Source: a virus
Lineage: Duplodnaviria > Caudoviricetes
Reading direction: 5' to 3' (one strand)
DNA: 57,578 nt
Virus record (IMG/VR): IMGVR_UViG_3300046049_000065
Location: 1-57,578 of that record
Shown here: positions 1 to 57,578 of the stretch, one piece after another
Layout of the letters: each line of letters begins with the position of its first letter
Numbering within the stretch: position 1 is the first letter of the stretch
The notes under the pieces: model-generated
What the model was told of the DNA's origin: nothing
Databases searched by the model: none
Seen by the model: only the letters and a program-made list of their open reading frames with translations
Position numbers and translations under genes: made by a program

Positions 1-364
1 TCGTCGAATCCTCCAGCCACCCGGTGTTGTTCGAGACGGCGCTCATCTCGCCAACCGGGTCGGGCGACTCGGGCGTCGATTCTTCCGTTTCTGTCTCGGT
101 CTCTGTCTCGGTCTCTGTCTCGGGGTCCGTCGGGTCCTCTGTCGGGGCGTCGGGTTGCGTCTCGGTACCGCCGCCAGCATCCCCGTTGCCGTTGCCGTTG
201 CCGTTGCCGTTACCGGTTGCATCCGCGTCAGTATCGTCCTCCGGATCACCAGCGAGTGCGCTCACTCCGACACACCCCGCAAGGGCGTAGGCGGTGCCGA
301 TGACGACGTTGCGTCGTCGTGAGTGCGATTCGTCAATCCCCGGTAGTCGATCAAACCGACCCAT
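1..364 (-). CDS. Tat-exported lipoprotein, 3' end outside window
   Basis: Manual translation (not in ORF track): MGRFDRLPGIDESHSRRRNVVIGTAYALAGCVG. Twin-arginine motif and LAGC lipobox, followed by GN and ET low-complexity linkers. Confidence 0.75.
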   Translation of the reverse strand, partial: MGRFDRLPGIDESHSRRRNVVIGTAYALAGCVGVSALAGDPEDDTDADATGNGNGNGNGNGDAGGGTETQPDAPTEDPTDPETETETETETETEESTPESPDPVGEMSAVSNNTGWLEDST

Positions 365-440
365 GGGCAAGCGTGAGGTGCAGTTGGTAAAGTAGTGAGG
401 GTCTGATTGACACAACGCCGGGATTCAATCCCAGGAAGTA

Positions 441-482
441 TTAACCAACAGACGCGGTCGCAAACGCCACGCTGTTGGTTAA
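441..482. repeat. 11-bp perfect inverted repeat between divergent genes
   Basis: TTAACCAACAG (441-451) / CTGTTGGTTAA (472-482). Confidence 0.6.
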
Positions 483-602
483 GTTCTACGTTCACCGACA
501 GAATCCGCCCGACAGGCGCGCATGTAAGCGGTTTTCGCGTGTTCACTTTCGCTTCGGCGGGTAATTTCGTTTACAAGCCATCCTCTCCTCGTTTGGTCTC
601 AT

Positions 603-863
603 ATGATGGGGCACACTCTCCAGTCAGACGGGAGCGCCGAGGCCGACGCCAGAAATCGTGTCATCATCAACCGCGAATCAGAAGCCGACCGGTGGCGATA
701 TCGGTGCCCGAACAATCACACGCGCTGGTCGCCGACGAATAACCACATTTATTGCACGTCCTGCGCCAGTCAATCAAATCCGGGCGACGGCCCGGAGTAC
801 TGGACACTACTCGATACGAAGACCGGCGAGGAGATTCCCTGGTCGCGGGTGGTGTTTCGGTGA
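603..863 (+). CDS. small Cys/His zinc-binding protein
   Basis: CPNNH...HIYCTSC motif, typical of small haloarchaeal mobile-element proteins. Confidence 0.7.
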   Translation: MMGHTLQSDGSAEADARNRVIINRESEADRWRYRCPNNHTRWSPTNNHIYCTSCASQSNPGDGPEYWTLLDTKTGEEIPWSRVVFR

Positions 864-871
864 CCGCAGCG

Positions 872-1120
872 TCAATCAGTGTCGTCGCTGACCTCCACCT
901 CAATCGAGCCCGCCTCGAGCGCGTCGACTGTGGCCTCCGTGATGTCCTTGCTGGTGATTTTTCGCTCGCGGCTCTCAACGGCATCGTCAACGGCCATGCG
1001 GATCCCCTCGCTCAGCGACAGCGCCGAGGGGTAGTGGTCGGCCAGCCGTTCGGCGAGATGACGGGGGACCGTGACGTGGACTTCGAGATTCTCATCCTCG
1101 CGGTCGTAGGGGTCGGACAT
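872..1120 (-). CDS. RHH-like DNA-binding protein
   Basis: Beta-strand VHVTVP followed by two helices (SLSEGIRMAV); acidic. Confidence 0.6.
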   Translation of the reverse strand: MSDPYDREDENLEVHVTVPRHLAERLADHYPSALSLSEGIRMAVDDAVESRERKITSKDITEATVDALEAGSIEVEVSDDTD

Positions 1121-1275
1121 GTCCGGGTGTTGGATTCGGCGGTGGTTAAATCACCGCTTGTGGCATTGTTGCACAGTCAAATCCACACGGATGCGGCCTC
1201 CGGCGACGGTGGCCGTGAGAGTTCATCTTTAGGCCACCGGCAGGGACTGGTGGGTTGTGCTTAGAATGAGTTGTA

Positions 1276-1688
1276 TTGACATCCTCCCCGCCCTTCAGGG
1301 CGAGGATTCCCACCGCCGGAGCCACACCGCAAGCGGCTGCGTTGGGAGTTTCAGGTTCGCACACCGACGAGGTGCGGGCCATGCCAAGTGGCCGTTACTC
1401 CTATCCTCGGCACGTCCGTTCCCGTCGTTTCCTCGGGGCTTCGGACGTGCGTCGACGGATTCGGAGGTACCTGGGTATTTTGCGTCGGTACCCGACGTAT
1501 CCCGATGGGGTACCAGCGGGCTTCGGTCGGGGACTCCGAGTTTGTCCGATTGTCCCGATATGGGCGCGGACGTGCCGCGTCGGATAAATACTGGTACGTT
1601 CCGAGGGCACCTAAGCCTGCCGATTTGGGCGTTTTCAACTGATGACGGCGATTCATCCCCGCCCTCAACGGCGGGGCTTTCTCGCCTG
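1276..1688 (-). mobile_element. non-autonomous IS200/IS605 (IS1341-type) MITE retaining an omega-RNA-like 3' region
   Basis: Left-end hairpin CCCCGCCGTTGAGGGCGGGG and right end GGGAATCCTCGCCCTGAAGGGCGGGGAGGATGTCAA. Contains GAGGATAGGAGTAACGGC, resembling haloarchaeal tnpB 3' ends. No transposase or tnpB ORF. Confidence 0.8.
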
Positions 1689-1825
1689 CAAGTACGTAAC
1701 AGCAGTCAAGTGGTCGGCAGTCGGGTGGGTGCAAGCGGGTGCCGCCAGGCGTCAATCAGCCGGCATCGTCATCGGATTTCTCTCGTCCAGCAGCTCCTGA
1801 ACGGCATTACCCCACCCCAACAGCG

Positions 1826-1999
1826 TTACTCCCCGATAGTCTCGCCCATCTCGCGTTCAAGATATTCCTCAAGCGCCTCGCGAACAATAGCCGATTTGTC
1901 GGGTTCGTACTTGTACTGGTTACGGTATTCATTGAAAACCTCCTCAAGATCGTCGTTAAGGCGGACGGAAAGCGTGGTTGCCATCGTCGTTGCGGACAT
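1826..1999 (-). CDS. RHH/CopG-family repressor
   Basis: TLSVRL...KSAIVREALEEYL. Confidence 0.8.
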   Translation of the reverse strand: MSATTMATTLSVRLNDDLEEVFNEYRNQYKYEPDKSAIVREALEEYLEREMGETIGE

Positions 2000-2152
2000 A
2001 GTTGCTCTACCTACTTTTGTATTGAGTTTCACTACATTTCAATATTACGGCACCCGTACGGGTTTTATTACCATCAACTACCGTCATACACCACAGCGAA
2101 GTAGCACCACGGGGGAAACTAATAAGTGTACTGCGCGTAAGTGTTGTAATAC

Positions 2153-2332
2153 ATGACCGGTGACAAGGAGCACTACGTCCAGTTCCGCTGCTCCGAGAAG
2201 CTAAAGCGGCGTCTCGGGGCGGGAGCCGGGCTGCGAAACTGCTCCAACAGCGAGTACATCCGCCAATTAATTCAGGAGGACACCGAGGACCTCCCAGAAC
2301 ATCTGCTTAAAACAGACCTTTCCGAAGCATGA
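2153..2332 (+). CDS. RHH-family regulator, divergent partner (59 aa, below ORF-track cutoff)
   Basis: MTGDKEHYVQFRCSEKLKRRL...SNSEYIRQLIQEDT; AT-rich promoter-like sequence upstream. Confidence 0.75.
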   Translation: MTGDKEHYVQFRCSEKLKRRLGAGAGLRNCSNSEYIRQLIQEDTEDLPEHLLKTDLSEA

Positions 2333-2596
2333 CCTACATACTCACGCTCTACGCGAGTGACGATGACACGGTGGGCGACGTCGCCCGGCGCGCGGTAGCG
2401 CACACTGGCGAGTTGAACCCACACTGAGATATGAACTTCCGGGAGAGGCCTCAGCTCACCCAGAAAACCGCTGACCAACAAACGCACAACGCAAACGCAC
2501 AAACGCATGCACACATACCGCACACGACCACATTGTTATTTGCCCGATGCTGCGGCCACTGAGCCGCTAGACCCGGGTTACCGACGCGCGCAAGCG

Positions 2597-3385
2597 CTGC
2601 CGCCGGCAGGTGCGTTACTCGCGTTCGAGTCGCGAGCGGCGGTCTCCGGACGCCCGGGCGCAGCCCGGGTTGGCACACAAGCTGGCCCCGGCGCGGCCGG
2701 GCGTCCGTCCTGGTCCCGACTCCCCAGCCGTGTATCGCCCAAGCGACGGCGTCGCAAGACACCGTCGTGGCCCACGTTCCTATCGAAGATTTGGAGCGCT
2801 CGTGCCGCTCGCGATGCCGGTGTCCCCCTTCCCCACCCCGGCATCTGCGAGCGGCTGCCGGCATCGTTCGTTTCGTCCACTGACAGCTGGCCGTCGAGGC
2901 GGTCGGCACGCTGGCCCGGCTGGCTGGGGCCGTCCGAGTTCGACTCTCGGGGGGACCGCTTGGACGACCGCGAAACCCTCGCGGACCGTCCGGCCGCGTG
3001 GCGACCGCTATGGGGCGACCCTACCGAAAGGGGGACGTCACCTGCAGGCGGCGGGCCACCTACAAACGGGGTTCGACTCCCCGCGCGGTCTTTGGACCAT
3101 CGCGACGGCCGTCCCGTACGCTCCATACGGGGCCGCGGGCCGCCGTCGTCGGGGCCGCCCAGCCCCACTCCTGTATCGCTCGTCAACCATCCATCGCAGG
3201 CGCGGGAGTCGGTCCCGTTGCCGGACGCACCCGCCTCGCCAGCGTGGCAGCTCTCGAACAGGTCAGATCGGTTCCCACATTCGGGGGCGGCCGTCGCGGT
3301 GGTCCGGCCGACCCGGGCGGCACGCACCCCGGCGCTGTCATCGACAGCGGCCGCGCGTGCGGCGGTTCGACTCCGCCGGTCGGCA
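2597..3385 (+). ncRNA. putative structured RNA: array of four tRNA-like elements separated by long stems
   Basis: Four 5-bp T-stems with TTCGA(C/G)T loops at 2619-2635, 2934-2950, 3067-3083 and 3361-3377. Each is followed directly by a 7-nt strand that pairs to an upstream acceptor strand. No credible acidic ORF in the region. Confidence 0.7.
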
Positions 3386-3502
3386 CTCAGGCGTACAGCT
3401 CGCTTACTGCCCTGCAGCAGCGCGACCCGGGCCCCGAACCTACCAAAATCCAGACGCCCGGGTCGGGCTCGGACGACGGCCGCGCACGCGGACCGGGGTC
3501 AC

Positions 3503-3593
3503 CCGCGATAAACACGGAGACGCTGTCCGCTGAACCACGATGACCACAGATACGCCGTCCGCTGAACCATGATGAACGCAGACACGCCGTCCG
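3503..3593. repeat. ~2.7 copies of a 32-bp degenerate tandem repeat
   Basis: GTCCGCTGAACCAYGATGAMCRCAGAYACGCC; GTCC recurs at 3525, 3557 and 3589. Confidence 0.75.
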
Positions 3594-3886
3594 GTCGGGA
3601 CGAGGACCCGACCGGACAAAAGAGCACCGACGACGGCTCGCGGCCCACCGGTGGGCCCATCGAGCCAGGCGCATCGACTTCGACGCCAACTGCTGTTGCT
3701 CGCGAGGCGCGCACCAGCCTTCGCGAGCTGCGCGACCGGCTGGCCGCAATGGAGGGCGCGAACAGCACTCGGGCGTTGACCGAGACTGAGGAGGCGCTGG
3801 AGGCGACCGGCTGTGCAATCGCGTTTCTGACCGAGGTTTCGACAAAGACCGAGATCGAAATCGAAATCGAAGGAGGTGACGAGTGA
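3569..3886 (+). CDS. hypothetical protein
   Basis: Acidic ORF overlapping the next start, which has a GGAGGTGA SD. Confidence 0.55.
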   Translation: MMNADTPSGRDEDPTGQKSTDDGSRPTGGPIEPGASTSTPTAVAREARTSLRELRDRLAAMEGANSTRALTETEEALEATGCAIAFLTEVSTKTEIEIEIEGGDE

Positions 3887-4629
3887 TGCAGGCGGCGCTG
3901 CTGTACGCGCTCGAGGGGTCGCCGGACGGCGACCGCGTCGAGTCGAAGCTTGACAACCACTTCCCGGCGGTCGAGGCCCACGCAACGGCGTACCTTGACG
4001 GGCTCCAGTTGAGCCACGGTCGGGCCGCCGCCCTCATTAACGACGAGCGCACGCTTCCGATGCCGACGAGTTCCGGTATCGAAACCACGGAGATGGAGGT
4101 CAGCCGGAAGGCCCTGGTCGACTTCTACGCCGATCTTGAGGGCGGCTGGGCCGGCATCTCGTCGTCGGACGGCGAGTGGTTTGTTGAGGAGTGGCTGCGC
4201 ACGCAGCACAGCGTCAGCGCGCACGAGATGATGCTGGACCTGGAGGCGTGGATCGACGACTTCCTCGCGGAGTCCGCGCCCGAGGTGTGGGGTGTCAGCT
4301 ACTCCGTGACGGTGGGCGACGAGACCACCCGCGCCGGCGCGGACTTCCACCGCGACGCCGACCTTGACCAGCTGGAGCGGGACGCCGAATACATCTCGGG
4401 GGTCGGCTTCCGCTACGACTGGTCGGGTGATATCGTCCGCGGCGTCATCTACGAGTCCGGGTATGTGGCGCTCTACACCCGCTTTACCGAGGCGCAGTTC
4501 GGCCGCTGGCTTGCCGACCATGTCATCCCCTACAGCTATTCGGATGTCGAGGCAGCCGCCGAGACCCACCAGACCACGCTCGGTGAGACGGGCGGCGTCG
4601 AAGCGTCGGGAGGGCAGGCCGATGTCTGA
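3883..4629 (+). CDS. hypothetical viral protein
   Basis: 248-aa acidic ORF with SD. Confidence 0.8.
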   Translation: MMQAALLYALEGSPDGDRVESKLDNHFPAVEAHATAYLDGLQLSHGRAAALINDERTLPMPTSSGIETTEMEVSRKALVDFYADLEGGWAGISSSDGEWFVEEWLRTQHSVSAHEMMLDLEAWIDDFLAESAPEVWGVSYSVTVGDETTRAGADFHRDADLDQLERDAEYISGVGFRYDWSGDIVRGVIYESGYVALYTRFTEAQFGRWLADHVIPYSYSDVEAAAETHQTTLGETGGVEASGGQADV

Positions 4630-4765
4630 GGAGGCTGTCCAAAAGATCCAGGACGCGCTGAACCTGGCGGCCGTCGGCGAGGCCGACATTGAGACGCTGC
4701 GGACGGAATTCGAAAACGGCCTCGAAAAGCTCGAGTATCTCGAGGAGATGCGGGGGGAGGCCTAA
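4622..4765 (+). CDS. small hypothetical protein
   Basis: MSEEAVQKIQDAL...; coupled to both neighbours. Confidence 0.6.
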   Translation: MSEEAVQKIQDALNLAAVGEADIETLRTEFENGLEKLEYLEEMRGEA

Positions 4766-4932
4766 TGTGTCGCCGTTGGGTGGTCGAGAGCGTCCAGCAG
4801 TACGCCGGCGTCGGCGACCAGTCCGACGCGTGCCCCAACGGCACCGTCGGCTGCCCTGGCGAGGCGGTCAGCGACGAACTGCCCTGTTTCGGGTGTGTCC
4901 TCGATTCGAAAGGGGTGGCGGCCAATGAATGA
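4765..4932 (+). CDS. small Cys-rich protein
   Basis: TAATG coupling; CPNGTVGC...PCFGC. Confidence 0.55.
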   Translation: MCRRWVVESVQQYAGVGDQSDACPNGTVGCPGEAVSDELPCFGCVLDSKGVAANE

Positions 4933-5302
4933 GCAGTCCGCGGGCGATACTGAACATGATGAGGAGTACTGGAAGAAATATCCGCATACGACTGTGCGGG
5001 GCGTCCCTGTTACAGAGTCGACCGCCGGCGTTGACGTCACACTGATCGATCTATCTCGAATCGACGAGCCACCGATGATCTTGCTGCAGGAATACTACCC
5101 GCCAGAGGACGACGTAGAAGGCGACACTGTCGGTGTGCATGGTCTGGGGGAAGCAGTTGAACTCGCATCGACCATCCTCGAGTTGCTGAGTCCGCAATTC
5201 GAGATGCCGGCCATGGACCGCGATGAACTTGAAGACGACGTCTGGACGCGGTATGTAGAGCCGGAGATCGACAGCCCAACGGAGGGCTCGGACGATGAGT
5301 GA
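4925..5302 (+). CDS. hypothetical protein
   Basis: Acidic, translationally coupled. Confidence 0.7.
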   Translation: MNEQSAGDTEHDEEYWKKYPHTTVRGVPVTESTAGVDVTLIDLSRIDEPPMILLQEYYPPEDDVEGDTVGVHGLGEAVELASTILELLSPQFEMPAMDRDELEDDVWTRYVEPEIDSPTEGSDDE

Positions 5303-6173
5303 CGGTCACTCCGCGGGCGAGACCGAGCACCCATCGCGCTGCAGCGACCCCATCACGGAACGTGGGGGGCTGGTCGGTCGCGGGGCTGTCCTCTACGACA
5401 CGCGCGACCCCCACGCCAGGCCGTGCTGTGCTCGGTCCGAGGGTCGGTGTCTCGCCCACGTCCTCGGTGTCTTTGAAGAGACGACCACCGGAGCGGTCTA
5501 CTATAAGGTTGCGGACGGGACATGGACCACCGAAGAGTGGGTCCACGCCGACGACCTGCTCGCCATCTTCGAGCCGGCCGGCTGGTCTGTAACTGGTGTT
5601 AAACCGACGTATCTGCTCACCCGCGAGCACGGCGTTGCGGACCATCACGACCTAATGACCGACGGCGGTACCGTCGAGGACGGAGGTGATCAACCCGACA
5701 GCGGGCTGTTTGCGGAGCACAAGGAGGAACTTCCCGAGGAATGGCACGACGCCTTTGACGCGCTCACTGCGCAGGGCAAGTCCCCGACCGGAATCAAGGC
5801 CACTATCGAGTACGTAATCACGCCGAAGACGCAGCAGGAAGTGTCTCAGGAGTTCAACGTCTCCGAAGTCACCATCCGGAACCTACAGGCCGCTGTCGTC
5901 GCTCTCGGCTCGGTTGAGGCAAAGCGGGGCTCAAGCCACGGAGCAGAACAAAAGACTGCAATGGACTACTGCAACCACATCGCCGACCGCCTCGGGTGGG
6001 ACGAAGATATTGAGTTTAGCGTCTCGGATGGCGTATACAATTCAACTCCTCAACCAGCGGTTCTGAAAGAAGGGTGGCGTTCACTCTATCGAGCCATTGC
6101 CTCCGGGTCCAAAGACAGTAAAACGCGCGATACGACGAGCACGAGGATCGACAGCAACGGAGGCGATTCGTGA
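5295..6173 (+). CDS. two-domain protein with C-terminal HTH
   Basis: TQQEVSQEFNVSEVTIRN HTH; LMTDGG linker. Confidence 0.7.
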   Translation: MSDGHSAGETEHPSRCSDPITERGGLVGRGAVLYDTRDPHARPCCARSEGRCLAHVLGVFEETTTGAVYYKVADGTWTTEEWVHADDLLAIFEPAGWSVTGVKPTYLLTREHGVADHHDLMTDGGTVEDGGDQPDSGLFAEHKEELPEEWHDAFDALTAQGKSPTGIKATIEYVITPKTQQEVSQEFNVSEVTIRNLQAAVVALGSVEAKRGSSHGAEQKTAMDYCNHIADRLGWDEDIEFSVSDGVYNSTPQPAVLKEGWRSLYRAIASGSKDSKTRDTTSTRIDSNGGDS

Positions 6174-6412
6174 TGTCTGAGGACGGGACTAAGCGTGAGA
6201 TAGTCACCAATCGCATCGGCACCGAAGCCCCGGCATCGGTTGACAGCGTTGACCTCGCAGCCGCCGACGAGTGTCCGGTCTGCGGTGGCACGACCGGCCT
6301 GCTGGAGTTGCCTGCGGGCTATTATCACTGCGAGAGTTGCTGGACTACGTGGGCCGGCGATCTGACAGACGCACGGCTCGTTGATTACTGCTATTCGGGA
6401 GGGGACGCATGA
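6170..6412 (+). CDS. zinc-finger protein
   Basis: CPVCG...CESC. Confidence 0.7.
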   Translation: MMSEDGTKREIVTNRIGTEAPASVDSVDLAAADECPVCGGTTGLLELPAGYYHCESCWTTWAGDLTDARLVDYCYSGGDA

Positions 6413-7083
6413 GGCGACTGACACGAGAGAAGTCGCTGACCGAGCGCGAGTTCGAGCGTCTGCTTATCGGTGCAGGGTCACTCAACGATCCGATCGATCA
6501 GCTCCAAGCCCGCGCCGCCATCCTCATCGGCGGACGGTTGGGGATGCGCCCTGGCGAGGTTGTCCACCTCTCATCGGACTGGGTCAACCGCCGCAGAGAG
6601 ATGATCCACATTCCCGGACACGACCCCTGCACGAAAGGCCGCGACGGCGGTCCCTGTGGGTACTGCAAGCAGGCGGTGAAGCAGCAACTCAAACACGACG
6701 AAAGCAAGGTGTTTGAGGATGTCCTTGAGGACTATTGGAACCCGAAAACTGACGCGGCAGTCCGTGACGTTCCGTACCGCTTCTCGCAGCGGGTCGGAGT
6801 CGCCATCGAGATGCTGCTCAAAGAGTTTGATGGCTTCCCGCACTCGTTTTCGACGCTTCAACGGCGGTTGAACGAGTCGCTCGATGCTGCGCCAGATCTC
6901 AACAGGGAATCAACGACGCTGCACGGACTCCGCGCGACTGCGGCATCATATCACGCTGGCCGCGGCCTTGATGCGGGGCCGCTCCAATCGATGTTTGGCT
7001 GGGAGGACTTGTCAACCGCACGCAATTACATCGCCGTCGACGGCGAGATGACTGCTCGAGCACTCGGGGAGGTGCATGGATAA
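6409..7083 (+). CDS. tyrosine recombinase/integrase (catalytic domain only)
   Basis: GMRPGE (R), PKT (K), HGLR (HxxR), FGW and ARNY (Y). Confidence 0.9.
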   Translation: MRRLTREKSLTEREFERLLIGAGSLNDPIDQLQARAAILIGGRLGMRPGEVVHLSSDWVNRRREMIHIPGHDPCTKGRDGGPCGYCKQAVKQQLKHDESKVFEDVLEDYWNPKTDAAVRDVPYRFSQRVGVAIEMLLKEFDGFPHSFSTLQRRLNESLDAAPDLNRESTTLHGLRATAASYHAGRGLDAGPLQSMFGWEDLSTARNYIAVDGEMTARALGEVHG

Positions 7084-7325
7084 TGTCGGAGAATAATACC
7101 AATAGCTACGCAGACGATATTGACCGGACCGGCGAACCCGTGTTGGTAGAGTGGCGTGGCGGTATGGATACTGACTGGATGGTGAAAGTTGACCCATATA
7201 GCGGGTCTGTGACGGTAAACGGACGGGAGTTCGACGTTGGCGTTCTCATTTCAGACGATATACCTGACTGGATGCACGGGTCAGCGCCGGCGGGAAGCGA
7301 CCGACAAGGAGACGATTCGCAATGA
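7083..7325 (+). CDS. hypothetical protein
   Basis: TAATG coupling, acidic. Confidence 0.65.
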   Translation: MSENNTNSYADDIDRTGEPVLVEWRGGMDTDWMVKVDPYSGSVTVNGREFDVGVLISDDIPDWMHGSAPAGSDRQGDDSQ

Positions 7326-7537
7326 CTGGAGACGCTAAAGAGTGCGGCCACCCTGTCGAACTCACCTATCCCGCGAGCGACGCTTGGCGTTGCACCGTCT
7401 GTAATCGAGTTATAGACACGTTCGAGGAATCTGATGAAAATGCTCGAGTGAACAACTCGGAAACCCGAGAGGAAACAGAGCGTTCCATCGCTGCGGGGAA
7501 CAAGCAGTCTGGGGGAGGTGAACACGGAGATGTCTGA
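7322..7537 (+). CDS. small zinc-finger protein
   Basis: CGH...CTVC. Confidence 0.6.
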   Translation: MTGDAKECGHPVELTYPASDAWRCTVCNRVIDTFEESDENARVNNSETREETERSIAAGNKQSGGGEHGDV

Positions 7538-8003
7538 GGTCACGTTCCACAGCCACGATAGCGTCGGCGGCGCGCTGGAGGCCGCCGGCGCCACGAAGAA
7601 CCCGGGCAACGTCCACTCGGCGCTGAAGCGGGTGTACCGCGAGGCCGTCGGCGACCCGGCCAAACCCGCAGCCTCGGATTACCTCATGGCCGTCAGCGGT
7701 ACCGACGGCGCCGTCTGCGTCGAACTGGCCCGCGACGAGCCCCTTATTGTCCGGGGCGGGCAGGCCGTTCCGGACGGCGTCGAGACCGACTACCAGCGCT
7801 ACGACGAGGGCGGCGCGGAGCCCGTTGTCGTAGACGTCCCGTCGCAGGGCATCCCGACCTGGGTCGCCCAGTGGGGCGCCACGTTGGGTCTCCACGACGA
7901 CCACATCGCCAAGCAGTTCGCCGCCGCCGACTCGGTCGACGGCGACAGCGACATTGACCTACAGATGCAGCGGGCGCGGGCCCGCTCCTACCGGAGGGCC
8001 TGA
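7530..8003 (+). CDS. hypothetical protein
   Basis: GGAGGTGA SD, acidic. Confidence 0.75.
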   Translation: MSEVTFHSHDSVGGALEAAGATKNPGNVHSALKRVYREAVGDPAKPAASDYLMAVSGTDGAVCVELARDEPLIVRGGQAVPDGVETDYQRYDEGGAEPVVVDVPSQGIPTWVAQWGATLGLHDDHIAKQFAAADSVDGDSDIDLQMQRARARSYRRA

Positions 8004-8005
8004 CG

Positions 8006-8638
8006 ATGGGGTGGCAACCCATCCATTCGATTCGGGGCAAATCTGCGGAGCCGCTGCTCAGCGTCTACGCCGACTGGCAAGTGTGGATTAACGCTGTCGC
8101 TGACCGAGCGTTCTTTGCTGAGGCCGACGCGGTCACCGTTGATGTCGACCCGGCGCGCTCGGTGTTGGCGCTGGCGCCGGCCGAGGCCGACGCTGACGGG
8201 GCGTACTCGCTCACGCGACAGCAGTCAGCCGGCGCGAAGGCCCAGCTTCGGGCCCCGTTCCGGACGTTAGGACTGGCCCCGGGCGCGCTGGCAGACACGC
8301 ACTATTGCAGGCTTGAGCGACGGGATGGGCAGGCGGTCGCTGACTGCTCGCCACTGCTCGCAGCAGCCGGCGTCGAGACGCCTGCCTCTGATGCCGAGGG
8401 CGACGCCGAACGGAGCGACGGAGAGTCCAGCGCGACGCCCGAAGGCGGGGAAGCGGCCGACGAGGCTGCGTCAATCGCCGACCTCGCCACGCAGGCCGAT
8501 GTTGCGTCGGTGCACGACCTCGCCGAGCGGCTGGACTGCGAGCCGGACCGCGCGCGGACACAGGCGATGGTCGCTGGCGTCTACAACAGGCTCAGTGACG
8601 CCCCCGACGAGGGCGGCTCCAGGAGGGACAACACATGA
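8006..8638 (+). CDS. hypothetical protein, possible C-terminal HTH
   Basis: SVHDLAERLDCEPDRAR. Confidence 0.7.
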   Translation: MGWQPIHSIRGKSAEPLLSVYADWQVWINAVADRAFFAEADAVTVDVDPARSVLALAPAEADADGAYSLTRQQSAGAKAQLRAPFRTLGLAPGALADTHYCRLERRDGQAVADCSPLLAAAGVETPASDAEGDAERSDGESSATPEGGEAADEAASIADLATQADVASVHDLAERLDCEPDRARTQAMVAGVYNRLSDAPDEGGSRRDNT

Positions 8639-8769
8639 GCGGCGTCGACTGTCCGGTCTGTGGCGCCGCCGTCGAGTGCGCCTGGAAGTGTCAGGCCTGC
8701 GGCAAGCCGCGGCCGTTCGGGACGAACGACGGCGTCGGAGCTGGGGCCCAGCAGGGAGGCGGCTACTGA
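8635..8769 (+). CDS. small CPxCG zinc-finger protein
   Basis: MSGVDCPVCG...CQACG; ATGA overlap. Confidence 0.65.
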   Translation: MSGVDCPVCGAAVECAWKCQACGKPRPFGTNDGVGAGAQQGGGY

Positions 8770-9191
8770 TGGGCACGATCCAAGCGGACTACCACGAGCA
8801 AGACTACGGCACGCCCCCCCAGCGGGTTCGCGGCGTCCTGCGGTATCATCCCGCCGCCGCGCTCGAGCTGCCAGCGCCCGATGAAACCTTCCGGCTGCAA
8901 GAACTGTTGGATCAGCCCCACTGGAATCACTCGCTCACGCACGTGGCAACGAGACACAGCATTATCGAGCGAGCCGAGTACAACAGCCAGAGCGGCCATC
9001 TGTGGCGGACGACCCCCGACGTGCACGCCTGGGTTGTCGACACGATTGAGCCGCCCGACTTGACGCCGTGCGGCCACCAGGGGATTCGGTGTGTCGAGTC
9101 CGGCGAGACCTACACGTGCTCGCTGCCCGACACGGAGTGCGACGAGCAGTTCGGACGCGAGGCTGCCGAGGCGGTGATCGACGGTGACTGA
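8769..9191 (+). CDS. hypothetical protein with C-terminal Cys cluster
   Basis: Coupled start MGTIQ; PCGH...C...C. Confidence 0.7.
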   Translation: MGTIQADYHEQDYGTPPQRVRGVLRYHPAAALELPAPDETFRLQELLDQPHWNHSLTHVATRHSIIERAEYNSQSGHLWRTTPDVHAWVVDTIEPPDLTPCGHQGIRCVESGETYTCSLPDTECDEQFGREAAEAVIDGD

Positions 9192-9459
9192 CGGCGGTAC
9201 CGACACGGGCGGGACTGAGCGATATACGGGCTGGAAAAGTCAAATTCGCTCAGAGTTAGAGGCGTTCGAAGGAGAAGGCCCGCCATCCGTTGACCAACTG
9301 TGGTCGGTCGCACAGCACGAGTCGGAGTCGGCGGCTTCGTGGATGCACGATATGCCCTGCGCCGAACAGGAGATTCAGACGGCGAAAGGAGATGTGCTGA
9401 AGGCACTGGTGGCGCTGGAGATGGCCGAAGACCGTCTTATGGAAGTGACCGACTCGTGA
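9184..9459 (+). CDS. hypothetical protein
   Basis: Acidic, coupled. Confidence 0.65.
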   Translation: MTDGGTDTGGTERYTGWKSQIRSELEAFEGEGPPSVDQLWSVAQHESESAASWMHDMPCAEQEIQTAKGDVLKALVALEMAEDRLMEVTDS

Positions 9460-9695
9460 CCGGCACTGAACGATTCAGCCCGAATGCCGTAGAACGACAT
9501 TCAGGAACGAAAGAATGCAATCACGGCGGGTGCCGGGAGACTGCAGACTGGGATATCCATTACATCGACCGTCATGCAACACTGGGGTTGAGACGCGCTT
9601 GCGACGAACATGTTGAGTATTACTGGGGGTATCACCCAGAAGAAAACCAGTCGGTAGCGCCGGACAACGAGTCCAGCGGCGGAGGGTCGCCGTGA
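9456..9695 (+). CDS. small Cys/His protein
   Basis: CNHGGC...CDEH; GTGA overlap. Confidence 0.6.
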   Translation: MTGTERFSPNAVERHSGTKECNHGGCRETADWDIHYIDRHATLGLRRACDEHVEYYWGYHPEENQSVAPDNESSGGGSP

Positions 9696-9943
9696 CCCTG
9701 CGCGTTGCCGAGGCGCTGGCCGACCGGACCGCCAAAGCCGCCCTTGAGGGCGCCGACCCGCGCGAGGTTGCCTGCCCGAATTCGGAGTGCGACGGCATCG
9801 TCGACGCCCAGCGCGTGACTACCGGCCGCCTTGCGTCGGCGTGCTGCGGTAACACGTACGCCGAGCTTCGAGATGCCGCCACGCCCGACACGGAGCAGCG
9901 CGAGCCGATGGCCAACGCCTATCAGTTCGAGGTCGGACCATGA
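9692..9943 (+). CDS. small zinc-binding protein
   Basis: CPNSEC...CCG. Confidence 0.65.
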   Translation: MTLRVAEALADRTAKAALEGADPREVACPNSECDGIVDAQRVTTGRLASACCGNTYAELRDAATPDTEQREPMANAYQFEVGP

Positions 9944-10308
9944 GTGTCAGCCGTCTGTCTGACACGGATGCCCAGTCGCGCCCCCTTCAGGCCGCGAGCG
10001 CCGCAGAATATATAGGGTTCCGTTTCGACTCGAAATGCAACAGGATAGGAGAACCCAGCAGCTGCTCACCGGCTGAGTGGCAGGCGGGGGCGTGGCGGCC
10101 CCCTCAGAACTCACACGTGTTCCCTGCTTCTCGCCGGGTTGGTATAAGCCTAACGCCCAGCGGTAGCCGTGGGTCCGCGATTCGCCGCGACGGCCGCGGT
10201 CACCGCTGGGGTAGGTATAGCTGGTCTCACGTCCGAGACCCCATGCTCGCCCACTCGACGACCCAGCAGTCTCGACAGCCCGCCGTTCGTGGGGGTGGTG
10301 CCCGATGA
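9940..10308 (+). CDS. atypical basic ORF upstream of rep (may overlap promoter/origin)
   Basis: ATGA overlaps at both ends, but non-acidic composition. Confidence 0.35.
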   Translation: MSVSRLSDTDAQSRPLQAASAAEYIGFRFDSKCNRIGEPSSCSPAEWQAGAWRPPQNSHVFPASRRVGISLTPSGSRGSAIRRDGRGHRWGRYSWSHVRDPMLAHSTTQQSRQPAVRGGGAR

Positions 10309-12848
10309 CCGACGAGATTGGCATCGATACCGGGGCCACCCTCACCGCGACCGACCAGCCCCCGCTGTCGGCGGTCGACGTCGCGGCCGACCAGCCGCCG
10401 AGTCAGTTCTGGACGGCGCTGTTTGACGACGACCGTGTTCGAGACACGTTCGCACGGGCGGCACGGGCTTTCGCGAGCGGGCGGACGGTCCCCGAACTGT
10501 TCGACGCCCTTGAGGAGCGCGATGTCCCGTACTGGCTCTGGTCGTGGATTCGTGACGTCGCCCGTGGCGATAAGGCCGCCGCACTCCATCTCATCGGCCG
10601 GCTGCTGCCCGGCCTCGGCCACGGCCACTCCAGTCTCGACGACATTTCACCGGTCATCAACCTGCTGGAGGCCGTTGAAGACCCGGTCCCGACCATTGCC
10701 GTCCGCGTCGACGACAGCTTTCGGGACCGGCCGCGCCAGCAGCGCAAGGCCGTTCTGGAGCTGGTCGTCCACCTCGCCCAGCATTTCAACGTCCGACTGG
10801 TCGCACCGCAAGTGACCGGCCGGTGGGTCTGCCAGACCCACCGCGAGACGCTGCCCCGCGTTAGCGAGTGGTCGATTACTCCCCCCGACGCGCCGCCGAC
10901 CGAGGCGGCTGTCGCCGAGGCCTGCGACGCGCTCGATCCCGACGGCCGCCCGGTCGCTATCCTCCGCCGACTCGCCGCGTGTCCGTCCGGCAGCCAGACC
11001 TTCGGCGAGGCCTACGCTGCGGCGACCGTCGACGAGAGCCGCGTGCGCCAGTGTTTCAACCGGCTCGCCGCGGTCGGCCTCGTCGAGCGCTTCGGGCCCG
11101 ACCAGGACCGCCGCGTCGAGATCCTCGAGGCGGGCGACGAGTTCCTCGAGGTGCTGGACGCCGATATCGGCCGCCAGCAGTCGCTTGAGGAGAGCGTTAG
11201 CGACCCCCCAAAAAGCCACCCACAGGCCGTGTTATCCCGCGCAAGCACGGGAGGGGGGGATGGACGGGGACTGCCGTACCGAACCGCCTGGTGCGGCCGG
11301 GCCGAACAGTGTCTCGTCGGCGGCGCTGCGTCAGCTGGAGAGGTGCAGCTGGTCAAGACGGTCACTGCAGCCGATGCGGATGGCGAAGCGCGGCGGGAGC
11401 GGCGCATTTCCTACGACGCGAACCGCGATGAGGTCTTGGTTAGTGTCGGCGTCGCTGGGGGCCTCCAGTACATAGTGAGTCTTGCTGTGGCGTTAGCGTC
11501 GGCGCCGCTGCTGGAGCGAGCGCTTCCCGATGACCGTCTTGAGGCTATCGACGAGGACCACGAGTGGCTGCGGGGCGCTCGGAACATCGGGTACCTGTCT
11601 GACGAGGCGCTGGCGGATCCCGACCGACTCCGCGAGGACCTCGTCGACGCCGGTAGGGAAATTGCGGAGATGACCCGAGACCACCACTGCGAGGAATACG
11701 ACGACCGAGACCGGCACCGAGCCGACATCATGCAGGATGCCCACGGCCTGGCTGGGTCGCTGGTTCACCTGTTTGACACCGTCGGGTGCTCCGTCCACCG
11801 CCGCATCCGGCTCGCCGAGGGCCTCGAGGACAGGAAGCTCCAGGCAATCGCGAAGACGGTCGGCATCAGCAGCGCCATCCAGTCGCGGTACGGGTCGTTT
11901 GCGGTCTATCGCCAGCTGTTCGAGACCGACGCCGGCGAGCCGCACCTCTCCCCGACCGTTGACGCCGTCGACCCGGTCGGCCACGTCATCGGCGGGACCG
12001 TCATCACGGGCCCCGACGTCGACCGGCTCCGGGACCCGCTGACATCATGGCTCCGGCAGCCCGGCGAACTCGTTGAGGATCCCGAGGCATTCGTCGTTCG
12101 GATGGCCGTCAAGCGGGCCGGTCGGGACGTCTATCGGGGGGTCCTCGGGCGTGGCCTCCAGCACAAGCATTTGCATCCGACCGAGGCGGCGACGGATCTG
12201 CTGTATGGGTTCTGTCCGTCGCCGAAAGCCATAGCTGAGGCCGTGATGCGCCAACTCCAGCGCGGCGAACCACGAGACCTCCGCCCCGACGAGGTTCGGC
12301 AGATCCTTCGAGGCGTCGACGCCGAGGCGCTGGTCCCCGAGCTGCCCCGGACGGTCGGCGCCGTCCTCGCCGCGCTCCTTGAACTGGACGGCCAGATCGG
12401 CCGCATCTCCCAGCGCGAGCTTGCTGATCGGGCCGGCGTCTCGACGCAGTCTGTCCGCAACAATCGCGAGTTCCTCCAAGCGCTGGACATTGTCGATGTC
12501 GATGCCGACGGCTGGCGGCTGGCCGTCGCGTACAACAGCCGCAAGGAGCGACGCGACCCCCGGCTCCCGGCGTCGGTCAGGGCGGCACTCCCCGAGACAC
12601 TTGACTTAATCGTCGCGACGGCGCTGCCGCCCGGCCGGTACGGCGACCCCGACGACCCTGTCGGGAGCGTGTTGCACTGGCCGCCGGATCCGTGGCGGTT
12701 GCTCGAGGCCGACCACGAGCTGGGCCCGTGGCTGGCGCTGGCGGCCCGCCTCGCCGGCGTCGCCCGGCCCGAGGAGTCGTCAACGGTCGAGATGGGCCCG
12801 ACCATCGTCCAAGAGCCTATCGCCGACGACGGGAGGGCGGCGGCATGA
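10305..12848 (+). CDS. repH: RepH-like replication protein with winged-helix/HTH domains
   Basis: 847 aa with a central wHTH and a C-terminal HTH (SQRELADRAGVSTQSVRN). Resemblance to haloarchaeal plasmid/phiH RepH is from recall. Confidence 0.55.
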   Translation: MTDEIGIDTGATLTATDQPPLSAVDVAADQPPSQFWTALFDDDRVRDTFARAARAFASGRTVPELFDALEERDVPYWLWSWIRDVARGDKAAALHLIGRLLPGLGHGHSSLDDISPVINLLEAVEDPVPTIAVRVDDSFRDRPRQQRKAVLELVVHLAQHFNVRLVAPQVTGRWVCQTHRETLPRVSEWSITPPDAPPTEAAVAEACDALDPDGRPVAILRRLAACPSGSQTFGEAYAAATVDESRVRQCFNRLAAVGLVERFGPDQDRRVEILEAGDEFLEVLDADIGRQQSLEESVSDPPKSHPQAVLSRASTGGGDGRGLPYRTAWCGRAEQCLVGGAASAGEVQLVKTVTAADADGEARRERRISYDANRDEVLVSVGVAGGLQYIVSLAVALASAPLLERALPDDRLEAIDEDHEWLRGARNIGYLSDEALADPDRLREDLVDAGREIAEMTRDHHCEEYDDRDRHRADIMQDAHGLAGSLVHLFDTVGCSVHRRIRLAEGLEDRKLQAIAKTVGISSAIQSRYGSFAVYRQLFETDAGEPHLSPTVDAVDPVGHVIGGTVITGPDVDRLRDPLTSWLRQPGELVEDPEAFVVRMAVKRAGRDVYRGVLGRGLQHKHLHPTEAATDLLYGFCPSPKAIAEAVMRQLQRGEPRDLRPDEVRQILRGVDAEALVPELPRTVGAVLAALLELDGQIGRISQRELADRAGVSTQSVRNNREFLQALDIVDVDADGWRLAVAYNSRKERRDPRLPASVRAALPETLDLIVATALPPGRYGDPDDPVGSVLHWPPDPWRLLEADHELGPWLALAARLAGVARPEESSTVEMGPTIVQEPIADDGRAAA

Positions 12849-13255
12849 CCGGCGAGCAGCCCTCAGACGATATCGACCACACTGGAGAGCCTGTGTCGGA
12901 CTATGCGTCGAAAACTGTGATGCTCGTTGCCAGCCACGACGATGTCATTTCGGTTGAGGGGTACGGCGAGATGACTGTCGCCAAGCGGACAGACACGTAT
13001 TTTGGTCCGGAACTGACGCTGGTCGCTAACGACGGAACAAACTACCGGTTGGTTGCTCCTGGATTCGCGCTTGATCTTGAACTCTGGCGAGCTGTCACCG
13101 ACGACGAGGACTTCGTCGAAGGCTGGAACCGTGTCGGCGAAATTGCTGCCAAGCTGGCTGAGGTCGGCGATGCTCCGCAGTGCGAGTGTGGAGAGTTGTT
13201 ATCAACACGCCGTGAGAAACGACAGGCGTTCATCGCGGGGGTGTGTCCGCATTGA
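12845..13255 (+). CDS. hypothetical protein with C-terminal Cys motif
   Basis: ATGA overlap; CECG...CPH. Confidence 0.65.
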   Translation: MTGEQPSDDIDHTGEPVSDYASKTVMLVASHDDVISVEGYGEMTVAKRTDTYFGPELTLVANDGTNYRLVAPGFALDLELWRAVTDDEDFVEGWNRVGEIAAKLAEVGDAPQCECGELLSTRREKRQAFIAGVCPH

Positions 13256-13464
13256 CTACTAGCGGTACTGAACATTCAAAGGTGAGGCGGCCACCCGTCC
13301 TCGCAACTCCTGAAGCGGTTGCTGACCTCGCAGAGAACGTCGCACTCGACTGTGTTGAGCATGCTAACGCGGATAAAAATGAGATCGCTCACAGACTAGA
13401 GTCGGTCGCACAAGAAGTCCGTGAGTGCTCAGTAAACGCGGACAACGACCAGGAGGACGACTAG
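13243..13464 (+). CDS. hypothetical protein
   Basis: Acidic ORF in operon. Confidence 0.5.
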   Translation: MSALTTSGTEHSKVRRPPVLATPEAVADLAENVALDCVEHANADKNEIAHRLESVAQEVRECSVNADNDQEDD

Positions 13465-13901
13465 TGACCGAGATTGACCTCTTCGAAGAGTCGCCCCACG
13501 ACCCCGCCGCCGGCACCGAGCGCGTTCTCCAGGCGCTCGAAAAGAACACCGGCACCTCGGAAGGCGACCTGTCACCGTCGTTCTCGGAGCGCGGCCTTCG
13601 AACGGTCTGCTGTGCTGACGGCTCGCTCACCCCGGAGCAACTCGACTATTGTCTCAAGCGAGCCATCGACCAAAATTGTATCCTATCGTACCGGACCGAC
13701 CGCCAGTACCACTTCGTCCGCCGCGATGCAGCCCATCTCATCGCCCTCGCCGAGCAGTGGGGCGACGCCCGACACCACCAGTCGGCGCGCGACCGCCTCC
13801 GGCAGCTGATCGAGACGGTTTCGGAAGCCGACGACCTCGGCGAGGCGGCGACCCAGCAGGTCGTCGCGGCCGCCAACGGAGCACTTCAGAAATTCTCATG
13901 A
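13464..13901 (+). CDS. hypothetical protein (possible wHTH)
   Basis: GGAGG SD, GTG start. Confidence 0.65.
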   Translation: MTEIDLFEESPHDPAAGTERVLQALEKNTGTSEGDLSPSFSERGLRTVCCADGSLTPEQLDYCLKRAIDQNCILSYRTDRQYHFVRRDAAHLIALAEQWGDARHHQSARDRLRQLIETVSEADDLGEAATQQVVAAANGALQKFS

Positions 13902-14158
13902 CGACGATCAGCCTCCGAGACGCCCCCGAGACGGTCTGCGAGGACCTCCCGCCGACGTGCAAACTGACGTACCTCATACTGCAGACTAACGGCCGGCTGA
14001 CCCAGCAGGAGCTCATTGAGGACACGGCGCTCCCCTCGCGAACGGTCCGGTATGCGGTCGCCCGGCTCGAAGACGCCGACATGATCGCCTCGGAGTGGTC
14101 AGTTGCGGACGCCCGCCAACGAGAGTACTGGATACCGGAACCGAATTCCGATAGATAA
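13898..14158 (+). CDS. MarR-like winged-helix regulator
   Basis: LPPTCKL...LTQQELIEDTALPSRTVRYAVARL...DARQREY. Confidence 0.85.
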   Translation: MTTISLRDAPETVCEDLPPTCKLTYLILQTNGRLTQQELIEDTALPSRTVRYAVARLEDADMIASEWSVADARQREYWIPEPNSDR

Positions 14159-14281
14159 CGGCCTTTGATACAGCGGCGTGAATAGCCGGCAACGCTTCCC
14201 GACCTACCACCCGGTCAAACTACACACAATCCGTCGTCGAGTCCAGCGATGACGCGACGGGTTGGCCCGACAGTCCTTCGT

Positions 14282-14878
14282 ATGTCTACCACGTCCAGCC
14301 CTACAGTTACGACTGCGAGTCGCATCGCCCGCGACCGGACCGATCTGTACACCATCGCCATCCGCGACTCGCCGGAGGTGTGCTCGCGGTGCCATGCTCG
14401 CGTCCGCGCGCCGGAACACGCCGAGTCCGACCGCCTCTGGCAGACGCCGGAATTTGAGTCCGACTACGCCGACCCGAACACGCTCGGGACCGGCGACGAC
14501 GAGCTGGCCCCGCTGCAGCGCGCCCGTGATGGACTCGCCGGCTTCGACGTGGAAGTGGAGGACAACCACGGCGCCCTCAAACTTTACAATCTTCGGACGT
14601 TCTGCTCGATTTGCGGCCGCCCGCCGTCAATGGCCCCGGATAGCCCACCCTCCCGTCAGACGATGATGTCCCGCATCGCGCCGCTTGTTGACCGCTTTGA
14701 CGACATGAGCGTGCCGCTGAACCCGGACGCACTTCGACGAGCGGTCAGTTATCTCCGCTCGGAGCCTGAGTATCACGGCCTCCGAACCGAGATCTGGCGG
14801 GCAGCCGTTGCCGTGGCGGCTCGACGAGCTCGACCGCGGGACTGCGTTCGGTGCACATTCGGCTCCGACGCGGAGTAG
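14282..14878 (+). CDS. zinc-binding hypothetical protein
   Basis: CSRC, CSIC. Confidence 0.7.
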   Translation: MSTTSSPTVTTASRIARDRTDLYTIAIRDSPEVCSRCHARVRAPEHAESDRLWQTPEFESDYADPNTLGTGDDELAPLQRARDGLAGFDVEVEDNHGALKLYNLRTFCSICGRPPSMAPDSPPSRQTMMSRIAPLVDRFDDMSVPLNPDALRRAVSYLRSEPEYHGLRTEIWRAAVAVAARRARPRDCVRCTFGSDAE

Positions 14879-14929
14879 CCGCCCCGTACAGACCGTACGG
14901 GACGTACGGTACGAACAGGACGAGAGGAG

Positions 14930-15166
14930 ATGCAACCGATGTCGATCAACGCACAGCAGCCCCCGGAGCGCGTCGCCTACGAGACGCTCCAGGGCACAAT
15001 CGAGACGCGGACGGTCGTGGACGAGCGGCTCCATATCGAGAACTGCCAGCCGACGCAACTGTTCAAAGTCGAAGCGGGCAACGCCGGCCGGTGGCTCCAC
15101 CGCGAGGAGGTTATCGCGACCGACCCCGACCTGCAACTCGAGAACTTCACACATGAGCAACTATGA
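14930..15166 (+). CDS. hypothetical protein
   Basis: GAGGAG SD; acidic. Confidence 0.6.
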   Translation: MQPMSINAQQPPERVAYETLQGTIETRTVVDERLHIENCQPTQLFKVEAGNAGRWLHREEVIATDPDLQLENFTHEQL

Positions 15167-15169
15167 CCG

Positions 15170-15421
15170 ATGAAGAAGGCACGACGGGTCGGCGGCCTGC
15201 TAGCCTTGGGGACATTGCTGGCCTTGGTCAGCGCACACACCGTCCACCCAGAGATCGTCCTCCAGACCGAGGACAAGCTCTTGCTGACGGCCATCGTGTC
15301 GGCGCTGCTGGGCGTCGACATCCTCGCGAAGCGTTCCGACGTGCTTCGCGGCGCGCTCTCGGGGGCCATCGCCGGCGCGTTCGAGGCGCCCGACGACGGG
15401 GGGCCGGATAATGGAGAGTGA
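15170..15421 (+). CDS. small 2-TM membrane protein (holin-like candidate)
   Basis: Two hydrophobic segments. Confidence 0.6.
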   Translation: MKKARRVGGLLALGTLLALVSAHTVHPEIVLQTEDKLLLTAIVSALLGVDILAKRSDVLRGALSGAIAGAFEAPDDGGPDNGE

Positions 15422-15749
15422 GTTCGTCGACACCATCGGCGTGATCGCCGGCGGCCTGTGGCTGGCCGGCGCGCTGTACTGGCAGGTCGTCTCGAGGCGG
15501 GACTGCCCGGTGAAATACTCGGTCGCCATGACGATCGTCGGCACGTCGCTGCTGTTCGGGAGCTCGGCGATCGTCGTGCAGACCACCTCCGAGGCCGCCA
15601 TCGCACTCGGAATCGTGGCCAACCTGTTGATGCTGGCGCTGGGGATCGCCGTGCATGTCCATCTCTCGCGGTCGCTGGACGACGAGGACGACGACTCGGG
15701 AAACGGGGCAGCGGAGTCGGCCCGGACGCCCGACTCCGACGTGCGATGA
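15411..15749 (+). CDS. 3-TM membrane protein
   Basis: Three hydrophobic segments, acidic tail. Confidence 0.65.
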   Translation: MESEFVDTIGVIAGGLWLAGALYWQVVSRRDCPVKYSVAMTIVGTSLLFGSSAIVVQTTSEAAIALGIVANLLMLALGIAVHVHLSRSLDDEDDDSGNGAAESARTPDSDVR

Positions 15750-15994
15750 CCGAGGCCGGCGACGATACATGGAACTCGCTGCCGGACGCTTCCGACCCGG
15801 ACCGCCCCGATGTCGCGGCCGCCCTCGAGGACGGCGACCTCTACGTCTACGCCGAGGCGGACCTCGAGGACATCGCCGCCGAAGTGTTCGCCCAGGTCCG
15901 AGAGCTCGAGGGCGTCGACGACACGCAGGCGACCGAGATCGCGACCATGATTTACGACCTCCACACCGGGGACTGGCTCCACACCGATGAGTGA
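15746..15994 (+). CDS. acidic hypothetical protein
   Basis: ATGA coupling. Confidence 0.65.
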   Translation: MTEAGDDTWNSLPDASDPDRPDVAAALEDGDLYVYAEADLEDIAAEVFAQVRELEGVDDTQATEIATMIYDLHTGDWLHTDE

Positions 15995-17444
15995 CGCCCC
16001 GACACCCCCCAATCTCACGGACCGGCAGCGCGAGATACTCGCGGCGCTCCCCCAAGAAAGCCTCCGGACGTGGGCCGAGGCGGTCGGGCTGACGAAGAGT
16101 GGGGCAGAGTCGGCGAAGAACCGGCTCAACGACCACGAGGGCATCGACATCCAGCTTGTTGACGGTCAGTGGCGCAATACCGGGGCCGACGACCCGTCGC
16201 AAGACAGTGCGGATAGCGATTCGACGCTGCCGGACCTTGCCGACGTGGCCGTCGCCGACGAGGAGCCCTCGCCGGACGACCTGACGGACCGCGAGGAGTA
16301 CCTCGCCCACCAGCTCGCCACTGGGGCGACGCTGGCGGAGCTGGCCGACGACCTCGAGGAGCGCCCGAGCGTCGTCACGACGCACCTCCGAGATCTCCGC
16401 CGGCAGGGCTGGCAAGTCTACATCGACGAGTCGGCCGACCACATCACCATCGAAGGTGACCGCCCCCTCCGTTCGAGTGAGCACACCGGCACGCGAACGC
16501 GAAAGGCGAACCGCTGGTGGGAGACGCGGCACAACGAACTCGTCCGACAGTACCGCGCGCTGGACGCCCCGACGACCGATGTGGAGGCGACGGCTGGCAA
16601 CGAGGACTGGGTGCTGCACCTGACGGACCTCCACGCCGGCGACCGCGTCCGGGCCCACGACGGCTCCATCGTTTATTCGACGGCCGAGGTGCCGCACATC
16701 ATCGACTACGCGACGGAGAAAGGCCTCGCGCTGGCCGAGAAACACAACGCCACCTACGACTGTGCGCACCTGCTGTGGGGCGGCGACTTCGTCACTAACG
16801 AAGGCATCTACGAAGGGCAGTTCGAGGACCTCGACGCGTGGCTCGACGAGCAGGTGGATACGCTGCACGACCCGCTACTCCGGCAGATCAAGGCCTTCGC
16901 CGACCGCTTCCCGGTGGTGCAGGTGGTCGGCCAAATCGGCAACCACGGCGACATGCGAGCGTCCGGGACGAGCCGGCAGGCCAACGCCGATCTCCTCGTC
17001 TACAAATCGCTTCGCAACACTGTCGCGGCGCTCCAAGAGGAAGGCCTGCTACAGAACGTCCGGTTCCGCGTCGGGGAAGCGCGGAACTTCCGACACTTCC
17101 CGCTTCGCGGCGGGCTACTCCGGGGCCATCTCCGGCACGGTCAGGACCGCAAGCCGCAGGCGGAGACGAGCGCGCGGCTCAAGGAGTGGCTGTCGACGCT
17201 GATGGACGTCGAATATGACGTGGCCTACCTCGGTCACCACCACGTCTCGGGGCGCATCCCGTGGGATGGCCCGCCCATCATCGTCTCTGGCTCGCCGAAA
17301 CCGGCGGGGGAGTTCCTCGAGCGGCTGGGCGAGTGCGTCCCCAGCGACGCCGAGGACATCGCCACGGCCCACGGCGTTAGCGACGACGGCGTCACGGGGC
17401 TGTTCCCTATCGACACACGCGACTACGAAACACGGGCTAAGTGA
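15987..17444 (+). CDS. HTH-fused calcineurin-like metallophosphoesterase
   Basis: TDLH, GGD, GNHG, HG and GHHH motifs; two N-terminal LTDR..HTH units. Confidence 0.85.
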   Translation: MSDAPTPPNLTDRQREILAALPQESLRTWAEAVGLTKSGAESAKNRLNDHEGIDIQLVDGQWRNTGADDPSQDSADSDSTLPDLADVAVADEEPSPDDLTDREEYLAHQLATGATLAELADDLEERPSVVTTHLRDLRRQGWQVYIDESADHITIEGDRPLRSSEHTGTRTRKANRWWETRHNELVRQYRALDAPTTDVEATAGNEDWVLHLTDLHAGDRVRAHDGSIVYSTAEVPHIIDYATEKGLALAEKHNATYDCAHLLWGGDFVTNEGIYEGQFEDLDAWLDEQVDTLHDPLLRQIKAFADRFPVVQVVGQIGNHGDMRASGTSRQANADLLVYKSLRNTVAALQEEGLLQNVRFRVGEARNFRHFPLRGGLLRGHLRHGQDRKPQAETSARLKEWLSTLMDVEYDVAYLGHHHVSGRIPWDGPPIIVSGSPKPAGEFLERLGECVPSDAEDIATAHGVSDDGVTGLFPIDTRDYETRAK

Positions 17445-17469
17445 CCCACAACCTTTCCAACTCAACCCG

Positions 17470-17856
17470 ATGCCACCGACCGTCAATATCACGATCGCCC
17501 CGAACGAGAAGTACCGCCGCGTCATCGGCGCATCCGACGCCGACACCGACCGCCCAGAGCCACACGAGGCGTGGCCCGACGACCATCAGGCGGCGGCCGA
17601 CGCGTACACCGAGACCATCGAGGACGCCCCGATCGCCGAGGAGCTCTGCGGGGACTTCCCGGGCATTCCCGAACTCACGTGGGCCGATATCTCGCCGCCC
17701 GACGACCCCGAGCTGCTCGCGACGGTCGCGACGTACTTCGACGGCATGGCCCCCGACGAGCCGACGGCCCGACTCCGGGCGAAGTGTCGGCTGCTGGCCG
17801 TCGACACCTACTCGAACGCCCAAATCGCCGCCCGGAGCGAACTCCGTTTGGCGTAG
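17470..17856 (+). CDS. hypothetical protein
   Basis: Acidic ORF. Confidence 0.6.
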   Translation: MPPTVNITIAPNEKYRRVIGASDADTDRPEPHEAWPDDHQAAADAYTETIEDAPIAEELCGDFPGIPELTWADISPPDDPELLATVATYFDGMAPDEPTARLRAKCRLLAVDTYSNAQIAARSELRLA

Positions 17857-17858
17857 CG

Positions 17859-18086
17859 ATGGCGCGGACGGCCGCCACCATTAGCGAGGCTGCCTACGAG
17901 GCCCTGGCCGACGCAAAACGCGAAAACGAGTCGTTCACCGACGCTGTTCTCCGACTCACGGACGAAAAACCACCCGACGGGGGCGGTGAACTCGGTATGA
18001 ATACACTAACTGAGGACCACATCGCCGACATCGCCGACGAGACCGCTTGGCGGACCGCAGAGGAACTCGAACATCGCTTTCGGTGA
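17859..18086 (+). CDS. DUF217/VapB-like antitoxin-type DNA-binding protein
   Basis: TISEAAYEALADAKRENESFTDAVLRL. Confidence 0.75.
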   Translation: MARTAATISEAAYEALADAKRENESFTDAVLRLTDEKPPDGGGELGMNTLTEDHIADIADETAWRTAEELEHRFR

Positions 18087-18102
18087 ACACAGGACCAAAC
18101 AC

Positions 18103-18417
18103 ATGACCGACGAACCACACCTCATTCGAGGCGAACAGCGGGTCAACGTCGACTTCGACAACACGCTGACGACCGGCGATTTCCGGTACTGGGAGGGTGA
18201 ACGCCCCGAGCCGGACCCCGAAGTCGTTCACCGAGCCCGCGAGCACTACCACGCCGGCGGGACGCTCATCATCTGGACGGCGCGGCCGTGGAACGAGGCT
18301 AACCGCATCGCCGCCTACCTCACAGAGTGGCAACTACCGTACCACGGCCTCCGTTGCGAGAGGGGCTCGGGCGATCTCTACGTTGATGACAAGGCCGTCC
18401 ACCCAGACGACCTCTGA
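18103..18417 (+). CDS. minimal HAD-family phosphatase
   Basis: DFDNT, WTAR, YVDDK. Confidence 0.85.
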   Translation: MTDEPHLIRGEQRVNVDFDNTLTTGDFRYWEGERPEPDPEVVHRAREHYHAGGTLIIWTARPWNEANRIAAYLTEWQLPYHGLRCERGSGDLYVDDKAVHPDDL

Positions 18418-18419
18418 CA

Positions 18420-18629
18420 GTGTCGGAGTGCGAGCGCTGCGGCGCCGACCTTGAGGAAAAGGACGCCCGCGGTTGGTACCGCGATTACTGCCGCGAGTGC
18501 ATCACCGAATTGGGCCAGACCGACCGCCACATCGACACCTGCGAGCGCGAGGACTGCCCGGTCTGTTACTCGCACCCGGCGGGCGACGCCGACGCCGTCC
18601 GCTACAAGCACCTGGACGTCGGCCCCTGA
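18420..18629 (+). CDS. zinc-finger protein
   Basis: CERC, CREC, C...CPVC. Confidence 0.65.
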   Translation: MSECERCGADLEEKDARGWYRDYCRECITELGQTDRHIDTCEREDCPVCYSHPAGDADAVRYKHLDVGP

Positions 18630-18639
18630 CCGACCACCG

Positions 18640-18840
18640 ATGAACGATATCCCGCTCCAGCCGGCCGACCTCGGCCAGCAACCACCCGACCGCGACGACG
18701 CCGTCGAAGCCGGCGCGGCCGAGCTGCGCGACGGTCGGCTGACGCTGTACCATCCGGACCGCTCGAGCACGCATCCGGAACTCGACGAGTGGCTGCTCGC
18801 GGCCCCGGGCGCTTGGACGCATCTCGACGATGCACAATAA
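18640..18840 (+). CDS. hypothetical protein
   Basis: Acidic ORF. Confidence 0.55.
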   Translation: MNDIPLQPADLGQQPPDRDDAVEAGAAELRDGRLTLYHPDRSSTHPELDEWLLAAPGAWTHLDDAQ

Positions 18841-18941
18841 TCATGACGGACGACGACACGGACACGACGATGTCAACAGCGATGCGATGGCCGTTCACCG
18901 ACGCGACCGGGCCATGAACGGTCCAAACATCCAACCGGGCC

Positions 18942-19559
18942 ATGAACATAGAGGAATCTAAGCACATCGGTCAGCCGCTGTCTGAGGTTCCAAAACAGGA
19001 CCCAACGGACGCGGCTTGTATGGCTCGGAAAAAGCAGAAGCAAAACGGCGAGGTCGCTCGGGACGCTGATGGGGAAGCGCTCTTCGGCGGGTACTGTCGT
19101 GCGTGGCCTGGAAAAGGAACTGACCATGTAGGCGACGGCCGCTGCTCACTGCACGCCGGGGCGGCCACGTTTACGGGCAGCGATAACTCGGCTTTTGACA
19201 CCGGGCTGTTCAGCGATCATCTGCCTGAAAAGGACCGTCGAACAGCCGAGGCGCTTAAGGAGTACACGGACGAGGAAAAACTTGAGGAGTTGATCAACTG
19301 GCGGCTGGCGCGGCTTCGGCGGCACCTGCGTGAAGCGTCTAAGGAGAAGGAGACCTCGTTTTGGGATGCCTTCCGTGCGGTCGTTGACGCAGCGGGCGAC
19401 GTCGAAGGCGACGAGATTCGGGAGCTCGCCCGGATGCTCGACAAGAACAACGAAGCCGTCCAGCAGGAAATCGACTTAGTTCGAAAGCTGATCAAGGCCC
19501 GGAACAAAATTGCCGAGGGCGAGTCGGTGAACATCAGTTTGGATGACCTCTACTCATGA
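18942..19559 (+). CDS. terS: terminase small subunit (putative)
   Basis: GRCSLHAG (HGGxSTG-like) motif; overlaps the terL start. Confidence 0.7.
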   Translation: MNIEESKHIGQPLSEVPKQDPTDAACMARKKQKQNGEVARDADGEALFGGYCRAWPGKGTDHVGDGRCSLHAGAATFTGSDNSAFDTGLFSDHLPEKDRRTAEALKEYTDEEKLEELINWRLARLRRHLREASKEKETSFWDAFRAVVDAAGDVEGDEIRELARMLDKNNEAVQQEIDLVRKLIKARNKIAEGESVNISLDDLYS

Positions 19560-21076
19560 GCACGGTCGCGCCACCGGACCTTTCAGCCTATCAAGAGGGC
19601 CCCGACCGGTACATCCGATTCGCCGAGGAGGAGCTGGGCATCAGGCTAACCCGCGAGCAGCGGACCATCCTGCGCTCGCTGGCCGAACACCGACGGACCA
19701 TCATCATGTCGGGCAACGGCCCGGGCAAGAGCTTCGGCGTCGCGATTGCCAAGGTGACGTTCCTGTTCGCCCACCAAGCCAGCACGGTCCTTGGGACATC
19801 GGGCTCCTACAGCCAGTACGTCGACGCGGTCTGGCGCCCGATGAAGCAGCTGTACCGGCAGTTTGGTAGCCGGCTGGAGGCCTGCGGTGTGGATGTTCCG
19901 GAGCCGAACGACAGTGGGCAGCCCTCACTGGAGCTGGCGACCGACTGGTTCGCTAAGGTGGTCTCCCCCCGGGACGCGGGCGACCTTGAGGGCCGTCACG
20001 CCAGTGAGGTTTTGGTCGTGATTGAGGAGGCCGACAAGGCCTACATCTCCGACGAGCACTTCGACTCGGCACGGTCGTCGGTCACTGACGGCGACGACCG
20101 GATGCTGGCGGTCTGTAACCCGCCGAAGGACGAGTCGAACTCGGTACACGAGCGACTGGAGGGCGACGACTGGAACACCATTCAGTTCTCGACGCTGGAC
20201 TCCCATAACGTGCGCGTCGACGCCGGCGAGCTGGACGCCGAGAAGATCCCCGGGATTACGGACCTCAACACGATTCGTGAGGATTGGGAGGCGTATAACC
20301 GCGAGCCGTGGCCCGGGCTTGAGGCTGCACGACGGATGTCCAACCCCGACACCTCGGAATTCCGGCGTGACCTTGACGAGCGCTGGTACCGCCGCCGCGC
20401 CGGCGTGATGCCGCCGGCCGAGGCAGGTGTCTACCGGCCGCTGTCGCCGTCCCTCGTCGAGTCCGCATACGACCCCGAGACCGCCCCGAAGCGCGAGACG
20501 CCGACGCATCTCGGTATCGACGTCGCCCGTAGTGGTGACGATACGGTGGCGTTCGGGGTTCACGACGGGCACCTAAAGAACTGGTATGCCGAGCAGGGGG
20601 CAGACCACACGGCACAGGAACAGGCCCTCGCCGGGCTGATTCGCGACTGGCCGACCCCCGATATCGCCGTCGACGCCGTCGGCGAGGGGTCGGGTCTGGC
20701 GGACGGCCTCAATAATCGATTCGGGACGGTCACGCGATTCAAGAACGGGTCGAACGCCAGCGACGCGACGACGTACGACGACAAGTGGTCGGAGTCACTC
20801 GCACTGTTCGCCGAGTTCCTCGCCGACGGGGGGACGTTCGCCGATCCGGACCTGTATGAACAGGCGAAGGTCGCGGCGCGGACGGTCACGTGGGAAGAGA
20901 AACACCTCGCCTCTCGGGGCCGTGATGGTGCGGACGTCCTCTCGGCGACGCCGAAAGACGACGTCCGTGACCGCCTCGGCCGGTCACCCGACCACTTCGA
21001 TGCGGCGCTGATGGCGGTGTGGGTCGACCGAACGGCACGACAGACCGAACAGCCGAGCACCTGGTACACGCCCTGA
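19556..21076 (+). CDS. terL: terminase large subunit
   Basis: Walker A SGNGPGKS, Walker B VVIEEA, nuclease GIDVARSGDD and SPDHFDA. Confidence 0.93.
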   Translation: MSTVAPPDLSAYQEGPDRYIRFAEEELGIRLTREQRTILRSLAEHRRTIIMSGNGPGKSFGVAIAKVTFLFAHQASTVLGTSGSYSQYVDAVWRPMKQLYRQFGSRLEACGVDVPEPNDSGQPSLELATDWFAKVVSPRDAGDLEGRHASEVLVVIEEADKAYISDEHFDSARSSVTDGDDRMLAVCNPPKDESNSVHERLEGDDWNTIQFSTLDSHNVRVDAGELDAEKIPGITDLNTIREDWEAYNREPWPGLEAARRMSNPDTSEFRRDLDERWYRRRAGVMPPAEAGVYRPLSPSLVESAYDPETAPKRETPTHLGIDVARSGDDTVAFGVHDGHLKNWYAEQGADHTAQEQALAGLIRDWPTPDIAVDAVGEGSGLADGLNNRFGTVTRFKNGSNASDATTYDDKWSESLALFAEFLADGGTFADPDLYEQAKVAARTVTWEEKHLASRGRDGADVLSATPKDDVRDRLGRSPDHFDAALMAVWVDRTARQTEQPSTWYTP

Positions 21077-21078
21077 CT

Positions 21079-22773
21079 ATGTCTTCGCAAAACGGCCAGT
21101 CGCCCGCGTCCGACGACGCAGCGGCCGACTCCCGGCACAACCTCGCGTCGCTCACCCCTCGCGTCGATACGCTTGCGGCGACGTCCCGGACGAACTCCAG
21201 CCAGCACCAGCACCTGGGGACGCGCGCCGGCCTCTCGGGTGACACCATCCGCGAGGCGCTATGGACCAACCAGTACGGCGGCGAGCGGTCCTTATATGAG
21301 GCCCTCGGCTACGTCCTCGAGCCGCGATATGAGCACTTCCGCGCTCGCTACGAGCGGACGGACGAGGCGCGCGCCCTCGTCGATAAACTCCCGAACACGG
21401 CGTGGGCAACCCCGGAGATCAACGACCCCGGGTCGGAGGATGGACAATCAGCCTTTGAGCAGGCAGTCGGGCAGTTCCTTGAGGGCGAGTCCGGCGGGTT
21501 TTCCCAGACCGGTCTCGAACCGCTGGCGTCGGCCGACGACCTCGAGGCGCTGGGCCCATCGGTTGCTCGCGGAGATGTCATCGACGTGTGCAGGCGGGTG
21601 TCGCGGATGGAGCGGCTCGGCGAGTTCGCGCTGCTGTTTCTCGGCCTCGATGACGCGAACGTCGCCGACGGGTCGGTCGAGTCCCTTGCCGAGCCGGTCG
21701 ATATCAGCTCACTCGACTCGCTCGATGACCTGACGCACGTCGACGCCTACGACGAGGGTCGCGCCGATGACGAGCCGTTTGACCTCTACGAGGACGTCAC
21801 GGACCCCCGGTTCAACACGCCCGAGTATTACAGCGTTGACCTCGGCCACGGCGAGCAGTCATCTCGCATCCATCACTCCCGCGTCATCCACGTCGTCGAT
21901 AACGTCTTCGAAGACGATCTTCGGAGCAACTCAGTCCTCGAACAGTCACTGAATCGACTGGACGATATCGAGAAGATCCAGGGCGCGAGCGCGGAGGCCT
22001 ACTGGCGAACCGCGTATCAGGGCCTCGTCGCCAGCCCGCCGCAGGTCGAGGGCCAGCTCGGGTCGTTCAGCGACGCCGGCGAAGACCTCCACGAGCAGAT
22101 CCGGAAGTACTACGCGAATTTCCAGCGGGCGATTTTCACACCCGCCGACGTCGACACGCTCGACGTTGCCGCGGAGGACCCGACGCCCCACCTCGAAACC
22201 AAGTATCGCTCACTCGCGGCAGGGCACGGCATCCCGCAGTCGATTCTGATGGGCAACGAGACGGGCGAGCGCGCCACCCAGGAGGACCGCCGGCTCGTCC
22301 ACGAACTCGCCGCCGACTACCGCGAGCGGTTTTGCGAGGCGCGCGTCCTCCGGCCGCTCATCAATCGCCTCGTCTACTACGGCATTGTCCCACCGCCGGC
22401 GGCCGGCGAGTACGAGGTCATCTGGCCGCCGCAGGACGAACCGGGCGAGCAGGAGCACGCCGACATCGCCGCGACGAAGGCGACCGCGCTCGCGGACGCG
22501 ACGGGGGGCAACCCGACGCTGGCGGCATCGGTCGGCGAAATCCGCGAGGCGTTGTTCGACTGGAATCCCGACCTCGGGAGCGAGGCCGACGGCGGGGATG
22601 CACCCTCCGAGATGGCGACGCCCGAATCGGTGGCCGAAATGGCTGGGGCAGGTGACGGTGCTGCTGCTGATGATGATGATGGTGGTGGTGGCCCCCCAGA
22701 TGACCAGGCCGCCGACGCGGACGCGGTGGATGATGAGACTACTGCGGCGACGCCCGACGACACCCAACCATGA
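21079..22773 (+). CDS. portal protein (DUF1073-like)
   Basis: Follows terL; GIPQSILMG...ATQED motif. Confidence 0.85.
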   Translation: MSSQNGQSPASDDAAADSRHNLASLTPRVDTLAATSRTNSSQHQHLGTRAGLSGDTIREALWTNQYGGERSLYEALGYVLEPRYEHFRARYERTDEARALVDKLPNTAWATPEINDPGSEDGQSAFEQAVGQFLEGESGGFSQTGLEPLASADDLEALGPSVARGDVIDVCRRVSRMERLGEFALLFLGLDDANVADGSVESLAEPVDISSLDSLDDLTHVDAYDEGRADDEPFDLYEDVTDPRFNTPEYYSVDLGHGEQSSRIHHSRVIHVVDNVFEDDLRSNSVLEQSLNRLDDIEKIQGASAEAYWRTAYQGLVASPPQVEGQLGSFSDAGEDLHEQIRKYYANFQRAIFTPADVDTLDVAAEDPTPHLETKYRSLAAGHGIPQSILMGNETGERATQEDRRLVHELAADYRERFCEARVLRPLINRLVYYGIVPPPAAGEYEVIWPPQDEPGEQEHADIAATKATALADATGGNPTLAASVGEIREALFDWNPDLGSEADGGDAPSEMATPESVAEMAGAGDGAAADDDDGGGGPPDDQAADADAVDDETTAATPDDTQP

Positions 22774-23996
22774 ATCCGATTGAGGAGTGGACGGACGCGT
22801 TCGAGAATCAGGTGTCGGCGCGGACGAACGTGCTCGATCTGGCGAGTCACTACCCCTATAGCCCGGAGCGGTGGCGGCTCTCGGTCGACGGCGCTCGCGT
22901 CTACCCCGAATACGACAGCGTCGCGCAGTACACACACGATACCGACGTCCACGCGCTCCAGCCGGCGGCGGGCGAGACGGTCACGCTCGAAAGTGCCGAA
23001 CGGCCACGCTATGTCGTCCAGTACGAACTGGCAACGTCGTGGGCCTTTGCGATCACCCAGGCGCTTCAGTCAGGCGATTCGATTCGCGTCGGGCTCTACG
23101 ATGGCACTGATGGCTGGTACATGGAGCAGACGGGCGCCCACGCGACCGACACCGCGGATTTCGTACTTGAGCGCAACGGAACCACCGTCTACCGCCACGA
23201 GGCTGTCGATATCCACGCCCCGACGACGACGTTCGCGCGGTTAAAACTCCAGACGGGGTGGTACGATGTCACGCGCCAGCGCTGGGAGCGCTCGTACTCG
23301 CTCAATGGCACCCAACTAAACCCACAGATCGGGTCGTTTTCGGCCGACGCGACCCGCGGATCGCGGACGGGCAACCTGCCAGTCCACTACAGCGTCACCG
23401 CGAGCGAGTCAACGGCCGGCTTGGTGCTGTCGGCGGGGTCGACCGCCCAGACCAACCTCGGGACGACCGTCCCGCAGACCCGGAGCAAGACCGCATCGTT
23501 CACCACGAGCGTTGCGACGACCGGGACGTGGGTCCCGGTCTATGCCATCCGCGTTGCCCCCGACCGAGCCATCGTCAACACGCAACTCATGGTGACCGAC
23601 GTCGTCGAGTTTTCGGGGTCGGGGGATATCCGGGTCATGCCCCGGGCCTTCGCGCCCGAGCATCTGGCGGATGGGGGCGGCAACGCGCTCACCGACGCCG
23701 ACTTCAGCACGCCAGCGGAGCAGTCGGCGACGAACTCGGTCATCGAGGAGACAGCGGCCGTCGACCAGTTCGCCGACGCGACAGGGACGGTCGGGCCATC
23801 GGCGGCCGATCCCGGGGGCTACCAACTCGGGTTTGCGGGCTGGTGGTCGTCGGGGTCGGGGTTGCGAACCCAGATCGAGGGCGGGATGTCGACGCCCAAG
23901 CGCGGCATTCGCCGGGACGACATCTGTGTGTTCCTGGCGAACGCGGAGGACACGGGCGACGTGACGGTCGAATACGTCACCGAGCAGGACTGGTAG
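22770..23996 (+). CDS. beta-rich hypothetical virion-associated protein
   Basis: 408 aa, Thr/Ser-rich, located in the head module. Confidence 0.6.
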   Translation: MNPIEEWTDAFENQVSARTNVLDLASHYPYSPERWRLSVDGARVYPEYDSVAQYTHDTDVHALQPAAGETVTLESAERPRYVVQYELATSWAFAITQALQSGDSIRVGLYDGTDGWYMEQTGAHATDTADFVLERNGTTVYRHEAVDIHAPTTTFARLKLQTGWYDVTRQRWERSYSLNGTQLNPQIGSFSADATRGSRTGNLPVHYSVTASESTAGLVLSAGSTAQTNLGTTVPQTRSKTASFTTSVATTGTWVPVYAIRVAPDRAIVNTQLMVTDVVEFSGSGDIRVMPRAFAPEHLADGGGNALTDADFSTPAEQSATNSVIEETAAVDQFADATGTVGPSAADPGGYQLGFAGWWSSGSGLRTQIEGGMSTPKRGIRRDDICVFLANAEDTGDVTVEYVTEQDW

Positions 23997-24078
23997 CGGA
24001 ATATGTAACTGGTTGTGGGTACATGAATACGTTTCTACCAGGGCTTTCTCAGACTCGAAACAGATTTTGGTTACATCG

Positions 24079-24960
24079 ATGCGTTTGACAGCCCACCACG
24101 ACCACGCCCCCCGGCACAACGTCGACCGCGAGTCCGGCCCAACGGACACGCAGGGGCTTCAACGTGAGTACCGCGTTGAGGTCGACCGCCGGTTCCGAAA
24201 ACTCCGGGGCGTCCTCCGGCAGACGATCGATACGCATGACGCCCTCGGGCTGCGCAACCGGACGAACGCCGTGGCCCGCCAGCACGCCGCTGAGGATATC
24301 GAGCCCCGCGACCGCTTCCCGTTTCGGAATCGCGCCGGGAAGGAACTCGCGTTTCAGAACCAACTCCGCGAGTGGCTTGACGAGGGTGTGCTCAAGGTCG
24401 TCGGCGAGGACACGATCGAGGCGGGGGAACATTGGAGCGGGACGTACGTCAGATCGTCGTCTAAAGAAGGGATTCGGTGGGCGAATCAGCAACTCCGCGA
24501 TCGTGGTGTCTCGCTTGATGATGGCGCATCGCTCGATGTCATTTTCGACCGGCCGATTCATACGGACGAACTCGAACGCCTCTATACCCGCAATTTCGAG
24601 GCGTTGCAGGATATCACCGAGGACCTTGACCAGACGCTCTCACGTGAACTGACGCGGGGGCTCCTTGATGGGGAGAATCCGCGGACGATCGCGGACCGGC
24701 TGACGCAGGAGACGCGGACGATTCAGCGAACGCGAGCGCGGACGCTCGCCAGGACGGAAACATTACGAGCGCACAACGCTGGGGCGGGGCGTCGCTATCA
24801 GGAAATGGGCGTCCAGCGCGTCGAAATCCTCACCCACGACCCGTGTCCGATCTGCCAGGCCATCGCCGCCGACGGGCCGTATCCGGTTCGCGAGGCACAT
24901 CAACTCGTGCCAAGTCGTACACACCCGCGGTGCGTGTGCAGCGTTGCCCCAGTCGTCTGA
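24079..24960 (+). CDS. head morphogenesis protein (SPP1 gp7/MuF)
   Basis: RARTLARTE, CPIC, HPRCVC. Confidence 0.9.
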   Translation: MRLTAHHDHAPRHNVDRESGPTDTQGLQREYRVEVDRRFRKLRGVLRQTIDTHDALGLRNRTNAVARQHAAEDIEPRDRFPFRNRAGKELAFQNQLREWLDEGVLKVVGEDTIEAGEHWSGTYVRSSSKEGIRWANQQLRDRGVSLDDGASLDVIFDRPIHTDELERLYTRNFEALQDITEDLDQTLSRELTRGLLDGENPRTIADRLTQETRTIQRTRARTLARTETLRAHNAGAGRRYQEMGVQRVEILTHDPCPICQAIAADGPYPVREAHQLVPSRTHPRCVCSVAPVV

Positions 24961-25000
24961 GACGCCCACTTCCCACCACGAACAGCGACACTACCCGATT

Positions 25001-25336
25001 ATGGCCGCAACAGATTACGACAGTGCGAGTGAGACGCTTGCCGATGGCGAGGTAGCGACCGTCGAGATCGACACGACGCGGGCCGATTCGGCGATGCTCT
25101 ACGTCGATGCCGGCACCGAGGGGAGTACGCCAGCGCAGTACACGCTCCGCATCGCGGCGTTCTCGCCGGGTGGCGGGTCGGGCCTGGGCCGGTATCAGCG
25201 GTATCTCGACGAGACGGGCCGGACGGACCGCTCGTGGCAACTGGCGGCGACGGGGACAACGATGCGCTTCGACATCGAGAACACGAGCGGCGGGTCGGCA
25301 CAGTTCGACGTGACCGCCGAAGCGAGGAACAACTGA
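25001..25336 (+). CDS. small beta-rich hypothetical protein
   Basis: ORF in head module. Confidence 0.65.
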   Translation: MAATDYDSASETLADGEVATVEIDTTRADSAMLYVDAGTEGSTPAQYTLRIAAFSPGGGSGLGRYQRYLDETGRTDRSWQLAATGTTMRFDIENTSGGSAQFDVTAEARNN

Positions 25337-25337
25337 A

Positions 25338-26102
25338 ATGGTGGGTGGCGATCCGCGGTCATACGTGAGCGTCGAAGGGCGACAGCTCGGCGTTGATGCC
25401 GAATCGGTCGATACAGACGACATCCCTATCAAGTCGTGGGAGAAATGGGCCGTCCGAAACGCCATACTCAAAGATATCCCCCATATTTCGTGGGCAGGGG
25501 ATTTTCCTGGTGCTGCGTTTGAGGAAATAGCATCTGGCGCGGGGTCAACGGCTGTCGCGTCATTTCTTACGATGGATGCACCAGCCAATAGCGGTAACGC
25601 CAGCACGGCAGAGACGAGATTTCGATTCACGAGTGACAGTGTGCAAGCGGATGCGTACGAAATCGCCCAACGAGACTGGGACGACGAATGGTGGTGGGCC
25701 GCTAACTACCTCATTCAGCAAAACGACGACCAGCGAACCGACTATCTCGCGCTTGGGAATCGACCGTGGGTCGGAAAAACGTCCATCGGATTCAAACTGG
25801 ATTCGGAGAAGCTGATGGGATTTGTCCACGACGGCACGTCAGAAACGACGACGGGCGCCATCTCGTCAGCGCCGGGGACTGGTATGGTGGAGTTGACGGC
25901 ACACTTCCGTCCCGGCGACACGTGCGAGTTCTGGGTAGGCGATGTGACAGTCGGCTCGCCGGACGCCACGCTGTCGAGCGGCCTGCCCTCGGGGGCACGC
26001 AGTGACGGCACGATTATGGGCGAGCATCGGGTTACCAACAATGGGAACGACGTTCGGCGGACGGGCCGCATCGCTGAACTAATGATGGGGGTCGTCGCAT
26101 GA
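25338..26102 (+). CDS. hypothetical protein, possible lectin-like beta-sandwich
   Basis: Lower GC; Trp-rich beta pattern. Confidence 0.6.
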   Translation: MVGGDPRSYVSVEGRQLGVDAESVDTDDIPIKSWEKWAVRNAILKDIPHISWAGDFPGAAFEEIASGAGSTAVASFLTMDAPANSGNASTAETRFRFTSDSVQADAYEIAQRDWDDEWWWAANYLIQQNDDQRTDYLALGNRPWVGKTSIGFKLDSEKLMGFVHDGTSETTTGAISSAPGTGMVELTAHFRPGDTCEFWVGDVTVGSPDATLSSGLPSGARSDGTIMGEHRVTNNGNDVRRTGRIAELMMGVVA

Positions 26103-26356
26103 CACTCTACGTAACGCTCAATGACGATCAGACACTCGCATTGGAGAGTGACTACGGCGGCTTGCGGTCACAGGTCGCCAGCGATAGCCCCGATGGCCCG
26201 ACAGCGTGGGGCTGGAACGACTCATGGGGGGTGCCCGAACGGACGGAGGTCCTTGTTGCCGAGGCGATTGAAACAACAATAGCTAACGCAAACACGACCC
26301 TCGCGCTTGACATCGCCAAGGACGCGATTGTTGAGGACTTCGCCGACGACCGATAG
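26099..26356 (+). CDS. hypothetical protein
   Basis: ATGA coupling. Confidence 0.6.
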   Translation: MTLYVTLNDDQTLALESDYGGLRSQVASDSPDGPTAWGWNDSWGVPERTEVLVAEAIETTIANANTTLALDIAKDAIVEDFADDR

Positions 26357-26389
26357 TTCGCGGTTTTAGACCACGGCCGGTTCACAGCC

Positions 26390-28003
26390 ATGCTTTCGAG
26401 AACCAACGCCACCACAGCCACGAGTAGCCCCGCCACCGAAACCAACCCGTTCGAGCGCGTCACCGAGGACGGTACCGAGTACCTCGTCGCGCCGGTCGTC
26501 GCCCAGCAGGCCGACGTCTACGCCTATCGGATCAACGGCGACCTCCACCGGGAGTACCTCCCCGGTGAGGAACTGACGGCCCCACTCGAGGACTGGGAGG
26601 GCACGCCGCTCGTCCTCCGGCACCCCGACGCGCCGCCCGACACGCCCGCCCTGCTGTCCGAATCGGGCGTTGAGGCGACGGTCGTGGGGGCGTTCCGCGA
26701 TGCCAAGCGGACGAACGGCAGCGAGAACCGAAGCGAACGTGGGGCCAGCGACGACACCCGCCTCGCGGGGCAGGTCTACATCGAGGCCGCCGAGGTCGGC
26801 GCCCATGATGGCGACCTGCGGGGCTACATTGAGGCGGTGCGGCGGACGGGCGTCGGCGAGGTCTCAACGGGCTACGGTGTCGGGACGCTTGAGGAGACGT
26901 CGGGACGGCACAACGGCACCGAGTACGACGCCATCCAGCGGGACATCCAACCCGACCACCTCGCGCTCCTCCCCGACCAGGTCGGCAATTGCCCGGTCGA
27001 TGGGGGCGTGTGCGGCGTCGGCCGGGCGAATCAGCGCGCTCGAACGAACCACCAGCCGGCGGCGGCGTCGGATGACGGCCCTTTGATCGGCGGTGGTGGG
27101 CAAGAGGGGCCGGACGCCGGCGGTGGCGACCAGGAGGGACCGCCCGAGGCCAGTGCGTTCGCTCGGCTCGGCCGTCGCGTCGCCGCGTTGTTCGGCGTGG
27201 ACGGGCCCGAGGTTCAGGCGACCATCGCGGCGACGCCGGATGCTGATCCCCGCGGTGGGGGTGGTGATGCGGACGGCGAGAGTACTGCGGGCGACGGTGA
27301 ATCGAATCCGACGAGCGGGCGGAATCCCGTGGCGGACAGCGGTTCTGACGAGACACAAGATACGACAATGGACGACGACGACAAGATCGACACGCTCGTG
27401 ACCGACCACGGCTTCGATCGCGAGAACATGGAGCCCCTCGCCGGCACCGAGTGTCTGGCGCGACTCCACTCGATGGCCGAGGCCGGCGAGGCCGAGGCCG
27501 ACGAGAGCGGTACCGACGCCCCCGACGAGCCGACCACGCCCGATGGCGCGGCCGGCACCGAGGGGAGCACCGACGGCGGCACGAAGACGGCGACTGACGG
27601 CGGGGCGGCCGACGACCCGCTGGCGGACATCGACCTTGACGGACTCGTCGCGGAGACCGTTCGGGACGAGATCAACGACGCGCTTGAGGACGCCCTCGAC
27701 GAGCAGGCGGGCGCCCTCGCCGAGACGGTCGAGGAGGCCCGGCAGAACGAACAGCACATCCAGACCGTCGCCGAGAGCGAGCAGTACCCGCTCGACCGCG
27801 ACGCGCTGGAGGGGATGTCCCCCGACGCAGTCGCCCAGCTCGCCGAGACGGTTGACGAGCCGTCCGGGAGCGAGTCGGAACGGGCGAACTACGCGGGGGT
27901 CGCGGCGGGGCCGTCCTTCGAGGCGGGCGACGTCTCCTCGGAGTCCGAAGAGACCGACACGCCCGTCGCTGGTGCCCTGCAGTCGCTCGGAGGCGATGAG
28001 TGA
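26390..28003 (+). CDS. DUF2213 prohead protease/scaffold
   Basis: PLVLRHP, EVSTGY and DHLALL...GNC...CG motifs; acidic scaffold-like C-terminal half. Confidence 0.85.
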   Translation: MLSRTNATTATSSPATETNPFERVTEDGTEYLVAPVVAQQADVYAYRINGDLHREYLPGEELTAPLEDWEGTPLVLRHPDAPPDTPALLSESGVEATVVGAFRDAKRTNGSENRSERGASDDTRLAGQVYIEAAEVGAHDGDLRGYIEAVRRTGVGEVSTGYGVGTLEETSGRHNGTEYDAIQRDIQPDHLALLPDQVGNCPVDGGVCGVGRANQRARTNHQPAAASDDGPLIGGGGQEGPDAGGGDQEGPPEASAFARLGRRVAALFGVDGPEVQATIAATPDADPRGGGGDADGESTAGDGESNPTSGRNPVADSGSDETQDTTMDDDDKIDTLVTDHGFDRENMEPLAGTECLARLHSMAEAGEAEADESGTDAPDEPTTPDGAAGTEGSTDGGTKTATDGGAADDPLADIDLDGLVAETVRDEINDALEDALDEQAGALAETVEEARQNEQHIQTVAESEQYPLDRDALEGMSPDAVAQLAETVDEPSGSESERANYAGVAAGPSFEAGDVSSESEETDTPVAGALQSLGGDE

Positions 28004-28461
28004 TGTCGCGGCGCGTACTCCGAAACCGCCGCTGGTTCAACGGTTCCCGCCGTGAGACGGCCGCTGATGGCACGCTCGCGGCTGGCGACCTCGGCGAACT
28101 CACGGCGAACGGCATCCAGTCACACCCGACCGACGGTGCAGCGATAGATAACGTCCTCGTTATCGAGGACGCCCGCGGCCGTGGAACGGTGGCTGGTGAT
28201 AACTACGATACCGAGGAGACGGTCCCGTACCTGAACTGCAACGCTGGCGACCTCGTCACGCTTCGGCTCGCGGACGGCGAATCCGTCACGGGGCCGGATG
28301 GTGGCGACCCGACGCAACTCGTCTCGAATGGCGACGGCACGGTCCGAGCGTTCGACGGGGCCGGTGGGGACACCGAGGAAGACGTCGTGGCCGTGGCAGA
28401 CGAGACGCTCAACAACACGAGTGGCTCTCCCTCGCTGCTCGACGCGGAGGTGACTCGATAG
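28003..28461 (+). CDS. capsid decoration/stabilising protein
   Basis: Position between DUF2213 and major capsid gene; Gly-rich beta pattern. Confidence 0.7.
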   Translation: MSRRVLRNRRWFNGSRRETAADGTLAAGDLGELTANGIQSHPTDGAAIDNVLVIEDARGRGTVAGDNYDTEETVPYLNCNAGDLVTLRLADGESVTGPDGGDPTQLVSNGDGTVRAFDGAGGDTEEDVVAVADETLNNTSGSPSLLDAEVTR

Positions 28462-29523
28462 ATGGCATCTTTTGGACGCAACAACGATGTGTGGAGTGAC
28501 CTCGGGCCGCACGCCCGAGCGCAATTACTCGACGCCCGGAAGAACCGGACGACGACGCGCGACCGAGTCGTTCGTGTGAACCAGCAGGCGGCCCGACAGA
28601 ACCGCATCAACTCTGCGCTCCCGGAGGATGCGTGGGTCGACATGGACGACACGACGACGGCCGTCGTCCGTGACGAACTCCGGCTCGTCTCTGATCTCCG
28701 GCAGCTCGTCGGGACCCACGACGTCCCGATCAACGCCAAGCTCGATACGTGGGGCATCACGAAGACCCACGGCGAGGCGGAACTCGGGATGGATCCCGAC
28801 ATGGCGACGGGGGAATCGACCGTCTCGTTCGGCGAGGACGGCTCGCCTGTGCCGGTCGCGTACGATCCGTTTTCGGTCGGCTTCCGCGATGCCCCGGTCG
28901 ATGGGTCGCGGATGGAGGGGTCGCTCGAATCGCAGAACACCGCCAATTCGGCCCGGCTCGTATCCCAGCTCATCGAACAGGTATTCGTGGATTCGAGCGA
29001 CTTCGATATCGATGTCTACGACTCTGACCAGGGGTACGACCTCTACGGGATGACGGACCACCCGTCGACGGCGACGGGGAACACCACGTCCGACTGGACG
29101 GTCGCCGGCAACGAGTCGGACATCCGGAGCGACTTCCGCGATGCCCGGTCGGTGCTGAAGAACGACCGTAACTACGCATCCGGGTTCGGTGTTTATCTCG
29201 GTAATGAGTACTACGATGAACTCGATGATGCCGACCCCGAGGGCGACGGCAACCAGACCGTCCGGGACCGCGTCGAGAACCTGAGCGGCATCCAGTTCGT
29301 CAGGGAACTCGACGCCCTGCCGGAGAAGTCAATGCTGATGTTCAAGCCCTCGCCGGATGTCGTTGAGGTCGGGTTCGCATCCGACGTCATGCCGCTCCAG
29401 CAGGAGGAAATGCTCGCCGATAACTTCCTCCTGATGGGCGCGATGTACCCACGGATCTACCAGCAGTACAACGTGGAGACCGAGTCGCTCCAGAACGGGA
29501 TACTATATTGGACCTCTCCCTGA
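28462..29523 (+). CDS. major capsid protein (HK97/encapsulin-like)
   Basis: 353 aa; position; LPEDAW..MD and YGMTDHP motifs. Confidence 0.85.
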   Translation: MASFGRNNDVWSDLGPHARAQLLDARKNRTTTRDRVVRVNQQAARQNRINSALPEDAWVDMDDTTTAVVRDELRLVSDLRQLVGTHDVPINAKLDTWGITKTHGEAELGMDPDMATGESTVSFGEDGSPVPVAYDPFSVGFRDAPVDGSRMEGSLESQNTANSARLVSQLIEQVFVDSSDFDIDVYDSDQGYDLYGMTDHPSTATGNTTSDWTVAGNESDIRSDFRDARSVLKNDRNYASGFGVYLGNEYYDELDDADPEGDGNQTVRDRVENLSGIQFVRELDALPEKSMLMFKPSPDVVEVGFASDVMPLQQEEMLADNFLLMGAMYPRIYQQYNVETESLQNGILYWTSP

Positions 29524-29536
29524 GGTGACATAATAC

Positions 29537-29926
29537 ATGGTCCGCGTCCGCTATCGTGGAGGCCACTCGTTCGTCCACAACGAGCACGGCCGCCTCGAGG
29601 AAGGCGACGTCGTCGAGATCGGCGAGTACACCTACGCACAGTTCGACCAGATGTTCGTCCCCGTCGACGACGAGGCCGACCACACCGCGTCCGACTCGCC
29701 GGAGACAGACGAGTCGGGAACAAACGAGTCGGAGGCAGACGAGTCATACGAGTCGGCGGCCGACGACTTCGACGCCGAGTCGTTCGTCGACCGGACGCCG
29801 ATGGCCGATGTTGTCGGCGATATCGAGTCGGGCGACTACGACGCCCACCTCGATGCGATCTCCCGAGCCGAAACCGAGGGCCGGGACCGTAACGGCGTCG
29901 CCGACGCCATCGCTGCGAGGCGATAA
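29537..29926 (+). CDS. acidic virion-associated protein
   Basis: GAGGTGA SD; follows the capsid gene. Confidence 0.7.
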   Translation: MVRVRYRGGHSFVHNEHGRLEEGDVVEIGEYTYAQFDQMFVPVDDEADHTASDSPETDESGTNESEADESYESAADDFDAESFVDRTPMADVVGDIESGDYDAHLDAISRAETEGRDRNGVADAIAARR

Positions 29927-30310
29927 ATGCCTCGCACGACGCCCGCGGCGGTCGCGGACATCTTCCACCAAGACGCCGACGTCAACACCAACGCCGATTT
30001 TCAGCCGTTCATCGACGTCGCTACCGCGTTCGTGGACGATATCGAGGCGGCGGATGCGTCGGTGGGCGATGGCCGCCTCGAGACGATCGAGCAGTTGGTC
30101 GCGGCCCACCTCGCCTGTCTCCGGTATCCCCGGCTCAGCACGAAGGAAATCGGGCCGATGGCGGAGACCCGTGCGGGCGAGACAGGGATGGGCTTCGACG
30201 CAACGTCGTACGGCCAACAGGCCGTTGCGCTTGACCCGACGGGGACGCTCGCGACCGCGACCGCCCCGTCGGTCGGCTTCGATGTGGCTGACGGCATCCT
30301 GACGGAGTGA
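29927..30310 (+). CDS. head-tail adaptor
   Basis: AAHLA...TSYGQQA..LD motif. Confidence 0.75.
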   Translation: MPRTTPAAVADIFHQDADVNTNADFQPFIDVATAFVDDIEAADASVGDGRLETIEQLVAAHLACLRYPRLSTKEIGPMAETRAGETGMGFDATSYGQQAVALDPTGTLATATAPSVGFDVADGILTE

Positions 30311-30334
30311 CGGCGACAGACGCCACACCATACC

Positions 30335-30679
30335 ATGGCATTCGACACCACCTACAGAAAAGCGGGCGATATTCGCCCGCCGTTAGAGGCAACGATCACG
30401 CGCCCCGAGGAATCGGGGGACGTCGACCTGACGAACGCGGATAGCGTCACGCTTTTCGCAACAGCTCCGGACGGGACCCTCGAGATCGACAACGCCGCGG
30501 CGACCATCGAGACGGCCGCCGATGGCACGGTCTCGTACGCCGTCGGGTCGAACGAACTCGACGCCGAGGGGGAGTATACCATCGAGTGGAAGGTCTACTG
30601 GAGCGGCGACGATACCGATTCCGAGCGATTCCCGAAGAAGAACTATCAGAACACGCACGTCTCGGCTGAACTGTCCTAA
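30335..30679 (+). CDS. BppU N-terminal-like Ig-fold virion protein
   Basis: GD...VDLTNA...GTVSY...GEY..EW...FP pattern. Confidence 0.65.
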   Translation: MAFDTTYRKAGDIRPPLEATITRPEESGDVDLTNADSVTLFATAPDGTLEIDNAAATIETAADGTVSYAVGSNELDAEGEYTIEWKVYWSGDDTDSERFPKKNYQNTHVSAELS

Positions 30680-30712
30680 ACGGCACCCGCTTCCTGACTT
30701 CACCACGCGCCG

Positions 30713-31087
30713 ATGTCCATCCTCAACGGGTCCATCACCCACGACTGGCGACTGTATGTCCCCGACGGGTCGGGCGGCTACCAGCACGACGGCACGATCG
30801 CCGTCGTGGCGTGGCCGCCCGAGACCCAGGCCGCGGCGGGCGCTCGCCAGACGGTGGGCGGCATCGCCGAGGACGCCGACTTGGTCGCGCTGACCGACGA
30901 CGCGGCCGCCGCCGACGTGAGCCAGGGCCAATCGACGGTGCTGCAACGGCGTGCGGACGGCGACGAGACGGTCGCCCTCGTCGACGGCCGCCAGGCACTC
31001 CCGACCCTCGATGGCGGCATCGAGGCGTGGCAGGTCGGCCTCTCCGCAGAGGAGGGGGCGGACCTATCGCTGTTCCCCGACCCGTAA
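30713..31087 (+). CDS. head-closure-like protein
   Basis: Position in neck module. Confidence 0.55.
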   Translation: MSILNGSITHDWRLYVPDGSGGYQHDGTIAVVAWPPETQAAAGARQTVGGIAEDADLVALTDDAAAADVSQGQSTVLQRRADGDETVALVDGRQALPTLDGGIEAWQVGLSAEEGADLSLFPDP

Positions 31088-31094
31088 GCTACCC

Positions 31095-31497
31095 ATGACC
31101 GATCTTGACATCGACATCGATATTGAGTGGAAACGCGGGCGGTCGCCCGCGGCATTCGCGAGCAAGATGGCCCTGTTTGAGAAGCGCCTTGACAGCGAAC
31201 TCGAGCAGGCGATGCAGCAATCGGTCCTCTGGGTCGAGCGGGACGCAAAGCAATTCGCACCGGTAGGGGAGACGGGCAATCTCCGAGCCTCAATTGCCAG
31301 CACGGTCGAAGGGACCGTCAAGGATGAGATCCGCGGCTACATCGGCTCTAACATCAAATACGCGCCCTTTCCAGGAGTTCGGCACGGCACGTATGGATGC
31401 AAACCCGTACTTGCAGCCAGCGATAGAGAAAAACCGCGACCGGATACTCAAGCGGTTTAGAAAGGCAGTCCAAGATGCCGCCGATGGGCTCTTCTAA
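31095..31497 (+). pseudogene. HK97 gp10-like neck protein split by a 1-nt frameshift
   Basis: APVGETGNLRASI...YAPF in one frame and QEFGTARMDANPYLQPA in the +1 frame; shift at CCCTTTCC 31365-31372. Confidence 0.8.
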
Positions 31498-31534
31498 CCG
31501 TAAGAACTAGGTTACTGTCCCACGTACCAAGAGT

Positions 31535-32317
31535 ATGGCACGTCCCGATGCTGACGGGAACATCACCTGCACGGGTTGCGAGCGGACACTCCCCGGGACC
31601 ATCGAATACTTCCACCGACACCGGGATGGCTTCAAGCCGAAGTGTAAGGAGTGTCGCGGGGGGTCGTTCGGCGTTACGGACATCAACAAGGTCCGTGAAC
31701 GTGAACCGGGGCACAAGTTCTGTGCGAAGTGCCACCGTGAACTCCCTGCGACGGTGAAATACTTCCACCGATCGCCCAAGACGGAAAGCGGGTTCCAATC
31801 TCGTTGCAAGGAGTGTCACGGGTTTGAGTTTGGTGTACACCACCCGAACCAAGCACTCGACCTCTCGGATAACGAGCGGTATTGCAACGGATGTGAAACG
31901 GAGTACCCTGCGACAGAGGAGTACTTCTACCAAATTGAGGGTGGCGAGCGGTGGGAATCCTACTGCAAAGCCTGTTCCACACTTCGAAAGAATCAACTCC
32001 GACGCCGTCTCCGGAACGAAGTGGAAGAAGATCTGACGCCAGATGAGTGGGAATCAATCAAGGAGATATGGCGTAGCGATGACGGCCTCCGCTGTGCGTA
32101 CTGTGGAGACGTAACCGACACGCCCGAGCGCGACCATGTCACGTCCCTTTCTGAAGGTGGCGACACCACGGCAAAGAATATTGTTCCGGCATGTGCGGCA
32201 TGTAATCGGAGCAAAGGGACGGCTTCCCTCTCAGAATGGTACGTCGGTTCAAAGCAGTTCGATGACGCGCGCTGGGCACTGATACGCCAGCACCTCGCTG
32301 GCGAGACTGCCTTCTGA
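31535..32317 (+). CDS. HNH endonuclease with three N-terminal zinc-finger repeats
   Basis: CAYCG...DHV...GG...NIVPACAACNRSK; three CxxC..PxT.(E/K)YF..CKxC units. Confidence 0.9.
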   Translation: MARPDADGNITCTGCERTLPGTIEYFHRHRDGFKPKCKECRGGSFGVTDINKVREREPGHKFCAKCHRELPATVKYFHRSPKTESGFQSRCKECHGFEFGVHHPNQALDLSDNERYCNGCETEYPATEEYFYQIEGGERWESYCKACSTLRKNQLRRRLRNEVEEDLTPDEWESIKEIWRSDDGLRCAYCGDVTDTPERDHVTSLSEGGDTTAKNIVPACAACNRSKGTASLSEWYVGSKQFDDARWALIRQHLAGETAF

Positions 32318-32344
32318 CGGGCTGTTCTGACCCCGAGTCCATCC

Positions 32345-32827
32345 ATGCCATTCAACGAAGCTACCGACCTTGAGCCGGGGCGCCCGGCCCACGCCGTCTC
32401 GCAGGCCATCGACACGCTCCGCAACGACGGGGAGCTGGTCGACTGGCTGGAGGGCGACGCCACGGACGTGATTCTCGACGGCCACGGCTCCGAGGACATC
32501 CCCTCGCGAGCGCTGCTCGTCGAGGACGTCGTCGGCGGGTCGACCCAGTCGGCGGCGGTTGAGCGGGTTCGCATCACGCTGCAGGTGACGCCGCTCGTCT
32601 CGCGGTCGGTCTATCGCGTCACCTCGCCCCGGTATCTCGCGGCGGTGCGGGACCGGGCGATTGCCACGCTCCGGAGGGACGGGCTCGGGTCGGGGTATCG
32701 CTACCTCGGCGCGCTCGACTCGCTGTCGCTGCCGGAGCCGGAGACGGCCAGCGACATCGACGCCGTCATGGAGCACATGGGCCGGGTGCAGTTCGCGGCC
32801 GATGTGGTCCGAAATACCCAGCCGTAG
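32345..32827 (+). CDS. tail terminator-like protein
   Basis: Position before the tail tube gene. Confidence 0.55.
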   Translation: MPFNEATDLEPGRPAHAVSQAIDTLRNDGELVDWLEGDATDVILDGHGSEDIPSRALLVEDVVGGSTQSAAVERVRITLQVTPLVSRSVYRVTSPRYLAAVRDRAIATLRRDGLGSGYRYLGALDSLSLPEPETASDIDAVMEHMGRVQFAADVVRNTQP

Positions 32828-32923
32828 CATCGCTCATCGCCCATCGGGGACGGGCCGGAGTCCCCGCGGCCGGGCCGCCCGCCGCGGCCCGTGCGGCACC
32901 AGAACATAACATAAGATAGACAC

Positions 32924-33418
32924 ATGGCAGTCAGTGATTTCAATGCCGAGGACGCGCTTGCGGGCGCCTTTGCGTTTATCGGCGTCAGCGACGACCTCTC
33001 GGTGACCGACCCGACCGTCGACTGGATCGCCTACCGGAGCGACGACATCACACTCTCCCAGGACTGGGACAACGCCGAGTGGTCGTTCCCCGAACAAGTT
33101 GGAACCGTCCGCCAGCGGTTGCACAACACCCGCGACTTGGAGTTCGCCCTGGCGAGTCACGTCGGCATGTCCGAGCTGTCGGACCTCGGCATCGTCGACA
33201 GTAACAACAAACTCAAAGACACCGTCACCAAGGACGTCCGGATCAAGGTGTTCAAGGATTCCGTCGACGACGCCGACACGGCGACGGCCGACATGATCAT
33301 CGACTGTTACTCGACGGAGCTGACGATAACCGACCTCAGCCTCGGACAGGGTTCGGGGACGTCCTCGATGTCGGCGTACGTCAATGGCAAAATCGAAATC
33401 TACGAAAACACCACCTGA
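32924..33418 (+). CDS. major tail tube protein (putative)
   Basis: Position, size and beta-rich composition; no sheath gene present. Confidence 0.65.
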   Translation: MAVSDFNAEDALAGAFAFIGVSDDLSVTDPTVDWIAYRSDDITLSQDWDNAEWSFPEQVGTVRQRLHNTRDLEFALASHVGMSELSDLGIVDSNNKLKDTVTKDVRIKVFKDSVDDADTATADMIIDCYSTELTITDLSLGQGSGTSSMSAYVNGKIEIYENTT

Positions 33419-33431
33419 GGCGATGTGATAC

Positions 33432-33941
33432 ATGTCTGACACCGACCCACCCCGCGATGTGGACGACTCCGAGCCGACCACCGCCGGCGACGAGGGGTTT
33501 CAGACCCTCGTCGATACAGCGCGCGAAGAGGAGGCCGAACACGAGCGCGAACTCACGGAGGCCGAGAAGACCAAGCGCCGCATCATGCGCGAGCGGGGCA
33601 AGGTCGATAAGACTGCCCCGCCAATCCACCTTACCGTAGAGGGTGAGGAACAGGACCACGAGATCGCGTTCTCGCCGATGCCGCAGAAGGTCCGAGTCTG
33701 GGTCGAGAACACGAGCTTCGAGTTTCTCGGGCTTGAGGAGGAGGCGCTGGAAGAGGATACCGCCCGCGGCCAGGAGATACGGCAGGTCAAGGATCGCACG
33801 GCCTCGCTGCTGGCCGAGCACTCGCGGGCGGCGACTTTCGACGCCGCGTTCTGGCACGACTATGTCGGCGTCGAAGAGCGAATGGAACTCATCGGGGCCG
33901 TGCTGAATCGACAGGACGCCCGCGAGGGAAACCGACGGTAG
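33432..33941 (+). CDS. tail assembly chaperone (gpG-like)
   Basis: Follows the tube gene; ends with the slippery sequence G GGA AAC. Confidence 0.75.
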   Translation: MSDTDPPRDVDDSEPTTAGDEGFQTLVDTAREEEAEHERELTEAEKTKRRIMRERGKVDKTAPPIHLTVEGEEQDHEIAFSPMPQKVRVWVENTSFEFLGLEEEALEEDTARGQEIRQVKDRTASLLAEHSRAATFDAAFWHDYVGVEERMELIGAVLNRQDAREGNRR

Positions 33942-34111
33942 CGGAGGCCATTGAGTTCGGCCAGTCTGATTCGGGTGTCGGGTGGTTCCTGCTGCTCAAG
34001 GAATTCGGAAAGACGCCCACTGAATGGGGCAACATGCCCGATTACCAGCGAAAGTATCTCGAGGCGGCGTTCGACGAATTCTACAGCGGCGGCAAGACCG
34101 AGAGTGACTGA
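33926..34111 (+). CDS. -1 frameshift extension (gpGT-like)
   Basis: GGGAAAC at 33926-33932; -1 frame open to TGA 34111: KPTVAEAIEF...FGKTPTEWGNMPDYQRKYLEAAF. Confidence 0.75.
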   Translation, partial: GKPTVAEAIEFGQSDSGVGWFLLLKEFGKTPTEWGNMPDYQRKYLEAAFDEFYSGGKTESD

Positions 34112-34283
34112 GGAGGGCCTTCACATTGACGTTTACCGCGACGGTGAACAGTACTGAACAGAGTACGTCGGGCCGCCCATGCCCGCGGGACTGGCGCTTG
34201 ACCGCGCCGAAGACCATTTGAGCAACAATCTCGAAGGATTCACTACTCGGTTTGAACAATGGCACGGGATCAGGACCCGATGA
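34104..34283 (+). pseudogene. 5'-truncated gene remnant with in-frame TGA
   Basis: VTEEGLHIDVYRDGEQY*TEYVGPPMPAG...FEQWHGI; frame continues past the stop and overlaps the next ATG. Confidence 0.55.
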
Positions 34284-34426
34284 CGGACGAAGAACTGGCC
34301 GAGGCGAAAGAGAGCCTCGAAGAGCTCCGCGAGCAGGTCCGTGAGGACCTCGCCGAAGACCTCGGTGGCGACCCCGAGGACTACGACGCCACGCGCCAGC
34401 CCGTGCCCGGCGGCGGGAGCAAGTAA
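34280..34426 (+). CDS. small acidic protein
   Basis: MTDEELAEAKESLEELREQVREDLAEDLGGDPEDY. Confidence 0.65.
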   Translation: MTDEELAEAKESLEELREQVREDLAEDLGGDPEDYDATRQPVPGGGSK

Positions 34427-34474
34427 CCGCAGAGATTTTCAGAGAGATCACTGGTCCGCATACTGAACCGCTCC

Positions 34475-35035
34475 ATGACTGACGACGATCGGGCCGCCCG
34501 GCCCACGCCCGGCCCGAACCAACCGGTCCCGTCGTGGCCGGAGTACGACCAGCTGAAGACAGCGCTGCACGAGTACCTCGACCACGAGCCCGACGACCCA
34601 GCGTGGGACGACATCTGGCGGGCCCTGGCGGCAATCCTCAGCGAGTACCAGCGGGACGCGTTCATCCAGGCGTTCGACCTCGCCGAGCCGGCTGAGACAC
34701 CCTGCATCCGGCGGCTGATCACTGGCGCTGACGAGTGTCCCCACAGCCCGCTCGAGGCCGACCGCGATTCCGGCGACCCGCCGCACAGCCCGCCGGCCGA
34801 CGACCACGCGACCCTGTGGCTCGACGCCGACGGCGAGCCGGCGTTGTACGGGATGCACGTCTACCCGGGCAACATCGAGCGGCTGGATGCCCCGGGACCA
34901 CCGTACAACCAGTGGTTCGACCTCTTTGAGTTCGCCGCCACGTGGGGCCTGGAAGTGTCGGTGCTGCCGAAGTCATGGTACAACCTTGGGTCGACTGTCC
35001 ACATCGTCTTCTACCCGCCGGAGCGATACCGATGA
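34475..35035 (+). CDS. hypothetical protein
   Basis: Acidic, 186 aa. Confidence 0.75.
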   Translation: MTDDDRAARPTPGPNQPVPSWPEYDQLKTALHEYLDHEPDDPAWDDIWRALAAILSEYQRDAFIQAFDLAEPAETPCIRRLITGADECPHSPLEADRDSGDPPHSPPADDHATLWLDADGEPALYGMHVYPGNIERLDAPGPPYNQWFDLFEFAATWGLEVSVLPKSWYNLGSTVHIVFYPPERYR

Positions 35036-35430
35036 CCGACGACAGTGATCTGCCGGACGCGGATGATATTATTGAGATTCACGAGGAACTCGAAGAGCGG
35101 GAGGACCTCACATACACCGGATCGCGTGTCGCCTCGCCGTGGCTTCGCCTCCGAGAGGACGTCATCGAGGAAGTTAAGAAGCGCGATGGAACCTATCCAA
35201 GAGCCGCTGCTCTGTTGCGGAAGACCATCACGAGGCACGTGTTTGAGGACGGCAACAAACGGACAGCGTGGACTGCCACAGTACTGTACCTTGAGGAGCA
35301 GGACACCGAACCCGCGGTCCGGGGGATGGACGCCGAGCGTGTGCTCCGACGGATTCGGCGCTACGACATCGAGGAAATCGCTGAGTGGCTCAAATCCGGC
35401 GAGATCGACGAAGAGCGTCTGAATCCGTGA
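35032..35430 (+). CDS. doc: Fic/Doc family toxin
   Basis: HVFEDGNKRTA Fido motif. Confidence 0.88.
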   Translation: MTDDSDLPDADDIIEIHEELEEREDLTYTGSRVASPWLRLREDVIEEVKKRDGTYPRAAALLRKTITRHVFEDGNKRTAWTATVLYLEEQDTEPAVRGMDAERVLRRIRRYDIEEIAEWLKSGEIDEERLNP

Positions 35431-35489
35431 CAAACGCCGCTCGCGCGGTCGGGCAAGTGTTATATCGCTGGATGATATACTGTCCACTG

Positions 35490-35591
35490 ATGAGCCTCAA
35501 GGAACGGACGGACGACGGTGAATCCCTCGGAGAGCGCGTCCAGCGTGTCATCGACGAGGATCGCGACCTGTTCGACGCCCTCGACGAGTAG
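35490..35591 (+). CDS. 33-aa acidic peptide, candidate antitoxin
   Basis: TTATAT ~30 nt upstream; RVIDEDRDLFDALDE. Confidence 0.55.
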   Translation: MSLKERTDDGESLGERVQRVIDEDRDLFDALDE

Positions 35592-35748
35592 CGTCTCCTC
35601 TATCAGCCTGGTTTCAGATCAACAGAGTCCTTCTATGTCACGAGACTTGTCACCCAGAGAGGCAACTTCGCTCGAGGAGACGACAGTCGTCGACGACCAA
35701 CCCGGCTGAACGCGGAGGTGGCGCAACTGCCTGCGGCTCGTTGGTCCT

Positions 35749-35991
35749 CTATTGACGCTCCTCAACTGCCGGGGAAGCCTGTCCGCCGCGTTTGACGGCT
35801 CGATACCCAAAGTACATCATCGGTAGGCCGACGATCGCACCGATAACGGTCATCGTCAATAGGCCACCGATGAACAATAGCACGACGCCGACGATGCCGC
35901 TTATCTGGGCGCCCTCATGGCCACAATACGGGCACGTCGTGGCCGCCTCGTCGATTGACTCGCGACACTGTTCACAGACATAGTCGGTCAT
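35749..35991 (-). CDS. zinc-ribbon membrane protein
   Basis: CEQC...CPYCG plus a hydrophobic hairpin. Confidence 0.75.
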   Translation of the reverse strand: MTDYVCEQCRESIDEAATTCPYCGHEGAQISGIVGVVLLFIGGLLTMTVIGAIVGLPMMYFGYRAVKRGGQASPAVEERQ

Positions 35992-36066
35992 AGCTGACCA
36001 CGTCGCCCTGCTGTCGTATAATTCCACGACCAACGAGCACGACGTAACAACAGAGGTGAATTACCA

Positions 36067-39000
36067 ATTTTCGAAGCACTCGCGGGAGAGATCAGTCTTT
36101 CGGCTGACACTTCTGGCGCCGACGAGGCAGCGAATGCTATCTCTCGCGTCGAAGACTCGGCCTCACGTGCCAGCAAGGCAGCCGTTGCTGTCGGGGGTGC
36201 GATGGCGGCCTCGGCGGCCGGCGGGATCGCCGCGGCGACAAAATCCGCCGCCGATTTCGAGGCGACCATGGCTGATGTCGAGAAAGTTACCAATGCTGGA
36301 ACAGCGGCCGAACTTGAAGGGCAGTTCATGGGCCTTGCGGAGACGATCCCGATCAGCCGGGAGGAACTCGTCAAACTTGGCGAGCAGGCGGGGAAGTTCG
36401 GTGCCGAGGGCACGGCCGAAATCGAGACCTTTGTTCGCAGCATCGGGAAGATACAGACCGCCACCGACCTGGCGGCTCGAGAGGCCGGCAAGCGATTCGC
36501 GAAGATCGCGGGCGCGGTCGGGGTGCCGCTTGGCGAAATCGACAAGTTAGGCAACGCGACAAACGCCCTCGCGGACTCAATGAAGACGAACGCGGCGGAG
36601 ATAACGGACACTGCGACGCGGGCGTCGAACGTCCTCTCCCAGCAGTTCGGCCTGAGCGAGGACGCTGTTCTTTCATTATCAGCCAGCCTGAATGAAGTCT
36701 CGCCCAGCTCGAGACGGGCTGCGGGATCGCTCCGCAGGGCGGCCGAGGCGCTGATGGACCCGAAAAAGGTTGAGGACATCGCCAGCGCCATCGGCATCCA
36801 GACGAGTAAGTTCCGCCAGCTTCGCGAGGAGAACCCCCAGCAGTTGTTGCGGATGGTCGCCGAGGCGATGGCGTCAGGCGGCCAACAGGCGCGCGAGTTA
36901 AGCGCGGTCCTGGGGAAGCGGGCCTCTCGTGCCTTCTCGAAACTCGGCAGCCAAACCGAGCGGACCGACGAGGCGATGCAGTTGGTCAACAAACAATTCG
37001 AGGACGGCACGTCGCTTGCCCGCGAAATGTCGATCCGGACCGACACTGCCGCCGGGCAGTGGCAGCTCTTTAAGAACGAGGTCATGAACGTCGCGACGAC
37101 CATTGGCCAGCAGTTCCTGCCCTACGCGAAGGACGCACTCGATGTGCTCCGTGACGTGACGGGGGCGTTCGCCGATTTGAACGAGCGGACCAATGGGTTC
37201 GCCGGGGCGGCAGCCCTCGTGACTGGGCTCGTCGGTGGTATCGTGACGGCGCTCGGGGGCCTCTACGGTGTTGTCACCTCGAGTGCGGTCGCGATGGGCG
37301 GTCTCTCGGGAGCGCTCGGTGCAGTGACGGCCGCGCTCAGTGCTCTCACCGGCCCGATCGGGCTGGTCGTCAGCGCTTTGGCTGGCCTCGCCCTCGCTGC
37401 GACGGGCCATCTCGATACTGTTATCAATGCGTTCAATTCGTTCCGCGATACCGTCGACAAGGCGATCGGCGGCGCGGCGACGTGGCTGCGGACCACGGGC
37501 GTCAAGCTCGTCGGCAAGGCGTTCCGCCTGATCGGCGAGGCGATTCGCGGCGCGCTCGAGGACGTGCTGAAGGCGCTCCGCGGTGACGATGATAGCATTA
37601 TCGGCTCGGCGATCAGCGAGGTGGTGTCGTACCTCCGCACCGACGCTGCGGGCGACCTGGCGGAAGCCGCGAGGATCGCCTTTGAGTTGCTGCTCGCGGG
37701 GGTGGAGGGTGTCCTCCAGGGGCTGACCGGGTCGGACAGTGATGCCTCAATCCAGGCAATGCTCGAGGCGGTCGCCCAGTGGCTCCGCACCGACGGGGTG
37801 GCACTCCTCAGCGACGCGGCGGGTGCGGCCTTCGACGCAGTCATCGACGCTGGGAAGGACCTCGTCACGCGGCTGATCTCGGCTGGCGATAGCGTCTTTC
37901 GGTCACTCATCAGCGCAATAACGACGTATCTCGAGGACCAGGCCGCCGAAGATATCAAGGCTGCATTCCGGGCCCTCGGAAGCGGCATTCGGGAGACGCT
38001 GTTAGAGTTCTTCCAGCTGCAAACAAAGCTCGGGACAGTCATCACGGACTTCATCGGCGCCGTCAAGGACTACATCGCAGGCGGACAAGCAGCCGAGGAC
38101 ATCAAGGCCGCATTTCGTGCCCTCGGGAGCGGCATTCGGGCGGTGCTGTTGGGGTACTTTCAGCTCAATAAGAAGCTCGGCCAGGTCATCGTGGACTTCT
38201 TCGGCGCCGTCAAAGAGTACATCGCAAGCGGGCAGGCCGCCGAAGATATTAAGGGCGCATTCCGCGCCCTCGGAAGCGGCATCCGGACAGTCTTGTTAGG
38301 GTACTTTCAACTGCAAAAGAAACTCGGCCAGGTCATCAAAGACTTCATCGGCGCCGTCTACGACTACATCGCGAGCGGGCAGGCGCTCGAGGACATGAAG
38401 AAGGCGTTTGGCCTGCTTTCGGAGGGCGTAAAGACTGTCCTGGAGAAGTGGTTTCAGCTGAATAAGAAGCTCGGACAGGTCATCAAGGACTTCTTCGGGG
38501 CTGTCAAAGAGTACGTGGAGGGTGGTGAAGGGTTCAAGGACCTGAAGACGGCCTTCGGGGCGCTGGCCGGCATGATCAAAGCGGCGTTTGTGGGGCTGTT
38601 TGAGGGGCTGTTCTACGGGTCGATCATCAAGGACTTCTTCAGCGACGTCGCGGGGTACGTCGGGCGCGGCGGCGAAGGCTTCTCGAAAATCAAAGGGGCC
38701 TTCCAGACGCTTGCCGGCGCGATAGAGAGCGCACTGAACAGCATCAGCATCGACTGGCCCGAGCCACCGGAGCGTGTCAAGCGGTGGATGAACGGCAACT
38801 TCGACACGCCGTCCTCGCCTGACCGTGACGACAGCGCTCGCGGCAGCGCTCGCGCCGGGCCTGGCGGCGGTGGGGGCGGTGGTGGCGGCGGGCAAATCGC
38901 GGCGTTCCAGCACGGCGGGTACACCCGCGCCGAGGGCTGGGGCTACCTCCACCCCAACGAAGTTGTTTTCGGGGTCGAGGCGGGCGCCGAGGCCATCGTC

Positions 39001-39147
39001 GACGCGATGGAGGGCGCCGGAGCGCCACAGCTCGTTGTCGAGGAGGGCGCCATCCAGGTTGACGGCGCGGGCGACCCCGAAGAGGTCGCCAGGGAAGTCC
39101 TCCGCCAGCTCGACCGCAAGCGCCGCCGCCTCTATCCCGATGGGTGA
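36067..39147 (+). CDS. tail tape measure protein (TP901-like); apparent ATT start, first ATG at 36202
   Basis: ADFEATMADVEK core; Ala/Gly-rich helical repeats; ~1000 aa. Confidence 0.9.
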   Translation: MFEALAGEISLSADTSGADEAANAISRVEDSASRASKAAVAVGGAMAASAAGGIAAATKSAADFEATMADVEKVTNAGTAAELEGQFMGLAETIPISREELVKLGEQAGKFGAEGTAEIETFVRSIGKIQTATDLAAREAGKRFAKIAGAVGVPLGEIDKLGNATNALADSMKTNAAEITDTATRASNVLSQQFGLSEDAVLSLSASLNEVSPSSRRAAGSLRRAAEALMDPKKVEDIASAIGIQTSKFRQLREENPQQLLRMVAEAMASGGQQARELSAVLGKRASRAFSKLGSQTERTDEAMQLVNKQFEDGTSLAREMSIRTDTAAGQWQLFKNEVMNVATTIGQQFLPYAKDALDVLRDVTGAFADLNERTNGFAGAAALVTGLVGGIVTALGGLYGVVTSSAVAMGGLSGALGAVTAALSALTGPIGLVVSALAGLALAATGHLDTVINAFNSFRDTVDKAIGGAATWLRTTGVKLVGKAFRLIGEAIRGALEDVLKALRGDDDSIIGSAISEVVSYLRTDAAGDLAEAARIAFELLLAGVEGVLQGLTGSDSDASIQAMLEAVAQWLRTDGVALLSDAAGAAFDAVIDAGKDLVTRLISAGDSVFRSLISAITTYLEDQAAEDIKAAFRALGSGIRETLLEFFQLQTKLGTVITDFIGAVKDYIAGGQAAEDIKAAFRALGSGIRAVLLGYFQLNKKLGQVIVDFFGAVKEYIASGQAAEDIKGAFRALGSGIRTVLLGYFQLQKKLGQVIKDFIGAVYDYIASGQALEDMKKAFGLLSEGVKTVLEKWFQLNKKLGQVIKDFFGAVKEYVEGGEGFKDLKTAFGALAGMIKAAFVGLFEGLFYGSIIKDFFSDVAGYVGRGGEGFSKIKGAFQTLAGAIESALNSISIDWPEPPERVKRWMNGNFDTPSSPDRDDSARGSARAGPGGGGGGGGGGQIAAFQHGGYTRAEGWGYLHPNEVVFGVEAGAEAIVDAMEGAGAPQLVVEEGAIQVDGAGDPEEVAREVLRQLDRKRRRLYPDG
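37939..38720 (+). repeat. 147-bp (49-aa) tandem repeats in tape measure, ~5 copies
   Basis: QAAEDIKxAFRALGSGIR...KLGxVIxDFxGAV units start at 37939, 38086, 38233 and 38380, then degenerate. Confidence 0.85.
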
Positions 39148-39196
39148 ACGGGTGGGCCGTCTCGCTGCCGCTGTAATCACTACCAGGTAACTACGA

Positions 39197-39790
39197 ATGA
39201 GTAACGCACGCCACGGCCACGGCCGGTACGGCCACACGAGTTACGGCACATCACGCCGGCAGTACCGCGGGTTCGACGCCCCGTGGTTCATAAAGACCCG
39301 CACCCGCGGCATCCGCGTCGACGGGCTGGCCAGCGGCCAGCCGCTATCGCCGGTTGTCCCCGGGCAGACCATCACCTACGAGTGCAGGTTTCTCCCACAG
39401 CCGGCGCGCGGCGACAGCGCTGACGACCATCTCGAGCGCTATCGGGCCGCGCGCGAGTTGCTGGGTCGGGCGCCCGACGTCGTCGTCTACGACCCGCCGG
39501 GGACGACGGCGGCCTATCGCGAGCAGCATGGCGCGGCCGACGGGACGCAACTCGTCGCGATCGGCCCGCTCGCGCCGGCGTCGGACGGGTCGGCCCCGGC
39601 TGGCCAACTCCCGCCGGTGCGCGACTCCGTCCATGACCCACGGTGGGCGGTCGTCGTGGGTGGCGGGTCGATCGCGCCGCGCCCTAGGAAGCAGGCGACG
39701 GTCACCCTCGAGGCGACGACGATCGCCGCGACGAGTACGTACGGCTCACGGCAGGCCGTCCGCGACGAGCGCGAATACAACGGCTTCTAA
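39197..39790 (+). CDS. distal tail-like protein
   Basis: Directly after the tape measure gene. Confidence 0.55.
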   Translation: MSNARHGHGRYGHTSYGTSRRQYRGFDAPWFIKTRTRGIRVDGLASGQPLSPVVPGQTITYECRFLPQPARGDSADDHLERYRAARELLGRAPDVVVYDPPGTTAAYREQHGAADGTQLVAIGPLAPASDGSAPAGQLPPVRDSVHDPRWAVVVGGGSIAPRPRKQATVTLEATTIAATSTYGSRQAVRDEREYNGF

Positions 39791-39799
39791 CGATCAGTC

Positions 39800-41011
39800 A
39801 TGCCACAACAGTTCGAAATCGCCCAGGGCGCGACGGCGCTCGAGCTCAACCTGTTCACCCAACTCGGCTCATATGGCTGGGTCTCGGGTGCCGGCGTCAC
39901 GCTTGGCGGCGCAACCAGCAGCATCGAATGTAACGTCGCCAGCGGGACCGTCATCCACGATGGCCGGTTCGTCGACGTGGGGGCGGCGACGGTCACGCTC
40001 CAGGCGGGCGACCCCCAGCACCCGCGCAAAGACCTCATCTGGGTCGACTATGAGGGGACGGCCCGCGTCCGCCCGGGCATCCCTGCGACGCCCGACCCGC
40101 CCGGCGAGACGCGCGGCGATACCTGGAGCCCGGCGCCGCCGCCGGCGACGGCCGTTGACGGCGTCCCCCTCGCCGAGGTCTGGGTGCCGGCCGGCGCCAC
40201 AGAGACCGGCGACCTCCAGGCGGCCGACGTCATCGACCGCCGCGTCCAGGCGGTCAGCAGCAGCGGCATTCGCGAGCTGTCGGCCGACCCGCCGGACGAA
40301 GACCTCGTCGAGAGCCAGCTCTGGCGCAACACGACGGCCGGGGAGTTGCGCGCGTACTTCAGCGACACCGACGAGGTGCACGCCCTCGATACGACGCTGG
40401 TCCGGTCGCTGTCCGGGCCGACCGAGACCGTCGTTGAGGACTTCGACGACGAGATCGACGCGAACTGGCGGGGTGGCGACTCGTCGTACACCTACGACAC
40501 GCCCGCCTTTGAGGGCAGTGCCGCCGCGTCCTGGGACTCGACGAACGACGCCACCCGCGACTATTCGCTGCCGGGCGATGGGCTCTCGCGATATCCCGAG
40601 AGCGGCGATACGGTCGCGCTCGCGGTCCGGGGCATTGCTAGCGGGAACTTTGCGTATCTCGCGTTCGGGAAAGACACGGACACGTTCAAAGAGGAGTATC
40701 GCCTTCGCCTCGATCACGACGGGACGCTCGCGCTGAAGCGCGCCGACTCGATCGGCGGCAGTGGCGCAACGCTGGGGAGCGTTTCGTTCTCATACTCAAC
40801 GTCGGAGTGGTACATCATCGAGGCCGACTACGACGGCGGCGGGACCGGCGTCCACCCCTTCCGCGTCTACTCGACCGCCAGCGGGGCCCGTGACACCGTC
40901 CTCGCCGAGGAACCGTCGCCGACGTCGGACAGCACCTATCGCGGGCGGGGCGTCGGCGTTGGCGGCTACGACGAGTATCGCATCGACCGCCTGGGGGTCA
41001 CGCCCGGCTGA
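39800..41011 (+). CDS. tail protein/fibre with beta-sandwich C-terminus
   Basis: N-terminal domain shared with 42146..43447. Confidence 0.65.
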   Translation: MPQQFEIAQGATALELNLFTQLGSYGWVSGAGVTLGGATSSIECNVASGTVIHDGRFVDVGAATVTLQAGDPQHPRKDLIWVDYEGTARVRPGIPATPDPPGETRGDTWSPAPPPATAVDGVPLAEVWVPAGATETGDLQAADVIDRRVQAVSSSGIRELSADPPDEDLVESQLWRNTTAGELRAYFSDTDEVHALDTTLVRSLSGPTETVVEDFDDEIDANWRGGDSSYTYDTPAFEGSAAASWDSTNDATRDYSLPGDGLSRYPESGDTVALAVRGIASGNFAYLAFGKDTDTFKEEYRLRLDHDGTLALKRADSIGGSGATLGSVSFSYSTSEWYIIEADYDGGGTGVHPFRVYSTASGARDTVLAEEPSPTSDSTYRGRGVGVGGYDEYRIDRLGVTPG

Positions 41012-41014
41012 CCG

Positions 41015-42100
41015 ATGCACGAGGCAGACGGGACGGGCTTTGCCCTCGGCGGGGCCCACGGCGCGACGCTGGGCGCGGCCACCGGTGGGAGCTACGGCAA
41101 CCAGCCGACCAGCACCTATCGGGCGCGCCTGACCGCGCCCGACGGCCGGCGGACGGACCTGACGGCCATCGAGAGCCTTTCGCTGGTCCGCGAGGTCTCG
41201 GCCGTCTCCGACATTGAGGTGACGATCCCGCGCGGCCCGGACCTGGCGGCCTATCGGTTCGCGAACCTGGACCTGTTTTACGGCAATGACCTATTGTTTC
41301 AGGCCCTCGTTGAGCGGTTGCCCGGGCCCGGGACGGACGCCCAGGCGACGCTGGCCGGCCGCGGCATCGGCCGCCAACTCGCCCGCGGCGAGATCTCGGT
41401 CGCCTTCGACGGCGCGACCGACCACGAGGCGATCGCCGAGACGTGGGCAAAGACGGCGTTTCGCGCGCGTGTCACCCCACCAGACAATCCCGGGACGGTC
41501 ACGCTGGAGGCGACCGACACGCCAGTGTCGATCCTCCAAAAACTCCACACCCAGGCGGGGATGGCGTTCGTCGTCAGACACGACGAGCCGGGGCGCGTCG
41601 CCGAGTCGTTCGTCCCCGACGAGAACGTCCGCAGCGCCTCGTGGCAGCGCGTCGACGACGACAGCGAGCTGGACCTGCGCGACTACGGCAATAAGATCAT
41701 TGTCAAGGGGAAAACCGCCGACGACGGCACGCGCCCGCGAGCGACGGCGACCGACAGTGCAGAGGTCGACCTCGCCGGCCGAGAAATCGAATGGCCGATT
41801 GAGGACCCAGAGTTGACGACCACCGCGGCCTGCCAGGAGCGCGCCGATACCGAACTGGCCGAGCGCACGGCCGAGGACTCGCTCTCGGGGACGATCGACA
41901 TCGTCCCGACGCGGCTGGACCCGGGCTATCACTACCGGATCCCCGCGTGGGACGACGCCGAACTCCCCGTCACCAGCGTTGAGTACGACATCGCGCGCGG
42001 CGAGGCGGGCTGTCGGCTGACGGTCAACGGCCCGTCGGGGATCGCCGACTACCTCGCAGTGCTGGGACGGGATCGCGACACACTCCAGCGAAACGTATGA
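41015..42100 (+). CDS. tail hub/baseplate-like protein
   Basis: NKIIVKG...IEDPEL...RA..EL pattern; position. Confidence 0.65.
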   Translation: MHEADGTGFALGGAHGATLGAATGGSYGNQPTSTYRARLTAPDGRRTDLTAIESLSLVREVSAVSDIEVTIPRGPDLAAYRFANLDLFYGNDLLFQALVERLPGPGTDAQATLAGRGIGRQLARGEISVAFDGATDHEAIAETWAKTAFRARVTPPDNPGTVTLEATDTPVSILQKLHTQAGMAFVVRHDEPGRVAESFVPDENVRSASWQRVDDDSELDLRDYGNKIIVKGKTADDGTRPRATATDSAEVDLAGREIEWPIEDPELTTTAACQERADTELAERTAEDSLSGTIDIVPTRLDPGYHYRIPAWDDAELPVTSVEYDIARGEAGCRLTVNGPSGIADYLAVLGRDRDTLQRNV

Positions 42101-42145
42101 CCATGCTACGCACATCACAGACGCAGACGCAGGCGGAGGTCTCGG

Positions 42146-43447
42146 ATGCCAGATAGCTGGATGCCCGTCGACGGCGATGGGCTGCACGCCCTCGACGAAA
42201 CGCAGCAACACCGTCGTGGCGACGGCTACGGCGTCGTCGATCCCGGCGGCGGCGCGTGCGAGGTGACCGTCAACAGCGGCGTCCTCGCCCAAAGTGACAC
42301 CCTGACGGTCGCCAGCGGCGACGTCCTCGTCAACGGGACGACGCACTCGCTCGCCACGCAGACGCTCGGCCTCGATGCCGCCTCGGCGACCAACCCCCGA
42401 CGCGACGTCGTCTACATCGACGGCTCCGGCGTCGTCCAGGTGGCCAACGGCACCGCCGAGGCGGTCGAGCCCAAGGGACAGAGCCTGACGCGCTTCGAGT
42501 TTTTCCGGCCCGCGCCCCCCGACCTCGCAGCGACGGGTGGGACAGTGTTGGCCGAGGTGTGGATCCCGGCCGACGCCTCAAGCATCCAGAGTGCGGACGT
42601 CCGCGACCGGCGCCTGCGAGCACTCGGGCCGCACTCGCTTGACGAGGATATCGCGACCCAGACCGAGTTGGACAGCCACGCCGGGAGCCCAGACGCCCAT
42701 CACGCCAAGGATCACGACCACACCGGGGCAGGGGTGTCGGCGGTGCCGACGGGCGGCCTCGTCGACGATACCGTGACGGTCGCCGGCAACGCCGTCACGC
42801 TCGGCGGGTCGACGGCCATCGCTCACGCCAACCTATCAAGTATTGGGACGGATGACCACCACGCGCAGGACCACGACCACACGACTGCGAGTGTCTCGGA
42901 CATCCCGAACGCCGGGCTGGTCAACGACACCGTGACGGTCACAGCGGGCGGCGGGCTCACAAACGGCGGGTTGGTCTCGCTCGGCGGGAGCATCACACTC
43001 GACGTTGAGCCCACCGACTTCGCGGGGCTGTTCCTCTCCAACGATGGCAGTGACAACTTGCAAGTCGATACGGATGGCACCATCGAAAACGATGGGGCAG
43101 GGAATGCGCGGGTCAGGGAACGATTCAACTACGATCCCGGCGTCACGCAGTTCGAAGACGGGCAGACCGATACCGAACTCAATCGTATCGTCTTGCAGCC
43201 CGGTGAAACGCTGGTTATCGAACGCATTGAGTTGCGCGGGCAAGGTGGCGGGTCGAGTGCGAGTGTCGACATTGAGGTGCGCGATGTGACGAGTGGCACG
43301 ACGATAGGCACGCAAACGCTCGGCGGGACGACGAAAGATCCTGGGTCGTCCGGTGCGGGCAATACAGTCGTTATCAGATATTCCAATTCGTCGGGGAGTC
43401 AGAGCAACGCTGCGCCGCGTGTCACCGGCTATATCAAGGGCGCCTGA
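42146..43447 (+). CDS. tail fibre protein
   Basis: HH..DHDH repeats, TVTAGGGL..GG.V.LGGS motif. Confidence 0.75.
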   Translation: MPDSWMPVDGDGLHALDETQQHRRGDGYGVVDPGGGACEVTVNSGVLAQSDTLTVASGDVLVNGTTHSLATQTLGLDAASATNPRRDVVYIDGSGVVQVANGTAEAVEPKGQSLTRFEFFRPAPPDLAATGGTVLAEVWIPADASSIQSADVRDRRLRALGPHSLDEDIATQTELDSHAGSPDAHHAKDHDHTGAGVSAVPTGGLVDDTVTVAGNAVTLGGSTAIAHANLSSIGTDDHHAQDHDHTTASVSDIPNAGLVNDTVTVTAGGGLTNGGLVSLGGSITLDVEPTDFAGLFLSNDGSDNLQVDTDGTIENDGAGNARVRERFNYDPGVTQFEDGQTDTELNRIVLQPGETLVIERIELRGQGGGSSASVDIEVRDVTSGTTIGTQTLGGTTKDPGSSGAGNTVVIRYSNSSGSQSNAAPRVTGYIKGA

Positions 43448-43449
43448 TC

Positions 43450-44601
43450 ATGGCCGGGATTCGACAGACGATAGGTGGTGTCGTCCAGACGGCCACTGGC
43501 GTCGTGCAGACGACTCCGTCGTCGTCGACGACATCCGCGACGTGGCAAACAGCGACAGACTGGAATAGCGCACAATCCGAGAGCTACGTCCATCACGAAC
43601 AGCCCGCCAGTACCGACTGGGCAGCGGCTGATACCGTTGAGTTAGGCCACGATACTGATGGTGCGTCACTGCAAGCGTATTTCCCGTTCGATGAAAATTC
43701 CGGCTCGACGGCGACCGATGTCTCCGGGAATAGCAATGACGGGACCTACAATGGCCCCACGCTTTCTGCGGCGACGGGCATTTTGGGCGCCGATGTACCA
43801 AGTTTTGACGGTGCGGATGACTACGTTGAGTATCCACCCATCGGTATCGATTACAGTGGGTCGAGCGACTGGACGACCTCGCTGTGGGTGTATCTATCAG
43901 GTGGGTCCGGCAGCACCCAGAACGTCTGGCACCCTCGGGCGACACAGGACATGTTTATCGACAAAGACACGGGTGATGCGATTCGGTTTACGACCTATTC
44001 TGGTAGCCTGAACCGTATCAGTTCAACGACGAGCATAGCAACGGACCAATGGTATCATGTTTGTGTTGTTCACGATGCGTCACTGAGTTCGCCGTATCAG
44101 TTGTATCTCGATGGCACACAAGAAGCGTCTGGATCACTTTCTGACCCGGATTCGAAGAGTTCGTACAATTCGATCAGCGGCCAGTCACAGGGCGGTCTCG
44201 ATCGGTACTACTGGGACGGCTATATTGACGAAGTCCGGCTGTACGACCGCGCGCTGTCCGGCAGTGAAGTGACGACGCTCGCGCAGGGCGATTCGCCGAC
44301 CGGCTCGATTACGACGGACGCGAGGAATTTGAGTAGCGGGGTGCCGGACCAACTCGTGACGACCAGCACGCTCAACGGCGGGAGTATCGACGTTGTCGTC
44401 CACCAGGACACGAACACGGACGGCACGTCCGAGAACAGCGAGACGATATCGCTTGCCGGCGGCGCTGACGAGACGAACGCGCTTGACGGGACGACATTCG
44501 ACACCACGGCTGCCGACTACTGGGTCGAGCTGCAGCCATCCGTGTCGAATCCCGACGACGCTGCACCGACGATCGACACAGCCGAGATAGTAATAAACTG
44601 A
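43450..44601 (+). CDS. LamG/concanavalin A-like domain virion protein
   Basis: YFPFDE...D.SGN, FDGADDY, WYHV and GYIDEVRLYDRALS motifs. Confidence 0.88.
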   Translation: MAGIRQTIGGVVQTATGVVQTTPSSSTTSATWQTATDWNSAQSESYVHHEQPASTDWAAADTVELGHDTDGASLQAYFPFDENSGSTATDVSGNSNDGTYNGPTLSAATGILGADVPSFDGADDYVEYPPIGIDYSGSSDWTTSLWVYLSGGSGSTQNVWHPRATQDMFIDKDTGDAIRFTTYSGSLNRISSTTSIATDQWYHVCVVHDASLSSPYQLYLDGTQEASGSLSDPDSKSSYNSISGQSQGGLDRYYWDGYIDEVRLYDRALSGSEVTTLAQGDSPTGSITTDARNLSSGVPDQLVTTSTLNGGSIDVVVHQDTNTDGTSENSETISLAGGADETNALDGTTFDTTAADYWVELQPSVSNPDDAAPTIDTAEIVIN

Positions 44602-44607
44602 AAACCA

Positions 44608-45030
44608 ATGGCAACCTGTCACTGCGTGGCCGCTGTCTTGGACACGGACGGCGATGCACAGGCGCCGGTTGAATCGCCGACTGAACGCGCGGCCCGGATT
44701 CACGACCGCGTCTCGTCGAATGTGTTGGGGACGTATACTGAGGTGTTACCAGACCAGCATGTGACACCAACAGCGATATCGACTGATTTTTCGGATATTA
44801 GCACAGCGCGGATTCAGTTTTCGTATCGATTTGACGCGACCGAGGATAAGACAGCGATGCTGGATACGATTGAATCGTCTGTGCTTGATGACGCCGTTTG
44901 GTACCAGATACGCTACCATGCGTGTGAACACGACATCCAGACGGGTGTCGGTCTGGCAGATTGTCCTTCTCCGACCCTCGAGCGCGAGAGTGGTTCAGTA
45001 CCAACTGACGTCAAGACAAACATCAGTTAA
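44608..45030 (+). CDS. hypothetical protein
   Basis: ORF; YHACEHD...C. Confidence 0.65.
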   Translation: MATCHCVAAVLDTDGDAQAPVESPTERAARIHDRVSSNVLGTYTEVLPDQHVTPTAISTDFSDISTARIQFSYRFDATEDKTAMLDTIESSVLDDAVWYQIRYHACEHDIQTGVGLADCPSPTLERESGSVPTDVKTNIS

Positions 45031-45038
45031 ACGACACA

Positions 45039-45347
45039 ATGAGCGATAACACACCAACCCCCGACCGCTGTCTCGGAATCACGACCGACGGCCGCCGCTG
45101 CGGGCGGGCGGCCGGCACAGGCACCACGCACGACCACCTCTGTTATCACCACGACGACCAGACGCTGACACCGACGCAAGCGACACTCCTCGAGACGGAC
45201 ACTACCCGCATGGGAGTGTCGATCAAGGCGGGCGAAGAGGTCCACGTCCAGTTCGCCGACGGGCCGCGAATCGCCTACTCGCCGAGTTCGGTCGCCGACA
45301 GTGGCGATGGGGCGGACGCGCAGGCGTTTCTTGACGGATTAGAGTGA
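45039..45347 (+). CDS. hypothetical protein with CCCH-like motif
   Basis: RCLGITTDGRRC...CYHH. Confidence 0.65.
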   Translation: MSDNTPTPDRCLGITTDGRRCGRAAGTGTTHDHLCYHHDDQTLTPTQATLLETDTTRMGVSIKAGEEVHVQFADGPRIAYSPSSVADSGDGADAQAFLDGLE

Positions 45348-45637
45348 CCGACCGCGCCGGCCAGCGGCTCGCAGCTGGCGACGCCCCCGTCCGCAAGGCC
45401 GTCAACGGCCCGTCGGTCAACGAGCTGCATGCGGCGCTGCTGGGCGCCTGTCTGGGCGTCCTGTCGGCCCGCGCGGAGTCGCCTCAAGCGGCGCTGCTCG
45501 TCGCCCTCACGGCGCTCGTGTGGCCGGCACGCGGCGCGGTCGGCCTCCGGACCCTCCGACGGGAGCCGTGGTGGGCGCTTGTCGGGCTAGTTGTCGGCAT
45601 CGTGGTCGGCGATCGGACTGTGTCTGCGGCATCGTAG
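45344..45637 (+). CDS. small membrane protein
   Basis: Hydrophobic; REPWW motif. Confidence 0.6.
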   Translation: MTDRAGQRLAAGDAPVRKAVNGPSVNELHAALLGACLGVLSARAESPQAALLVALTALVWPARGAVGLRTLRREPWWALVGLVVGIVVGDRTVSAAS

Positions 45638-45699
45638 CCGGCGCTCCTCGCTGTTTTGGAGCGTCGGGAGTACACTGCAAGCGAGGCGCCCAGCGGCAG

Positions 45700-46512
45700 C
45701 TATCGGCGGCAGAGTACTTCGTGGAGCCGCCCGGCGTTCTCGGGGCTGGGCGTGGCGTCGCGTCTCTCCCAGTGAGCAACGGCGCTCGGCGAGACGCCGA
45801 CCGCGTCTGCGAGGTCGGCCTGCGAGAGGCCCAGTTCTTCGCGGGCCGCTGCGAGGTCGCTCCCGAGCGGAACGGTTTCAGGGTCTCTCGGCTCGGCGGC
45901 GGGATCATCGTCGCTCTTTTCATCCTCATCTGCGTCGCGGTCGCCGCGGATGGCGAGTCGCTTCGCGCGGCCCCACGAGCCGAACCGCCGCTGATACGTG
46001 TTCGCGTTGGGGACTCCCTCGGCGTCGTCCATTTCAGTCACCGTCGGCGGCTTCAACTGCTTCGCTGTAAATTCCCGGATGTACTCAAGCAGTTCATCGC
46101 GCGAGTACTTCGGGACCTCATTGCGTGGCTTCGTTACGCTCAGTCCAGCAGCCCGCAACGCATTATTGAATGACCCGAAGCGATTAGAAAGTGTTTTGAT
46201 GCTGATGTCAGCTTGCTCCCGCACTTCGACGGCCCCAGGCGACCGACCAAATTCATCTGCAAGATCGCGCAGCTCACTCAGCAATTCCTCCTCGGTGTAG
46301 GCCTGCCCGTCATCCCTCCGTTTGGCCCGTTCTTCGACGGCCTCGGCCGAGAATCCCGCTTCCAGAAGTGCCTGCTCCCACGACTCAAACCGATACTGGT
46401 ATGTGCCTTTGTGCGGGGCATCCGGTTCGTCTCGAAGATCGGCTTGCATCGGCGGGCGACCCTCTTCGCCGAGGTCCCGCAGCCACTGTAGCAGTTCGTC
46501 TCTGGAATACAT
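45700..46512 (-). CDS. homing-endonuclease-associated repeat protein (3 repeats) + XRE HTH
   Basis: Y(S/T)..ELL...RFGS(W/F)..AL.AAG x3; GLSQADLADAVGVSPSAVAHWE. Confidence 0.85.
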   Translation of the reverse strand: MYSRDELLQWLRDLGEEGRPPMQADLRDEPDAPHKGTYQYRFESWEQALLEAGFSAEAVEERAKRRDDGQAYTEEELLSELRDLADEFGRSPGAVEVREQADISIKTLSNRFGSFNNALRAAGLSVTKPRNEVPKYSRDELLEYIREFTAKQLKPPTVTEMDDAEGVPNANTYQRRFGSWGRAKRLAIRGDRDADEDEKSDDDPAAEPRDPETVPLGSDLAAAREELGLSQADLADAVGVSPSAVAHWERRDATPSPENAGRLHEVLCRR

Positions 46513-46520
46513 CGGCTATG

Positions 46521-46772
46521 TCACTCGGGAAACGCGATATCTGCACAGTCCTCGCACCGAACCTCGCCGTTGACGAGCGTCCAAGCGGCGACCAGCTCGC
46601 CACAGCTCGCACAGACCGGCGTCCCTGACTGGCCGCCTTTCCGCTCGCGCTCCTCGAGCGCCTCGGCCGCCCGACGCAACAGGCCGTCCCATGTCTCGCC
46701 GTCGCGCTTCAACGCCCGGAGCTGGGCGCGCGTCGCCTCGTCGGCCTTGATGTTGACCCGGCTGTCGCTCAT
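46521..46772 (-). CDS. RHH-like + zinc-finger protein
   Basis: LKRDGETWDGLLRR; CASC...CEDC. Confidence 0.7.
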   Translation of the reverse strand: MSDSRVNIKADEATRAQLRALKRDGETWDGLLRRAAEALEERERKGGQSGTPVCASCGELVAAWTLVNGEVRCEDCADIAFPE

Positions 46773-46860
46773 GCGTCGGTCTCGAATCGGACTGCGACGG
46801 TCGTCCCTTTGATGTCCGGATACTGGCTCGCGAATGTCTGGATGATGTTCGACATCGTTG

Positions 46861-47211
46861 TCATCTCGGCCCGTTGTCAAGCGCCTCACTCACAAATCCC
46901 GCAAACAGCGCCATCCGCTGCCCTCCGTCAAAGAAGCCATCGGGGTTTGCCTCTGTTGACTTCTCTCGCAGCCACTGTACGGTATCCTCGGAGTGGGTCA
47001 TGGCCTCCACAGTCTCGCGGAGTTGGATTGTCATCCCCTCGTCGGCGAAGGAGACGTCGTATCGCTCCTTCTCCCAGTCGCGGTACTCGATCTCGTACTC
47101 TTCGCCGAAGCGATTGATAAGGTCTCCATAGGGCCCGACCTCTATGCGGCCAATGTCGGCGTCAACGTAGACGGTATCGTCTTCGATGTGTGTCTCGTAT
47201 CGTTTCGACAT
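46861..47211 (-). CDS. hypothetical protein
   Basis: Acidic ORF. Confidence 0.7.
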   Translation of the reverse strand: MSKRYETHIEDDTVYVDADIGRIEVGPYGDLINRFGEEYEIEYRDWEKERYDVSFADEGMTIQLRETVEAMTHSEDTVQWLREKSTEANPDGFFDGGQRMALFAGFVSEALDNGPR

Positions 47212-47215
47212 ATTA

Positions 47216-47779
47216 CTAGTCCTCAACACGCACGGAGACGGTCGTTCCTTCGACGTCCGGGTGCTGGCTCGTGAACGTCAGCTCCTCCGTCTTCTTCAGG
47301 GCATTTCGGACGCGATTCTCCCACATCTCGACCACGGTGTTCCACCACTCGTCCCAGCCGTCTTCTTCGTCGTCAGTAAGTGGTCGAACGGTGCCGTCGT
47401 CGTCCCACGCGTCGATCTCGTCGCGGAATCGGTGCTGTTCCGTGCCGTAGTCAGGATAGCACCACTCGTTGCGGAAGTCGGGGTGGTGACTGCCCGCCCA
47501 GTGCCCGACAATGAGCGCTTCGGGGCTGATGTGGAGCGGCGTCTGGCTCAGCTCCGGCGGGTAGTACGCGTGCGCCTCGGAGACGTGCGGCGTCGCCTTT
47601 TTCTCTTCCTCCAGCGGCGGCGTGACGCGGAGGTCGTGACTCCGCTGTTCGTCCTCGTCGCGCTTGTTCCGTCGCATCGCCTCGACGACGTCGTCGGGGT
47701 TGACCACGACAGTGTCGAGGTCGGCTGCGGGGTGATCAGTAGTCGTTTCGTCGACCGTGGCGTCAGTGCCTCGTGCCAT
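47216..47779 (-). CDS. hypothetical protein
   Basis: Acidic, leaderless promoter upstream. Confidence 0.75.
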   Translation of the reverse strand: MARGTDATVDETTTDHPAADLDTVVVNPDDVVEAMRRNKRDEDEQRSHDLRVTPPLEEEKKATPHVSEAHAYYPPELSQTPLHISPEALIVGHWAGSHHPDFRNEWCYPDYGTEQHRFRDEIDAWDDDGTVRPLTDDEEDGWDEWWNTVVEMWENRVRNALKKTEELTFTSQHPDVEGTTVSVRVED

Positions 47780-47830
47780 GTATCCCTATTGTACCCCTTA
47801 CCACATAAATCTTTGGTACAAGTGGGATAC
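47780..47830 (-). promoter_or_regulatory. BRE/TATA promoter flanked by a 16-bp inverted repeat
   Basis: GTATCCCTATTGTACC / GGTACAAGTGGGATAC (14/16) around minus-strand AAAGATTTATG. Confidence 0.7.
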
Positions 47831-47835
47831 AGAAG

Positions 47836-47917
47836 TCACTCTATGCCGCGGTTCCGCCACTCTGCGACCCCCATCAAAGCTGGCCTGAAAGAACTAGAGG
47901 ACGATAGAAACGGGTAG
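47836..47917. pseudogene. deletion scar: cysH 3' end fused to the 3' end of the divergent regulator gene
   Basis: 47836-47875 matches 51836-51875 (35/40); 47872-47913 matches 56371-56412; joined at a shared CATC. Confidence 0.8.
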
Positions 47918-48058
47918 GCAATGGCGTCAGAGGCGGTCAGACGTCTCGGCGGCGTCCAGCGCCCGCACGCGCACCTCGGTGACGACCTCGCGGCCGACGG
48001 TTCGCCAGCACTCGCCCGTCCAGGTCTCCTCAATGCGGTCGTAGCGGGTAGTTCATCA

Positions 48059-49507
48059 TTATTTTTTCGAAAGGACGTTGAGCGAGTCTCCCAACTGAGA
48101 CCGAAGTTCGTCGCCATAGAACGTCCGTGTGTGCGGTGTCTCGATGTCGGCGGGCGTCGTTTCAACTTCCCACGATGGCTCCAGCGCCACCGCAGCGGCC
48201 GATATATCGATGATATGGTACCCACCGACCGGCGACGAGTGGTCAAGCAGGATGTCGCCCACTGCTATCGGCTGGACCACCGCGCCGACATCGACTGCAA
48301 TCGCGTCGATTCGTGGGTCGTCAGCCGACCCGGGCGAGCGGTCGACCTCAACCGCCGTCGAACTACCTCTGGGGACGCCGCCGGGGCTCTGCCGGCGGGG
48401 CCGGAGCCCGGCGAGCTGGAGCGCGCGGTTGAAGCTCCCGAGCCGCCGCTCAATCGTCGTCGAGGGGATGTCACTCTCGGCCTCGAACGCGGCCACGGTC
48501 GGGACGGCCCGCAGCTCATCAGCAACGCGGCGGACCGCCTCGACGAGTTCCATATCGGTGTAGGTCTTGGCGTACGCCTCTCGGCCAGGGTTCGGGGTAT
48601 ACCCAGCGGCCGCGACCGCCGCATTCCAGCGCTCAAAGTGCCGGAGCACCGTGTGCAAGGATAGCTCCGCATGGTTGGTCCAGTCATCGACGGTCGGGGC
48701 CTGTCCGCCGTCTGGGATACCGACCGCGGCGGCGACCGCGTGAATCTCCTCGAGGACATCCTCGGCGGTAATGTGTTGTCGAGGGTCTAACCCCGCCTGG
48801 ACCAGCGCCGCGGCCCACGAGCCGAACCGCTCGCGGTAGATCCTATACGAGTGGGGCCCGTCAGCGTTCATCTGCCGCTTCGACGGTCTGGCGGTTACCC
48901 CGCTCTTCCGATAGTTCGCTAGATCCCGCAATTCGGTGATCAACTCTCGGTCCGTCGGGCTGTCTCGCGGCCGAGTCGGTGGATCGATGGCAACTTCTTC
49001 GAGCGCCCTGTTCCAGTCACCCCACCGTTCTCGGTACGTCGTTGCGCCGTATGCGCCCGCCTCGTCCATATCTAGTTCACTCGGCGCCCGGCCCAACTCG
49101 CGCGTCAGACGCGCCAGTTCGTCCAGTAGGTCGGCATCGGACCGTTTCGTCCCCGTGTTCGGCTCGAAGCCGGCGGCCTCAAGTGCCGCCGAGAACGACC
49201 CAAAGCGGTCCTGAAATGTCCACACGTGCGGCGTCTCGGCGGCGTCGTTGACCATCTCGACGGTCGGTGTCTCCCCGGTCTCCGCGGCGAGCTCGTGCAA
49301 CATCTCGACCAGCGCGTCCGCATCCAGTGTCGACGGGCGCAGACCCGCAGCCTCCAGTGCCCCGTCCCACGATCCGAACCGCCGTGTGTAGGTGGGATAA
49401 CTCGGGCTGTCCTCGTGCGCTTGCAGGTCGCTCACGGTCGGGCGCCCATCGACGGTGCCCGCGAGCTCCTGGAGCATTTCAATCAGCTCGTCTTCTGTGT
49501 ATGGCAT
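48059..49507 (-). CDS. homing-endonuclease-associated repeat protein (6 repeats)
   Basis: Six RFGSW..AL.AAG-type units; no HNH motif. Confidence 0.85.
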   Translation of the reverse strand: MPYTEDELIEMLQELAGTVDGRPTVSDLQAHEDSPSYPTYTRRFGSWDGALEAAGLRPSTLDADALVEMLHELAAETGETPTVEMVNDAAETPHVWTFQDRFGSFSAALEAAGFEPNTGTKRSDADLLDELARLTRELGRAPSELDMDEAGAYGATTYRERWGDWNRALEEVAIDPPTRPRDSPTDRELITELRDLANYRKSGVTARPSKRQMNADGPHSYRIYRERFGSWAAALVQAGLDPRQHITAEDVLEEIHAVAAAVGIPDGGQAPTVDDWTNHAELSLHTVLRHFERWNAAVAAAGYTPNPGREAYAKTYTDMELVEAVRRVADELRAVPTVAAFEAESDIPSTTIERRLGSFNRALQLAGLRPRRQSPGGVPRGSSTAVEVDRSPGSADDPRIDAIAVDVGAVVQPIAVGDILLDHSSPVGGYHIIDISAAAVALEPSWEVETTPADIETPHTRTFYGDELRSQLGDSLNVLSKK

Positions 49508-50211
49508 CAGCCGAGATCCACCCCCCTTTCATCGCAAAATTCAACGAAGTCATCGAGCCATACCAGATACTCCTCTGACGTGTAGGCGAGCCGGACGAGC
49601 CACCGTTCTTCGCCCCGGTCCGTGACGGCCAGCTCAAAGCCATCAATCGTGACGCGTCTGTCATCAATCGATATTCGACCACTGGAGAGTGTCTGTGTGT
49701 CTCCGTTGTGCGTCATGGTGAGTTCTGTGCCGATGATAGTGGGCGTTCTGGCGACAGCGTCCGGCGAGACGGGCCGTGGGAACGCACCATTGGCCCATGT
49801 CTGTGGAGGATTCGCCCCTCGGCCGCGGCGGTCGGGCGCTGGGCCATCGAACCCGGCGGCATCCAGCACTGATTGCCAGCCGCCGAAGCGGGTCGTGAGT
49901 GTCGCGTGCGACGGGAGCGAGTCGTTATCTTGCACGTCGGCCGATGATGGGGGGTGGCCCAGCGTTTCGCCGAAGTCCCGCACCAGTTCGAGAAGCTCCT
50001 CGTCCGTATATTTGTCTGGAATGCGGTCCGAGACGGCGTCTTCGTCGAACCCGGCCGCCCGGAACGCCGCTATGAGCGATCCAAAGTGGTCCCGGTAGTG
50101 ATATCCTGACGGGGCGTCGGGGTGGTCGCGAAGGTCTTCGGACGTGGGTGGCGATTCTGGCCCATCTGCGAGCTGCCACAGCCACTCGATGAGTTCCTCT
50201 CGGTCGGTCAT
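49507..50211 (-). CDS. homing-endonuclease-associated repeat protein (2 repeats)
   Basis: HFGSLIAAFRAAG, RFGGWQSVLDAAG; alternative start at 50241. Confidence 0.8.
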   Translation of the reverse strand: MTDREELIEWLWQLADGPESPPTSEDLRDHPDAPSGYHYRDHFGSLIAAFRAAGFDEDAVSDRIPDKYTDEELLELVRDFGETLGHPPSSADVQDNDSLPSHATLTTRFGGWQSVLDAAGFDGPAPDRRGRGANPPQTWANGAFPRPVSPDAVARTPTIIGTELTMTHNGDTQTLSSGRISIDDRRVTIDGFELAVTDRGEERWLVRLAYTSEEYLVWLDDFVEFCDERGVDLG

Positions 50212-50234
50212 GTCGAGCAGGTTCTCAAGTATCG

Positions 50235-50274
50235 TTGACATCCCCCTCGCCCTGAAGGACGGGGCTTCCGCTTG
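50235..50274 (-). mobile_element. 40-bp single-hairpin IS200/IS605 remnant
   Basis: TTAG|CAAGCGGAAGCCCCGTCCTTCAGGGCGAGGGGGATGTCAA: left-end start fused to right-end finish. Confidence 0.65.
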
Positions 50275-50359
50275 CTAAACGTCATCCGCGTCACTGTCGA
50301 GGGGTTGCGCCTCATCCCGCCCCGCCTCGGGGTGGTCGGGATACGCCGGGTCGCGGACA

Positions 50360-51748
50360 TTACGCTTCCGGCAGTGTCTGTGTCGCTTTGTCGAGCGCGT
50401 CAGAGACGTTTTTGTGGTCGGCATCGCCCTTCCGAGCGCCCCACGCGTTCCGAGACTCGCCGCGGATCGCAACGCCGTAGTAGGCCCACGCCTGGCCGGG
50501 CGCGAGGCCGCGGCGCTGGAGGCCGTTGACGGCGGCCTCGACGAACCGCTGTCCGGCCTCGCCGTCTGCGGGGAGACGGACGACGAGCGGGTAGGTCACG
50601 CCCCAGCTGTACTCGCGGTCGATCTGCTCGGCGACGCGGTGGTGGACCGACGAGACGACCCGCTCGGCGGTGTCGTCGACGGTGACCGGGCCGTCGTAGG
50701 CCTCGAGCGCCCGACAGACCGCATCGCGCTCGCCGGTGTCGAGGACGACCACGCCGTCGTCCTGCGCGACGACGAGTGTGTCGGTGCGCTCGATGCTGTC
50801 CAACCACTCGCCCCAGACGGTCTCGACGCCGTACTGGACGTGGGCGAGCAGCTCGCGGACGTCGTCGACGGTGAGCGCTTCGGGGTGGCCGGGGTCGCCG
50901 TGCTGGGCAAGGGCGTCCTCGATGATCGCGTCGTCAACGTAGTCGGTGACGCGGTCCGTACCGACCTCGCCGCCGTCGCACGCTGCATCGGGGGTATCCC
51001 CACCGCCACCGTCACCGTCACTGTCGCGCTCCCAGAGCGTGTTCGGGGGCGTCCCTCTGCCCGTCTTGTCAAAGAACTCGGCGCTCCAGCCGTCCCACCC
51101 GCTCTCAATTGAGTCCACACGGTCGGGGCGGTACGTTGCGACGACAGCGGTTGTCTCGTCGATCTGCGCTTCGGCGCGGAGCCGCCCGTCGTAGACGTAC
51201 ACGTGCTCAACCGGACAGGAGTCCGGGACGCTGCCGTAGTAGTTGCTAAGGTCACTTTTCCGAAACATCGTCGGGACCGTAACCGTCTGCCCATCGTACT
51301 CAACTTCGACCTGGCCGCCGTCGGTGACGATTTCGTGCTCGCCGGTACTCCCGCCGTCAGCGGTCTCCTCGTCGGCCGCCTCGCCGTCGGCCCCGTCGCC
51401 CTCGTTGTCGGCGGCGAACGCCTCGCCGCTCAGCGAAACCGTGATCTCGTGCTCATGCTTGCCGCCGGAGACCTCAATGGTGATCGTCGCCGTGTCGCCG
51501 GTGATCTCAACGGTGCCGCCGGAGTGCTTGGCCTCGTTGTTGCTGACGATCTCGTGGGTCTGGAGGTCCACGTAGAGGTCGTACTTGTCGGCCTTGGCGA
51601 TGCCGTCGTTGATGTACAGCCGGTCGTGGCCGTACTTGCTCCAGCGGTCAATCTCCAAGTGGTCGCTCGGCTCGGCCCAGTCCTGCTTGTAGGCGCCGTT
51701 GTAAAACGCTTCGAGCTCGATGTCGTCGGCGTCGGTGAGTGCGGGCAT
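50360..51748 (-). CDS. mosaic multi-domain protein, HTH-like C-terminus
   Basis: WSKYGHDRLYIN N-terminal domain; TDGG/CDGG linkers. Confidence 0.75.
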   Translation of the reverse strand: MPALTDADDIELEAFYNGAYKQDWAEPSDHLEIDRWSKYGHDRLYINDGIAKADKYDLYVDLQTHEIVSNNEAKHSGGTVEITGDTATITIEVSGGKHEHEITVSLSGEAFAADNEGDGADGEAADEETADGGSTGEHEIVTDGGQVEVEYDGQTVTVPTMFRKSDLSNYYGSVPDSCPVEHVYVYDGRLRAEAQIDETTAVVATYRPDRVDSIESGWDGWSAEFFDKTGRGTPPNTLWERDSDGDGGGGDTPDAACDGGEVGTDRVTDYVDDAIIEDALAQHGDPGHPEALTVDDVRELLAHVQYGVETVWGEWLDSIERTDTLVVAQDDGVVVLDTGERDAVCRALEAYDGPVTVDDTAERVVSSVHHRVAEQIDREYSWGVTYPLVVRLPADGEAGQRFVEAAVNGLQRRGLAPGQAWAYYGVAIRGESRNAWGARKGDADHKNVSDALDKATQTLPEA

Positions 51749-51766
51749 GGTCTGTCTCGCCTCACT

Positions 51767-51813
51767 TGGTAGTAATGAACCCATGATAATAAAGGTTGGG
51801 TTTTATACTACCA
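51767..51813 (-). promoter_or_regulatory. TATA promoter flanked by a 17-bp inverted repeat
   Basis: TGGTAGTAATGAACCCA / TGGGTTTTATACTACCA (14/17) around minus-strand CTTTATTAT. Confidence 0.7.
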
Positions 51814-51835
51814 CCTTGACATCCTTCTCTGTGCG

Positions 51836-52648
51836 TCACTCGATGTCTCTATTCCGCCACTCTGCGACCCCCATCGCCGCGCCGCCGATCTCCTCGAACT
51901 GCGGATCAAAAAACGTCGTGAACCGCGCCCGCTCGTAGGCCCGCGGGCTGCCGTCGCCGGTCGTCGCTGCGAGTCGGTCGTAGTGGTCCGGATATGTGAG
52001 ATTCTGATCGACGATGTAGGCCCACACATCGCGCGCCGACCACTCGCGGATCGGGAACGCGGCGGGTTGGCCGAGGGATTCGCCGTACAGGCCGCTAAGT
52101 TTTCGGTCGCGCCCCCCGCTCTCGCCGGCTCGCAGGCCGACGAGCTGGCGGCTAACCATGCCTGTCTGGGCTAAGACCCCCGCCAACCGAGAGAGGCTTC
52201 CATCCGGGTCGGAGATACCATCGTCGGTGTTGAGACCGCGCTTGAATCGGTCTGCGCTGGAGAAGGGTCTGACTTCCGTGGCTCCCCGAGCTGCAACGAA
52301 CAGTCGGGTGTCGGGCACGAGGGCTCGAGCGGCCTCAACAACCGCCCGCTCTATCTCCCGGGGGATGAGCCGAGCGCCCCAGTCCCAGTGGAACGCTCGA
52401 TGGCGGCAGTCCGCGCGGTTCGCGAGCGCCAGCACGACTGTTGAGTCCTTCCCGCCCGAAAACGCCACGGCCGCATTCGGGTCGCGGTCGAACACCTGCT
52501 CGATCTCCGCGACGGCCTCGTCGGGGCGGTCGCCCAGCTCCTGGTCGGCGTGCGCCTGGAACGCCCGCCGCGTCCGGTCGGCCATTCCGTCACTCCCACG
52601 GTCGAAGTCGAACTCGGCACTGTCCTCTGGGTCCGGGAAATCTACCAC
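51836..52648 (-). CDS. cysH: CysH/PAPS-reductase-like PP-loop protein (type IV-B ancillary)
   Basis: AFSGGKDS, GLRAGES..R, PIREWSARDVWAYI; GTG start with GGAGGTGG SD. Confidence 0.9.
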   Translation of the reverse strand: MVDFPDPEDSAEFDFDRGSDGMADRTRRAFQAHADQELGDRPDEAVAEIEQVFDRDPNAAVAFSGGKDSTVVLALANRADCRHRAFHWDWGARLIPREIERAVVEAARALVPDTRLFVAARGATEVRPFSSADRFKRGLNTDDGISDPDGSLSRLAGVLAQTGMVSRQLVGLRAGESGGRDRKLSGLYGESLGQPAAFPIREWSARDVWAYIVDQNLTYPDHYDRLAATTGDGSPRAYERARFTTFFDPQFEEIGGAAMGVAEWRNRDIE

Positions 52649-53340
52649 GCCGGGTCCACCTCCGCCCCGGGCGGTGCGCACTCGGTCGCCCACTGTGTGT
52701 ACCAGTACGGCGTCCGATAGGTGAGCGTCTGCTGGTCATCCCACTCGTCGAGGACCTCCGTCGGGAGCGGTCGCATCGCAACGCCCTTGCTGGGATGCAC
52801 GAGTGAGTGGTCGGCATTCAGCTCGCGCAGGCCCCAGTCGTCGACGCGGCCGAATCCCTTGGCGGTATGCTTCCCAAGGTCGGCCAGATGGGTTTCGAGA
52901 AGGTGCTCAATCCGCTCGCGGTCGCCGCGGAGGTAGAACGTACACCGGCGGGCAGGCCGGTAGACGACGTCGATCATCTGTGACTTGAACGCGCCGCCGC
53001 CAATAGGGATCTTTGATCGGGGACGAGCGCCGCCGACCGTATGTGCCCGGACTTCGTCGTACGAGGAGTACAGCGTCGTCTCGACGGTCCGGTCGGTGTC
53101 GAACTGTGAGACGGAGGCGTGGGCGATGCCGTCGGTGTACGCCAGCCCGGCGTCGACGGCGTCCACATCTCGGAGGTCGGCCGGCCCGTCCTCTTCGAGG
53201 TTGGCGACCCAGCGGTCGTATTCGCGGCCGGCGTGGTCGATGAGGGCGAGCCGCTGGAGCACCCCGTCGCCATTGATCCACGGATGGCCGAGCGCGACGC
53301 CGCTGCCGAGTTCGAGCGTCAGCTGGAGGTTCGCGGTCAT
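52642..53340 (-). CDS. csf3: Csf3 (Cas5-group RAMP)
   Basis: DGVL, GDRERIEHLL, LGKHTAKGFGRV..W, MRPLP, YRTPYW. Confidence 0.85.
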   Translation of the reverse strand: MTANLQLTLELGSGVALGHPWINGDGVLQRLALIDHAGREYDRWVANLEEDGPADLRDVDAVDAGLAYTDGIAHASVSQFDTDRTVETTLYSSYDEVRAHTVGGARPRSKIPIGGGAFKSQMIDVVYRPARRCTFYLRGDRERIEHLLETHLADLGKHTAKGFGRVDDWGLRELNADHSLVHPSKGVAMRPLPTEVLDEWDDQQTLTYRTPYWYTQWATECAPPGAEVDPAW

Positions 53341-54122
53341 GCGCACACCTCGTGCGCTTCGGCGTCGGCGCGGATCTGGAGCATCCCGAACCCGTAGGAG
53401 CGCTTTGCCCCGACACCGCGTGCGAGGAGTTCGTTCAGTGCCGCGCGGTGGGCGTCGTCTCGAACCTCGTAGCGCAGGTCCCACTTGCTGGCGATGAGCG
53501 TGATTGTCTCCGCCGGCGTGACGTCGACGCGGACGCCGTAGGTTTTCCGATGCCCGTACTCGTCGAACAGCCGCAGCGACGGACGCTCGAGTCCAGCCTC
53601 GTGTTCGAGCACATGACCGGCAGTGCGGTGGAGCGCCGTTTTGAACGCTTCCGGCGAGTGCTCGCGGTGGCTCCAGTACGTCGGCGTCGCGCCGTGGTCG
53701 TTCTCGCTTGGCTGCTCGACAGTGACGACAACCCCCGATGTCGTCGTGAGGACGCCCGCAGACCCGGGGTCGCCGACACCCGTTTCAAGCGGTTTCGCGG
53801 CGCGGGTCTCGAACACCATCGACCCGGCAGTGAGTTCGGGCTCGCGTTGAAGCCCGTCCGCGATAGCCTCCATGACATCCAACCGCGGCGCGGCGATAAG
53901 CAGATGCACGCCGTCGCCTGCATCAAGGGTCGCGCCGGGAGCGTGGTCGTCTCGGATGGGTATCAGATCGGAGAACGTGAACGGCGGCCGTTGACTCTCT
54001 CGGTGGTCGTCAATGCCCGCACGCTGGAGCGTCTGGCCGAGCCGTCCTCTGATGTTGCGGTGGTACTGTCGCTCCCACGCACAGTCGTGGGTCGCCTGGA
54101 GCCGGAGTAACAGCTGGTACAT
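53337..54122 (-). CDS. cas6: Cas6 endoribonuclease (haloarchaeal type I-like)
   Basis: LLLRLQA...YHRNIRGRL, PFTFS and C-terminal GVGAKRSYGFG (GhGxxxxxGhG). Confidence 0.88.
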   Translation of the reverse strand: MYQLLLRLQATHDCAWERQYHRNIRGRLGQTLQRAGIDDHRESQRPPFTFSDLIPIRDDHAPGATLDAGDGVHLLIAAPRLDVMEAIADGLQREPELTAGSMVFETRAAKPLETGVGDPGSAGVLTTTSGVVVTVEQPSENDHGATPTYWSHREHSPEAFKTALHRTAGHVLEHEAGLERPSLRLFDEYGHRKTYGVRVDVTPAETITLIASKWDLRYEVRDDAHRAALNELLARGVGAKRSYGFGMLQIRADAEAHEVCA

Positions 54123-54128
54123 GAGTGG

Positions 54129-55031
54129 CTACCTGTCGGCGATGGTGTCGAGCGCCTCGATGATCTCGCCGCCCTGTTCGTCGACGTACTCTGTGTAGCG
54201 GTCGGCTTCCGAAAGGTCAAGCTCGTAGCTGATGTCGACCCGACCGAGGCCGGCCGCGGACATTGCGCCGATGGTCCCCTCCTCCTGCCAGAGCCGGAGA
54301 CCATGAAGGAGACAGGATCGTGCGAGATCCGTCGTGCGGGACTCGAATTTGACGCTGTGTTCGAACTGCGCGCCGGGGATCAGCACGTCAAAGTGGTAGA
54401 TCATCTGGTGGCTGTCGACATCGTCGGATTCGGTGTTGTCTTCTGCATCGGAATCAAACCCAAAGTCGACATCCATCCCAGTGTCGTCGGGCTCGTCGTG
54501 CATTCGCGTCTGGTGCATCTCGCTGACGAACTCGCGCCACGAGATGTCGGACTGGGTTTCGTTTCGGTAGTTGTTTTCCTCGCAGATCAACGCCAAATGG
54601 TGGATATTGACCGTCCCCTCAAACATCTGGTTGCCTGTTGAGCCGCCGAGTAGGTCGATAAGTGGGAACGTGTTGCGGATCGTTCGACGCAGCCCAACAT
54701 CAATCTCCGCCTTGCCGTCTTTTTCGAGGACGCCGCCCGCCCGCAGCAGGTGGTAGAGCCGCTCGTCGGTGATCGTGTAGTCAAGTCGTTGGACGAGGTC
54801 CTCTGCTAGGAGTCGTCGGAGGTGGCCGCGGATTGAGTTTCCTGAGACGAATGGCACGTCCTCGAATGTGTTCCCGTCAAGCACCCGGATTTTTTCTTTG
54901 CGGAGAAGTTGTTTGTTACCTGTCTGTGCGTCCGCTCCCGTATGGATCTGCGAAATGGCGGTCGCCCCGCCGACGACAGCTTCGGTCGCGCCGAGTTCGG
55001 TACCTTTAAGATATGCCTCTGTAGTGCTCAT
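54129..55031 (-). CDS. csf2: Csf2 (Cas7-group backbone)
   Basis: VPFVSGNSIRGHLRR, R..FPLIDLLGG, QMIY..DVLIPG, IGAMSAAGLG. Confidence 0.9.
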   Translation of the reverse strand: MSTTEAYLKGTELGATEAVVGGATAISQIHTGADAQTGNKQLLRKEKIRVLDGNTFEDVPFVSGNSIRGHLRRLLAEDLVQRLDYTITDERLYHLLRAGGVLEKDGKAEIDVGLRRTIRNTFPLIDLLGGSTGNQMFEGTVNIHHLALICEENNYRNETQSDISWREFVSEMHQTRMHDEPDDTGMDVDFGFDSDAEDNTESDDVDSHQMIYHFDVLIPGAQFEHSVKFESRTTDLARSCLLHGLRLWQEEGTIGAMSAAGLGRVDISYELDLSEADRYTEYVDEQGGEIIEALDTIADR

Positions 55032-55032
55032 G

Positions 55033-55452
55033 TTAGTCCTCCGTGATGAAGTCGCTGAGTTCGCTGGTCGTCGGATTCGATTCGGCGTCGGTGTCGCTGT
55101 TCTGTTTCGCCTCGAAGTAGTTCTGAACCGTCTCTCGTGTCTTAGCCGTAAGCCAGATATCCTCTTTGCGGAGGATTTCCATCGCCAGGTCGCTGTCCGC
55201 GACGAGCGGGTCCAAGTGTTCGGTCGGCAGGTCCGGCGACGCCATGTTCAGTCCATGGGCGAGTTTCTTGAACGCGCCGTGGACGCTGCCCGCGTTCGAT
55301 GCCGCTTCCAGGCGTTCCTCGAAGGTTGCGCTTCGGCGCTTTTTGTCGGGGAACTCTCCCCAGTCGGTCTCTCGCCAGAACTCGGAGAGAATGACAATCC
55401 AGTCCTGTGCGAGCTTATTCTCGTGGTCGGTGAGGTCGCTTGCAAGTACCAT
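55033..55452 (-). CDS. cas11: Cas11-like small subunit
   Basis: 139-aa helical protein between csf1 and csf2. Confidence 0.6.
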   Translation of the reverse strand: MVLASDLTDHENKLAQDWIVILSEFWRETDWGEFPDKKRRSATFEERLEAASNAGSVHGAFKKLAHGLNMASPDLPTEHLDPLVADSDLAMEILRKEDIWLTAKTRETVQNYFEAKQNSDTDAESNPTTSELSDFITED

Positions 55453-56135
55453 TATTGGATGAGTTGCACCGCAATCCGCCAGTCCTCACGGCCGGTGAGG
55501 TCGGTGTTGATACGGTCTACCTCGTCGCGCTCGAAGTCGTACCGGGCGAGGTCGGCGGCCCGGACCGGGCCCTTCAGCGCGCGTTTCGAGGGCTCGTTCT
55601 CGCGGCCGCGGAGCCGTTGGCCGAACGCGACCATGTCGGCGAACCGCTCGCGGTTGATGGTGACCAGGCGCTTGTCCACGAGCAGCTGGTAGTCCTCGCG
55701 GGACGTATTGAGCGTCTGTGCGAAAATCCAGCCATTCAGGACGGTGAGAAAGTCGGATTCGTCCTTGTACTTTGCCATCCATGGGCCCTCCGGCGGGTCC
55801 AGCAGGACATCGAGGAGTTCGGGCCGTTCCTTGATGATCTGGACGCCGTCTTCGGGTGTGGCGATCCAGTGGTAGCGCCGGTAGTCCATCTGGCCGGCGA
55901 CGTGCTCACACCGGTAGCAGATGCCGTCGCCGTCGCTGAGCGCTCGGTCGCTCGTGAACGCATCGGAGAAGACGCCATTGGTTCGTCGGACGGGCTTGAT
56001 CGGGCCGCCGAGGCCGCAGATCATGCACTTGCCCGTCTCGTCCGGGTCGTCTGGCGGTTCTACGTCGTCCGTTTCGGCGACGATGGCTGAGAGCCGTCGC
56101 GCGTTCTCGGACGCCTCTGTCTGTAACTCTGGCAT
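55452..56135 (-). CDS. csf1: Csf1 (Cas8-like large subunit with Zn finger)
   Basis: CMICG...FSDAFT...GDGICYRC; first gene of the operon. Confidence 0.75.
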   Translation of the reverse strand: MPELQTEASENARRLSAIVAETDDVEPPDDPDETGKCMICGLGGPIKPVRRTNGVFSDAFTSDRALSDGDGICYRCEHVAGQMDYRRYHWIATPEDGVQIIKERPELLDVLLDPPEGPWMAKYKDESDFLTVLNGWIFAQTLNTSREDYQLLVDKRLVTINRERFADMVAFGQRLRGRENEPSKRALKGPVRAADLARYDFERDEVDRINTDLTGREDWRIAVQLIQ

Positions 56136-56177
56136 GCCGCGGTGGTAAATCGTGTCTCTGTGGCTATTAGCCTTTCG

Positions 56178-56212
56178 GACAGGTGGACACAACACTCATT
56201 TGTCTACCTGTC
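56178..56212. promoter_or_regulatory. operator-like inverted repeat between the cas operon and the divergent regulator
   Basis: GACAGGTGGACA-N11-TGTCTACCTGTC (11/12), directly upstream of minus-strand GAAAGGCTAATAG. Confidence 0.65.
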
Positions 56213-56272
56213 GTATTGTCGAGCAGGAGCAAAACTAGAATGTCTAATGGACGGAGAGAGATAGGCGAAACT

Positions 56273-56431
56273 ATGCGACCGAACATCCAAATCAGCCATC
56301 AGCTGAACGGACGCGTGAAAGATTACGCTGCTAAACACGACCTTACGACCGGAGAGGCCTACAAACAAATCATCAAAGCTGGCTTAGAAGAATTAGAGGA
56401 CGATGGAAGCGAGTCAGCTACCAACGGCTGA
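56273..56431 (+). CDS. small RHH-like regulator; C-terminus supplied by the IS right end
   Basis: MRPNIQISHQLNGRVKDYA...AYKQIIKAGL. Confidence 0.7.
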   Translation: MRPNIQISHQLNGRVKDYAAKHDLTTGEAYKQIIKAGLEELEDDGSESATNG

Positions 56432-57578
56432 AGCCGTTGGCTTGTCGGTGGACTCCCGTTCTGCCGACACATACTGGTCGGACGCCACTTCAGTAGCGTT
56501 CACGGTCATCACCCCCGACTTTAGGGCGTACTGACAGAACGCCCCTCCAGCGGGGGACTTCTGCCCTCGCTGGAGTTTTAGTGCAAGTTTCCGAGCAATA
56601 TTCTTCGCGGCGTTGTAGTCGGCGTTTGCCGTGTACGAACAGTCCAAGCACTCGAAGTGTTGCCCGTCGCGGTTTTCATCAAGGGTCGTGCCGCACTTCG
56701 AGCATTGCTGGCTCGTGTAGGACGGGTCAACCGTTTCCACTACGATGCCAGCCAGTTCCGCTTTGTGTTTCGTCTGCTGTTGGAGTTCGCGGAACGCCCA
56801 CTGCTGGAACTTCTTGCCGTCGCTGATACGGTCACGAATCTGCTCCAAGTCCTCGAACGCGATATGCGAACAGTTCTGTTGATTGGCTTCTTCGACAAGT
56901 GCCTTCGAGCATCGGTGCAGATAGTCCTCACTCCAGCGTCCAAACCTGTCACCGATACGGTGGTAGGTCAGGTGGGCACTTCGCGTGCCGGTCTGTTGGA
57001 GGCTGGCACGCCGCTTCTCGAATTCGTGGCGCTGGTGGTTGAGGAAGTCAGCATTGCCGACGAATCTGCCTGTTGAAGTCACGGCGATGTGGTCATCAAC
57101 GTTGCAGTCCACGCCAAGCACTCTCGAATGCTCGGCTTTCTCAGGACGGGCAACGTCGAGTTCCCGTTCCATTGCCGCGTGGAGGTAGAACTCGTCGGAT
57201 TCGCTATCGTAGTGGACGGTGCTGGTTGAGAAGGAGTAGTCGTCGTTCAGCAGGTATTCGCCGTGTGGCGTGCCGTCCGGGTTGTCGGGCAGGTCGTAGT
57301 CGCATTCGACTCTGCCGTTGATTGTGGCGAGACTTACTTTGTCGCGGTAGTAGGTGGCGGCTCGCTTGTCATAGACGATACTGAACGTGTCGTACTCGGG
57401 TTTGCTGGTGTTCTCGCCGTCAGCAAGCCGGTCAACACAGTTTCCAATATCGTCGGTGGCACGTTTGATGGCTTTCTGGACGAGGTTCGCGTGCAGGCCG
57501 TCCGTCTCGTGGCGGAGTTCGTGGTAAATGGCGGCCTCGGCTTCGCTCTTGCTGGTCACGCAGTCCTCATTGGGATAG
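56413..57578 (-). mobile_element. IS200/IS605-family element (right end visible)
   Basis: Hairpin CCAACGGCTTCAGCCGTTGG followed by TAGCTGAC terminus. Confidence 0.85.
56414..57578 (-). CDS. tnpB: TnpB RNA-guided nuclease (5' end outside window)
   Basis: RuvC GVD, FEDL and ADYNAA; zinc finger CSKC/CLDC. Confidence 0.95.
   Translation of the reverse strand, partial: YPNEDCVTSKSEAEAAIYHELRHETDGLHANLVQKAIKRATDDIGNCVDRLADGENTSKPEYDTFSIVYDKRAATYYRDKVSLATINGRVECDYDLPDNPDGTPHGEYLLNDDYSFSTSTVHYDSESDEFYLHAAMERELDVARPEKAEHSRVLGVDCNVDDHIAVTSTGRFVGNADFLNHQRHEFEKRRASLQQTGTRSAHLTYHRIGDRFGRWSEDYLHRCSKALVEEANQQNCSHIAFEDLEQIRDRISDGKKFQQWAFRELQQQTKHKAELAGIVVETVDPSYTSQQCSKCGTTLDENRDGQHFECLDCSYTANADYNAAKNIARKLALKLQRGQKSPAGGAFCQYALKSGVMTVNATEVASDQYVSAERESTDKPTASAVGS

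What the first reader, a model, noticed from the sequence alone, without database searches (positions are those of the whole stretch)
2597..3385. Array of four tRNA-like elements alternating with GGAC...GTCC-closed stems
Seen: T-arms TCGCG-TTCGAGT-CGCGA, CCGAG-TTCGACT-CTCGG, CGGGG-TTCGACT-CCCCG and GGCGG-TTCGACT-CCGCC. Each stacks on an acceptor-like helix: 2597-2603/2636-2642, 2712-2717/2952-2957, 2992-2998/3084-3090 and 3307-3313/3378-3384. Stem sequences differ but pairing is kept, while the D/anticodon parts are non-canonical and 15-215 nt long. Between them lie stems that all start GGAC and end GTCC: 2648-2706 (10 bp), 2962-2991 and 3094-3305 (18 bp). Known: RNase P and tRNase Z recognise acceptor + T-arm, and Haloferax uses such a t-element to process 5S rRNA. 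Inference: a polycistronic viral ncRNA cut by host tRNA enzymes into about seven small RNAs (tRNA decoys, Y-RNA-like RNAs, or guides).
Basis: partly seen in the sequence, partly recalled or inferred. Interest (0 to 1): 0.88.

Follow-up and report, generated by a model that had tools for sequence, protein, structure and literature searches.

The report
tRNA-like RNA array in a halovirus
A salt-loving archaeal virus carries a one-kilobase non-coding stretch in which four tRNA-like mini-structures alternate with hairpins, most likely a long RNA that the host's tRNA-trimming enzymes cut into pieces, though the cutting itself has not been shown.

Summary
The window is a haloarchaeal tailed-virus contig. 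Bases about 2400-3560 are non-coding. All four perfect T-arms (5 bp stem, TTCRANN loop) of the array lie on the + strand at 2619-3377; simulation expects 0.011. Each T-arm stacks on an acceptor-like helix, and these modules alternate end to end with stems closed by GGAC...GUCC. None is a canonical tRNA: Rfam finds nothing at gathering score, and only E4 is called by ARAGORN. One relative (G002) keeps E1, S3 and E4. E1 there shows 4 compensatory double changes and no broken pair in 13. I add a fifth hairpin (3419-3469) with a conserved loop and a fully changed stem. The closing helices hold 6 G-U and 0 A-C pairs, which favours a + strand RNA. RNA-library contigs cover 3137-3379 and 3441-3592, but one bridges a predicted cleavage site. 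Processing is therefore inferred, not shown. The main rival is a tRNA-like attP site, since an integrase gene lies 3 kb away. However, a 22-base string from E4's 3' end has no exact match in 185,579 species genomes. Similar unannotated tRNA-like elements occur in intergenic regions of cultured haloviruses. Verdict: a real, new variant of known t-element/TMER-like punctuation.

The parts
2599..2643 (+). E1, a tRNA-like minihelix. Acceptor 2599-2605/2637-2643 (7 bp, one G-U), 12-nt connector, 6 bp T-stem 2618-2623/2631-2636, loop TTCGAGT.
   Evidence: Sequence; T-arm scan. Compared with G002: 4 double and 1 single compensatory changes and 0 broken pairs in 13. Homology with G002, and with a variant contig in run X4, starts at 2599.
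2647..2707 (+). S1, a hairpin closed by CGGAC...GUCCG (15-position closing helix with one mismatch, plus inner helices).
   Evidence: Inverted repeat I7. Fold -53.2 kcal/mol, z = -5.4, 0 of 200 shuffles as good. No relative fetched, so covariation is untested.
2711..2958 (+). E2. Acceptor-like helix 2711-2717/2952-2958 stacked on a 6 bp T-arm 2933-2951 (loop TTCGACT), enclosing a 215-nt insert with further hairpins (for example 2803-2851).
   Evidence: The closing helix is not significant alone (alternative 7-mers exist). Variant DNA contigs of run X4 start at 2703 and 2710, next to the module boundary.
2962..2991 (+). S2, a 30-nt hairpin GGACG-A-CCGCGA...UCGCGG-AC-CGUCC. Its ends resemble a shortened S3 closing stem.
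   Evidence: Fold z = -4.0, 0 of 200 shuffles as good; helices counted. One X4 contig lacks the 4-nt linker 2958-2961 before it.
2992..3090 (+). E3. Acceptor 2992-2998/3084-3090 (7 bp, one G-U) stacked on T-arm 3067-3083, with a 68-nt insert.
   Evidence: Its 3' part gives the best Rfam sub-threshold match: mascRNA-menRNA, 23.8 bits against a gathering score of 42.5. Three X4 contigs end at 3088, and two run on there into a different sequence.
3094..3305 (+). S3, a 212-nt domain closed by a 22 bp stem (3094-3115/3284-3305, two G-U). The 5' half (3094-3200) is conserved and the 3' half (3201-3283) is very divergent in G002.
   Evidence: Inverted repeat I1. In G002 the closing stem is kept as 14 bp, a 2x2 internal loop and 5 bp, with one-sided changes that keep pairing. 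The interior fold is not conserved. An RNA-library contig covers 3137-3379.
3307..3385 (+). E4, the most tRNA-like module. Acceptor 3307-3313/3378-3384, a long central hairpin carrying a 7-nt 'anticodon' loop, T-arm 3361-3377, discriminator A3385.
   Evidence: ARAGORN calls tRNA-Asp(atc) here and tRNA-Leu(caa) in G002. In Rfam the best match is tRNA-Sec at 18.2 bits against 47. Stems are kept in G002. Its last 26 nt are identical in HSTV-2-like viruses.
3419..3469 (+). It has an 11-14 bp stem and a conserved loop of about 23 nt (CCCCGAACCUACCAAAAUCCAGAC).
   Evidence: Both the window and G002 fold as a hairpin. The stems have unrelated sequences while the loop is nearly identical. An RNA-library contig covers 3441-3592.
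3503..3598 (+). Three tandem 32-nt repeats that run into the start of ORF 3569-3886. G002 has one copy. Whether they belong to the ncRNA locus is uncertain.
   Evidence: Covered by RNA-library contig 3441-3592.

Best explanation
Bases about 2599-3470 of the + strand encode a long, highly structured non-coding RNA of a haloarchaeal tailed virus. It is transcribed in the same direction as the genes on both sides. In the relative G002 it begins 13 nt after the stop codon of an upstream gene, so there it is probably part of a polycistronic transcript.

The RNA is a chain of helix-closed domains joined by 0-5 nt linkers. Four are tRNA-like: a 6-7 bp acceptor helix stacked on a 5-6 bp T-arm, with the D and anticodon arms replaced by inserts of 12 to about 215 nt. 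These alternate with three hairpins closed by GGAC...GUCC, followed by a fifth hairpin with a conserved loop.

Acceptor plus T-arm is what RNase P and tRNase Z recognise. Haloferax cuts such t-elements in vivo. The host enzymes are therefore expected to cut at the 5' end of each tRNA-like module (near 2599, 2711, 2992 and 3307) and after its discriminator (near 2644, 2959, 3091 and 3385). This tRNA punctuation would release the hairpin RNAs and define the ends of the flanking mRNAs.

Shown: the anatomy, its non-randomness, the lack of coding, partial covariation, the strand, and its presence in RNA libraries.

Inferred: transcription as one unit, cleavage, and any function of the released pieces.
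For: 1. Four same-strand perfect T-arms lie within 760 nt, where 0.011 are expected. Each abuts an acceptor-like helix whose 5' strand begins 0-5 nt after the previous hairpin ends.
2. The region is non-coding, with frame-breaking indels against G002.
3. For E1 in G000 versus G002: 4 double and 1 single compensatory changes, 0 of 13 pairs broken. The S3 closing stem and the E4 stems change only in ways that keep pairing. The H5 stem is entirely different while its loop is conserved.
4. The 13 closing helices hold 101 Watson-Crick pairs, 6 G-U, 0 A-C and 2 other mismatches. They therefore pair better as + strand RNA than on the other strand or as DNA. The T-loop motif is also strand-specific.
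5. RNA-library contigs of halite metatranscriptome runs X5 and X7 cover 3137-3379/3313 and 3441-3592.
6. In the DNA run X4, variant contigs begin, end or switch sequence at module boundaries (2599, 2703/2710, 3088). G002 lacks exactly S1 through E3. The modules therefore behave as exchangeable units.
7. Precedent in the host group: Haloferax t-elements are substrates of RNase P and tRNase Z, and they release a flanked small RNA in vivo (PMC4326828, passages; PMC7714728, passages).
8. Comparable unannotated tRNA-like elements sit in same-strand intergenic positions of other haloviruses. HSTV-2-like viruses have them at about 45.5, 56.1 and 61.2 kb, beside a true tRNA-Gln. ChaoS9 has one between two head genes, called 'tRNA-???' by ARAGORN. 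Others are in G004 and G006. In G001 and G006 the element is followed by a hairpin and then a gene.
Against: - No RNA end has been mapped.
- The X5 contig 3137-3379 spans the predicted RNase P site at 3306/3307 with more than 31 nt on each side. So unprocessed RNA, or DNA carried over into the library, exists. The tool warns that presence in an RNA library does not prove transcription. The X5 and X7 contigs at 3441-3592 have the same length and depth, so they may be one data set filed twice.
- The contig ends (3137, 3379, 3441, 3592) do not coincide with predicted cleavage sites.
- Only one relative carries part of the array. E2, E3, S1 and S2 have no comparative support.
- The S3 interior fold is not conserved (20 broken against 7 kept).
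- Acceptor helices of 7 bp are individually expected by chance in this G+C-rich sequence.
- The pairing in the T-arm alignment (30 of 30 cells) is partly by construction, because my scan selected perfectly paired stems.
- 7 of 8 viral loci and 3 of 3 metagenome loci that encode relatives of the neighbouring gene have no T-arm. The array is therefore young or dispensable.
- An integrase gene lies 3 kb downstream.
Confidence: 0.5

Rival explanations
1. DNA-level reading: the tRNA-like pieces are attP sites, or relics of integration into and excision from host tRNA genes. This is the accepted explanation for low-scoring 'tRNA-like genes' next to integrases in HF1/HF2-type haloviruses. The RNA structure would then be inherited from the tRNAs and have no function of its own.
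For: - A tyrosine integrase gene lies at 6409-7083, 3 kb from E4 (PF00589 36.4 bits; phrog_216 69.7 bits).
- E4 is a low-quality tRNA call, like the HF2 attP (PMC8707807, section 3.6 read; PMC7230728, passage).
- The last 26 nt of E4 (T-arm, 3' acceptor strand and discriminator) are identical in the unrelated HSTV-2 group, which also has an integrase about 5 kb away. That is what two viruses aiming at one host tRNA would show, and the identity stops exactly at the tRNA-like 3' end.
- Replacing one tRNA target by another would also mimic covariation.
Against: - A 22-base string from within E4's 3'-terminal 26 nt has no exact match in one genome of each of 185,579 species. The host of HSTV-2 is a cultured Halorubrum species.
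- HF2-type attP shares 57 nt with the host tRNA, whereas here tRNA likeness is limited to T-arm plus acceptor.
- Both acceptor strands are present and pair around non-tRNA inserts of 12 to about 215 nt, which an att core does not need.
- There are four different modules but one integrase.
- G002 has E1, S3 and E4 but no PF00589 match in its 52.9 kb (76% complete).
- 6 G-U and 0 A-C pairs point to RNA-level selection.
- The hairpins between the modules, and H5 with its conserved loop and changed stem, are not explained.
Confidence: 0.15
2. The modules work as intact structured RNA elements rather than as cutting sites. They could be tRNA mimics that soak up or divert a host factor (a tRNA-targeting defence nuclease, the CCA-adding enzyme or a modification enzyme). 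Or they could be a long structured leader that stabilises or regulates the downstream operon starting at 3569.
For: - The anatomy, strand and covariation evidence are the same as for the best explanation.
- An RNA-library contig runs unbroken across the S3/E4 junction.
- E4 keeps an anticodon-like 7-nt loop whose three middle bases are all different in G002 (AUC against CAA) while the stem is kept.
- The array lies directly upstream of a long run of + strand genes.
- The conserved single-stranded loop of H5 looks like a binding site.
Against: - Acceptor/T-arm mimics are cut in Haloferax (PMC4326828, passages), so escaping RNase P and tRNase Z would need a special feature that I do not see.
- No partner or target was found. 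The conserved unpaired segments have no complement longer than 11 nt in the window.
- The array is absent from most relatives.
Confidence: 0.18
3. Decayed viral tRNA genes: remnants of a tRNA gene cluster that lost D and anticodon arms and gained insertions. They would now be neutral and without function.
For: - Haloviruses carry tRNA genes. HSTV-2-like viruses have a true tRNA-Gln with the same TTCGACT T-loop 0.8 kb from a mini-element.
- E4 keeps canonical spacing up to the anticodon arm and is called tRNA by ARAGORN.
- An acceptor of the same sequence type occurs in a phage tRNA-Leu(CAG).
- The array is absent from most relatives, and G002 has lost S1 through E3.
Against: - Neutral decay would not keep both acceptor strands paired around inserts of up to about 215 nt.
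- It would not give 4 compensatory double changes and no broken pair in E1.
- It would not place strong hairpins with shared GGAC/GUCC ends between all the modules.
- It would not conserve the HSTV-2 element at 97% across five viruses from four countries.
Confidence: 0.12

Closest known systems
Haloferax volcanii t-elements: the tRNA-like structure upstream of 5S rRNA cut by tRNase Z, also used to flank engineered crRNAs (icrRNA)
   Same: Same host group (Halobacteria). Both are an acceptor/T-arm mimic that is not a tRNA, placed directly next to another RNA whose end it is expected to create. The engineered form 't-element, small RNA, t-element' has the same layout as E-S-E here (PMC4326828, passages read; PMC7714728, passages read).
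   Different: The elements here are viral and number four in a row. Their inserts reach about 215 nt and they share no sequence with the host element (which I could not obtain). Cleavage is untested. The primary papers (Holzle 2008, 2012) were not held, so I could not check the defining structure of the t-element.
Murine gammaherpesvirus 68 TMERs (viral tRNA-like element joined to pre-miRNA hairpins and separated by tRNase Z)
   Same: A virus-encoded, non-aminoacylatable tRNA-like element is followed directly by stem-loops, in several copies clustered at one end of the genome. Host tRNA 3' processing is thought to release the hairpins (search listing and abstracts only: PMC4337559, PMC4838037).
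   Different: TMERs belong to a eukaryotic virus, with a pol III promoter inside each unit, Dicer-dependent miRNAs, and separate genes rather than one chain. This is an analogy of mechanism only. There is no homology.
MALAT1/MEN-beta mascRNA (Rfam RF01684)
   Same: An acceptor plus T-arm minihelix at the end of a long ncRNA, cut by RNase P and tRNase Z. It is the best Rfam match to E3.
   Different: The match scores 23.8 bits against a gathering score of 42.5, E = 0.046 on 1.4 kb. mascRNA is a vertebrate family. E3 is not a member.
Halovirus tRNA-like attP sequences (HF1/HF2 group)
   Same: A low-scoring tRNA-like sequence in a halovirus, within a few kb of a tyrosine integrase (PMC8707807, section 3.6; PMC7230728, passage).
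   Different: Those are single, share 57 nt exactly with host tRNA genes, and are truncated at the 5' end. Here there are four, each with both acceptor strands and foreign inserts, separated by hairpins, and a 22-base string from E4's 3' end has no exact genome match.
Mitochondrial tRNA punctuation of polycistronic transcripts (recalled, no call)
   Same: tRNA-shaped units between other RNAs serve as the cutting signals for RNase P and RNase Z.
   Different: There the units are real, functional tRNAs. Here they are mimics.

Membership tests
Canonical tRNA (Rfam clan CL00001 / ARAGORN) | Score at or above the covariance-model gathering threshold | tested here: not met
   No Rfam family reaches its gathering score in the whole window. 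With E <= 10 only E4 matches a tRNA model: tRNA-Sec, 18.2 bits against 47. E1-E3 have no tRNA match.
Canonical tRNA (Rfam clan CL00001 / ARAGORN) | Cloverleaf with D-arm and an anticodon arm carrying U33, and an anticodon kept among close relatives | tested here: not met
   ARAGORN of 4 modules (E4). Its loop reads UCAUCGA, with C at position 33. Position 8 is C, and the 3 bp D-stem is not kept in G002. The anticodon is AUC here and CAA in G002. E1-E3 have no D or anticodon arm.
Haloarchaeal t-element (tRNA-like processing signal) | Acceptor helix coaxial with a T-arm; not a functional tRNA | tested here: met
   4 of 4 modules have a 6-7 bp acceptor next to a 5-6 bp T-stem with a TTCGAST loop.
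Haloarchaeal t-element (tRNA-like processing signal) | Cleavage by RNase P at the 5' end and by tRNase Z after the discriminator | not testable with these tools
   Only assembled contigs of RNA libraries were available. They show no ends, and one bridges 3306/3307.
Halovirus tRNA-like attP | Site-specific integrase gene nearby | tested here: met
   PF00589 at 6433-7041, 36.4 bits; phrog_216. However, none was found in G002, which has E1, S3 and E4 (record 76% complete).
Halovirus tRNA-like attP | Exact identity of the 3' part with a host tRNA gene | tested here: not met
   A 22-base string from E4's T-arm and 3' acceptor has 0 exact matches in genome contigs (185,579 species). No positive control could be run and no search with mismatches was possible. 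E1-E3 were not searched.
Halovirus tRNA-like attP | Proviral copies flanked by attL/attR derived from the element | not tested
   No provirus with the array was found.
mascRNA-menRNA (RF01684) | Gathering score 42.5 bits | tested here: not met
   23.8 bits at 3047-3090.
CRISPR array | Regularly spaced direct repeats of 24-40 nt with unique spacers | tested here: not met
   Tandem Repeats Finder and an 11-mer spacing scan find no such array in the window. The only non-coding tandem repeat is 32 nt x 2.8 without spacers at 3506-3593. The T-arms are 133-315 nt apart.

The most novel reading that the evidence does not exclude
The array is a natural, Cas6-independent guide-RNA cassette. Host RNase P and tRNase Z would cut stem-closed RNAs out of it, each with a conserved scaffold and a hypervariable segment (such as 3201-3283 in S3). 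These RNAs would then load the virus's own type IV Csf complex, which is encoded at 52.6-56.2 kb of the same contig with no CRISPR array in the window. That would be the wild counterpart of the engineered Haloferax 't-element, crRNA, t-element' construct, and an answer to what RNA array-less type IV-B-like systems use.
Probability: 0.04. Interest if true: 0.9.

Novelty: new variant of a known kind. Interest (0 to 1): 0.6.

Why it matters
tRNA-like processing signals are known in Haloferax as single elements, and they are used there as a laboratory tool. Tandem units of a tRNA-like element plus hairpins are known from one mouse herpesvirus. A chain of four such mimics interleaved with hairpins in an archaeal virus would be the first natural archaeal-virus case I could find of hijacking host tRNA maturation to make several small RNAs. 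My literature searches listed no such report; the library is partial and supplements were closed.

It would also change annotation practice. In haloviruses, 'tRNA-like' is usually read as attP. The related elements seen here in HSTV-2-like viruses and ChaoS9 are either unannotated or covered by inconsistent small 'hypothetical protein' calls.

The claim can be tested directly with available Haloferax and Halorubrum tools.

Tried and rejected
- Conserved ORF across the region: rejected. G+C is flat over codon positions, no Pfam family matches, and there are frame-breaking indels. Long ORFs also exist in G002, but this is expected at 69% G+C. A direct protein comparison failed on stop codons and was dropped.
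- tRNA genes with archaeal introns: ARAGORN with intron search found nothing more at the default threshold. At 80% of the threshold it found only scattered calls on both strands. I saw no bulge-helix-bulge motif when reading S1-S3; this was not searched formally.
- Recent internal duplication: a self-BLAST gives only short matches with E >= 0.0004, mostly the hairpin arms. A 13-of-14 complementarity between 2599-2612 and 3039-3052 is not significant (E = 0.72).
- C/D-box reading of the 32-nt repeats: the spacing is wrong and the boxes are absent in G002 (read).
- Antisense targets of the conserved unpaired segments within the virus: none longer than 11 nt.
- Fold energy as a guide to strand: both strands fold far better than shuffles (z = -5.7 and -4.7), so this does not discriminate.
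- S3 interior structure: not conserved.
- More relatives: four DNA patterns from S3 (two), E1 and H5 found only G002. A degenerate E4 pattern found 6 stretches: G001, G002, one phage tRNA-Leu, one new minihelix (G006) and two copies of one chance match. BLAST of the region against phage records found no match. E4 against phages and plasmids gave only chance G+C-rich hits apart from the HSTV-2 group.
- Link to the type IV genes: Csf2 was not found in G001-G005, including G002, which has part of the array.
- Parts of the stretch without RNA contigs (2200-3136 and 3593-4000 in X5/X7) are not evidence of silence.
- The five Mincapvirus copies are 97% identical, so they give no covariation.
- Model R1 on five cultured haloviruses gave one credible hit (ChaoS9, 23.2 bits). 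The other 7 hits, at 16.2-17.5 bits, are at noise level.
Relatives or a class of genomes cannot be drawn for a virus record. PMC2327364 is not held.
Full report
WHAT THE WINDOW IS

The window is a whole IMG/VR virus record (G000): 57,578 bases, linear, estimated 82% complete. It encodes a RepH-type replication protein, an exonuclease, a large terminase, a portal, a head protease and a tape-measure protein.

All 10 phage-collection records that match its RepH belong to viruses of Halobacterium, Natrialba or Natrinema, at 28-31% identity. The closest cultured portal is that of Halorubrum phage Hardycor1, at 31.6%. It is therefore a new haloarchaeal tailed virus. DNA runs labelled halite metagenome hold the region.

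THE OBSERVATION

The four T-arms, the four acceptor-like helices and the three GGAC...GUCC stems can all be read in the sequence.

- A scan of both strands of the window for a perfectly paired 5 bp stem around TTCRANN finds five sites. Four lie at 2619, 2934, 3067 and 3361, all on the + strand.
- In 5000 Markov simulations of the region the mean was 0.011 per strand, and none had two or more.
- The nine-base core GTTCGASTC occurs five times in the window, a number reached by 14 of 100 shuffles. But four of the five lie in the array, and those four are the ones with paired flanks.
- The 7 bp acceptor helices are not significant one by one, since 1-3 alternative perfect partners exist within 320 nt for each.
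- What is striking is the tiling. From 2599 to 3385 the sequence is a chain of seven helix-closed domains with linkers of 0-5 nt.
- S1 and S2 fold far better than shuffles (z = -5.4 and -4.0). The S3 closing stem is 22 bp.

- The E1 register is better placed at 2599-2605/2637-2643, with a 6 bp T-stem.
- The S1 closing helix has 15 positions, not 10.
- The S3 closing stem has 22 bp, not 18.
- ARAGORN does call E4 a tRNA.

THE REGION IS NON-CODING

- G+C is flat across the three codon positions from about 2400 to 3750. The flanking genes show the usual third-position excess.
- The five long ORFs across the region have no Pfam family.
- The alignment with the one relative has indels of 6, 1, 1 and 1 bases.
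- The next real gene starts at 3569 and is conserved in the relative.

NOT CANONICAL tRNAs

- Rfam gives no match at gathering score in the window.
- Below threshold, the best matches are mascRNA-menRNA on the 3' part of E3 (23.8 bits against 42.5) and tRNA-Sec on E4 (18.2 against 47).
- E4 has canonical spacing up to a 5 bp anticodon-like stem. But it has C at positions 8 and 33 and no stable D-stem.
- Its 'anticodon' is AUC here and CAA in the relative.
- All four modules share one plan: acceptor helix, then an insert of 12 nt (E1), about 215 nt (E2), 68 nt (E3) or a 47-nt hairpin region (E4), then a T-arm.

COMPARATIVE EVIDENCE

The neighbouring gene 3883-4629 has relatives in 8 viral-contig loci and 3 metagenome loci. 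Only one of these, G002 (85% protein identity), has T-arms. The other 7 viral loci (25-37% identity) and all 3 metagenome loci have none in the DNA held.

G002 carries E1, S3, E4 and the downstream hairpin, but not S1 through E3.

- E1: the 13 pairs show 4 double and 1 single compensatory change and none broken.
- S3 closing stem: kept as 14 bp, an internal loop and 5 bp, with U-G/U-A and C-G/U-G changes.
- E4: the stems are kept.

Against this, the interior fold of S3 predicted from the window alone is not kept: 20 changed pairs are broken and 7 kept. The 3' half of S3 (3201-3283) is essentially unrelated in G002, while the 5' half is over 90% identical.

The T-arm alignment of six copies is 100% paired, with double changes at 4 of 5 pairs. 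But my scan had selected these copies for perfect pairing, so only their number and clustering count as evidence.

STRAND AND LEVEL

- The 13 closing helices contain 101 Watson-Crick pairs, 6 G-U, no A-C and 2 other mismatches.
- On the opposite strand, or in duplex DNA, the six G-U pairs would be mismatches. The structure is therefore best as + strand RNA, the strand of the T-loop motif and of all neighbouring genes.
- Fold energy alone does not discriminate between the strands.

RNA EVIDENCE

Two RNA-library runs labelled halite metagenome hold contigs at 3137-3379 (X5) or 3137-3313 (X7), and at 3441-3592 (both).

- The contigs at 3441-3592 are identical in length and depth in the two runs, so this may be one data set filed twice.
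- The tool warns that DNA can be present in such libraries.
- The X5 contig crosses the predicted RNase P site at 3306/3307.
- None of the contig ends falls on a predicted site.

This is a hint of expression. It is not support for processing, and it is mild evidence against complete cleavage at that junction.

The DNA run X4 holds many variants. Their contigs start, stop or switch to other sequence at 2599, 2703/2710 and 3088. One lacks the 4-nt linker before S2. Together with the exact absence of S1 through E3 in G002, this indicates that the modules are exchanged as units.

THE attP RIVAL

Halovirus literature reads low-scoring tRNA-like sequences near integrases as attP (PMC8707807, section 3.6, read; PMC7230728, passage). 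Here a tyrosine integrase gene lies at 6409-7083.

The last 26 nt of E4 are identical in G001. G001 has the same length as GenBank HSTV-2 and carries the element at the same coordinates. The 26 nt are also identical in HRTV-2, HRTV-11 and HRTV-7, and match 25 of 26 in HCTV-6. G001 also has an integrase, about 5 kb away. Shared targeting of one host tRNA would explain this identity.

Against attP:
- A 22-base string from within those 26 nt has no exact match in one genome of each of 185,579 species.
- Both acceptor strands are present around foreign inserts.
- There are four different modules but one integrase.
- G002 has no integrase match.
- The intervening hairpins and H5 are left unexplained.

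I could not search host genomes with mismatches, so this rival remains at about 0.15.

A WIDER PATTERN

A covariance model of the T-arm and its 3' flank (R1) finds further elements in intergenic regions on the gene strand.

- G001/HSTV-2: beside the shared element and a true tRNA-Gln, there are two more. One at about 56.1 kb scores 23.9 bits and has a perfect 7 bp acceptor, a 6 bp T-stem and the E1-type loop TTCGAGT. One at about 61.2 kb scores 17.5 bits and has only a 4 bp acceptor.
- G004: one with an imperfect T-stem.
- G006, a complete 100.6 kb virus: a degenerate E4 pattern found a minihelix with the same acceptor sequence as E4 but a different, fully paired T-stem. It is followed by a 10 bp hairpin and then a gene.
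- Five cultured haloviruses: only ChaoS9 gave a credible hit (23.2 bits). It is a 72-nt element between the head-assembly and prohead-protease genes, called 'tRNA-???' by ARAGORN and not annotated in the record.
- In the Mincapvirus records the shared element is covered by inconsistent small hypothetical ORFs or by nothing.

tRNA-like elements inside halovirus transcription units may therefore be more common than annotation suggests. The four-fold array in G000 is the extreme case among the records I examined.

MECHANISM

Established knowledge: RNase P and tRNase Z recognise the acceptor/T-arm stack. In Haloferax, t-elements are cut in vivo and release a flanked small RNA (PMC4326828, passages).

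Inference: a + strand transcript of this region will be cut at the four mimics. This would give E1 (about 46 nt), S1 (about 66), E2 (about 248), S2 (about 33), E3 (about 100), S3 (about 215) and E4 (about 79), plus a downstream RNA that begins near 3386 and carries H5, the 32-nt repeats and the operon starting at 3569.

What the pieces do is unknown. I found no targets in the virus and no family match. I put 0.5 on this reading, 0.18 on intact-structure roles (decoy or leader), 0.15 on attP or recombination relics and 0.12 on neutral tRNA decay.

COMPARISON AND NOVELTY

In mechanism the locus resembles Haloferax t-elements, the MHV68 TMER units (abstracts only) and mascRNA. It is not a sequence member of any Rfam family. 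My searches of the held literature for tRNA-like elements in haloarchaeal viruses returned only the attP interpretation and engineered uses; the library is partial. I rate it a new variant of a known kind, with interest 0.6.

SEEN IN PASSING

The minus strand at 51.8-57.6 kb encodes a full type IV CRISPR effector set: Csf1, Cas11, Csf2 and Csf3, plus a Cas6b-type nuclease, a PAPS-reductase-like gene and a TnpB. No CRISPR array is present in the window.

A link to the RNA array is the boldest reading that the evidence allows. But G002 has part of the array and no Csf2, so I give it 0.04.

Noticed in passing
window 51836-56195, minus strand: A virus-borne type IV CRISPR-Cas effector module. By PADLOC: Csf1 55452-56195 (139.5 bits), Cas11 55033-55452 (91.1), Csf2 54129-55031 (244.1), a Cas6b-type endoribonuclease 53337-54122 (175.8) and Csf3 52642-53484 (160.4). 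It is followed by a PAPS-reductase/CysH-like gene at 51836-52693 (Pfam PF01507, 40.4 bits). That association is recalled as typical of array-less type IV-B systems. No CRISPR array was found in the window. A Cas6 of the host's type I-B kind beside an array-less Csf set suggests the virus might use host crRNAs. Csf2 was not found in G001-G005.
   Followed up: partly
window 56414-57559, minus strand: A TnpB/Cas12f-like gene (Pfam Cas12f1-like TNB domain 81 bits; PADLOC Cas12f 159 bits) at the end of the contig, next to the type IV genes. Its guide RNA region was not examined.
   Followed up: no
window 3503-3598: Three tandem 32-nt repeats directly upstream of, and running into, the start codon of ORF 3569-3886. 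G002 has a single copy. They are covered by RNA-library contig 3441-3592. They could be operator or iteron sites, or part of the leader RNA.
   Followed up: partly
window 45700-49507, minus strand: Three neighbouring genes made largely of 'homing endonuclease associated repeat' units (PF18780). They have 3, 6 and 2 matched stretches, and one is fused to an HTH_3 domain.
   Followed up: no
L020 (G001:44013-47042) and L025 (G001:54614-57644), minus strand; equivalent to HSTV-2 at about 45.5, 56.1 and 61.2 kb: HSTV-2-like Mincapviruses carry unannotated tRNA-like minihelices in intergenic regions. Each lies near hairpins and a shared AT-rich 'gaaagaatt...aattctttg' motif. The one at about 45.5 kb is 97% conserved across five viruses and is overlaid by inconsistent small ORF calls in three of the five records.
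   Followed up: partly
L050 193-264 (ChaoS9, MK310226.1 about 5292-5363): A 72-nt tRNA-like element ('tRNA-???' by ARAGORN; R1 23.2 bits) lies between the head-assembly and prohead-protease genes of Halobacterium phage ChaoS9. It is not annotated in the record.
   Followed up: partly
L029 4940-5040, minus strand (G006, about 85.0 kb): A complete 100.6 kb virus with 46% G+C has a minihelix with the same acceptor sequence as E4 (GCCGAC...GUCGGCA) but a different, fully paired T-stem. It is nested in an outer 7 bp helix and followed by a perfect 10 bp hairpin and a gene start. The host is unknown.
   Followed up: partly
window 2688-2748: In DNA run X4 the summed contig depth peaks at 131 over the S1/E2 junction, against 16-82 in the neighbouring bins. 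This suggests that the piece is shared by several genomes in the community.
   Followed up: no

Follow-up and report, generated by a model that had tools for sequence, protein, structure and literature searches.

The 82 bases at positions 47836–47917 of a haloarchaeal virus record are made up of two gene ends, those of a cysH-like gene and of a small Arc/RHH-like regulator, which meet at a 4-base sequence, CATC, that is also present at both parent sites. Most probably, this scar is what an internal deletion has left of a diverged second cysH...regulator unit, its interior having been lost by illegitimate recombination at CATC and the 82 bases having since drifted as dead DNA.

Results

The virus record and its intact module

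The window, by which we mean the whole stretch of DNA analysed, is an entire IMG/VR virus record (IMGVR_UViG_3300046049_000065), linear, 57,578 bases long and 82% complete according to CheckV. Genes for a large terminase, portal, head protease, tape measure and tail proteins lie on its plus strand, its G+C content is 56–72%, and two studies of halite metagenomes include runs that contain its DNA, which makes it a tailed virus or provirus with a haloarchaeal host. The genes of the rightmost 12 kb lie mostly on the minus strand, several of them without a known family, and the record terminates inside a multi-copy IS. ARAGORN placed a tRNA-Asp with the unusual anticodon ATC at 3307–3386, a possible false call that overlaps long ORFs.

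An intact type IV-B-like module is found at the right-hand end of the window. Its genes run on the minus strand, starting on the left with a cysH-like gene (51836–52693; PAPS_reduct, PF01507, 40.4 bits against a cut-off of 22.5) for which the homologues suggest a start about 15 codons inside the listed ORF, giving 270 aa. Next to it is a csf3 (Cas5)-like gene (52642–53484; TIGR03116, E 4.2e-10, below the curated cut-off), whose ORF as listed probably starts too early, followed by a Cas6-like gene (53337–54122; TIGR01877, E 4.6e-13, 50.1 bits against a cut-off of 58.65), a csf2 (Cas7)-like gene (54129–55031; TIGR03115, E 5.1e-12, below cut-off), a 139-aa gene with no family match that is assigned to the cas11 position by its place alone (55033–55452) and a csf1-like gene (55452–56195; TIGR03114, E 3.5e-9, below cut-off). 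The Csf profiles are the best or sole NCBIfam matches of csf1, csf2 and csf3, all of them far below the curated cut-offs. The small Arc/RHH-like regulator (56240–56431, plus strand) is divergent from csf1, and its last 6 codons, from 56414, are derived from the IS. This gene order agrees with that of a plasmid locus, L112. No CRISPR array was found in the record (no direct 16-mers 40–110 bases apart). On the left, the homology of the module ends 1 base outside the cysH stop codon and the flanks differ; on the right, the edge is masked by the IS. Other than the scar halves, no repeats bracket the module.

The two halves of the scar

A repeat search matched the left half of the scar, 47835–47875, to the cysH-like 3' end at 51835–51875 (41 nt, 88%) and the right half, 47872–47915, to the 3' end of the regulator at 56371–56414 (44 nt, 84%). 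When 47820–47930 was compared by BLAST with the entire 57,578-base record, just two non-self matches were returned, with E values of 8.7e-10 for the cysH half and 1.1e-8 for the regulator half. The intact module, 4 kb to the right, has its gene ends in this same order and orientation. The minus strand of 47836–47874 reads as the last 12 codons of the cysH-like gene and a TGA stop (MGVAEWRNRGIE, against MGVAEWRNRDIE at the end of the intact ORF), and a run of 24 nt, TTCCGCCACTCTGCGACCCCCATC, is identical between both cysH copies. The plus strand of 47873–47917 reads as the last 14 codons of the regulator and a TAG stop (IKAGLKELEDDRNG, against ...IKAGLEELEDDGSESATNG in the intact regulator, where the segment corresponding to the right half of the scar is ...IKAGLEELEDDGSE...). 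Both halves thus retain the reading frame and the native stop codon. The original prediction, made from the sequence of the window, had described the left half as a cysH 3' end with 24 identical bp and the right half as the 3' end of the divergent regulator; repeat search, BLAST and translation all bear out these assignments, and the coordinates given for the scar were correct to within 1 base, the left match beginning at 47835.

The halves overlap in CATC, at 47872–47875. The same 4 bases were predicted at 51872 and 56371, and we find them at 51872–51875 and 56371–56374, positions that belong to the intact paralogue, which here stands in for the lost copy's own sequence. At a random junction, the chance of 4 or more bases of microhomology is about 0.02.

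The likeness is confined to the scar. The flanks gave no alignment beyond the two halves, and a sensitive self-comparison of 44000–48058 with 48059–57578 gave nothing further except likeness among HNH-repeat domains. No other fragment of any module protein was found in 1–51800. A wider duplication taking in the flanks was considered and ruled out: the HNH-repeat domains alone are similar, and the 187-aa and 474-aa proteins that neighbour the scar and the intact module are unrelated. Searches at the scar found no RNA family or tRNA and no open frame with a start codon, and a scan for bacterial-type promoters and terminators, which has archaeal promoters outside its range, found no pattern.

Gene ends and the nature of the divergence

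The ends preserved in the scar recur among homologues. Seven of the 58 listed cysH homologues have the C-terminal motif EWRNRxIE, and in one of the 58 (P0006, with 85% identity overall) the C-terminus is exactly the RNRGIE of the scar. For the regulator, 33 homologues were found besides the window's own protein, all having MRPNI.I.H.LNGRVKDYA in common, and in 12 of the 33 the protein ends exactly 47 residues after MRPN, which is the register of the stop codon in the scar. By these comparisons, both scar halves are true gene ends.

Between the cysH remnant and the intact gene there are 5 changed bases in 4 codons and 1 residue change, a CGC/AGA difference keeping Arg. In the regulator remnant, 7 bases differ across 6 codons, with 4 residue changes, all but one of them within the last three residues; here a CTG/TTA double change keeps Leu. 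Summed over both halves, there are 12 base differences, of which 7 are synonymous, and 5 residue changes. When 12 random substitutions were placed on the intact ends in 200,000 simulated trials, 5 or fewer residue changes resulted in 0.9% of trials (P = 0.009). Most of the divergence therefore arose with both copies under coding constraint, and the prediction of mostly synonymous changes holds. The scar derives from a distinct module lineage, ~ 12–16% diverged, and is no partial duplicate of the intact module made recently. The tail of the scar's regulator is of the window type (IIKAGLEELEDDGSE) and not of the TnpB-linked type (IIEAGLEAVEHPDEQ), which favours a regulator that accompanied a csf module.

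An insertion sequence at the end of the intact regulator

The right-hand match stops at 56414, the inner edge of the TnpB gene of an IS200/IS605-type element (56414–57577, minus strand) that runs off the contig end. The border of this IS, at 56410–56414, lies at the former stop codon of the regulator, and the extra SATNG tail of the window's regulator is found in 0 of the 33 homologues. When the TnpB element was compared with copies on haloarchaeal plasmids, the similarity started at 56410–56413 in 5 of 8 matches. Contigs from the halite community have loose ends at 56411, 56413 and 56414 with a depth of 55–173, against 0.05–38 elsewhere in the stretch compared; the IS is multi-copy in the community. 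An IS-free allele from run X2 continues after 56414 with AAATG..., giving GAG TAA, in a loose end of 30 letters. The homology border, the contig breaks and the IS-free allele agree, so the IS200/IS605-type element has inserted at the regulator's stop codon and added SATNG*. The native regulator ended ...DDGSE*, and the scar aligns to this native end without a gap. Because the IS insertion sets the edge of the right-hand match at 56414, that edge does not give the original extent of the homology. The IS origin of the SATNG* tail had been overlooked in the original prediction.

The regulator family and its partners

The regulator family is present in 21 haloarchaeal plasmid records. The cysH-like gene is present in one plasmid record, from which a regulator match is absent. 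In 6 of the 8 haloarchaeal plasmid loci that we read, the regulator lies 38–50 bp upstream of, and divergent from, tnpB; in one of the others it is beside an 'HNH endonuclease', and the last has no annotated neighbour and shares its backbone with a TnpB-bearing locus. TnpB and the regulator together form a unit of ~ 1.62 kb whose homology borders are sharp when plasmids from different haloarchaeal genera are compared (L119, 4597–6216; L120, 4597–6213; L121, 1599–3221; L123, 1594–3218). These units look like archaeal arc-tnpB elements. In the window, the divergent partner of the regulator is csf1, and the sole tnpB is convergent with it and part of the later-inserted IS.

In an AlphaFold monomer model of the regulator (pLDDT 83), two helices are predicted and no strand. 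Foldseek ranked RHH proteins (SvtR, PutA, ORF56 and Arc) highest, all with E of 1.3 or more, and a separate match to SvtR has E 0.21. Together, these results lend weak support to an RHH fold.

Genes and elements flanking the scar

To the left of the scar, downstream of the cysH remnant, is a 187-aa gene with no family match (47216–47779, minus strand). An inverted repeat with 17-nt arms (47779–47795 and 47815–47831, 88%) brackets an A+T-rich box just upstream of this gene and abuts the scar; repeat and box together are likely to be the promoter/operator of the 187-aa gene. To the right, and convergent with the regulator remnant, is a second remnant (47927–48052, minus strand), the 3' part of a small gene with ~ 38 codons and a stop but no start, reading ...YDRIEETWTGECWRTVGREVVTEVRVRALDAAETSDRL*. 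In an alignment with the C-terminus of P0134, a longer protein, 28/33 residues are identical. It is without its 5' part, the frame being closed just upstream by stop codons at 48053–48061, beside the 3' end of a 482-aa HNH-repeat gene (stop 48059–48061). Three gene ends thus follow one another in the stretch 47836–48058, a trace of two or more rearrangements there.

Between the scar and the intact module lie two HNH_repeat (PF18780) genes (48059–49507 and 49507–50241, both on the minus strand), and a third is at 45700–46512. These three genes cluster around the scar and have 2 to 6 homing-endonuclease-associated repeats each, one of them with an HTH_3 domain in addition; no nuclease domain was detected in the three. 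Downstream of the intact cysH-like gene is a 474-aa gene (50360–51784, minus strand), an adjacency that recurs in an IMG/VR contig, L117.

The junction in halite metagenomes

Logan contigs, that is contigs and not raw reads, of four halite-metagenome runs from two studies (X1, X2, X4 and X6) were compared with the window at 88% likeness. In all four runs, contigs bridge 47872–47875 and reach far more than 31 bases to each side. The bridging contig of X1 (47529–47937) has 0 differences from the window, that of X6 (47277–48134) has 6, that of X2 (45475–48001) has 37 and 4 gaps, and that of X4 (47757–49318) has 69 differences over 1,562 bases and no gaps. As X1 may be the window's own source sample, the identical contig found there does not count as independent; those of the other three runs represent diverged strains. 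Thus, an assembly chimera, the danger to which the original prediction had itself pointed, is excluded as far as contigs allow.

One further contig from X4 (depth 11.5, shorter side 59 bases) joins 47816 to 51838 by way of 40 other letters. The first ~ 23 of the 40, read by eye, resemble 47817–47837, the left flank of the scar, and ~ 17 more follow; the contig then matches the cysH 3' end to 51896, which is 21 bases past CATC. With these extra letters, the contig cannot be explained as simple recombination between the two repeats of the window. A related genome thus has, at the scar's position and beside the upstream region of the 187-aa gene, a cysH 3' end that extends into the body of the gene. 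It covers 59 bases of cysH, and joints found at 88% likeness in metagenomes can stem from other organisms. In that contig, the cysH 3' end is the one part of a module that is seen at this position. The right arm of the inverted repeat is retained in the same contig.

Other joints are found in the community: 45667 to 48050 in X6, 45706 to 47947 in X4 and a back-joint from 51015 to 47055, with GGCCT between the sides, in X1, X2 and X6. The contigs point to a stretch, 45667–51838, that is a mosaic in the community and of which the scar-bearing 2.3-kb segment may be absent or replaced in some strains.

Searches for close relatives

When IMG/VR was scanned with the 187-aa protein or with cysH as single queries, no close relative came up. 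Searches for close relatives with DNA context, using the exact 24-mer and a degenerate pattern for the N-terminus of the regulator, gave no match. A scan of metagenome and genome contigs with a profile from the cysH alignment found distant PAPS-reductase relatives alone, with full-length identity up to ~ 34% and higher identity limited to P-loop segments of 30–40 residues, and GenBank phages matched neither the region nor cysH nor the regulator. The longest contigs given for cysH homologues and for regulator homologues were never equal in size, a comparison too coarse to weigh on either side. Two degenerate cysH patterns matched in L117 and L126 alone. L117 starts inside cysH and is 89% alike over 116 bases at the cysH end, and homologues of the 474-aa gene come next, as at the intact module; the X4 variant contig places a cysH end beside the 187-aa gene, and thus the two cysH copies have different, separately attested downstream neighbours. 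The record of L117 (35% complete) had no match to csf2 or to the regulator, an absence without weight in so incomplete a record. The 474-aa gene (50360–51784) corresponds in L117 to two shorter genes at 163–1186, a fusion or split between the two viruses. L126 is a distant IMG/VR virus, with 32% identity in cysH, in which csf2, csf3, cysH and a Cas6-like gene are found together.

Discussion

Origin of the scar

When the inside of a segment is deleted between short direct repeats, its two outer ends stay behind, and haloarchaea such as Haloferax volcanii repair breaks by microhomology-mediated end joining. The scar is readily accounted for in these terms. A second unit would have stood next to the 187-aa gene, with the cysH-like gene at its left end, the small Arc/RHH-like regulator at its right end and, between them, probably csf3, cas6-like, csf2, cas11-like and csf1 genes. 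It would have belonged to a different module lineage, with ~ 84–88% DNA identity to the intact one, and would have diverged while its genes were still working. Illegitimate recombination would then have joined a CATC lying 36 bases into the 3' end of cysH to a second CATC lying 42 bases into the 3' end of the regulator, in a single event that removed everything in between, probably through replication slippage or microhomology-mediated end joining. Left over, each with its stop and facing outward, would be 12 terminal codons of cysH and 14 of the regulator. If the lost interior was equal in length to that of the intact copy, 4,495 bp (51876–56370) would have been deleted. The deletion may have taken place in the present genome or before the segment arrived there.

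The surviving sequence amounts to 39 + 45 bases, and the interior is read off the intact copy. The regulator family pairs with TnpB or an 'HNH endonuclease' elsewhere, and therefore the right half by itself is no proof of a csf operon between the halves. The loss of a whole module of ~ 4.5 kb by microhomology, as first proposed, has in its favour the diverged collinear ends, the CATC overlap and a real junction; its content and length are those of the intact copy. Likewise, the 'second copy' of that proposal is upheld as far as the diverged second ends of cysH and regulator go, and both modules may once have shared a genome, or the scar may have come in with its deletion already made. The further claim that cysH-to-regulator moves as one cassette was not confirmed, given that none of the 21 plasmid records with the regulator is the cysH record and that TnpB is the neighbour in 6/8 loci. 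Because the regulator family is promiscuous, mobility of the cassette is something that we infer.

That promiscuity, with 21 plasmid records and mostly TnpB for a neighbour, also bears on a different origin, in which a single illegitimate join at CATC between two genomes or units brought together a cysH end, from a virus genome with a cysH module beside the 187-aa gene, and a regulator end from some other context, the partner being a co-infecting relative or a plasmid, so that the lineage never had a full module between the ends. The halite community does contain mosaic joints (47816 to 51838, 45667 to 48050, 45706 to 47947 and, in three runs, 51015 to 47055), and the truncated gene followed by HNH-repeat genes to the right of the scar indicates repeated rearrangement. 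However, a join of this kind would have had to reproduce the order and orientation of the intact module exactly and to pick up a regulator of the module-linked sequence type, whereas a deletion within one unit requires one event and no special partner; we consider the join between genomes unlikely.

It is more doubtful still that the 82 bases were kept for a function, either as paired end sequences at which cassettes could land or be replaced by homologous recombination, or as a piece of the control region upstream of the 187-aa gene. The scar abuts the inverted repeat and likely promoter, it shares with the intact cysH end a 24-base identical run that could support recombination, and its length is unchanged in contigs up to ~ 4% different (69 differences in 1,562 bases and no gaps in X4). 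Yet retention across ~ 4% divergence requires no selection, the similarity to the intact copy follows codon structure and not any motif, and the scar has no RNA family, no bacterial-type terminator or promoter pattern (archaeal promoters being outside the scan) and no open frame with a start. As for an assembly chimera or chance similarity, the record is derived from a metagenome and ends in a multi-copy IS, but the junction is bridged by contigs in four runs of two studies, three of them from diverged strains, and the two halves, each matched at E of 1e-8 to 1e-9, abut; this we regard as barely conceivable. Deletion within a diverged second unit thus stays the reading that we prefer.

Relation to known systems

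Type IV-B loci consist of csf1, cas11, csf2 and csf3 with a cysH-like gene and are found mostly on plasmids and prophages (PMC8175902, PMC7038947). In the terms of these two papers, the module of the window is like them in its csf1-, csf2- and csf3-like genes, its small gene in the cas11 position, its cysH-like gene beside csf3 and its lack of an array. It is unlike them in being in a tailed haloarchaeal virus and in having Csf matches below the NCBIfam curated cut-offs. The definition of type IV-B is without Cas6 and array; the window has no array but does have a Cas6-like gene, and IV-B loci with Cas6 are on record, though rare (PMC7038947).

A virus-borne type IV-B system was described in the 'Fuxiviridae' of Bathyarchaeia, with csf1, csf2 and csf3, a CysH-like gene next to csf3 and a mini-array; by its own statement, that paper deals with type IV systems previously unseen in archaeal viruses (PMC10848311). 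The window has in common with the 'Fuxiviridae' system, as described there, an archaeal virus as carrier, csf1-, csf2- and csf3-like genes, and a CysH-like gene beside csf3. In contrast to that system with its mini-array, the window has no array, a Cas6-like gene and a second copy decayed to a scar (PMC10848311).

Arc is known as the RHH protein of arc-tnpB elements, which belong to the IS605-family transposons, and it represses divergent promoters (bioRxiv 10.64898/2026.09.24.754181). The plasmid homologues of the window's regulator resemble those elements, as far as the preprint describes them, in being divergent from tnpB at 6/8 loci (bioRxiv 10.64898/2026.09.24.754181). The regulator of the window differs in having the csf operon as its divergent partner; it is a putative RHH protein and, by analogy, may repress the divergent promoter.

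Implications

We know of no function for type IV-B systems. Our literature search, partial in its coverage, found no paper dealing with haloarchaeal viruses that carry type IV modules, and none on scars of this kind. A remnant of a microhomology deletion is a routine and familiar kind of feature, of which the scar is a new example; the module around it, a virus-borne and IV-B-like one that includes Cas6 and is coupled to an Arc-like regulator, is more interesting than the scar.

A broader idea, which we put forward as a long shot, is that the Arc/RHH-like gene and its divergent promoter form a portable control unit that is coupled interchangeably to TnpB (in IS-like units of ~ 1.6 kb), an HNH endonuclease or a csf–cysH operon in haloarchaeal mobile elements, in which case the scar would record cargo turnover at a regulator-anchored unit inside a virus. 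If this were true, type IV-B modules would spread among haloarchaeal viruses as regulator-bounded cassettes, and two module lineages would have competed in the window's virus or succeeded one another within it.

Read as the remnant of a deletion, the scar is evidence, in the sequence itself, that two diverged type IV-B-like modules were present, simultaneously or successively, in one lineage of tailed haloarchaeal viruses, which discarded one of them. A virus that keeps and turns over IV-B modules, under the putative control of a regulator family from TnpB elements, provides a start for asking what role these modules have in the virus, and the scar shows that CRISPR-related modules are gained and lost in viruses.

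Follow-up and report, generated by a model that had tools for sequence, protein, structure and literature searches.

Which RNA would a type IV-B CRISPR-Cas complex use when its operon encodes a Cas6 endoribonuclease and no CRISPR array lies nearby? The question is raised by a locus in the viral record IMGVR_UViG_3300046049_000065, which was analysed in its entirety (57,578 nucleotides, hereafter the window).

A type IV-B operon in a tailed virus of Halobacteria

Positions 51836-56135 of the minus strand constitute a type IV-B CRISPR-Cas effector operon with the gene order csf1-cas11-csf2-cas6-csf3-cysH-like (Table 1). All six ORFs are intact and all six proteins match profiles of named families in PADLOC, NCBIfam or Pfam, which agrees with the gene assignments made in the initial annotation from the sequence alone. 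The NCBIfam equivalog models for Csf1, Csf2 and Csf3 match below their cut-offs (36.6, 45.7 and 39.6 bits versus 140, 130 and 140), with E 3.5e-9 for Csf1 (TIGR03114) and E 5.1e-12 for Csf2 (TIGR03115). Csf2 exceeds the cut-off for the Pfam RAMPs family (27.1 versus 22.1 bits), and Cas11 has no match in Pfam or NCBIfam. The PP-loop predicted for the CysH-like protein is intact, with the motif SGGKDS in nine of 10 aligned homologues, among which there is no conserved cysteine column.

The genes are translationally coupled, and the initial annotation had noted tight coupling. The csf1/cas11 junction is a TAATG overlap, the cas6/csf3 junction is an ATGA overlap, and gaps of 1 nt and 6 nt separate cas11 from csf2 and csf2 from cas6. 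Two start sites were revised. The listed csf1 ORF spans 55452-56195, and its ATG start at 56135 (MPELQTE) is conserved in three relatives (L008, L009, L010). The true start of csf3 is M49 of the listed ORF (position 53340), and the alignment with csf3 of a relative that lacks cas6 begins at residue 49. The initial annotation had extended the operon to 56431. This extent holds to 56135, but the region 56183-56431 is taken up by a divergent plus-strand gene outside the operon. This small gene is a likely regulator of the operon. Its ribbon-helix-helix (RHH) label is a reading of its sequence; it has no Pfam match, and over 41 amino acids it shares 78% identity with part of a Halomontanus plasmid. 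Small divergent genes likewise lie upstream of csf1 in L008, L009 and L010.

The final codons of the RHH-like gene have been replaced by an insertion sequence (IS) at 56414. A metagenome contig of a variant tracks the window to this position and then continues with unlike sequence, and similarity to an 81-nt internal scar ends at the same nucleotide. In blastn comparisons, scar positions 47835-47875 are 88% identical to 51835-51875 and positions 47872-47915 are 84% identical to 56371-56414. On the minus strand the scar encodes MGVAEWRNRGIE followed by a stop codon, which is the C-terminus of the CysH-like protein. The scar looks like another copy of the module that has lost its interior.

Searches of the record for Cas1, Cas2, Cas4 and Helicase_C_2 (the DinG-type helicase) gave no matches, in keeping with the reported lack of cas1, cas2 and DinG. 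The accompanying claim that the window holds no nuclease needs qualification, because tnpB, an RNA-guided nuclease gene, adjoins the operon. However, tnpB belongs to the inserted IS and is not part of the system. A terminase, portal, protease, capsid-like protein, tape measure, replication protein, and integrase-family protein are all encoded in the window. These genes confirm the viral context. The carrier is a tailed virus of Halobacteria and is probably temperate. The occurrence of IV-B in a virus was correctly recognized, but such systems have already been published for archaeal viruses (PMC10848311; bioRxiv 10.1101/2023.08.02.551345).

Five array-borne spacers from four of 401 sampled genomes, all four haloarchaeal, match csf1 (two spacers), cas11, csf2 and csf3. 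These matches record the contact of the operon with CRISPR-armed hosts.

Table 1. Coordinates of the operon, its surroundings and the matching host spacers in the window.
Feature	Position	Strand	Evidence
csf1, type IV Cas8-like large subunit	55452..56135	-	PADLOC Csf1_0_IV, E 3.3e-41
cas11, type IV small subunit	55033..55452	-	PADLOC Cas11_0_IV, E 1.2e-26
csf2, type IV Cas7 backbone subunit	54129..55031	-	PADLOC Csf2_0_IV, E 7.1e-73
cas6, Cas6b-like endoribonuclease, between csf2 and csf3	53337..54122	-	PADLOC Cas6b PDLC01785, E 4.4e-52
csf3, type IV Cas5	52642..53340	-	PADLOC Csf3_0_IV, E 1.4e-47
cysH-like PP-loop protein (CasCysH-like)	51836..52693	-	PF01507, E 4e-10, 40.4 bits (cut-off 22.5)
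Small RHH-like gene, divergent from csf1	56270..56431	+	Translation MRPNIQISHQLNGRVKDYAAKHDLTTGEAYKQIIKAGLEELEDD...
tnpB of inserted IS	56414..57577	-	NF040570, E 2.2e-49; runs off record end
81-nt scar	47835..47915		Copy of last 41 nt of cysH joined directly to copy of RHH-like 3' end
Protospacer in csf1	55518..55553		36-nt spacer, 35/36, 28-repeat I-B-type array, G151
Protospacer in csf1	56080..56113		34-nt spacer, 34/34, 36-repeat array, 37-nt repeat, G271
Protospacer in cas11	55357..55393		37-nt spacer, 35/37, 48-repeat I-B-type array, G327
Protospacer, csf2 3' end	54144..54181		38-nt spacer, 35/38, 35 consecutive identical, 13-repeat I-B-type array, G051
Protospacer in csf3	53194..53228		35-nt spacer, 32/35, 49-repeat I-B-type array, G271

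Cas6 is a conserved component of the operon

Several observations strengthen the view that Cas6 functions within the system, namely its position, its dN/dS, its fold, and the alignment columns that it shares with cellular enzymes. With regard to position, cas6 lies directly upstream of csf3 in all eight distinct Cas6-bearing contigs recovered. In six of these csf2 is visible on its other side, and the remaining two begin within cas6. Clustering gave 39 Cas6 clusters and 34 Csf2 clusters (Csf2 at least 47% identical), and the two lists have seven 'longest contig' sizes in common. One of the eight is G302, a 63.5-kb viral genome rated 100% complete, in which all six genes are present. The placement of cas6 between csf2 and csf3 is fixed in the whole clade and is not a one-off. 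A plasmid relative (L002, Csf2 67% identical) carries intact csf1, cas11, csf2, csf3 and cysH without cas6, which was apparently lost in this lineage. Cas6 is therefore dispensable for the function, or at any rate for the persistence, of the Csf core.

In the most closely related pair of operons (L008 and L009), the dN/dS of cas6 is 0.058 at a dS of 0.57, its neighbours have similar values, and the range across the operon is 0.04-0.13. The gene is under purifying selection. An AlphaFold2 model of the protein (pLDDT 85, pTM 0.85) adopts the Cas6 fold, and its top Foldseek matches are the Cas6 structures 3qjj (E 1.6e-16, TM 0.72) and 3pkm. Residues Y20 and H21 do not vary, and neither does the G-rich loop (G236-G246). 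When 25 Cas6 proteins of the viral clade were compared with 19 cellular ones, 31 columns had one residue in common at a conservation of 90% or higher, including Y20, H21, G26, R27, K213, W214, H225 and the G-rich loop. In nine other columns each clade conserves a residue of its own, and thus RNA specificity may have moved.

The resemblance to type I Cas6 of haloarchaea noted at the outset is borne out by the profile and homologue searches. The Cas6b profile matches at E 4e-52 and the best type IV Cas6 profile at E 2e-6. The protein passes the cut-off for Pfam Cas_Cas6_C (23.8 versus 23 bits) and falls under that for TIGR01877 (E 4.6e-13, 50.1 versus 58.65 bits). Homologues with up to 41% identity are present in 102 of 301 sampled Halobacteria genomes. 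Arrays occur in 11 of 12 regions around the best cellular homologues, and their repeats of 29-31 nt (one truncated call has 21 nt) belong to one family. In the phylogeny, the viral and cellular clades separate with 100% SH-aLRT support, at a distance of 1.65 substitutions per site. Viral cas6 is a divergent branch of the Cas6b-like lineage of haloarchaea.

Comparison of the operons L006 and L008 reveals DNA identity of 80-100% across csf2 and 83-98% from csf3 onward, which falls to 46-70% exactly across cas6. Correspondingly, dN is 0.42 for cas6 and 0.02 for csf2 and csf3. Thus, cas6 is swapped as an exact one-gene cassette between operons that are nearly identical elsewhere, which fits the behaviour of a specificity module.

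Search for an RNA source

The claim that there is no array is true of the window, where neither a CRISPR-like array, nor a match to the Rfam CRISPR repeat families, nor a solitary I-B-like repeat was found. However, because CheckV rates the record as 82% complete, the absence of an array from the window does not mean absence from the virus. The survey of homologous loci agrees with the result for the window. G302 has no array, no repeat pair of at least 18 nt at a spacing of 40-110 nt, and no I-B repeat within three mismatches, and there is no array in the flanks (up to 10 kb) of 10 related loci. By inspection of the unaligned sequences of the window and six relatives, no conserved non-coding element adjoins the operon. 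No outstanding repeated hairpin family is present in the window.

Comparison with known systems

The canonical type IV-B example is from a megaplasmid of Mycobacterium sp. JS623 (Zhou et al. 2021, PMC7937560; review PMC8175902). Like it, the viral operon combines csf1, cas11, csf2 and csf3 with an adjacent cysH-like gene whose product has a PP-loop and no catalytic cysteine, resides on a mobile carrier, and lacks an array, adaptation genes, helicase and nuclease. Unlike it, the viral operon has a Cas6b-like gene embedded between csf2 and csf3, and is carried by a tailed archaeal virus rather than an actinobacterial plasmid. The viral Csf2 is about 24-32% identical to copies from Rhodococcus and Mycolicibacterium plasmids.

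Both IV-B systems that bear Cas6 and array-less or mini-array IV-B systems in archaeal viruses have been published previously. The implication that the layout is uncatalogued is therefore only partly upheld. Pinilla-Redondo et al. (2020) reported 12 IV-B loci that, like the viral operon, encode Cas6, as rare exceptions (PMC7038947). These loci, which may or may not include the present clade, are itemised in Supplementary Data S1 of that paper; its main-text passages on them mention neither a haloarchaeal viral clade nor a fixed csf2-cas6-csf3 order, and no swapping of cassettes. Fuxivirus, a virus of Bathyarchaeia, encodes type IV-B with CysH and a two-repeat mini-array, and its cas7 is targeted by a host spacer, so that in both viruses host spacers target IV-B genes (PMC10848311). 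The haloarchaeal virus has Cas6 and no mini-array, whereas Cas6 is not mentioned for Fuxivirus in that report, nor for a Methanoperedens virus that also encodes type IV-B with CysH (bioRxiv 10.1101/2023.08.02.551345).

Other systems share individual features. Cas6b of Haloferax volcanii acts in a Cas5-Cas6b-Cas7 complex and makes an 8-nt 5' handle (PMC4390866). Haloarchaeal I-B Cas6b and viral Cas6 are homologous over their full length (30-41% identity) and have the YH motif and G-rich loop in common. However, the cellular enzyme is partnered by Cas5, Cas7 and Cas8b and the viral one by Csf proteins, in an operon without array, Cas3 or Cas1-Cas2, and the viral Cas6 forms a separate long-branched clade. 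Types IV-A, IV-D and IV-E also use a Cas6-family enzyme (Csf5 or Cas6) for guide maturation, but they differ in possessing arrays together with a DinG or RecD helicase, and the Cas11 present here is missing from IV-A. Haloarchaeal proviruses encode type I-B systems without adaptation genes (PMC12596717); these have their own arrays and no csf gene is mentioned in that report, in contrast to the array-less Csf operon.

Possible roles of the viral Cas6

The initial annotation had suggested that the virus matures guides either from captured host pre-crRNA or from a non-canonical viral RNA and couples recognition to nucleotide transfer. In the first and best-supported step of the mechanism that we propose, Cas6 would be an active RNA-binding endonuclease that supplies the Csf complex with a defined RNA bearing a repeat-type 5' handle, replacing the random RNA seen in IV-B systems without Cas6. 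In a second, less well supported step, we hypothesize that this RNA would come from the type I-B arrays of the host, whose pre-crRNA would be cleaved at its repeats and then loaded onto Csf3, Csf2, Cas11 and Csf1. In the third and least supported step, the loaded complex might withhold crRNA from host Cascade as a counter-defence, or alternatively might direct the spacers remembered by the host at rival elements. The effector would then be the CysH-like protein with its PP-loop, through chemistry at the ATP alpha-phosphate (adenylyl transfer).

Of the possible substrates, captured I-B pre-crRNA of the host has the most support, and we assign it slightly less than an even chance. A precedent is provided by CAST elements, which bind crRNAs of host chromosomal arrays through Cas6 (review PMC11656645). 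Both are mobile-element effectors for which Cas6-repeat loading of host crRNA is established or, for the viral operon, proposed; the CAST effector is of type I-B, I-F or V-K with a transposase and the viral one is Csf. The cellular homologues beside I-B arrays favour the link to type I-B, and the lack of arrays in the window, in G302 and in the flanks of relatives suggests that the system has no RNA source of its own. On the other hand, the JS623 complex, the IV-B complex that has been studied, assembled on heterogeneous RNA and was not enriched in I-E crRNAs even with Cas6e co-expressed, and IV-B shows negative co-occurrence with other CRISPR systems (PMC7937560). Both findings argue against capture, as do the deep divergence of viral from cellular Cas6 and the retention of the Csf core without cas6 in L002. 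The searches for an RNA source also yielded no substrate, and for this virus the part of the genome missing from the record might hold an array. Moreover, the frequency of Cas6 homologues in Halobacteria implies that many potential hosts would offer no pre-crRNA.

Some of these same observations lend weight to a different reading, which we judge unlikely yet worth serious attention. Cas6 might process a non-CRISPR RNA, transcribed from the virus or supplied by the host with a motif that Cas6 can recognise, and this RNA would be the fixed guide or scaffold of the Csf complex, unrelated to host arrays. Binding of non-CRISPR RNA is known for canonical IV-B, viral Cas6 proteins are long diverged from cellular ones with nine fixed differences, and Cas6 matches are absent from 199 of the 301 sampled genomes of potential hosts. 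Other observations count against this reading. The sequences upstream of csf1 are unlike one another across the window and six relatives (again by inspection, unaligned), the junctions within the operon are too tight for an RNA gene, and the window has no outstanding hairpin family. The cas6 swap also ends at the ORF ends, and any co-transferred substrate would therefore need to lie inside cas6.

It is decidedly improbable that Cas6 alone is an anti-CRISPR, merely sharing an operon with the Csf genes, that binds or mis-cleaves host pre-crRNA or rivals host Cas6b in Cascade assembly. Such a role would suit a protein of the same lineage as the host enzyme, the arms race evident from host spacers against the operon, and the swapping of cas6 alleles. 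Yet in all eight contigs of this clade cas6 accompanies the operon, and its constant position and ATGA overlap onto csf3 suggest co-translation as a subunit rather than a free-standing accessory. Even less probable is a conventional system with its cognate array in the ~18% of the genome that is absent from the record, for example beyond the IS. The incomplete record does end within this element, the variant contig carries on past 56414 with other sequence, and the Bathyarchaeia virus has a mini-array, but the complete G302 genome shares all six genes yet lacks an array, and the flanks of other relatives, covered for up to 10 kb, are likewise devoid of arrays. Lastly, the IS at the operon edge, the deleted second module copy, and the apparent loss of cas6 from one plasmid lineage could be taken as signs of an inert, decaying passenger, which is highly implausible given six intact ORFs, the low dN/dS, and conserved PP-loop and Cas6 motifs.

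Capture of host pre-crRNA, which has been demonstrated for CASTs (PMC11656645), is for the viral operon a proposal that we infer from these comparisons. Whatever its substrate, a Cas6-bearing, array-less IV-B variant could reveal which RNA type IV-B complexes use.

The virus and its type IV-B operon

The window is a linear record of 57,578 bp with an estimated completeness of 82% (CheckV), and its PHROG matches, which also include an exonuclease, are those of a tailed archaeal virus (see the table). At its right end, the minus strand carries six tightly packed genes in the order csf1-cas11-csf2-cas6-csf3-cysH. The csf1 and cas11 genes overlap at TAATG and cas6 and csf3 at ATGA, and the remaining junctions that were measured are gaps of 1 and 6 nt. 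This packing is the arrangement predicted for coupled translation. The csf1 start was corrected to a conserved ATG at 56135, and the csf3 start was placed at 53340 because a Cas6-less plasmid relative, L002, aligns only from the methionine at that position.

Profile searches with PADLOC and Pfam place all six products in the families expected for the operon proposed in the initial annotation. The proposed interval of 51836-56431 holds for the minus-strand six-gene operon, but 56270-56431 is not part of it and instead forms a divergent plus-strand gene for a ribbon-helix-helix (RHH)-like protein. Scores against NCBIfam's stricter equivalog models of Csf1, Csf2 and Csf3 all fall short of the cut-offs (for the Csf2 model TIGR03115, 45.7 bits versus a cut-off of 130), and therefore these three proteins are divergent members of their families.

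The absence of an array, of cas1 and cas2, and of DinG had been noted from the sequence, and dedicated searches of this 82%-complete record agree. No CRISPR-like array was found in the window, nor any Rfam CRISPR repeat family at the gathering threshold or at E values up to 5. Domain searches of the window likewise gave no Cas1, Cas2 or Cas4, and no Helicase_C_2 domain, which served as the check for a DinG-type helicase. There is no effector nuclease in the locus, as each of the six operon genes has another assignment and the adjoining tnpB gene belongs to an IS.

Features of the virus, the operon region and the protospacers matched by haloarchaeal array spacers (positions in the window)
Feature	Position	Strand	Evidence or remark
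Integrase-family protein	6409-7083
Replication protein	10305-12848		PHROG
Terminase large subunit	19556-21076		PHROG
Portal	21019-22773		PHROG
Head protease	26390-28003		PHROG
Capsid-like structural protein	28462-29523		PHROG
Tape measure	36202-39147		PHROG
CysH-like protein		minus	PAPS_reduct PF01507, E 4e-10; 40.4 bits versus Pfam cut-off 22.5
Csf3 (Cas5)		minus	PADLOC, E 1.4e-47
Cas6b-like protein	53337-54122	minus	PADLOC Cas6b, E 4.4e-52, full length
Csf2 (type IV Cas7)		minus	PADLOC Csf2_0_IV, E 7.1e-73
Cas11		minus	PADLOC, E 1.2e-26
Csf1 (small Cas8-like subunit)		minus	PADLOC, E 3.3e-41
RHH-like gene, small, divergent	56270-56431	plus	Outside the operon
tnpB	56414-57577		TnpB family, E 2.2e-49; IS inserted in the 3' end of the RHH-like gene
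Protospacer in csf3	53194-53228		32/35 identical
Protospacer in csf2	54144-54181		35/38 identical
Protospacer in cas11	55357-55393		35/37 identical
Protospacer in csf1	55518-55553		35/36 identical
Protospacer in csf1	56080-56113		34/34 identical

A conserved clade with cas6 between csf2 and csf3

Relatives of this Cas6 form 39 clusters at 47-100% identity in a large protein collection, including the window's own cluster, and nearly all are metagenomic. With Cas6 or its alignment as the query, searches of viral, genome and metagenome contigs recovered eight distinct contigs, one of which belongs to a Halobacteriales MAG. In six of the eight, cas6 lies between csf2 and csf3 and the gene order matches that of the window as far as the contig extends; the other two start inside cas6 and continue directly with csf3 and then cysH. 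One of the eight is G302, a 63.5-kb IMG/VR virus rated 100% complete. It has the same six genes, and its portal, protease, capsid-like and replication genes are related to those of the window, with translated identities of 35-61%. Csf2 itself forms 34 clusters at identities of at least 47%, and because seven 'longest contig' size values are common to the Cas6 and Csf2 cluster lists, most of the Csf2 clade appears to travel with Cas6. The csf2-cas6-csf3 layout is thus that of a conserved clade and not an accident.

Outside this clade, this Cas6 is missing. The Actinarchaeum halophilum plasmid L002, whose Csf2 is 67% identical, carries only csf1-cas11-csf2-csf3-cysH, and plasmids of Natrinema, Halomontanus and Thermococcus nautili likewise have these five genes and no cas6. 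A clade-specific Cas6 HMM gave no hits against 19 distant IMG/VR IV-B contigs (Csf2 25-32% identical). A PADLOC scan of these distant loci covered 10 unassigned ORFs from nine of the 19, with gap ORFs in L055, L059 and L062 set aside, and returned six Csf1, one Cas6 and three without a match. On one of the contigs, L057 (60.4 kb, rated 100% complete), a Cas6d-like gene lies at 9693-10370 between cysH and csf3 (PADLOC E 1.3e-17), and it represents an independent gain of Cas6 by IV-B. The protein labelled 'CRISPR-associated endoribonuclease Cas6' on the T. nautili plasmid (NZ_OX281346.1, 9824-10567; L005) is really Csf3, with E values of 1.7e-50 for Csf3 versus 2e-7 for Cas6, so the label is probably a mis-annotation and provides no second archaeal example. 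Among phage records, the operon gave no blastn match, and tblastn with Csf2 returned only Skermania phage SPI1 at 24% identity.

A survey of homologous loci for arrays, which the initial annotation had proposed, found none in the flanks of the clade, plasmid and distant IV-B loci, none in the whole L057 contig and none anywhere in the complete G302 genome. At 960-1066 in two AT-rich IMG/VR IV-B contigs (L062 and L063), about 7 kb upstream of csf2, two identical 32-nt repeats lie 75 nt apart and may be a mini-array. In the Natrinema and Halomontanus plasmids, about 4 kb separates csf3 from the cysH-like gene downstream of it, and this interval contains small ORFs together with genes for a DUF3440 PAPS-reductase-like protein and a ParB-like protein. 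These 'plasmids' also bear phage-like genes (Gp37/Gp68 family, HNH endonuclease).

Relation to known type IV-B systems

The locus has all of the features used to recognize IV-B in the available text of the literature (PMC7038947 and a type IV review), except that such loci are described as having no Cas6. Because it carries a Cas6b-like gene, it is best filed as a IV-B variant and not as a typical member. Cas6-containing IV-B loci as such are already catalogued: the accessible text of Pinilla-Redondo et al. (PMC7038947) treats 12 of them as rare exceptions, listed in Supplementary Data S1. That listing may bear on the novelty of the haloarchaeal clade. In the literature searched, which covered few subscription journals, no IV-B clade of haloarchaeal viruses with a Cas6b-like gene inside the operon was described. 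Virus-borne IV-B systems have been reported from a Methanoperedens virus, where the system is array-less (bioRxiv 10.1101/2023.08.02.551345), and from Fuxivirus, which has a mini-array and whose cas7 is matched by a host spacer (PMC10848311); neither paper mentions Cas6.

Cas6 resembles a functional haloarchaeal enzyme

The resemblance to haloarchaeal type I Cas6 that had been proposed from the sequence is borne out by the Cas6b profile, by fold matches and by homologues in Halobacteria. Other sequence profiles are less decisive, with Pfam Cas_Cas6_C just above its cut-off and TIGR01877 below. An AlphaFold2 model (pLDDT 85, pTM 0.85) has its best Foldseek matches among archaeal Cas6 structures, namely PH0350 (3qjj; E 1.6e-16, TM 0.72), and also matches PfCas6 with substrate RNA (3pkm; E 1e-12). 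The modelled protein has the predicted double ferredoxin/RRM fold and C-terminal glycine-rich loop of the family. Residues G236, G238, G244 and G246 are invariant in the clade, and H21, the candidate catalytic histidine, occurs in 25/25 members of the clade and is conserved at 90% or more among 19 cellular homologues.

Full-length homologues occur in 102 of 301 sampled Halobacteria genomes at identities of no more than 41%. Arrays were present in 11 of the 12 regions fetched around the best cellular homologues, and their repeats (29-31 nt, plus one truncated 21-nt call) form one family. In a tree of the 25 IV-B-linked Cas6 proteins and the 19 best cellular hits from these genomes, the two groups are separated by a long branch with 100% SH-aLRT support. 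This split fits one old capture from a haloarchaeal type I lineage. Thirty-one alignment columns that are at least 90% conserved have the identical residue in viral-clade and cellular proteins, including Y20, H21, G26, R27, S212-K213-W214, H225, N230 and the glycine-rich loop, whereas nine columns are conserved within each group yet differ between them. Between L008 and L009, the two closest loci, the dN/dS of cas6 is 0.058 at a dS of 0.57, comparable to the 0.04-0.13 of neighbouring genes. Taken together, the viral Cas6 is probably a working, RNA-binding enzyme and probably catalytic.

Exchange and likely loss of cas6

Two members of the clade, L006 and L008, are sisters on a tree of Csf2 and Csf3 (support 99/98) and differ by a dN of only 0.02 in csf2 and csf3 alike, whereas their cas6 genes differ by a dN of 0.42 and a dS of 1.13. 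Sliding DNA identity between them is 80-100% in csf2, falls to 46-70% exactly over the cas6 ORF, and returns to 83-98% from the first csf3 codons. Because the drop is confined to this ORF, cas6 alleles have been replaced as exact one-gene units in near-identical operons, which is how specificity or arms-race modules behave.

The gene also appears to be lost. On the same tree, L002 falls in a polytomy with Cas6-bearing loci, which form one clade in only 4% of bootstrap trees. Between csf2 and csf3, the plasmid has a 90-nt gap (NZ_CP071309.1, 9826-9915) with a 27-codon mini-ORF that begins 7 nt past the csf2 stop, where cas6 starts in the viral loci. Its first residues, MHCLLRLRS, resemble the Cas6 N-terminus MHQLLLRLR, and the DNA match is weak (12/27 ungapped). 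Thus, cas6 was likely lost in this lineage, and the mini-ORF may be a remnant of the deleted gene.

Host spacers against the operon

For the spacer search, the window was cut at 56413 to remove tnpB, divided into three pieces and compared with 401 sampled Halobacteria genomes at E limits of 1e-3, 1e-6 and 1e-7, with two candidates scored per genome. Of 19 short high-identity matches whose context was inspected, 14 lie outside arrays and five are spacers inside arrays of four genomes. All five array spacers match the operon (see the table), a result that speaks to the existence of such spacers and not to enrichment over the operon because of the two-candidate scoring and the unequal E limits. 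The arrays that hold four of the spacers have a 30-nt I-B-type repeat, and the corresponding four protospacers are flanked on their 5' side by GTC, TCG, CTC and CTC. The fifth spacer comes from an array whose repeat is 37 nt long. These matches show that carriers of the operon meet haloarchaea with putatively active type I-B systems. The swapping of cas6 cassettes, the likely loss of the gene from a plasmid and host spacers directed at the operon suggest a live conflict with CRISPR-armed haloarchaea and not a fossil.

Edges of the locus and neighbouring elements

The window ends inside the tnpB IS. The boundary of this IS was placed at 56414 by a variant metagenome contig that tracks the window to that point and then continues with about 1 kb of unlike sequence. 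Many more metagenome contigs cover tnpB than the operon, which hints that the IS family is common, although the tnpB depth also sums contigs of other organisms. The window sequence is present in runs labelled halite metagenome from three studies, and the best-matching of these may represent the sample from which the record derives. In one RNA-library run, contigs match cysH (52275-52466, no differences) and 56226-56393; such libraries can contain DNA.

About 4 kb downstream of the operon, two partial copies meet head to tail in an 81-nt segment at 47835-47915. One corresponds to the final 41 nt of cysH (51835-51875, 88% identity) and the other to the RHH-like gene at its 3' end (56371-56414, 84% identity). 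The segment is read as the scar of a second IV-B module that would have lost about 4.5 kb of its interior at a CATC microhomology. It also indicates that the module was probably once duplicated or moved within this genome.

Several other elements were observed in the window. Just downstream of the operon, the minus strand encodes three HNH_repeat proteins (PF18780, 'homing endonuclease associated') at 45700-46512, 48059-49507 and 49507-50241, with E values of 3.6e-47, 2.3e-81 and 4.8e-26, and one of these has an HTH domain. Between them and cysH lies a 474-aa protein (50360-51784) without a family match. At 1264-1472 on the minus strand, there is a sub-threshold Rfam match to the haloarchaeal sRNA sot0042 (59.6 bits versus a gathering threshold of 88, E 8e-13), which overlaps a weak hit to HgcC, and a 20-nt hairpin is shared with another weakly HgcC-like copy at 50220-50337. 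Many sites in many Halobacteria genomes match 1275-1700 at 70-88% identity with a conserved core, and no tnpB fragment was found beside the sot0042-like element. The region has the appearance of a widespread RNA element of IS or MITE origin. Compared with the sequence on either side, a segment of about 560 nt at 34472-35035 (ORF 34475-35035) is much more widespread: more than 20 of the 401 sampled Halobacteria genomes contain a match, at 72-77% DNA identity. It could be a gene common to many proviruses or one acquired from a host. Two adjacent features occupy 3307-3386 and 3503-3593: a tRNA-Asp predicted by ARAGORN, with the odd anticodon ATC, and beside it 2.8 tandem copies of a 32-nt unit.

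Search for an RNA substrate

No cognate repeat array lies beside the viral cas6, and no mini-array or single repeat unit of the kind found in virus-borne mini-array systems was seen. Twelve variants of the haloarchaeal repeat, taken from arrays beside cellular Cas6 genes, were scanned against the window and seven related loci, and the best match was 20/30 compared to 19-21 in shuffled sequences (n=20). A solitary repeat or mini-array in the window was therefore rejected, as its best repeat match is no better than shuffles and no Rfam CRISPR repeat is present.

Two further candidates were also set aside. The sequences upstream of the operon in the window and in six relatives, read by eye, have differing divergent regulator genes and operator-like palindromes and share no element that would represent a conserved non-coding RNA beside the operon. 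The 41-44-nt repeats that flank the module fold no better than shuffles (z scores of -1.4 to +1.5), and one of the two is the coding 3' end of cysH. They are read as a putative deletion scar.

The CysH-like protein

In the available text of the literature, IV-B loci are described as having an adjacent cysH-like gene of the PAPS-reductase family without the catalytic cysteine, and the type IV review, as far as its accessible text goes, states that a true PAPS reductase needs this residue at its C-terminus. The protein encoded by the window has the PP-loop motif SGGKDS and a single, non-conserved Cys, and its C-terminus contains none. An alignment of 10 CysH-like homologues has no conserved Cys column. 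The operon protein thus lacks the conserved C-terminal catalytic cysteine of a true assimilatory CysH. For CasCysH, adenylyl-transfer chemistry has been proposed in the same portion of the type IV review.

Possible sources of guide RNA

The initial annotation had proposed that Cas6 matures guides for the virus. In the scheme that we consider here, Cas6 would hand the Csf complex a defined RNA with a repeat handle, and this RNA would be host I-B pre-crRNA. The outcome could be crRNA sequestration as a form of counter-defence, or the turning of host spacers on competing elements. The PP-loop CysH-like protein would act by adenylyl-transfer chemistry. Host crRNA as the Cas6 substrate is a reading that we hold tentatively, at slightly less than an even chance. 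It is supported by the Cas6 lineage, by I-B repeats that are highly conserved among the sampled haloarchaeal genomes, by the lack of a self-encoded substrate among the candidates searched, and by the precedent of CAST elements, which use host crRNAs via Cas6 according to the accessible text of a review (PMC11656645). Counting against it, the JS623 IV-B complex ignored I-E crRNAs and IV-B negatively co-occurs with other CRISPR systems, as given in the available part of PMC7937560. In addition, 199 of the 301 sampled Halobacteria genomes have no Cas6 match, the viral Cas6 is far diverged, and in the plasmid relative that lacks Cas6 the other operon genes are intact.

A non-CRISPR RNA as the Cas6 substrate is somewhat unlikely, and the cas6 swap boundaries at the ORF argue against any RNA substrate that is co-transferred outside this ORF. 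It is quite improbable that Cas6 acts as a stand-alone anti-CRISPR; the gene occupies its csf2-csf3 position throughout the six contigs that span it. A hidden array could lie beyond the ends of an incomplete record such as the window, but the complete G302 genome is likewise array-less, which makes this explanation very improbable. Decay of the operon is barely credible given the low dN/dS values of cas6 and its neighbours in the L008-L009 comparison.

Extended to its end, the host-crRNA reading would have viruses steal host memory: a swappable Cas6 would cut I-B pre-crRNA and load a nuclease-free IV-B complex, which would aim a CysH-like adenylyl-transferase at rivals or blind Cascade. We regard this full chain as unlikely. 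If true, it would describe an array-less, adaptation-less system that lives wholly on stolen guides, and the RNA ligand and effector chemistry of IV-B would at last be revealed. In the accessible text of current reviews, the RNA bound by IV-B and the role of CysH are given as not known, and the function of IV-B as an open question. A IV-B clade that has incorporated, retained and repeatedly swapped a Cas6 belonging to the I-B lineage of its own host turns this question into an experiment. The specificity of Cas6 would name the RNA of IV-B, and Haloferax offers both genetics and a characterised I-B system.
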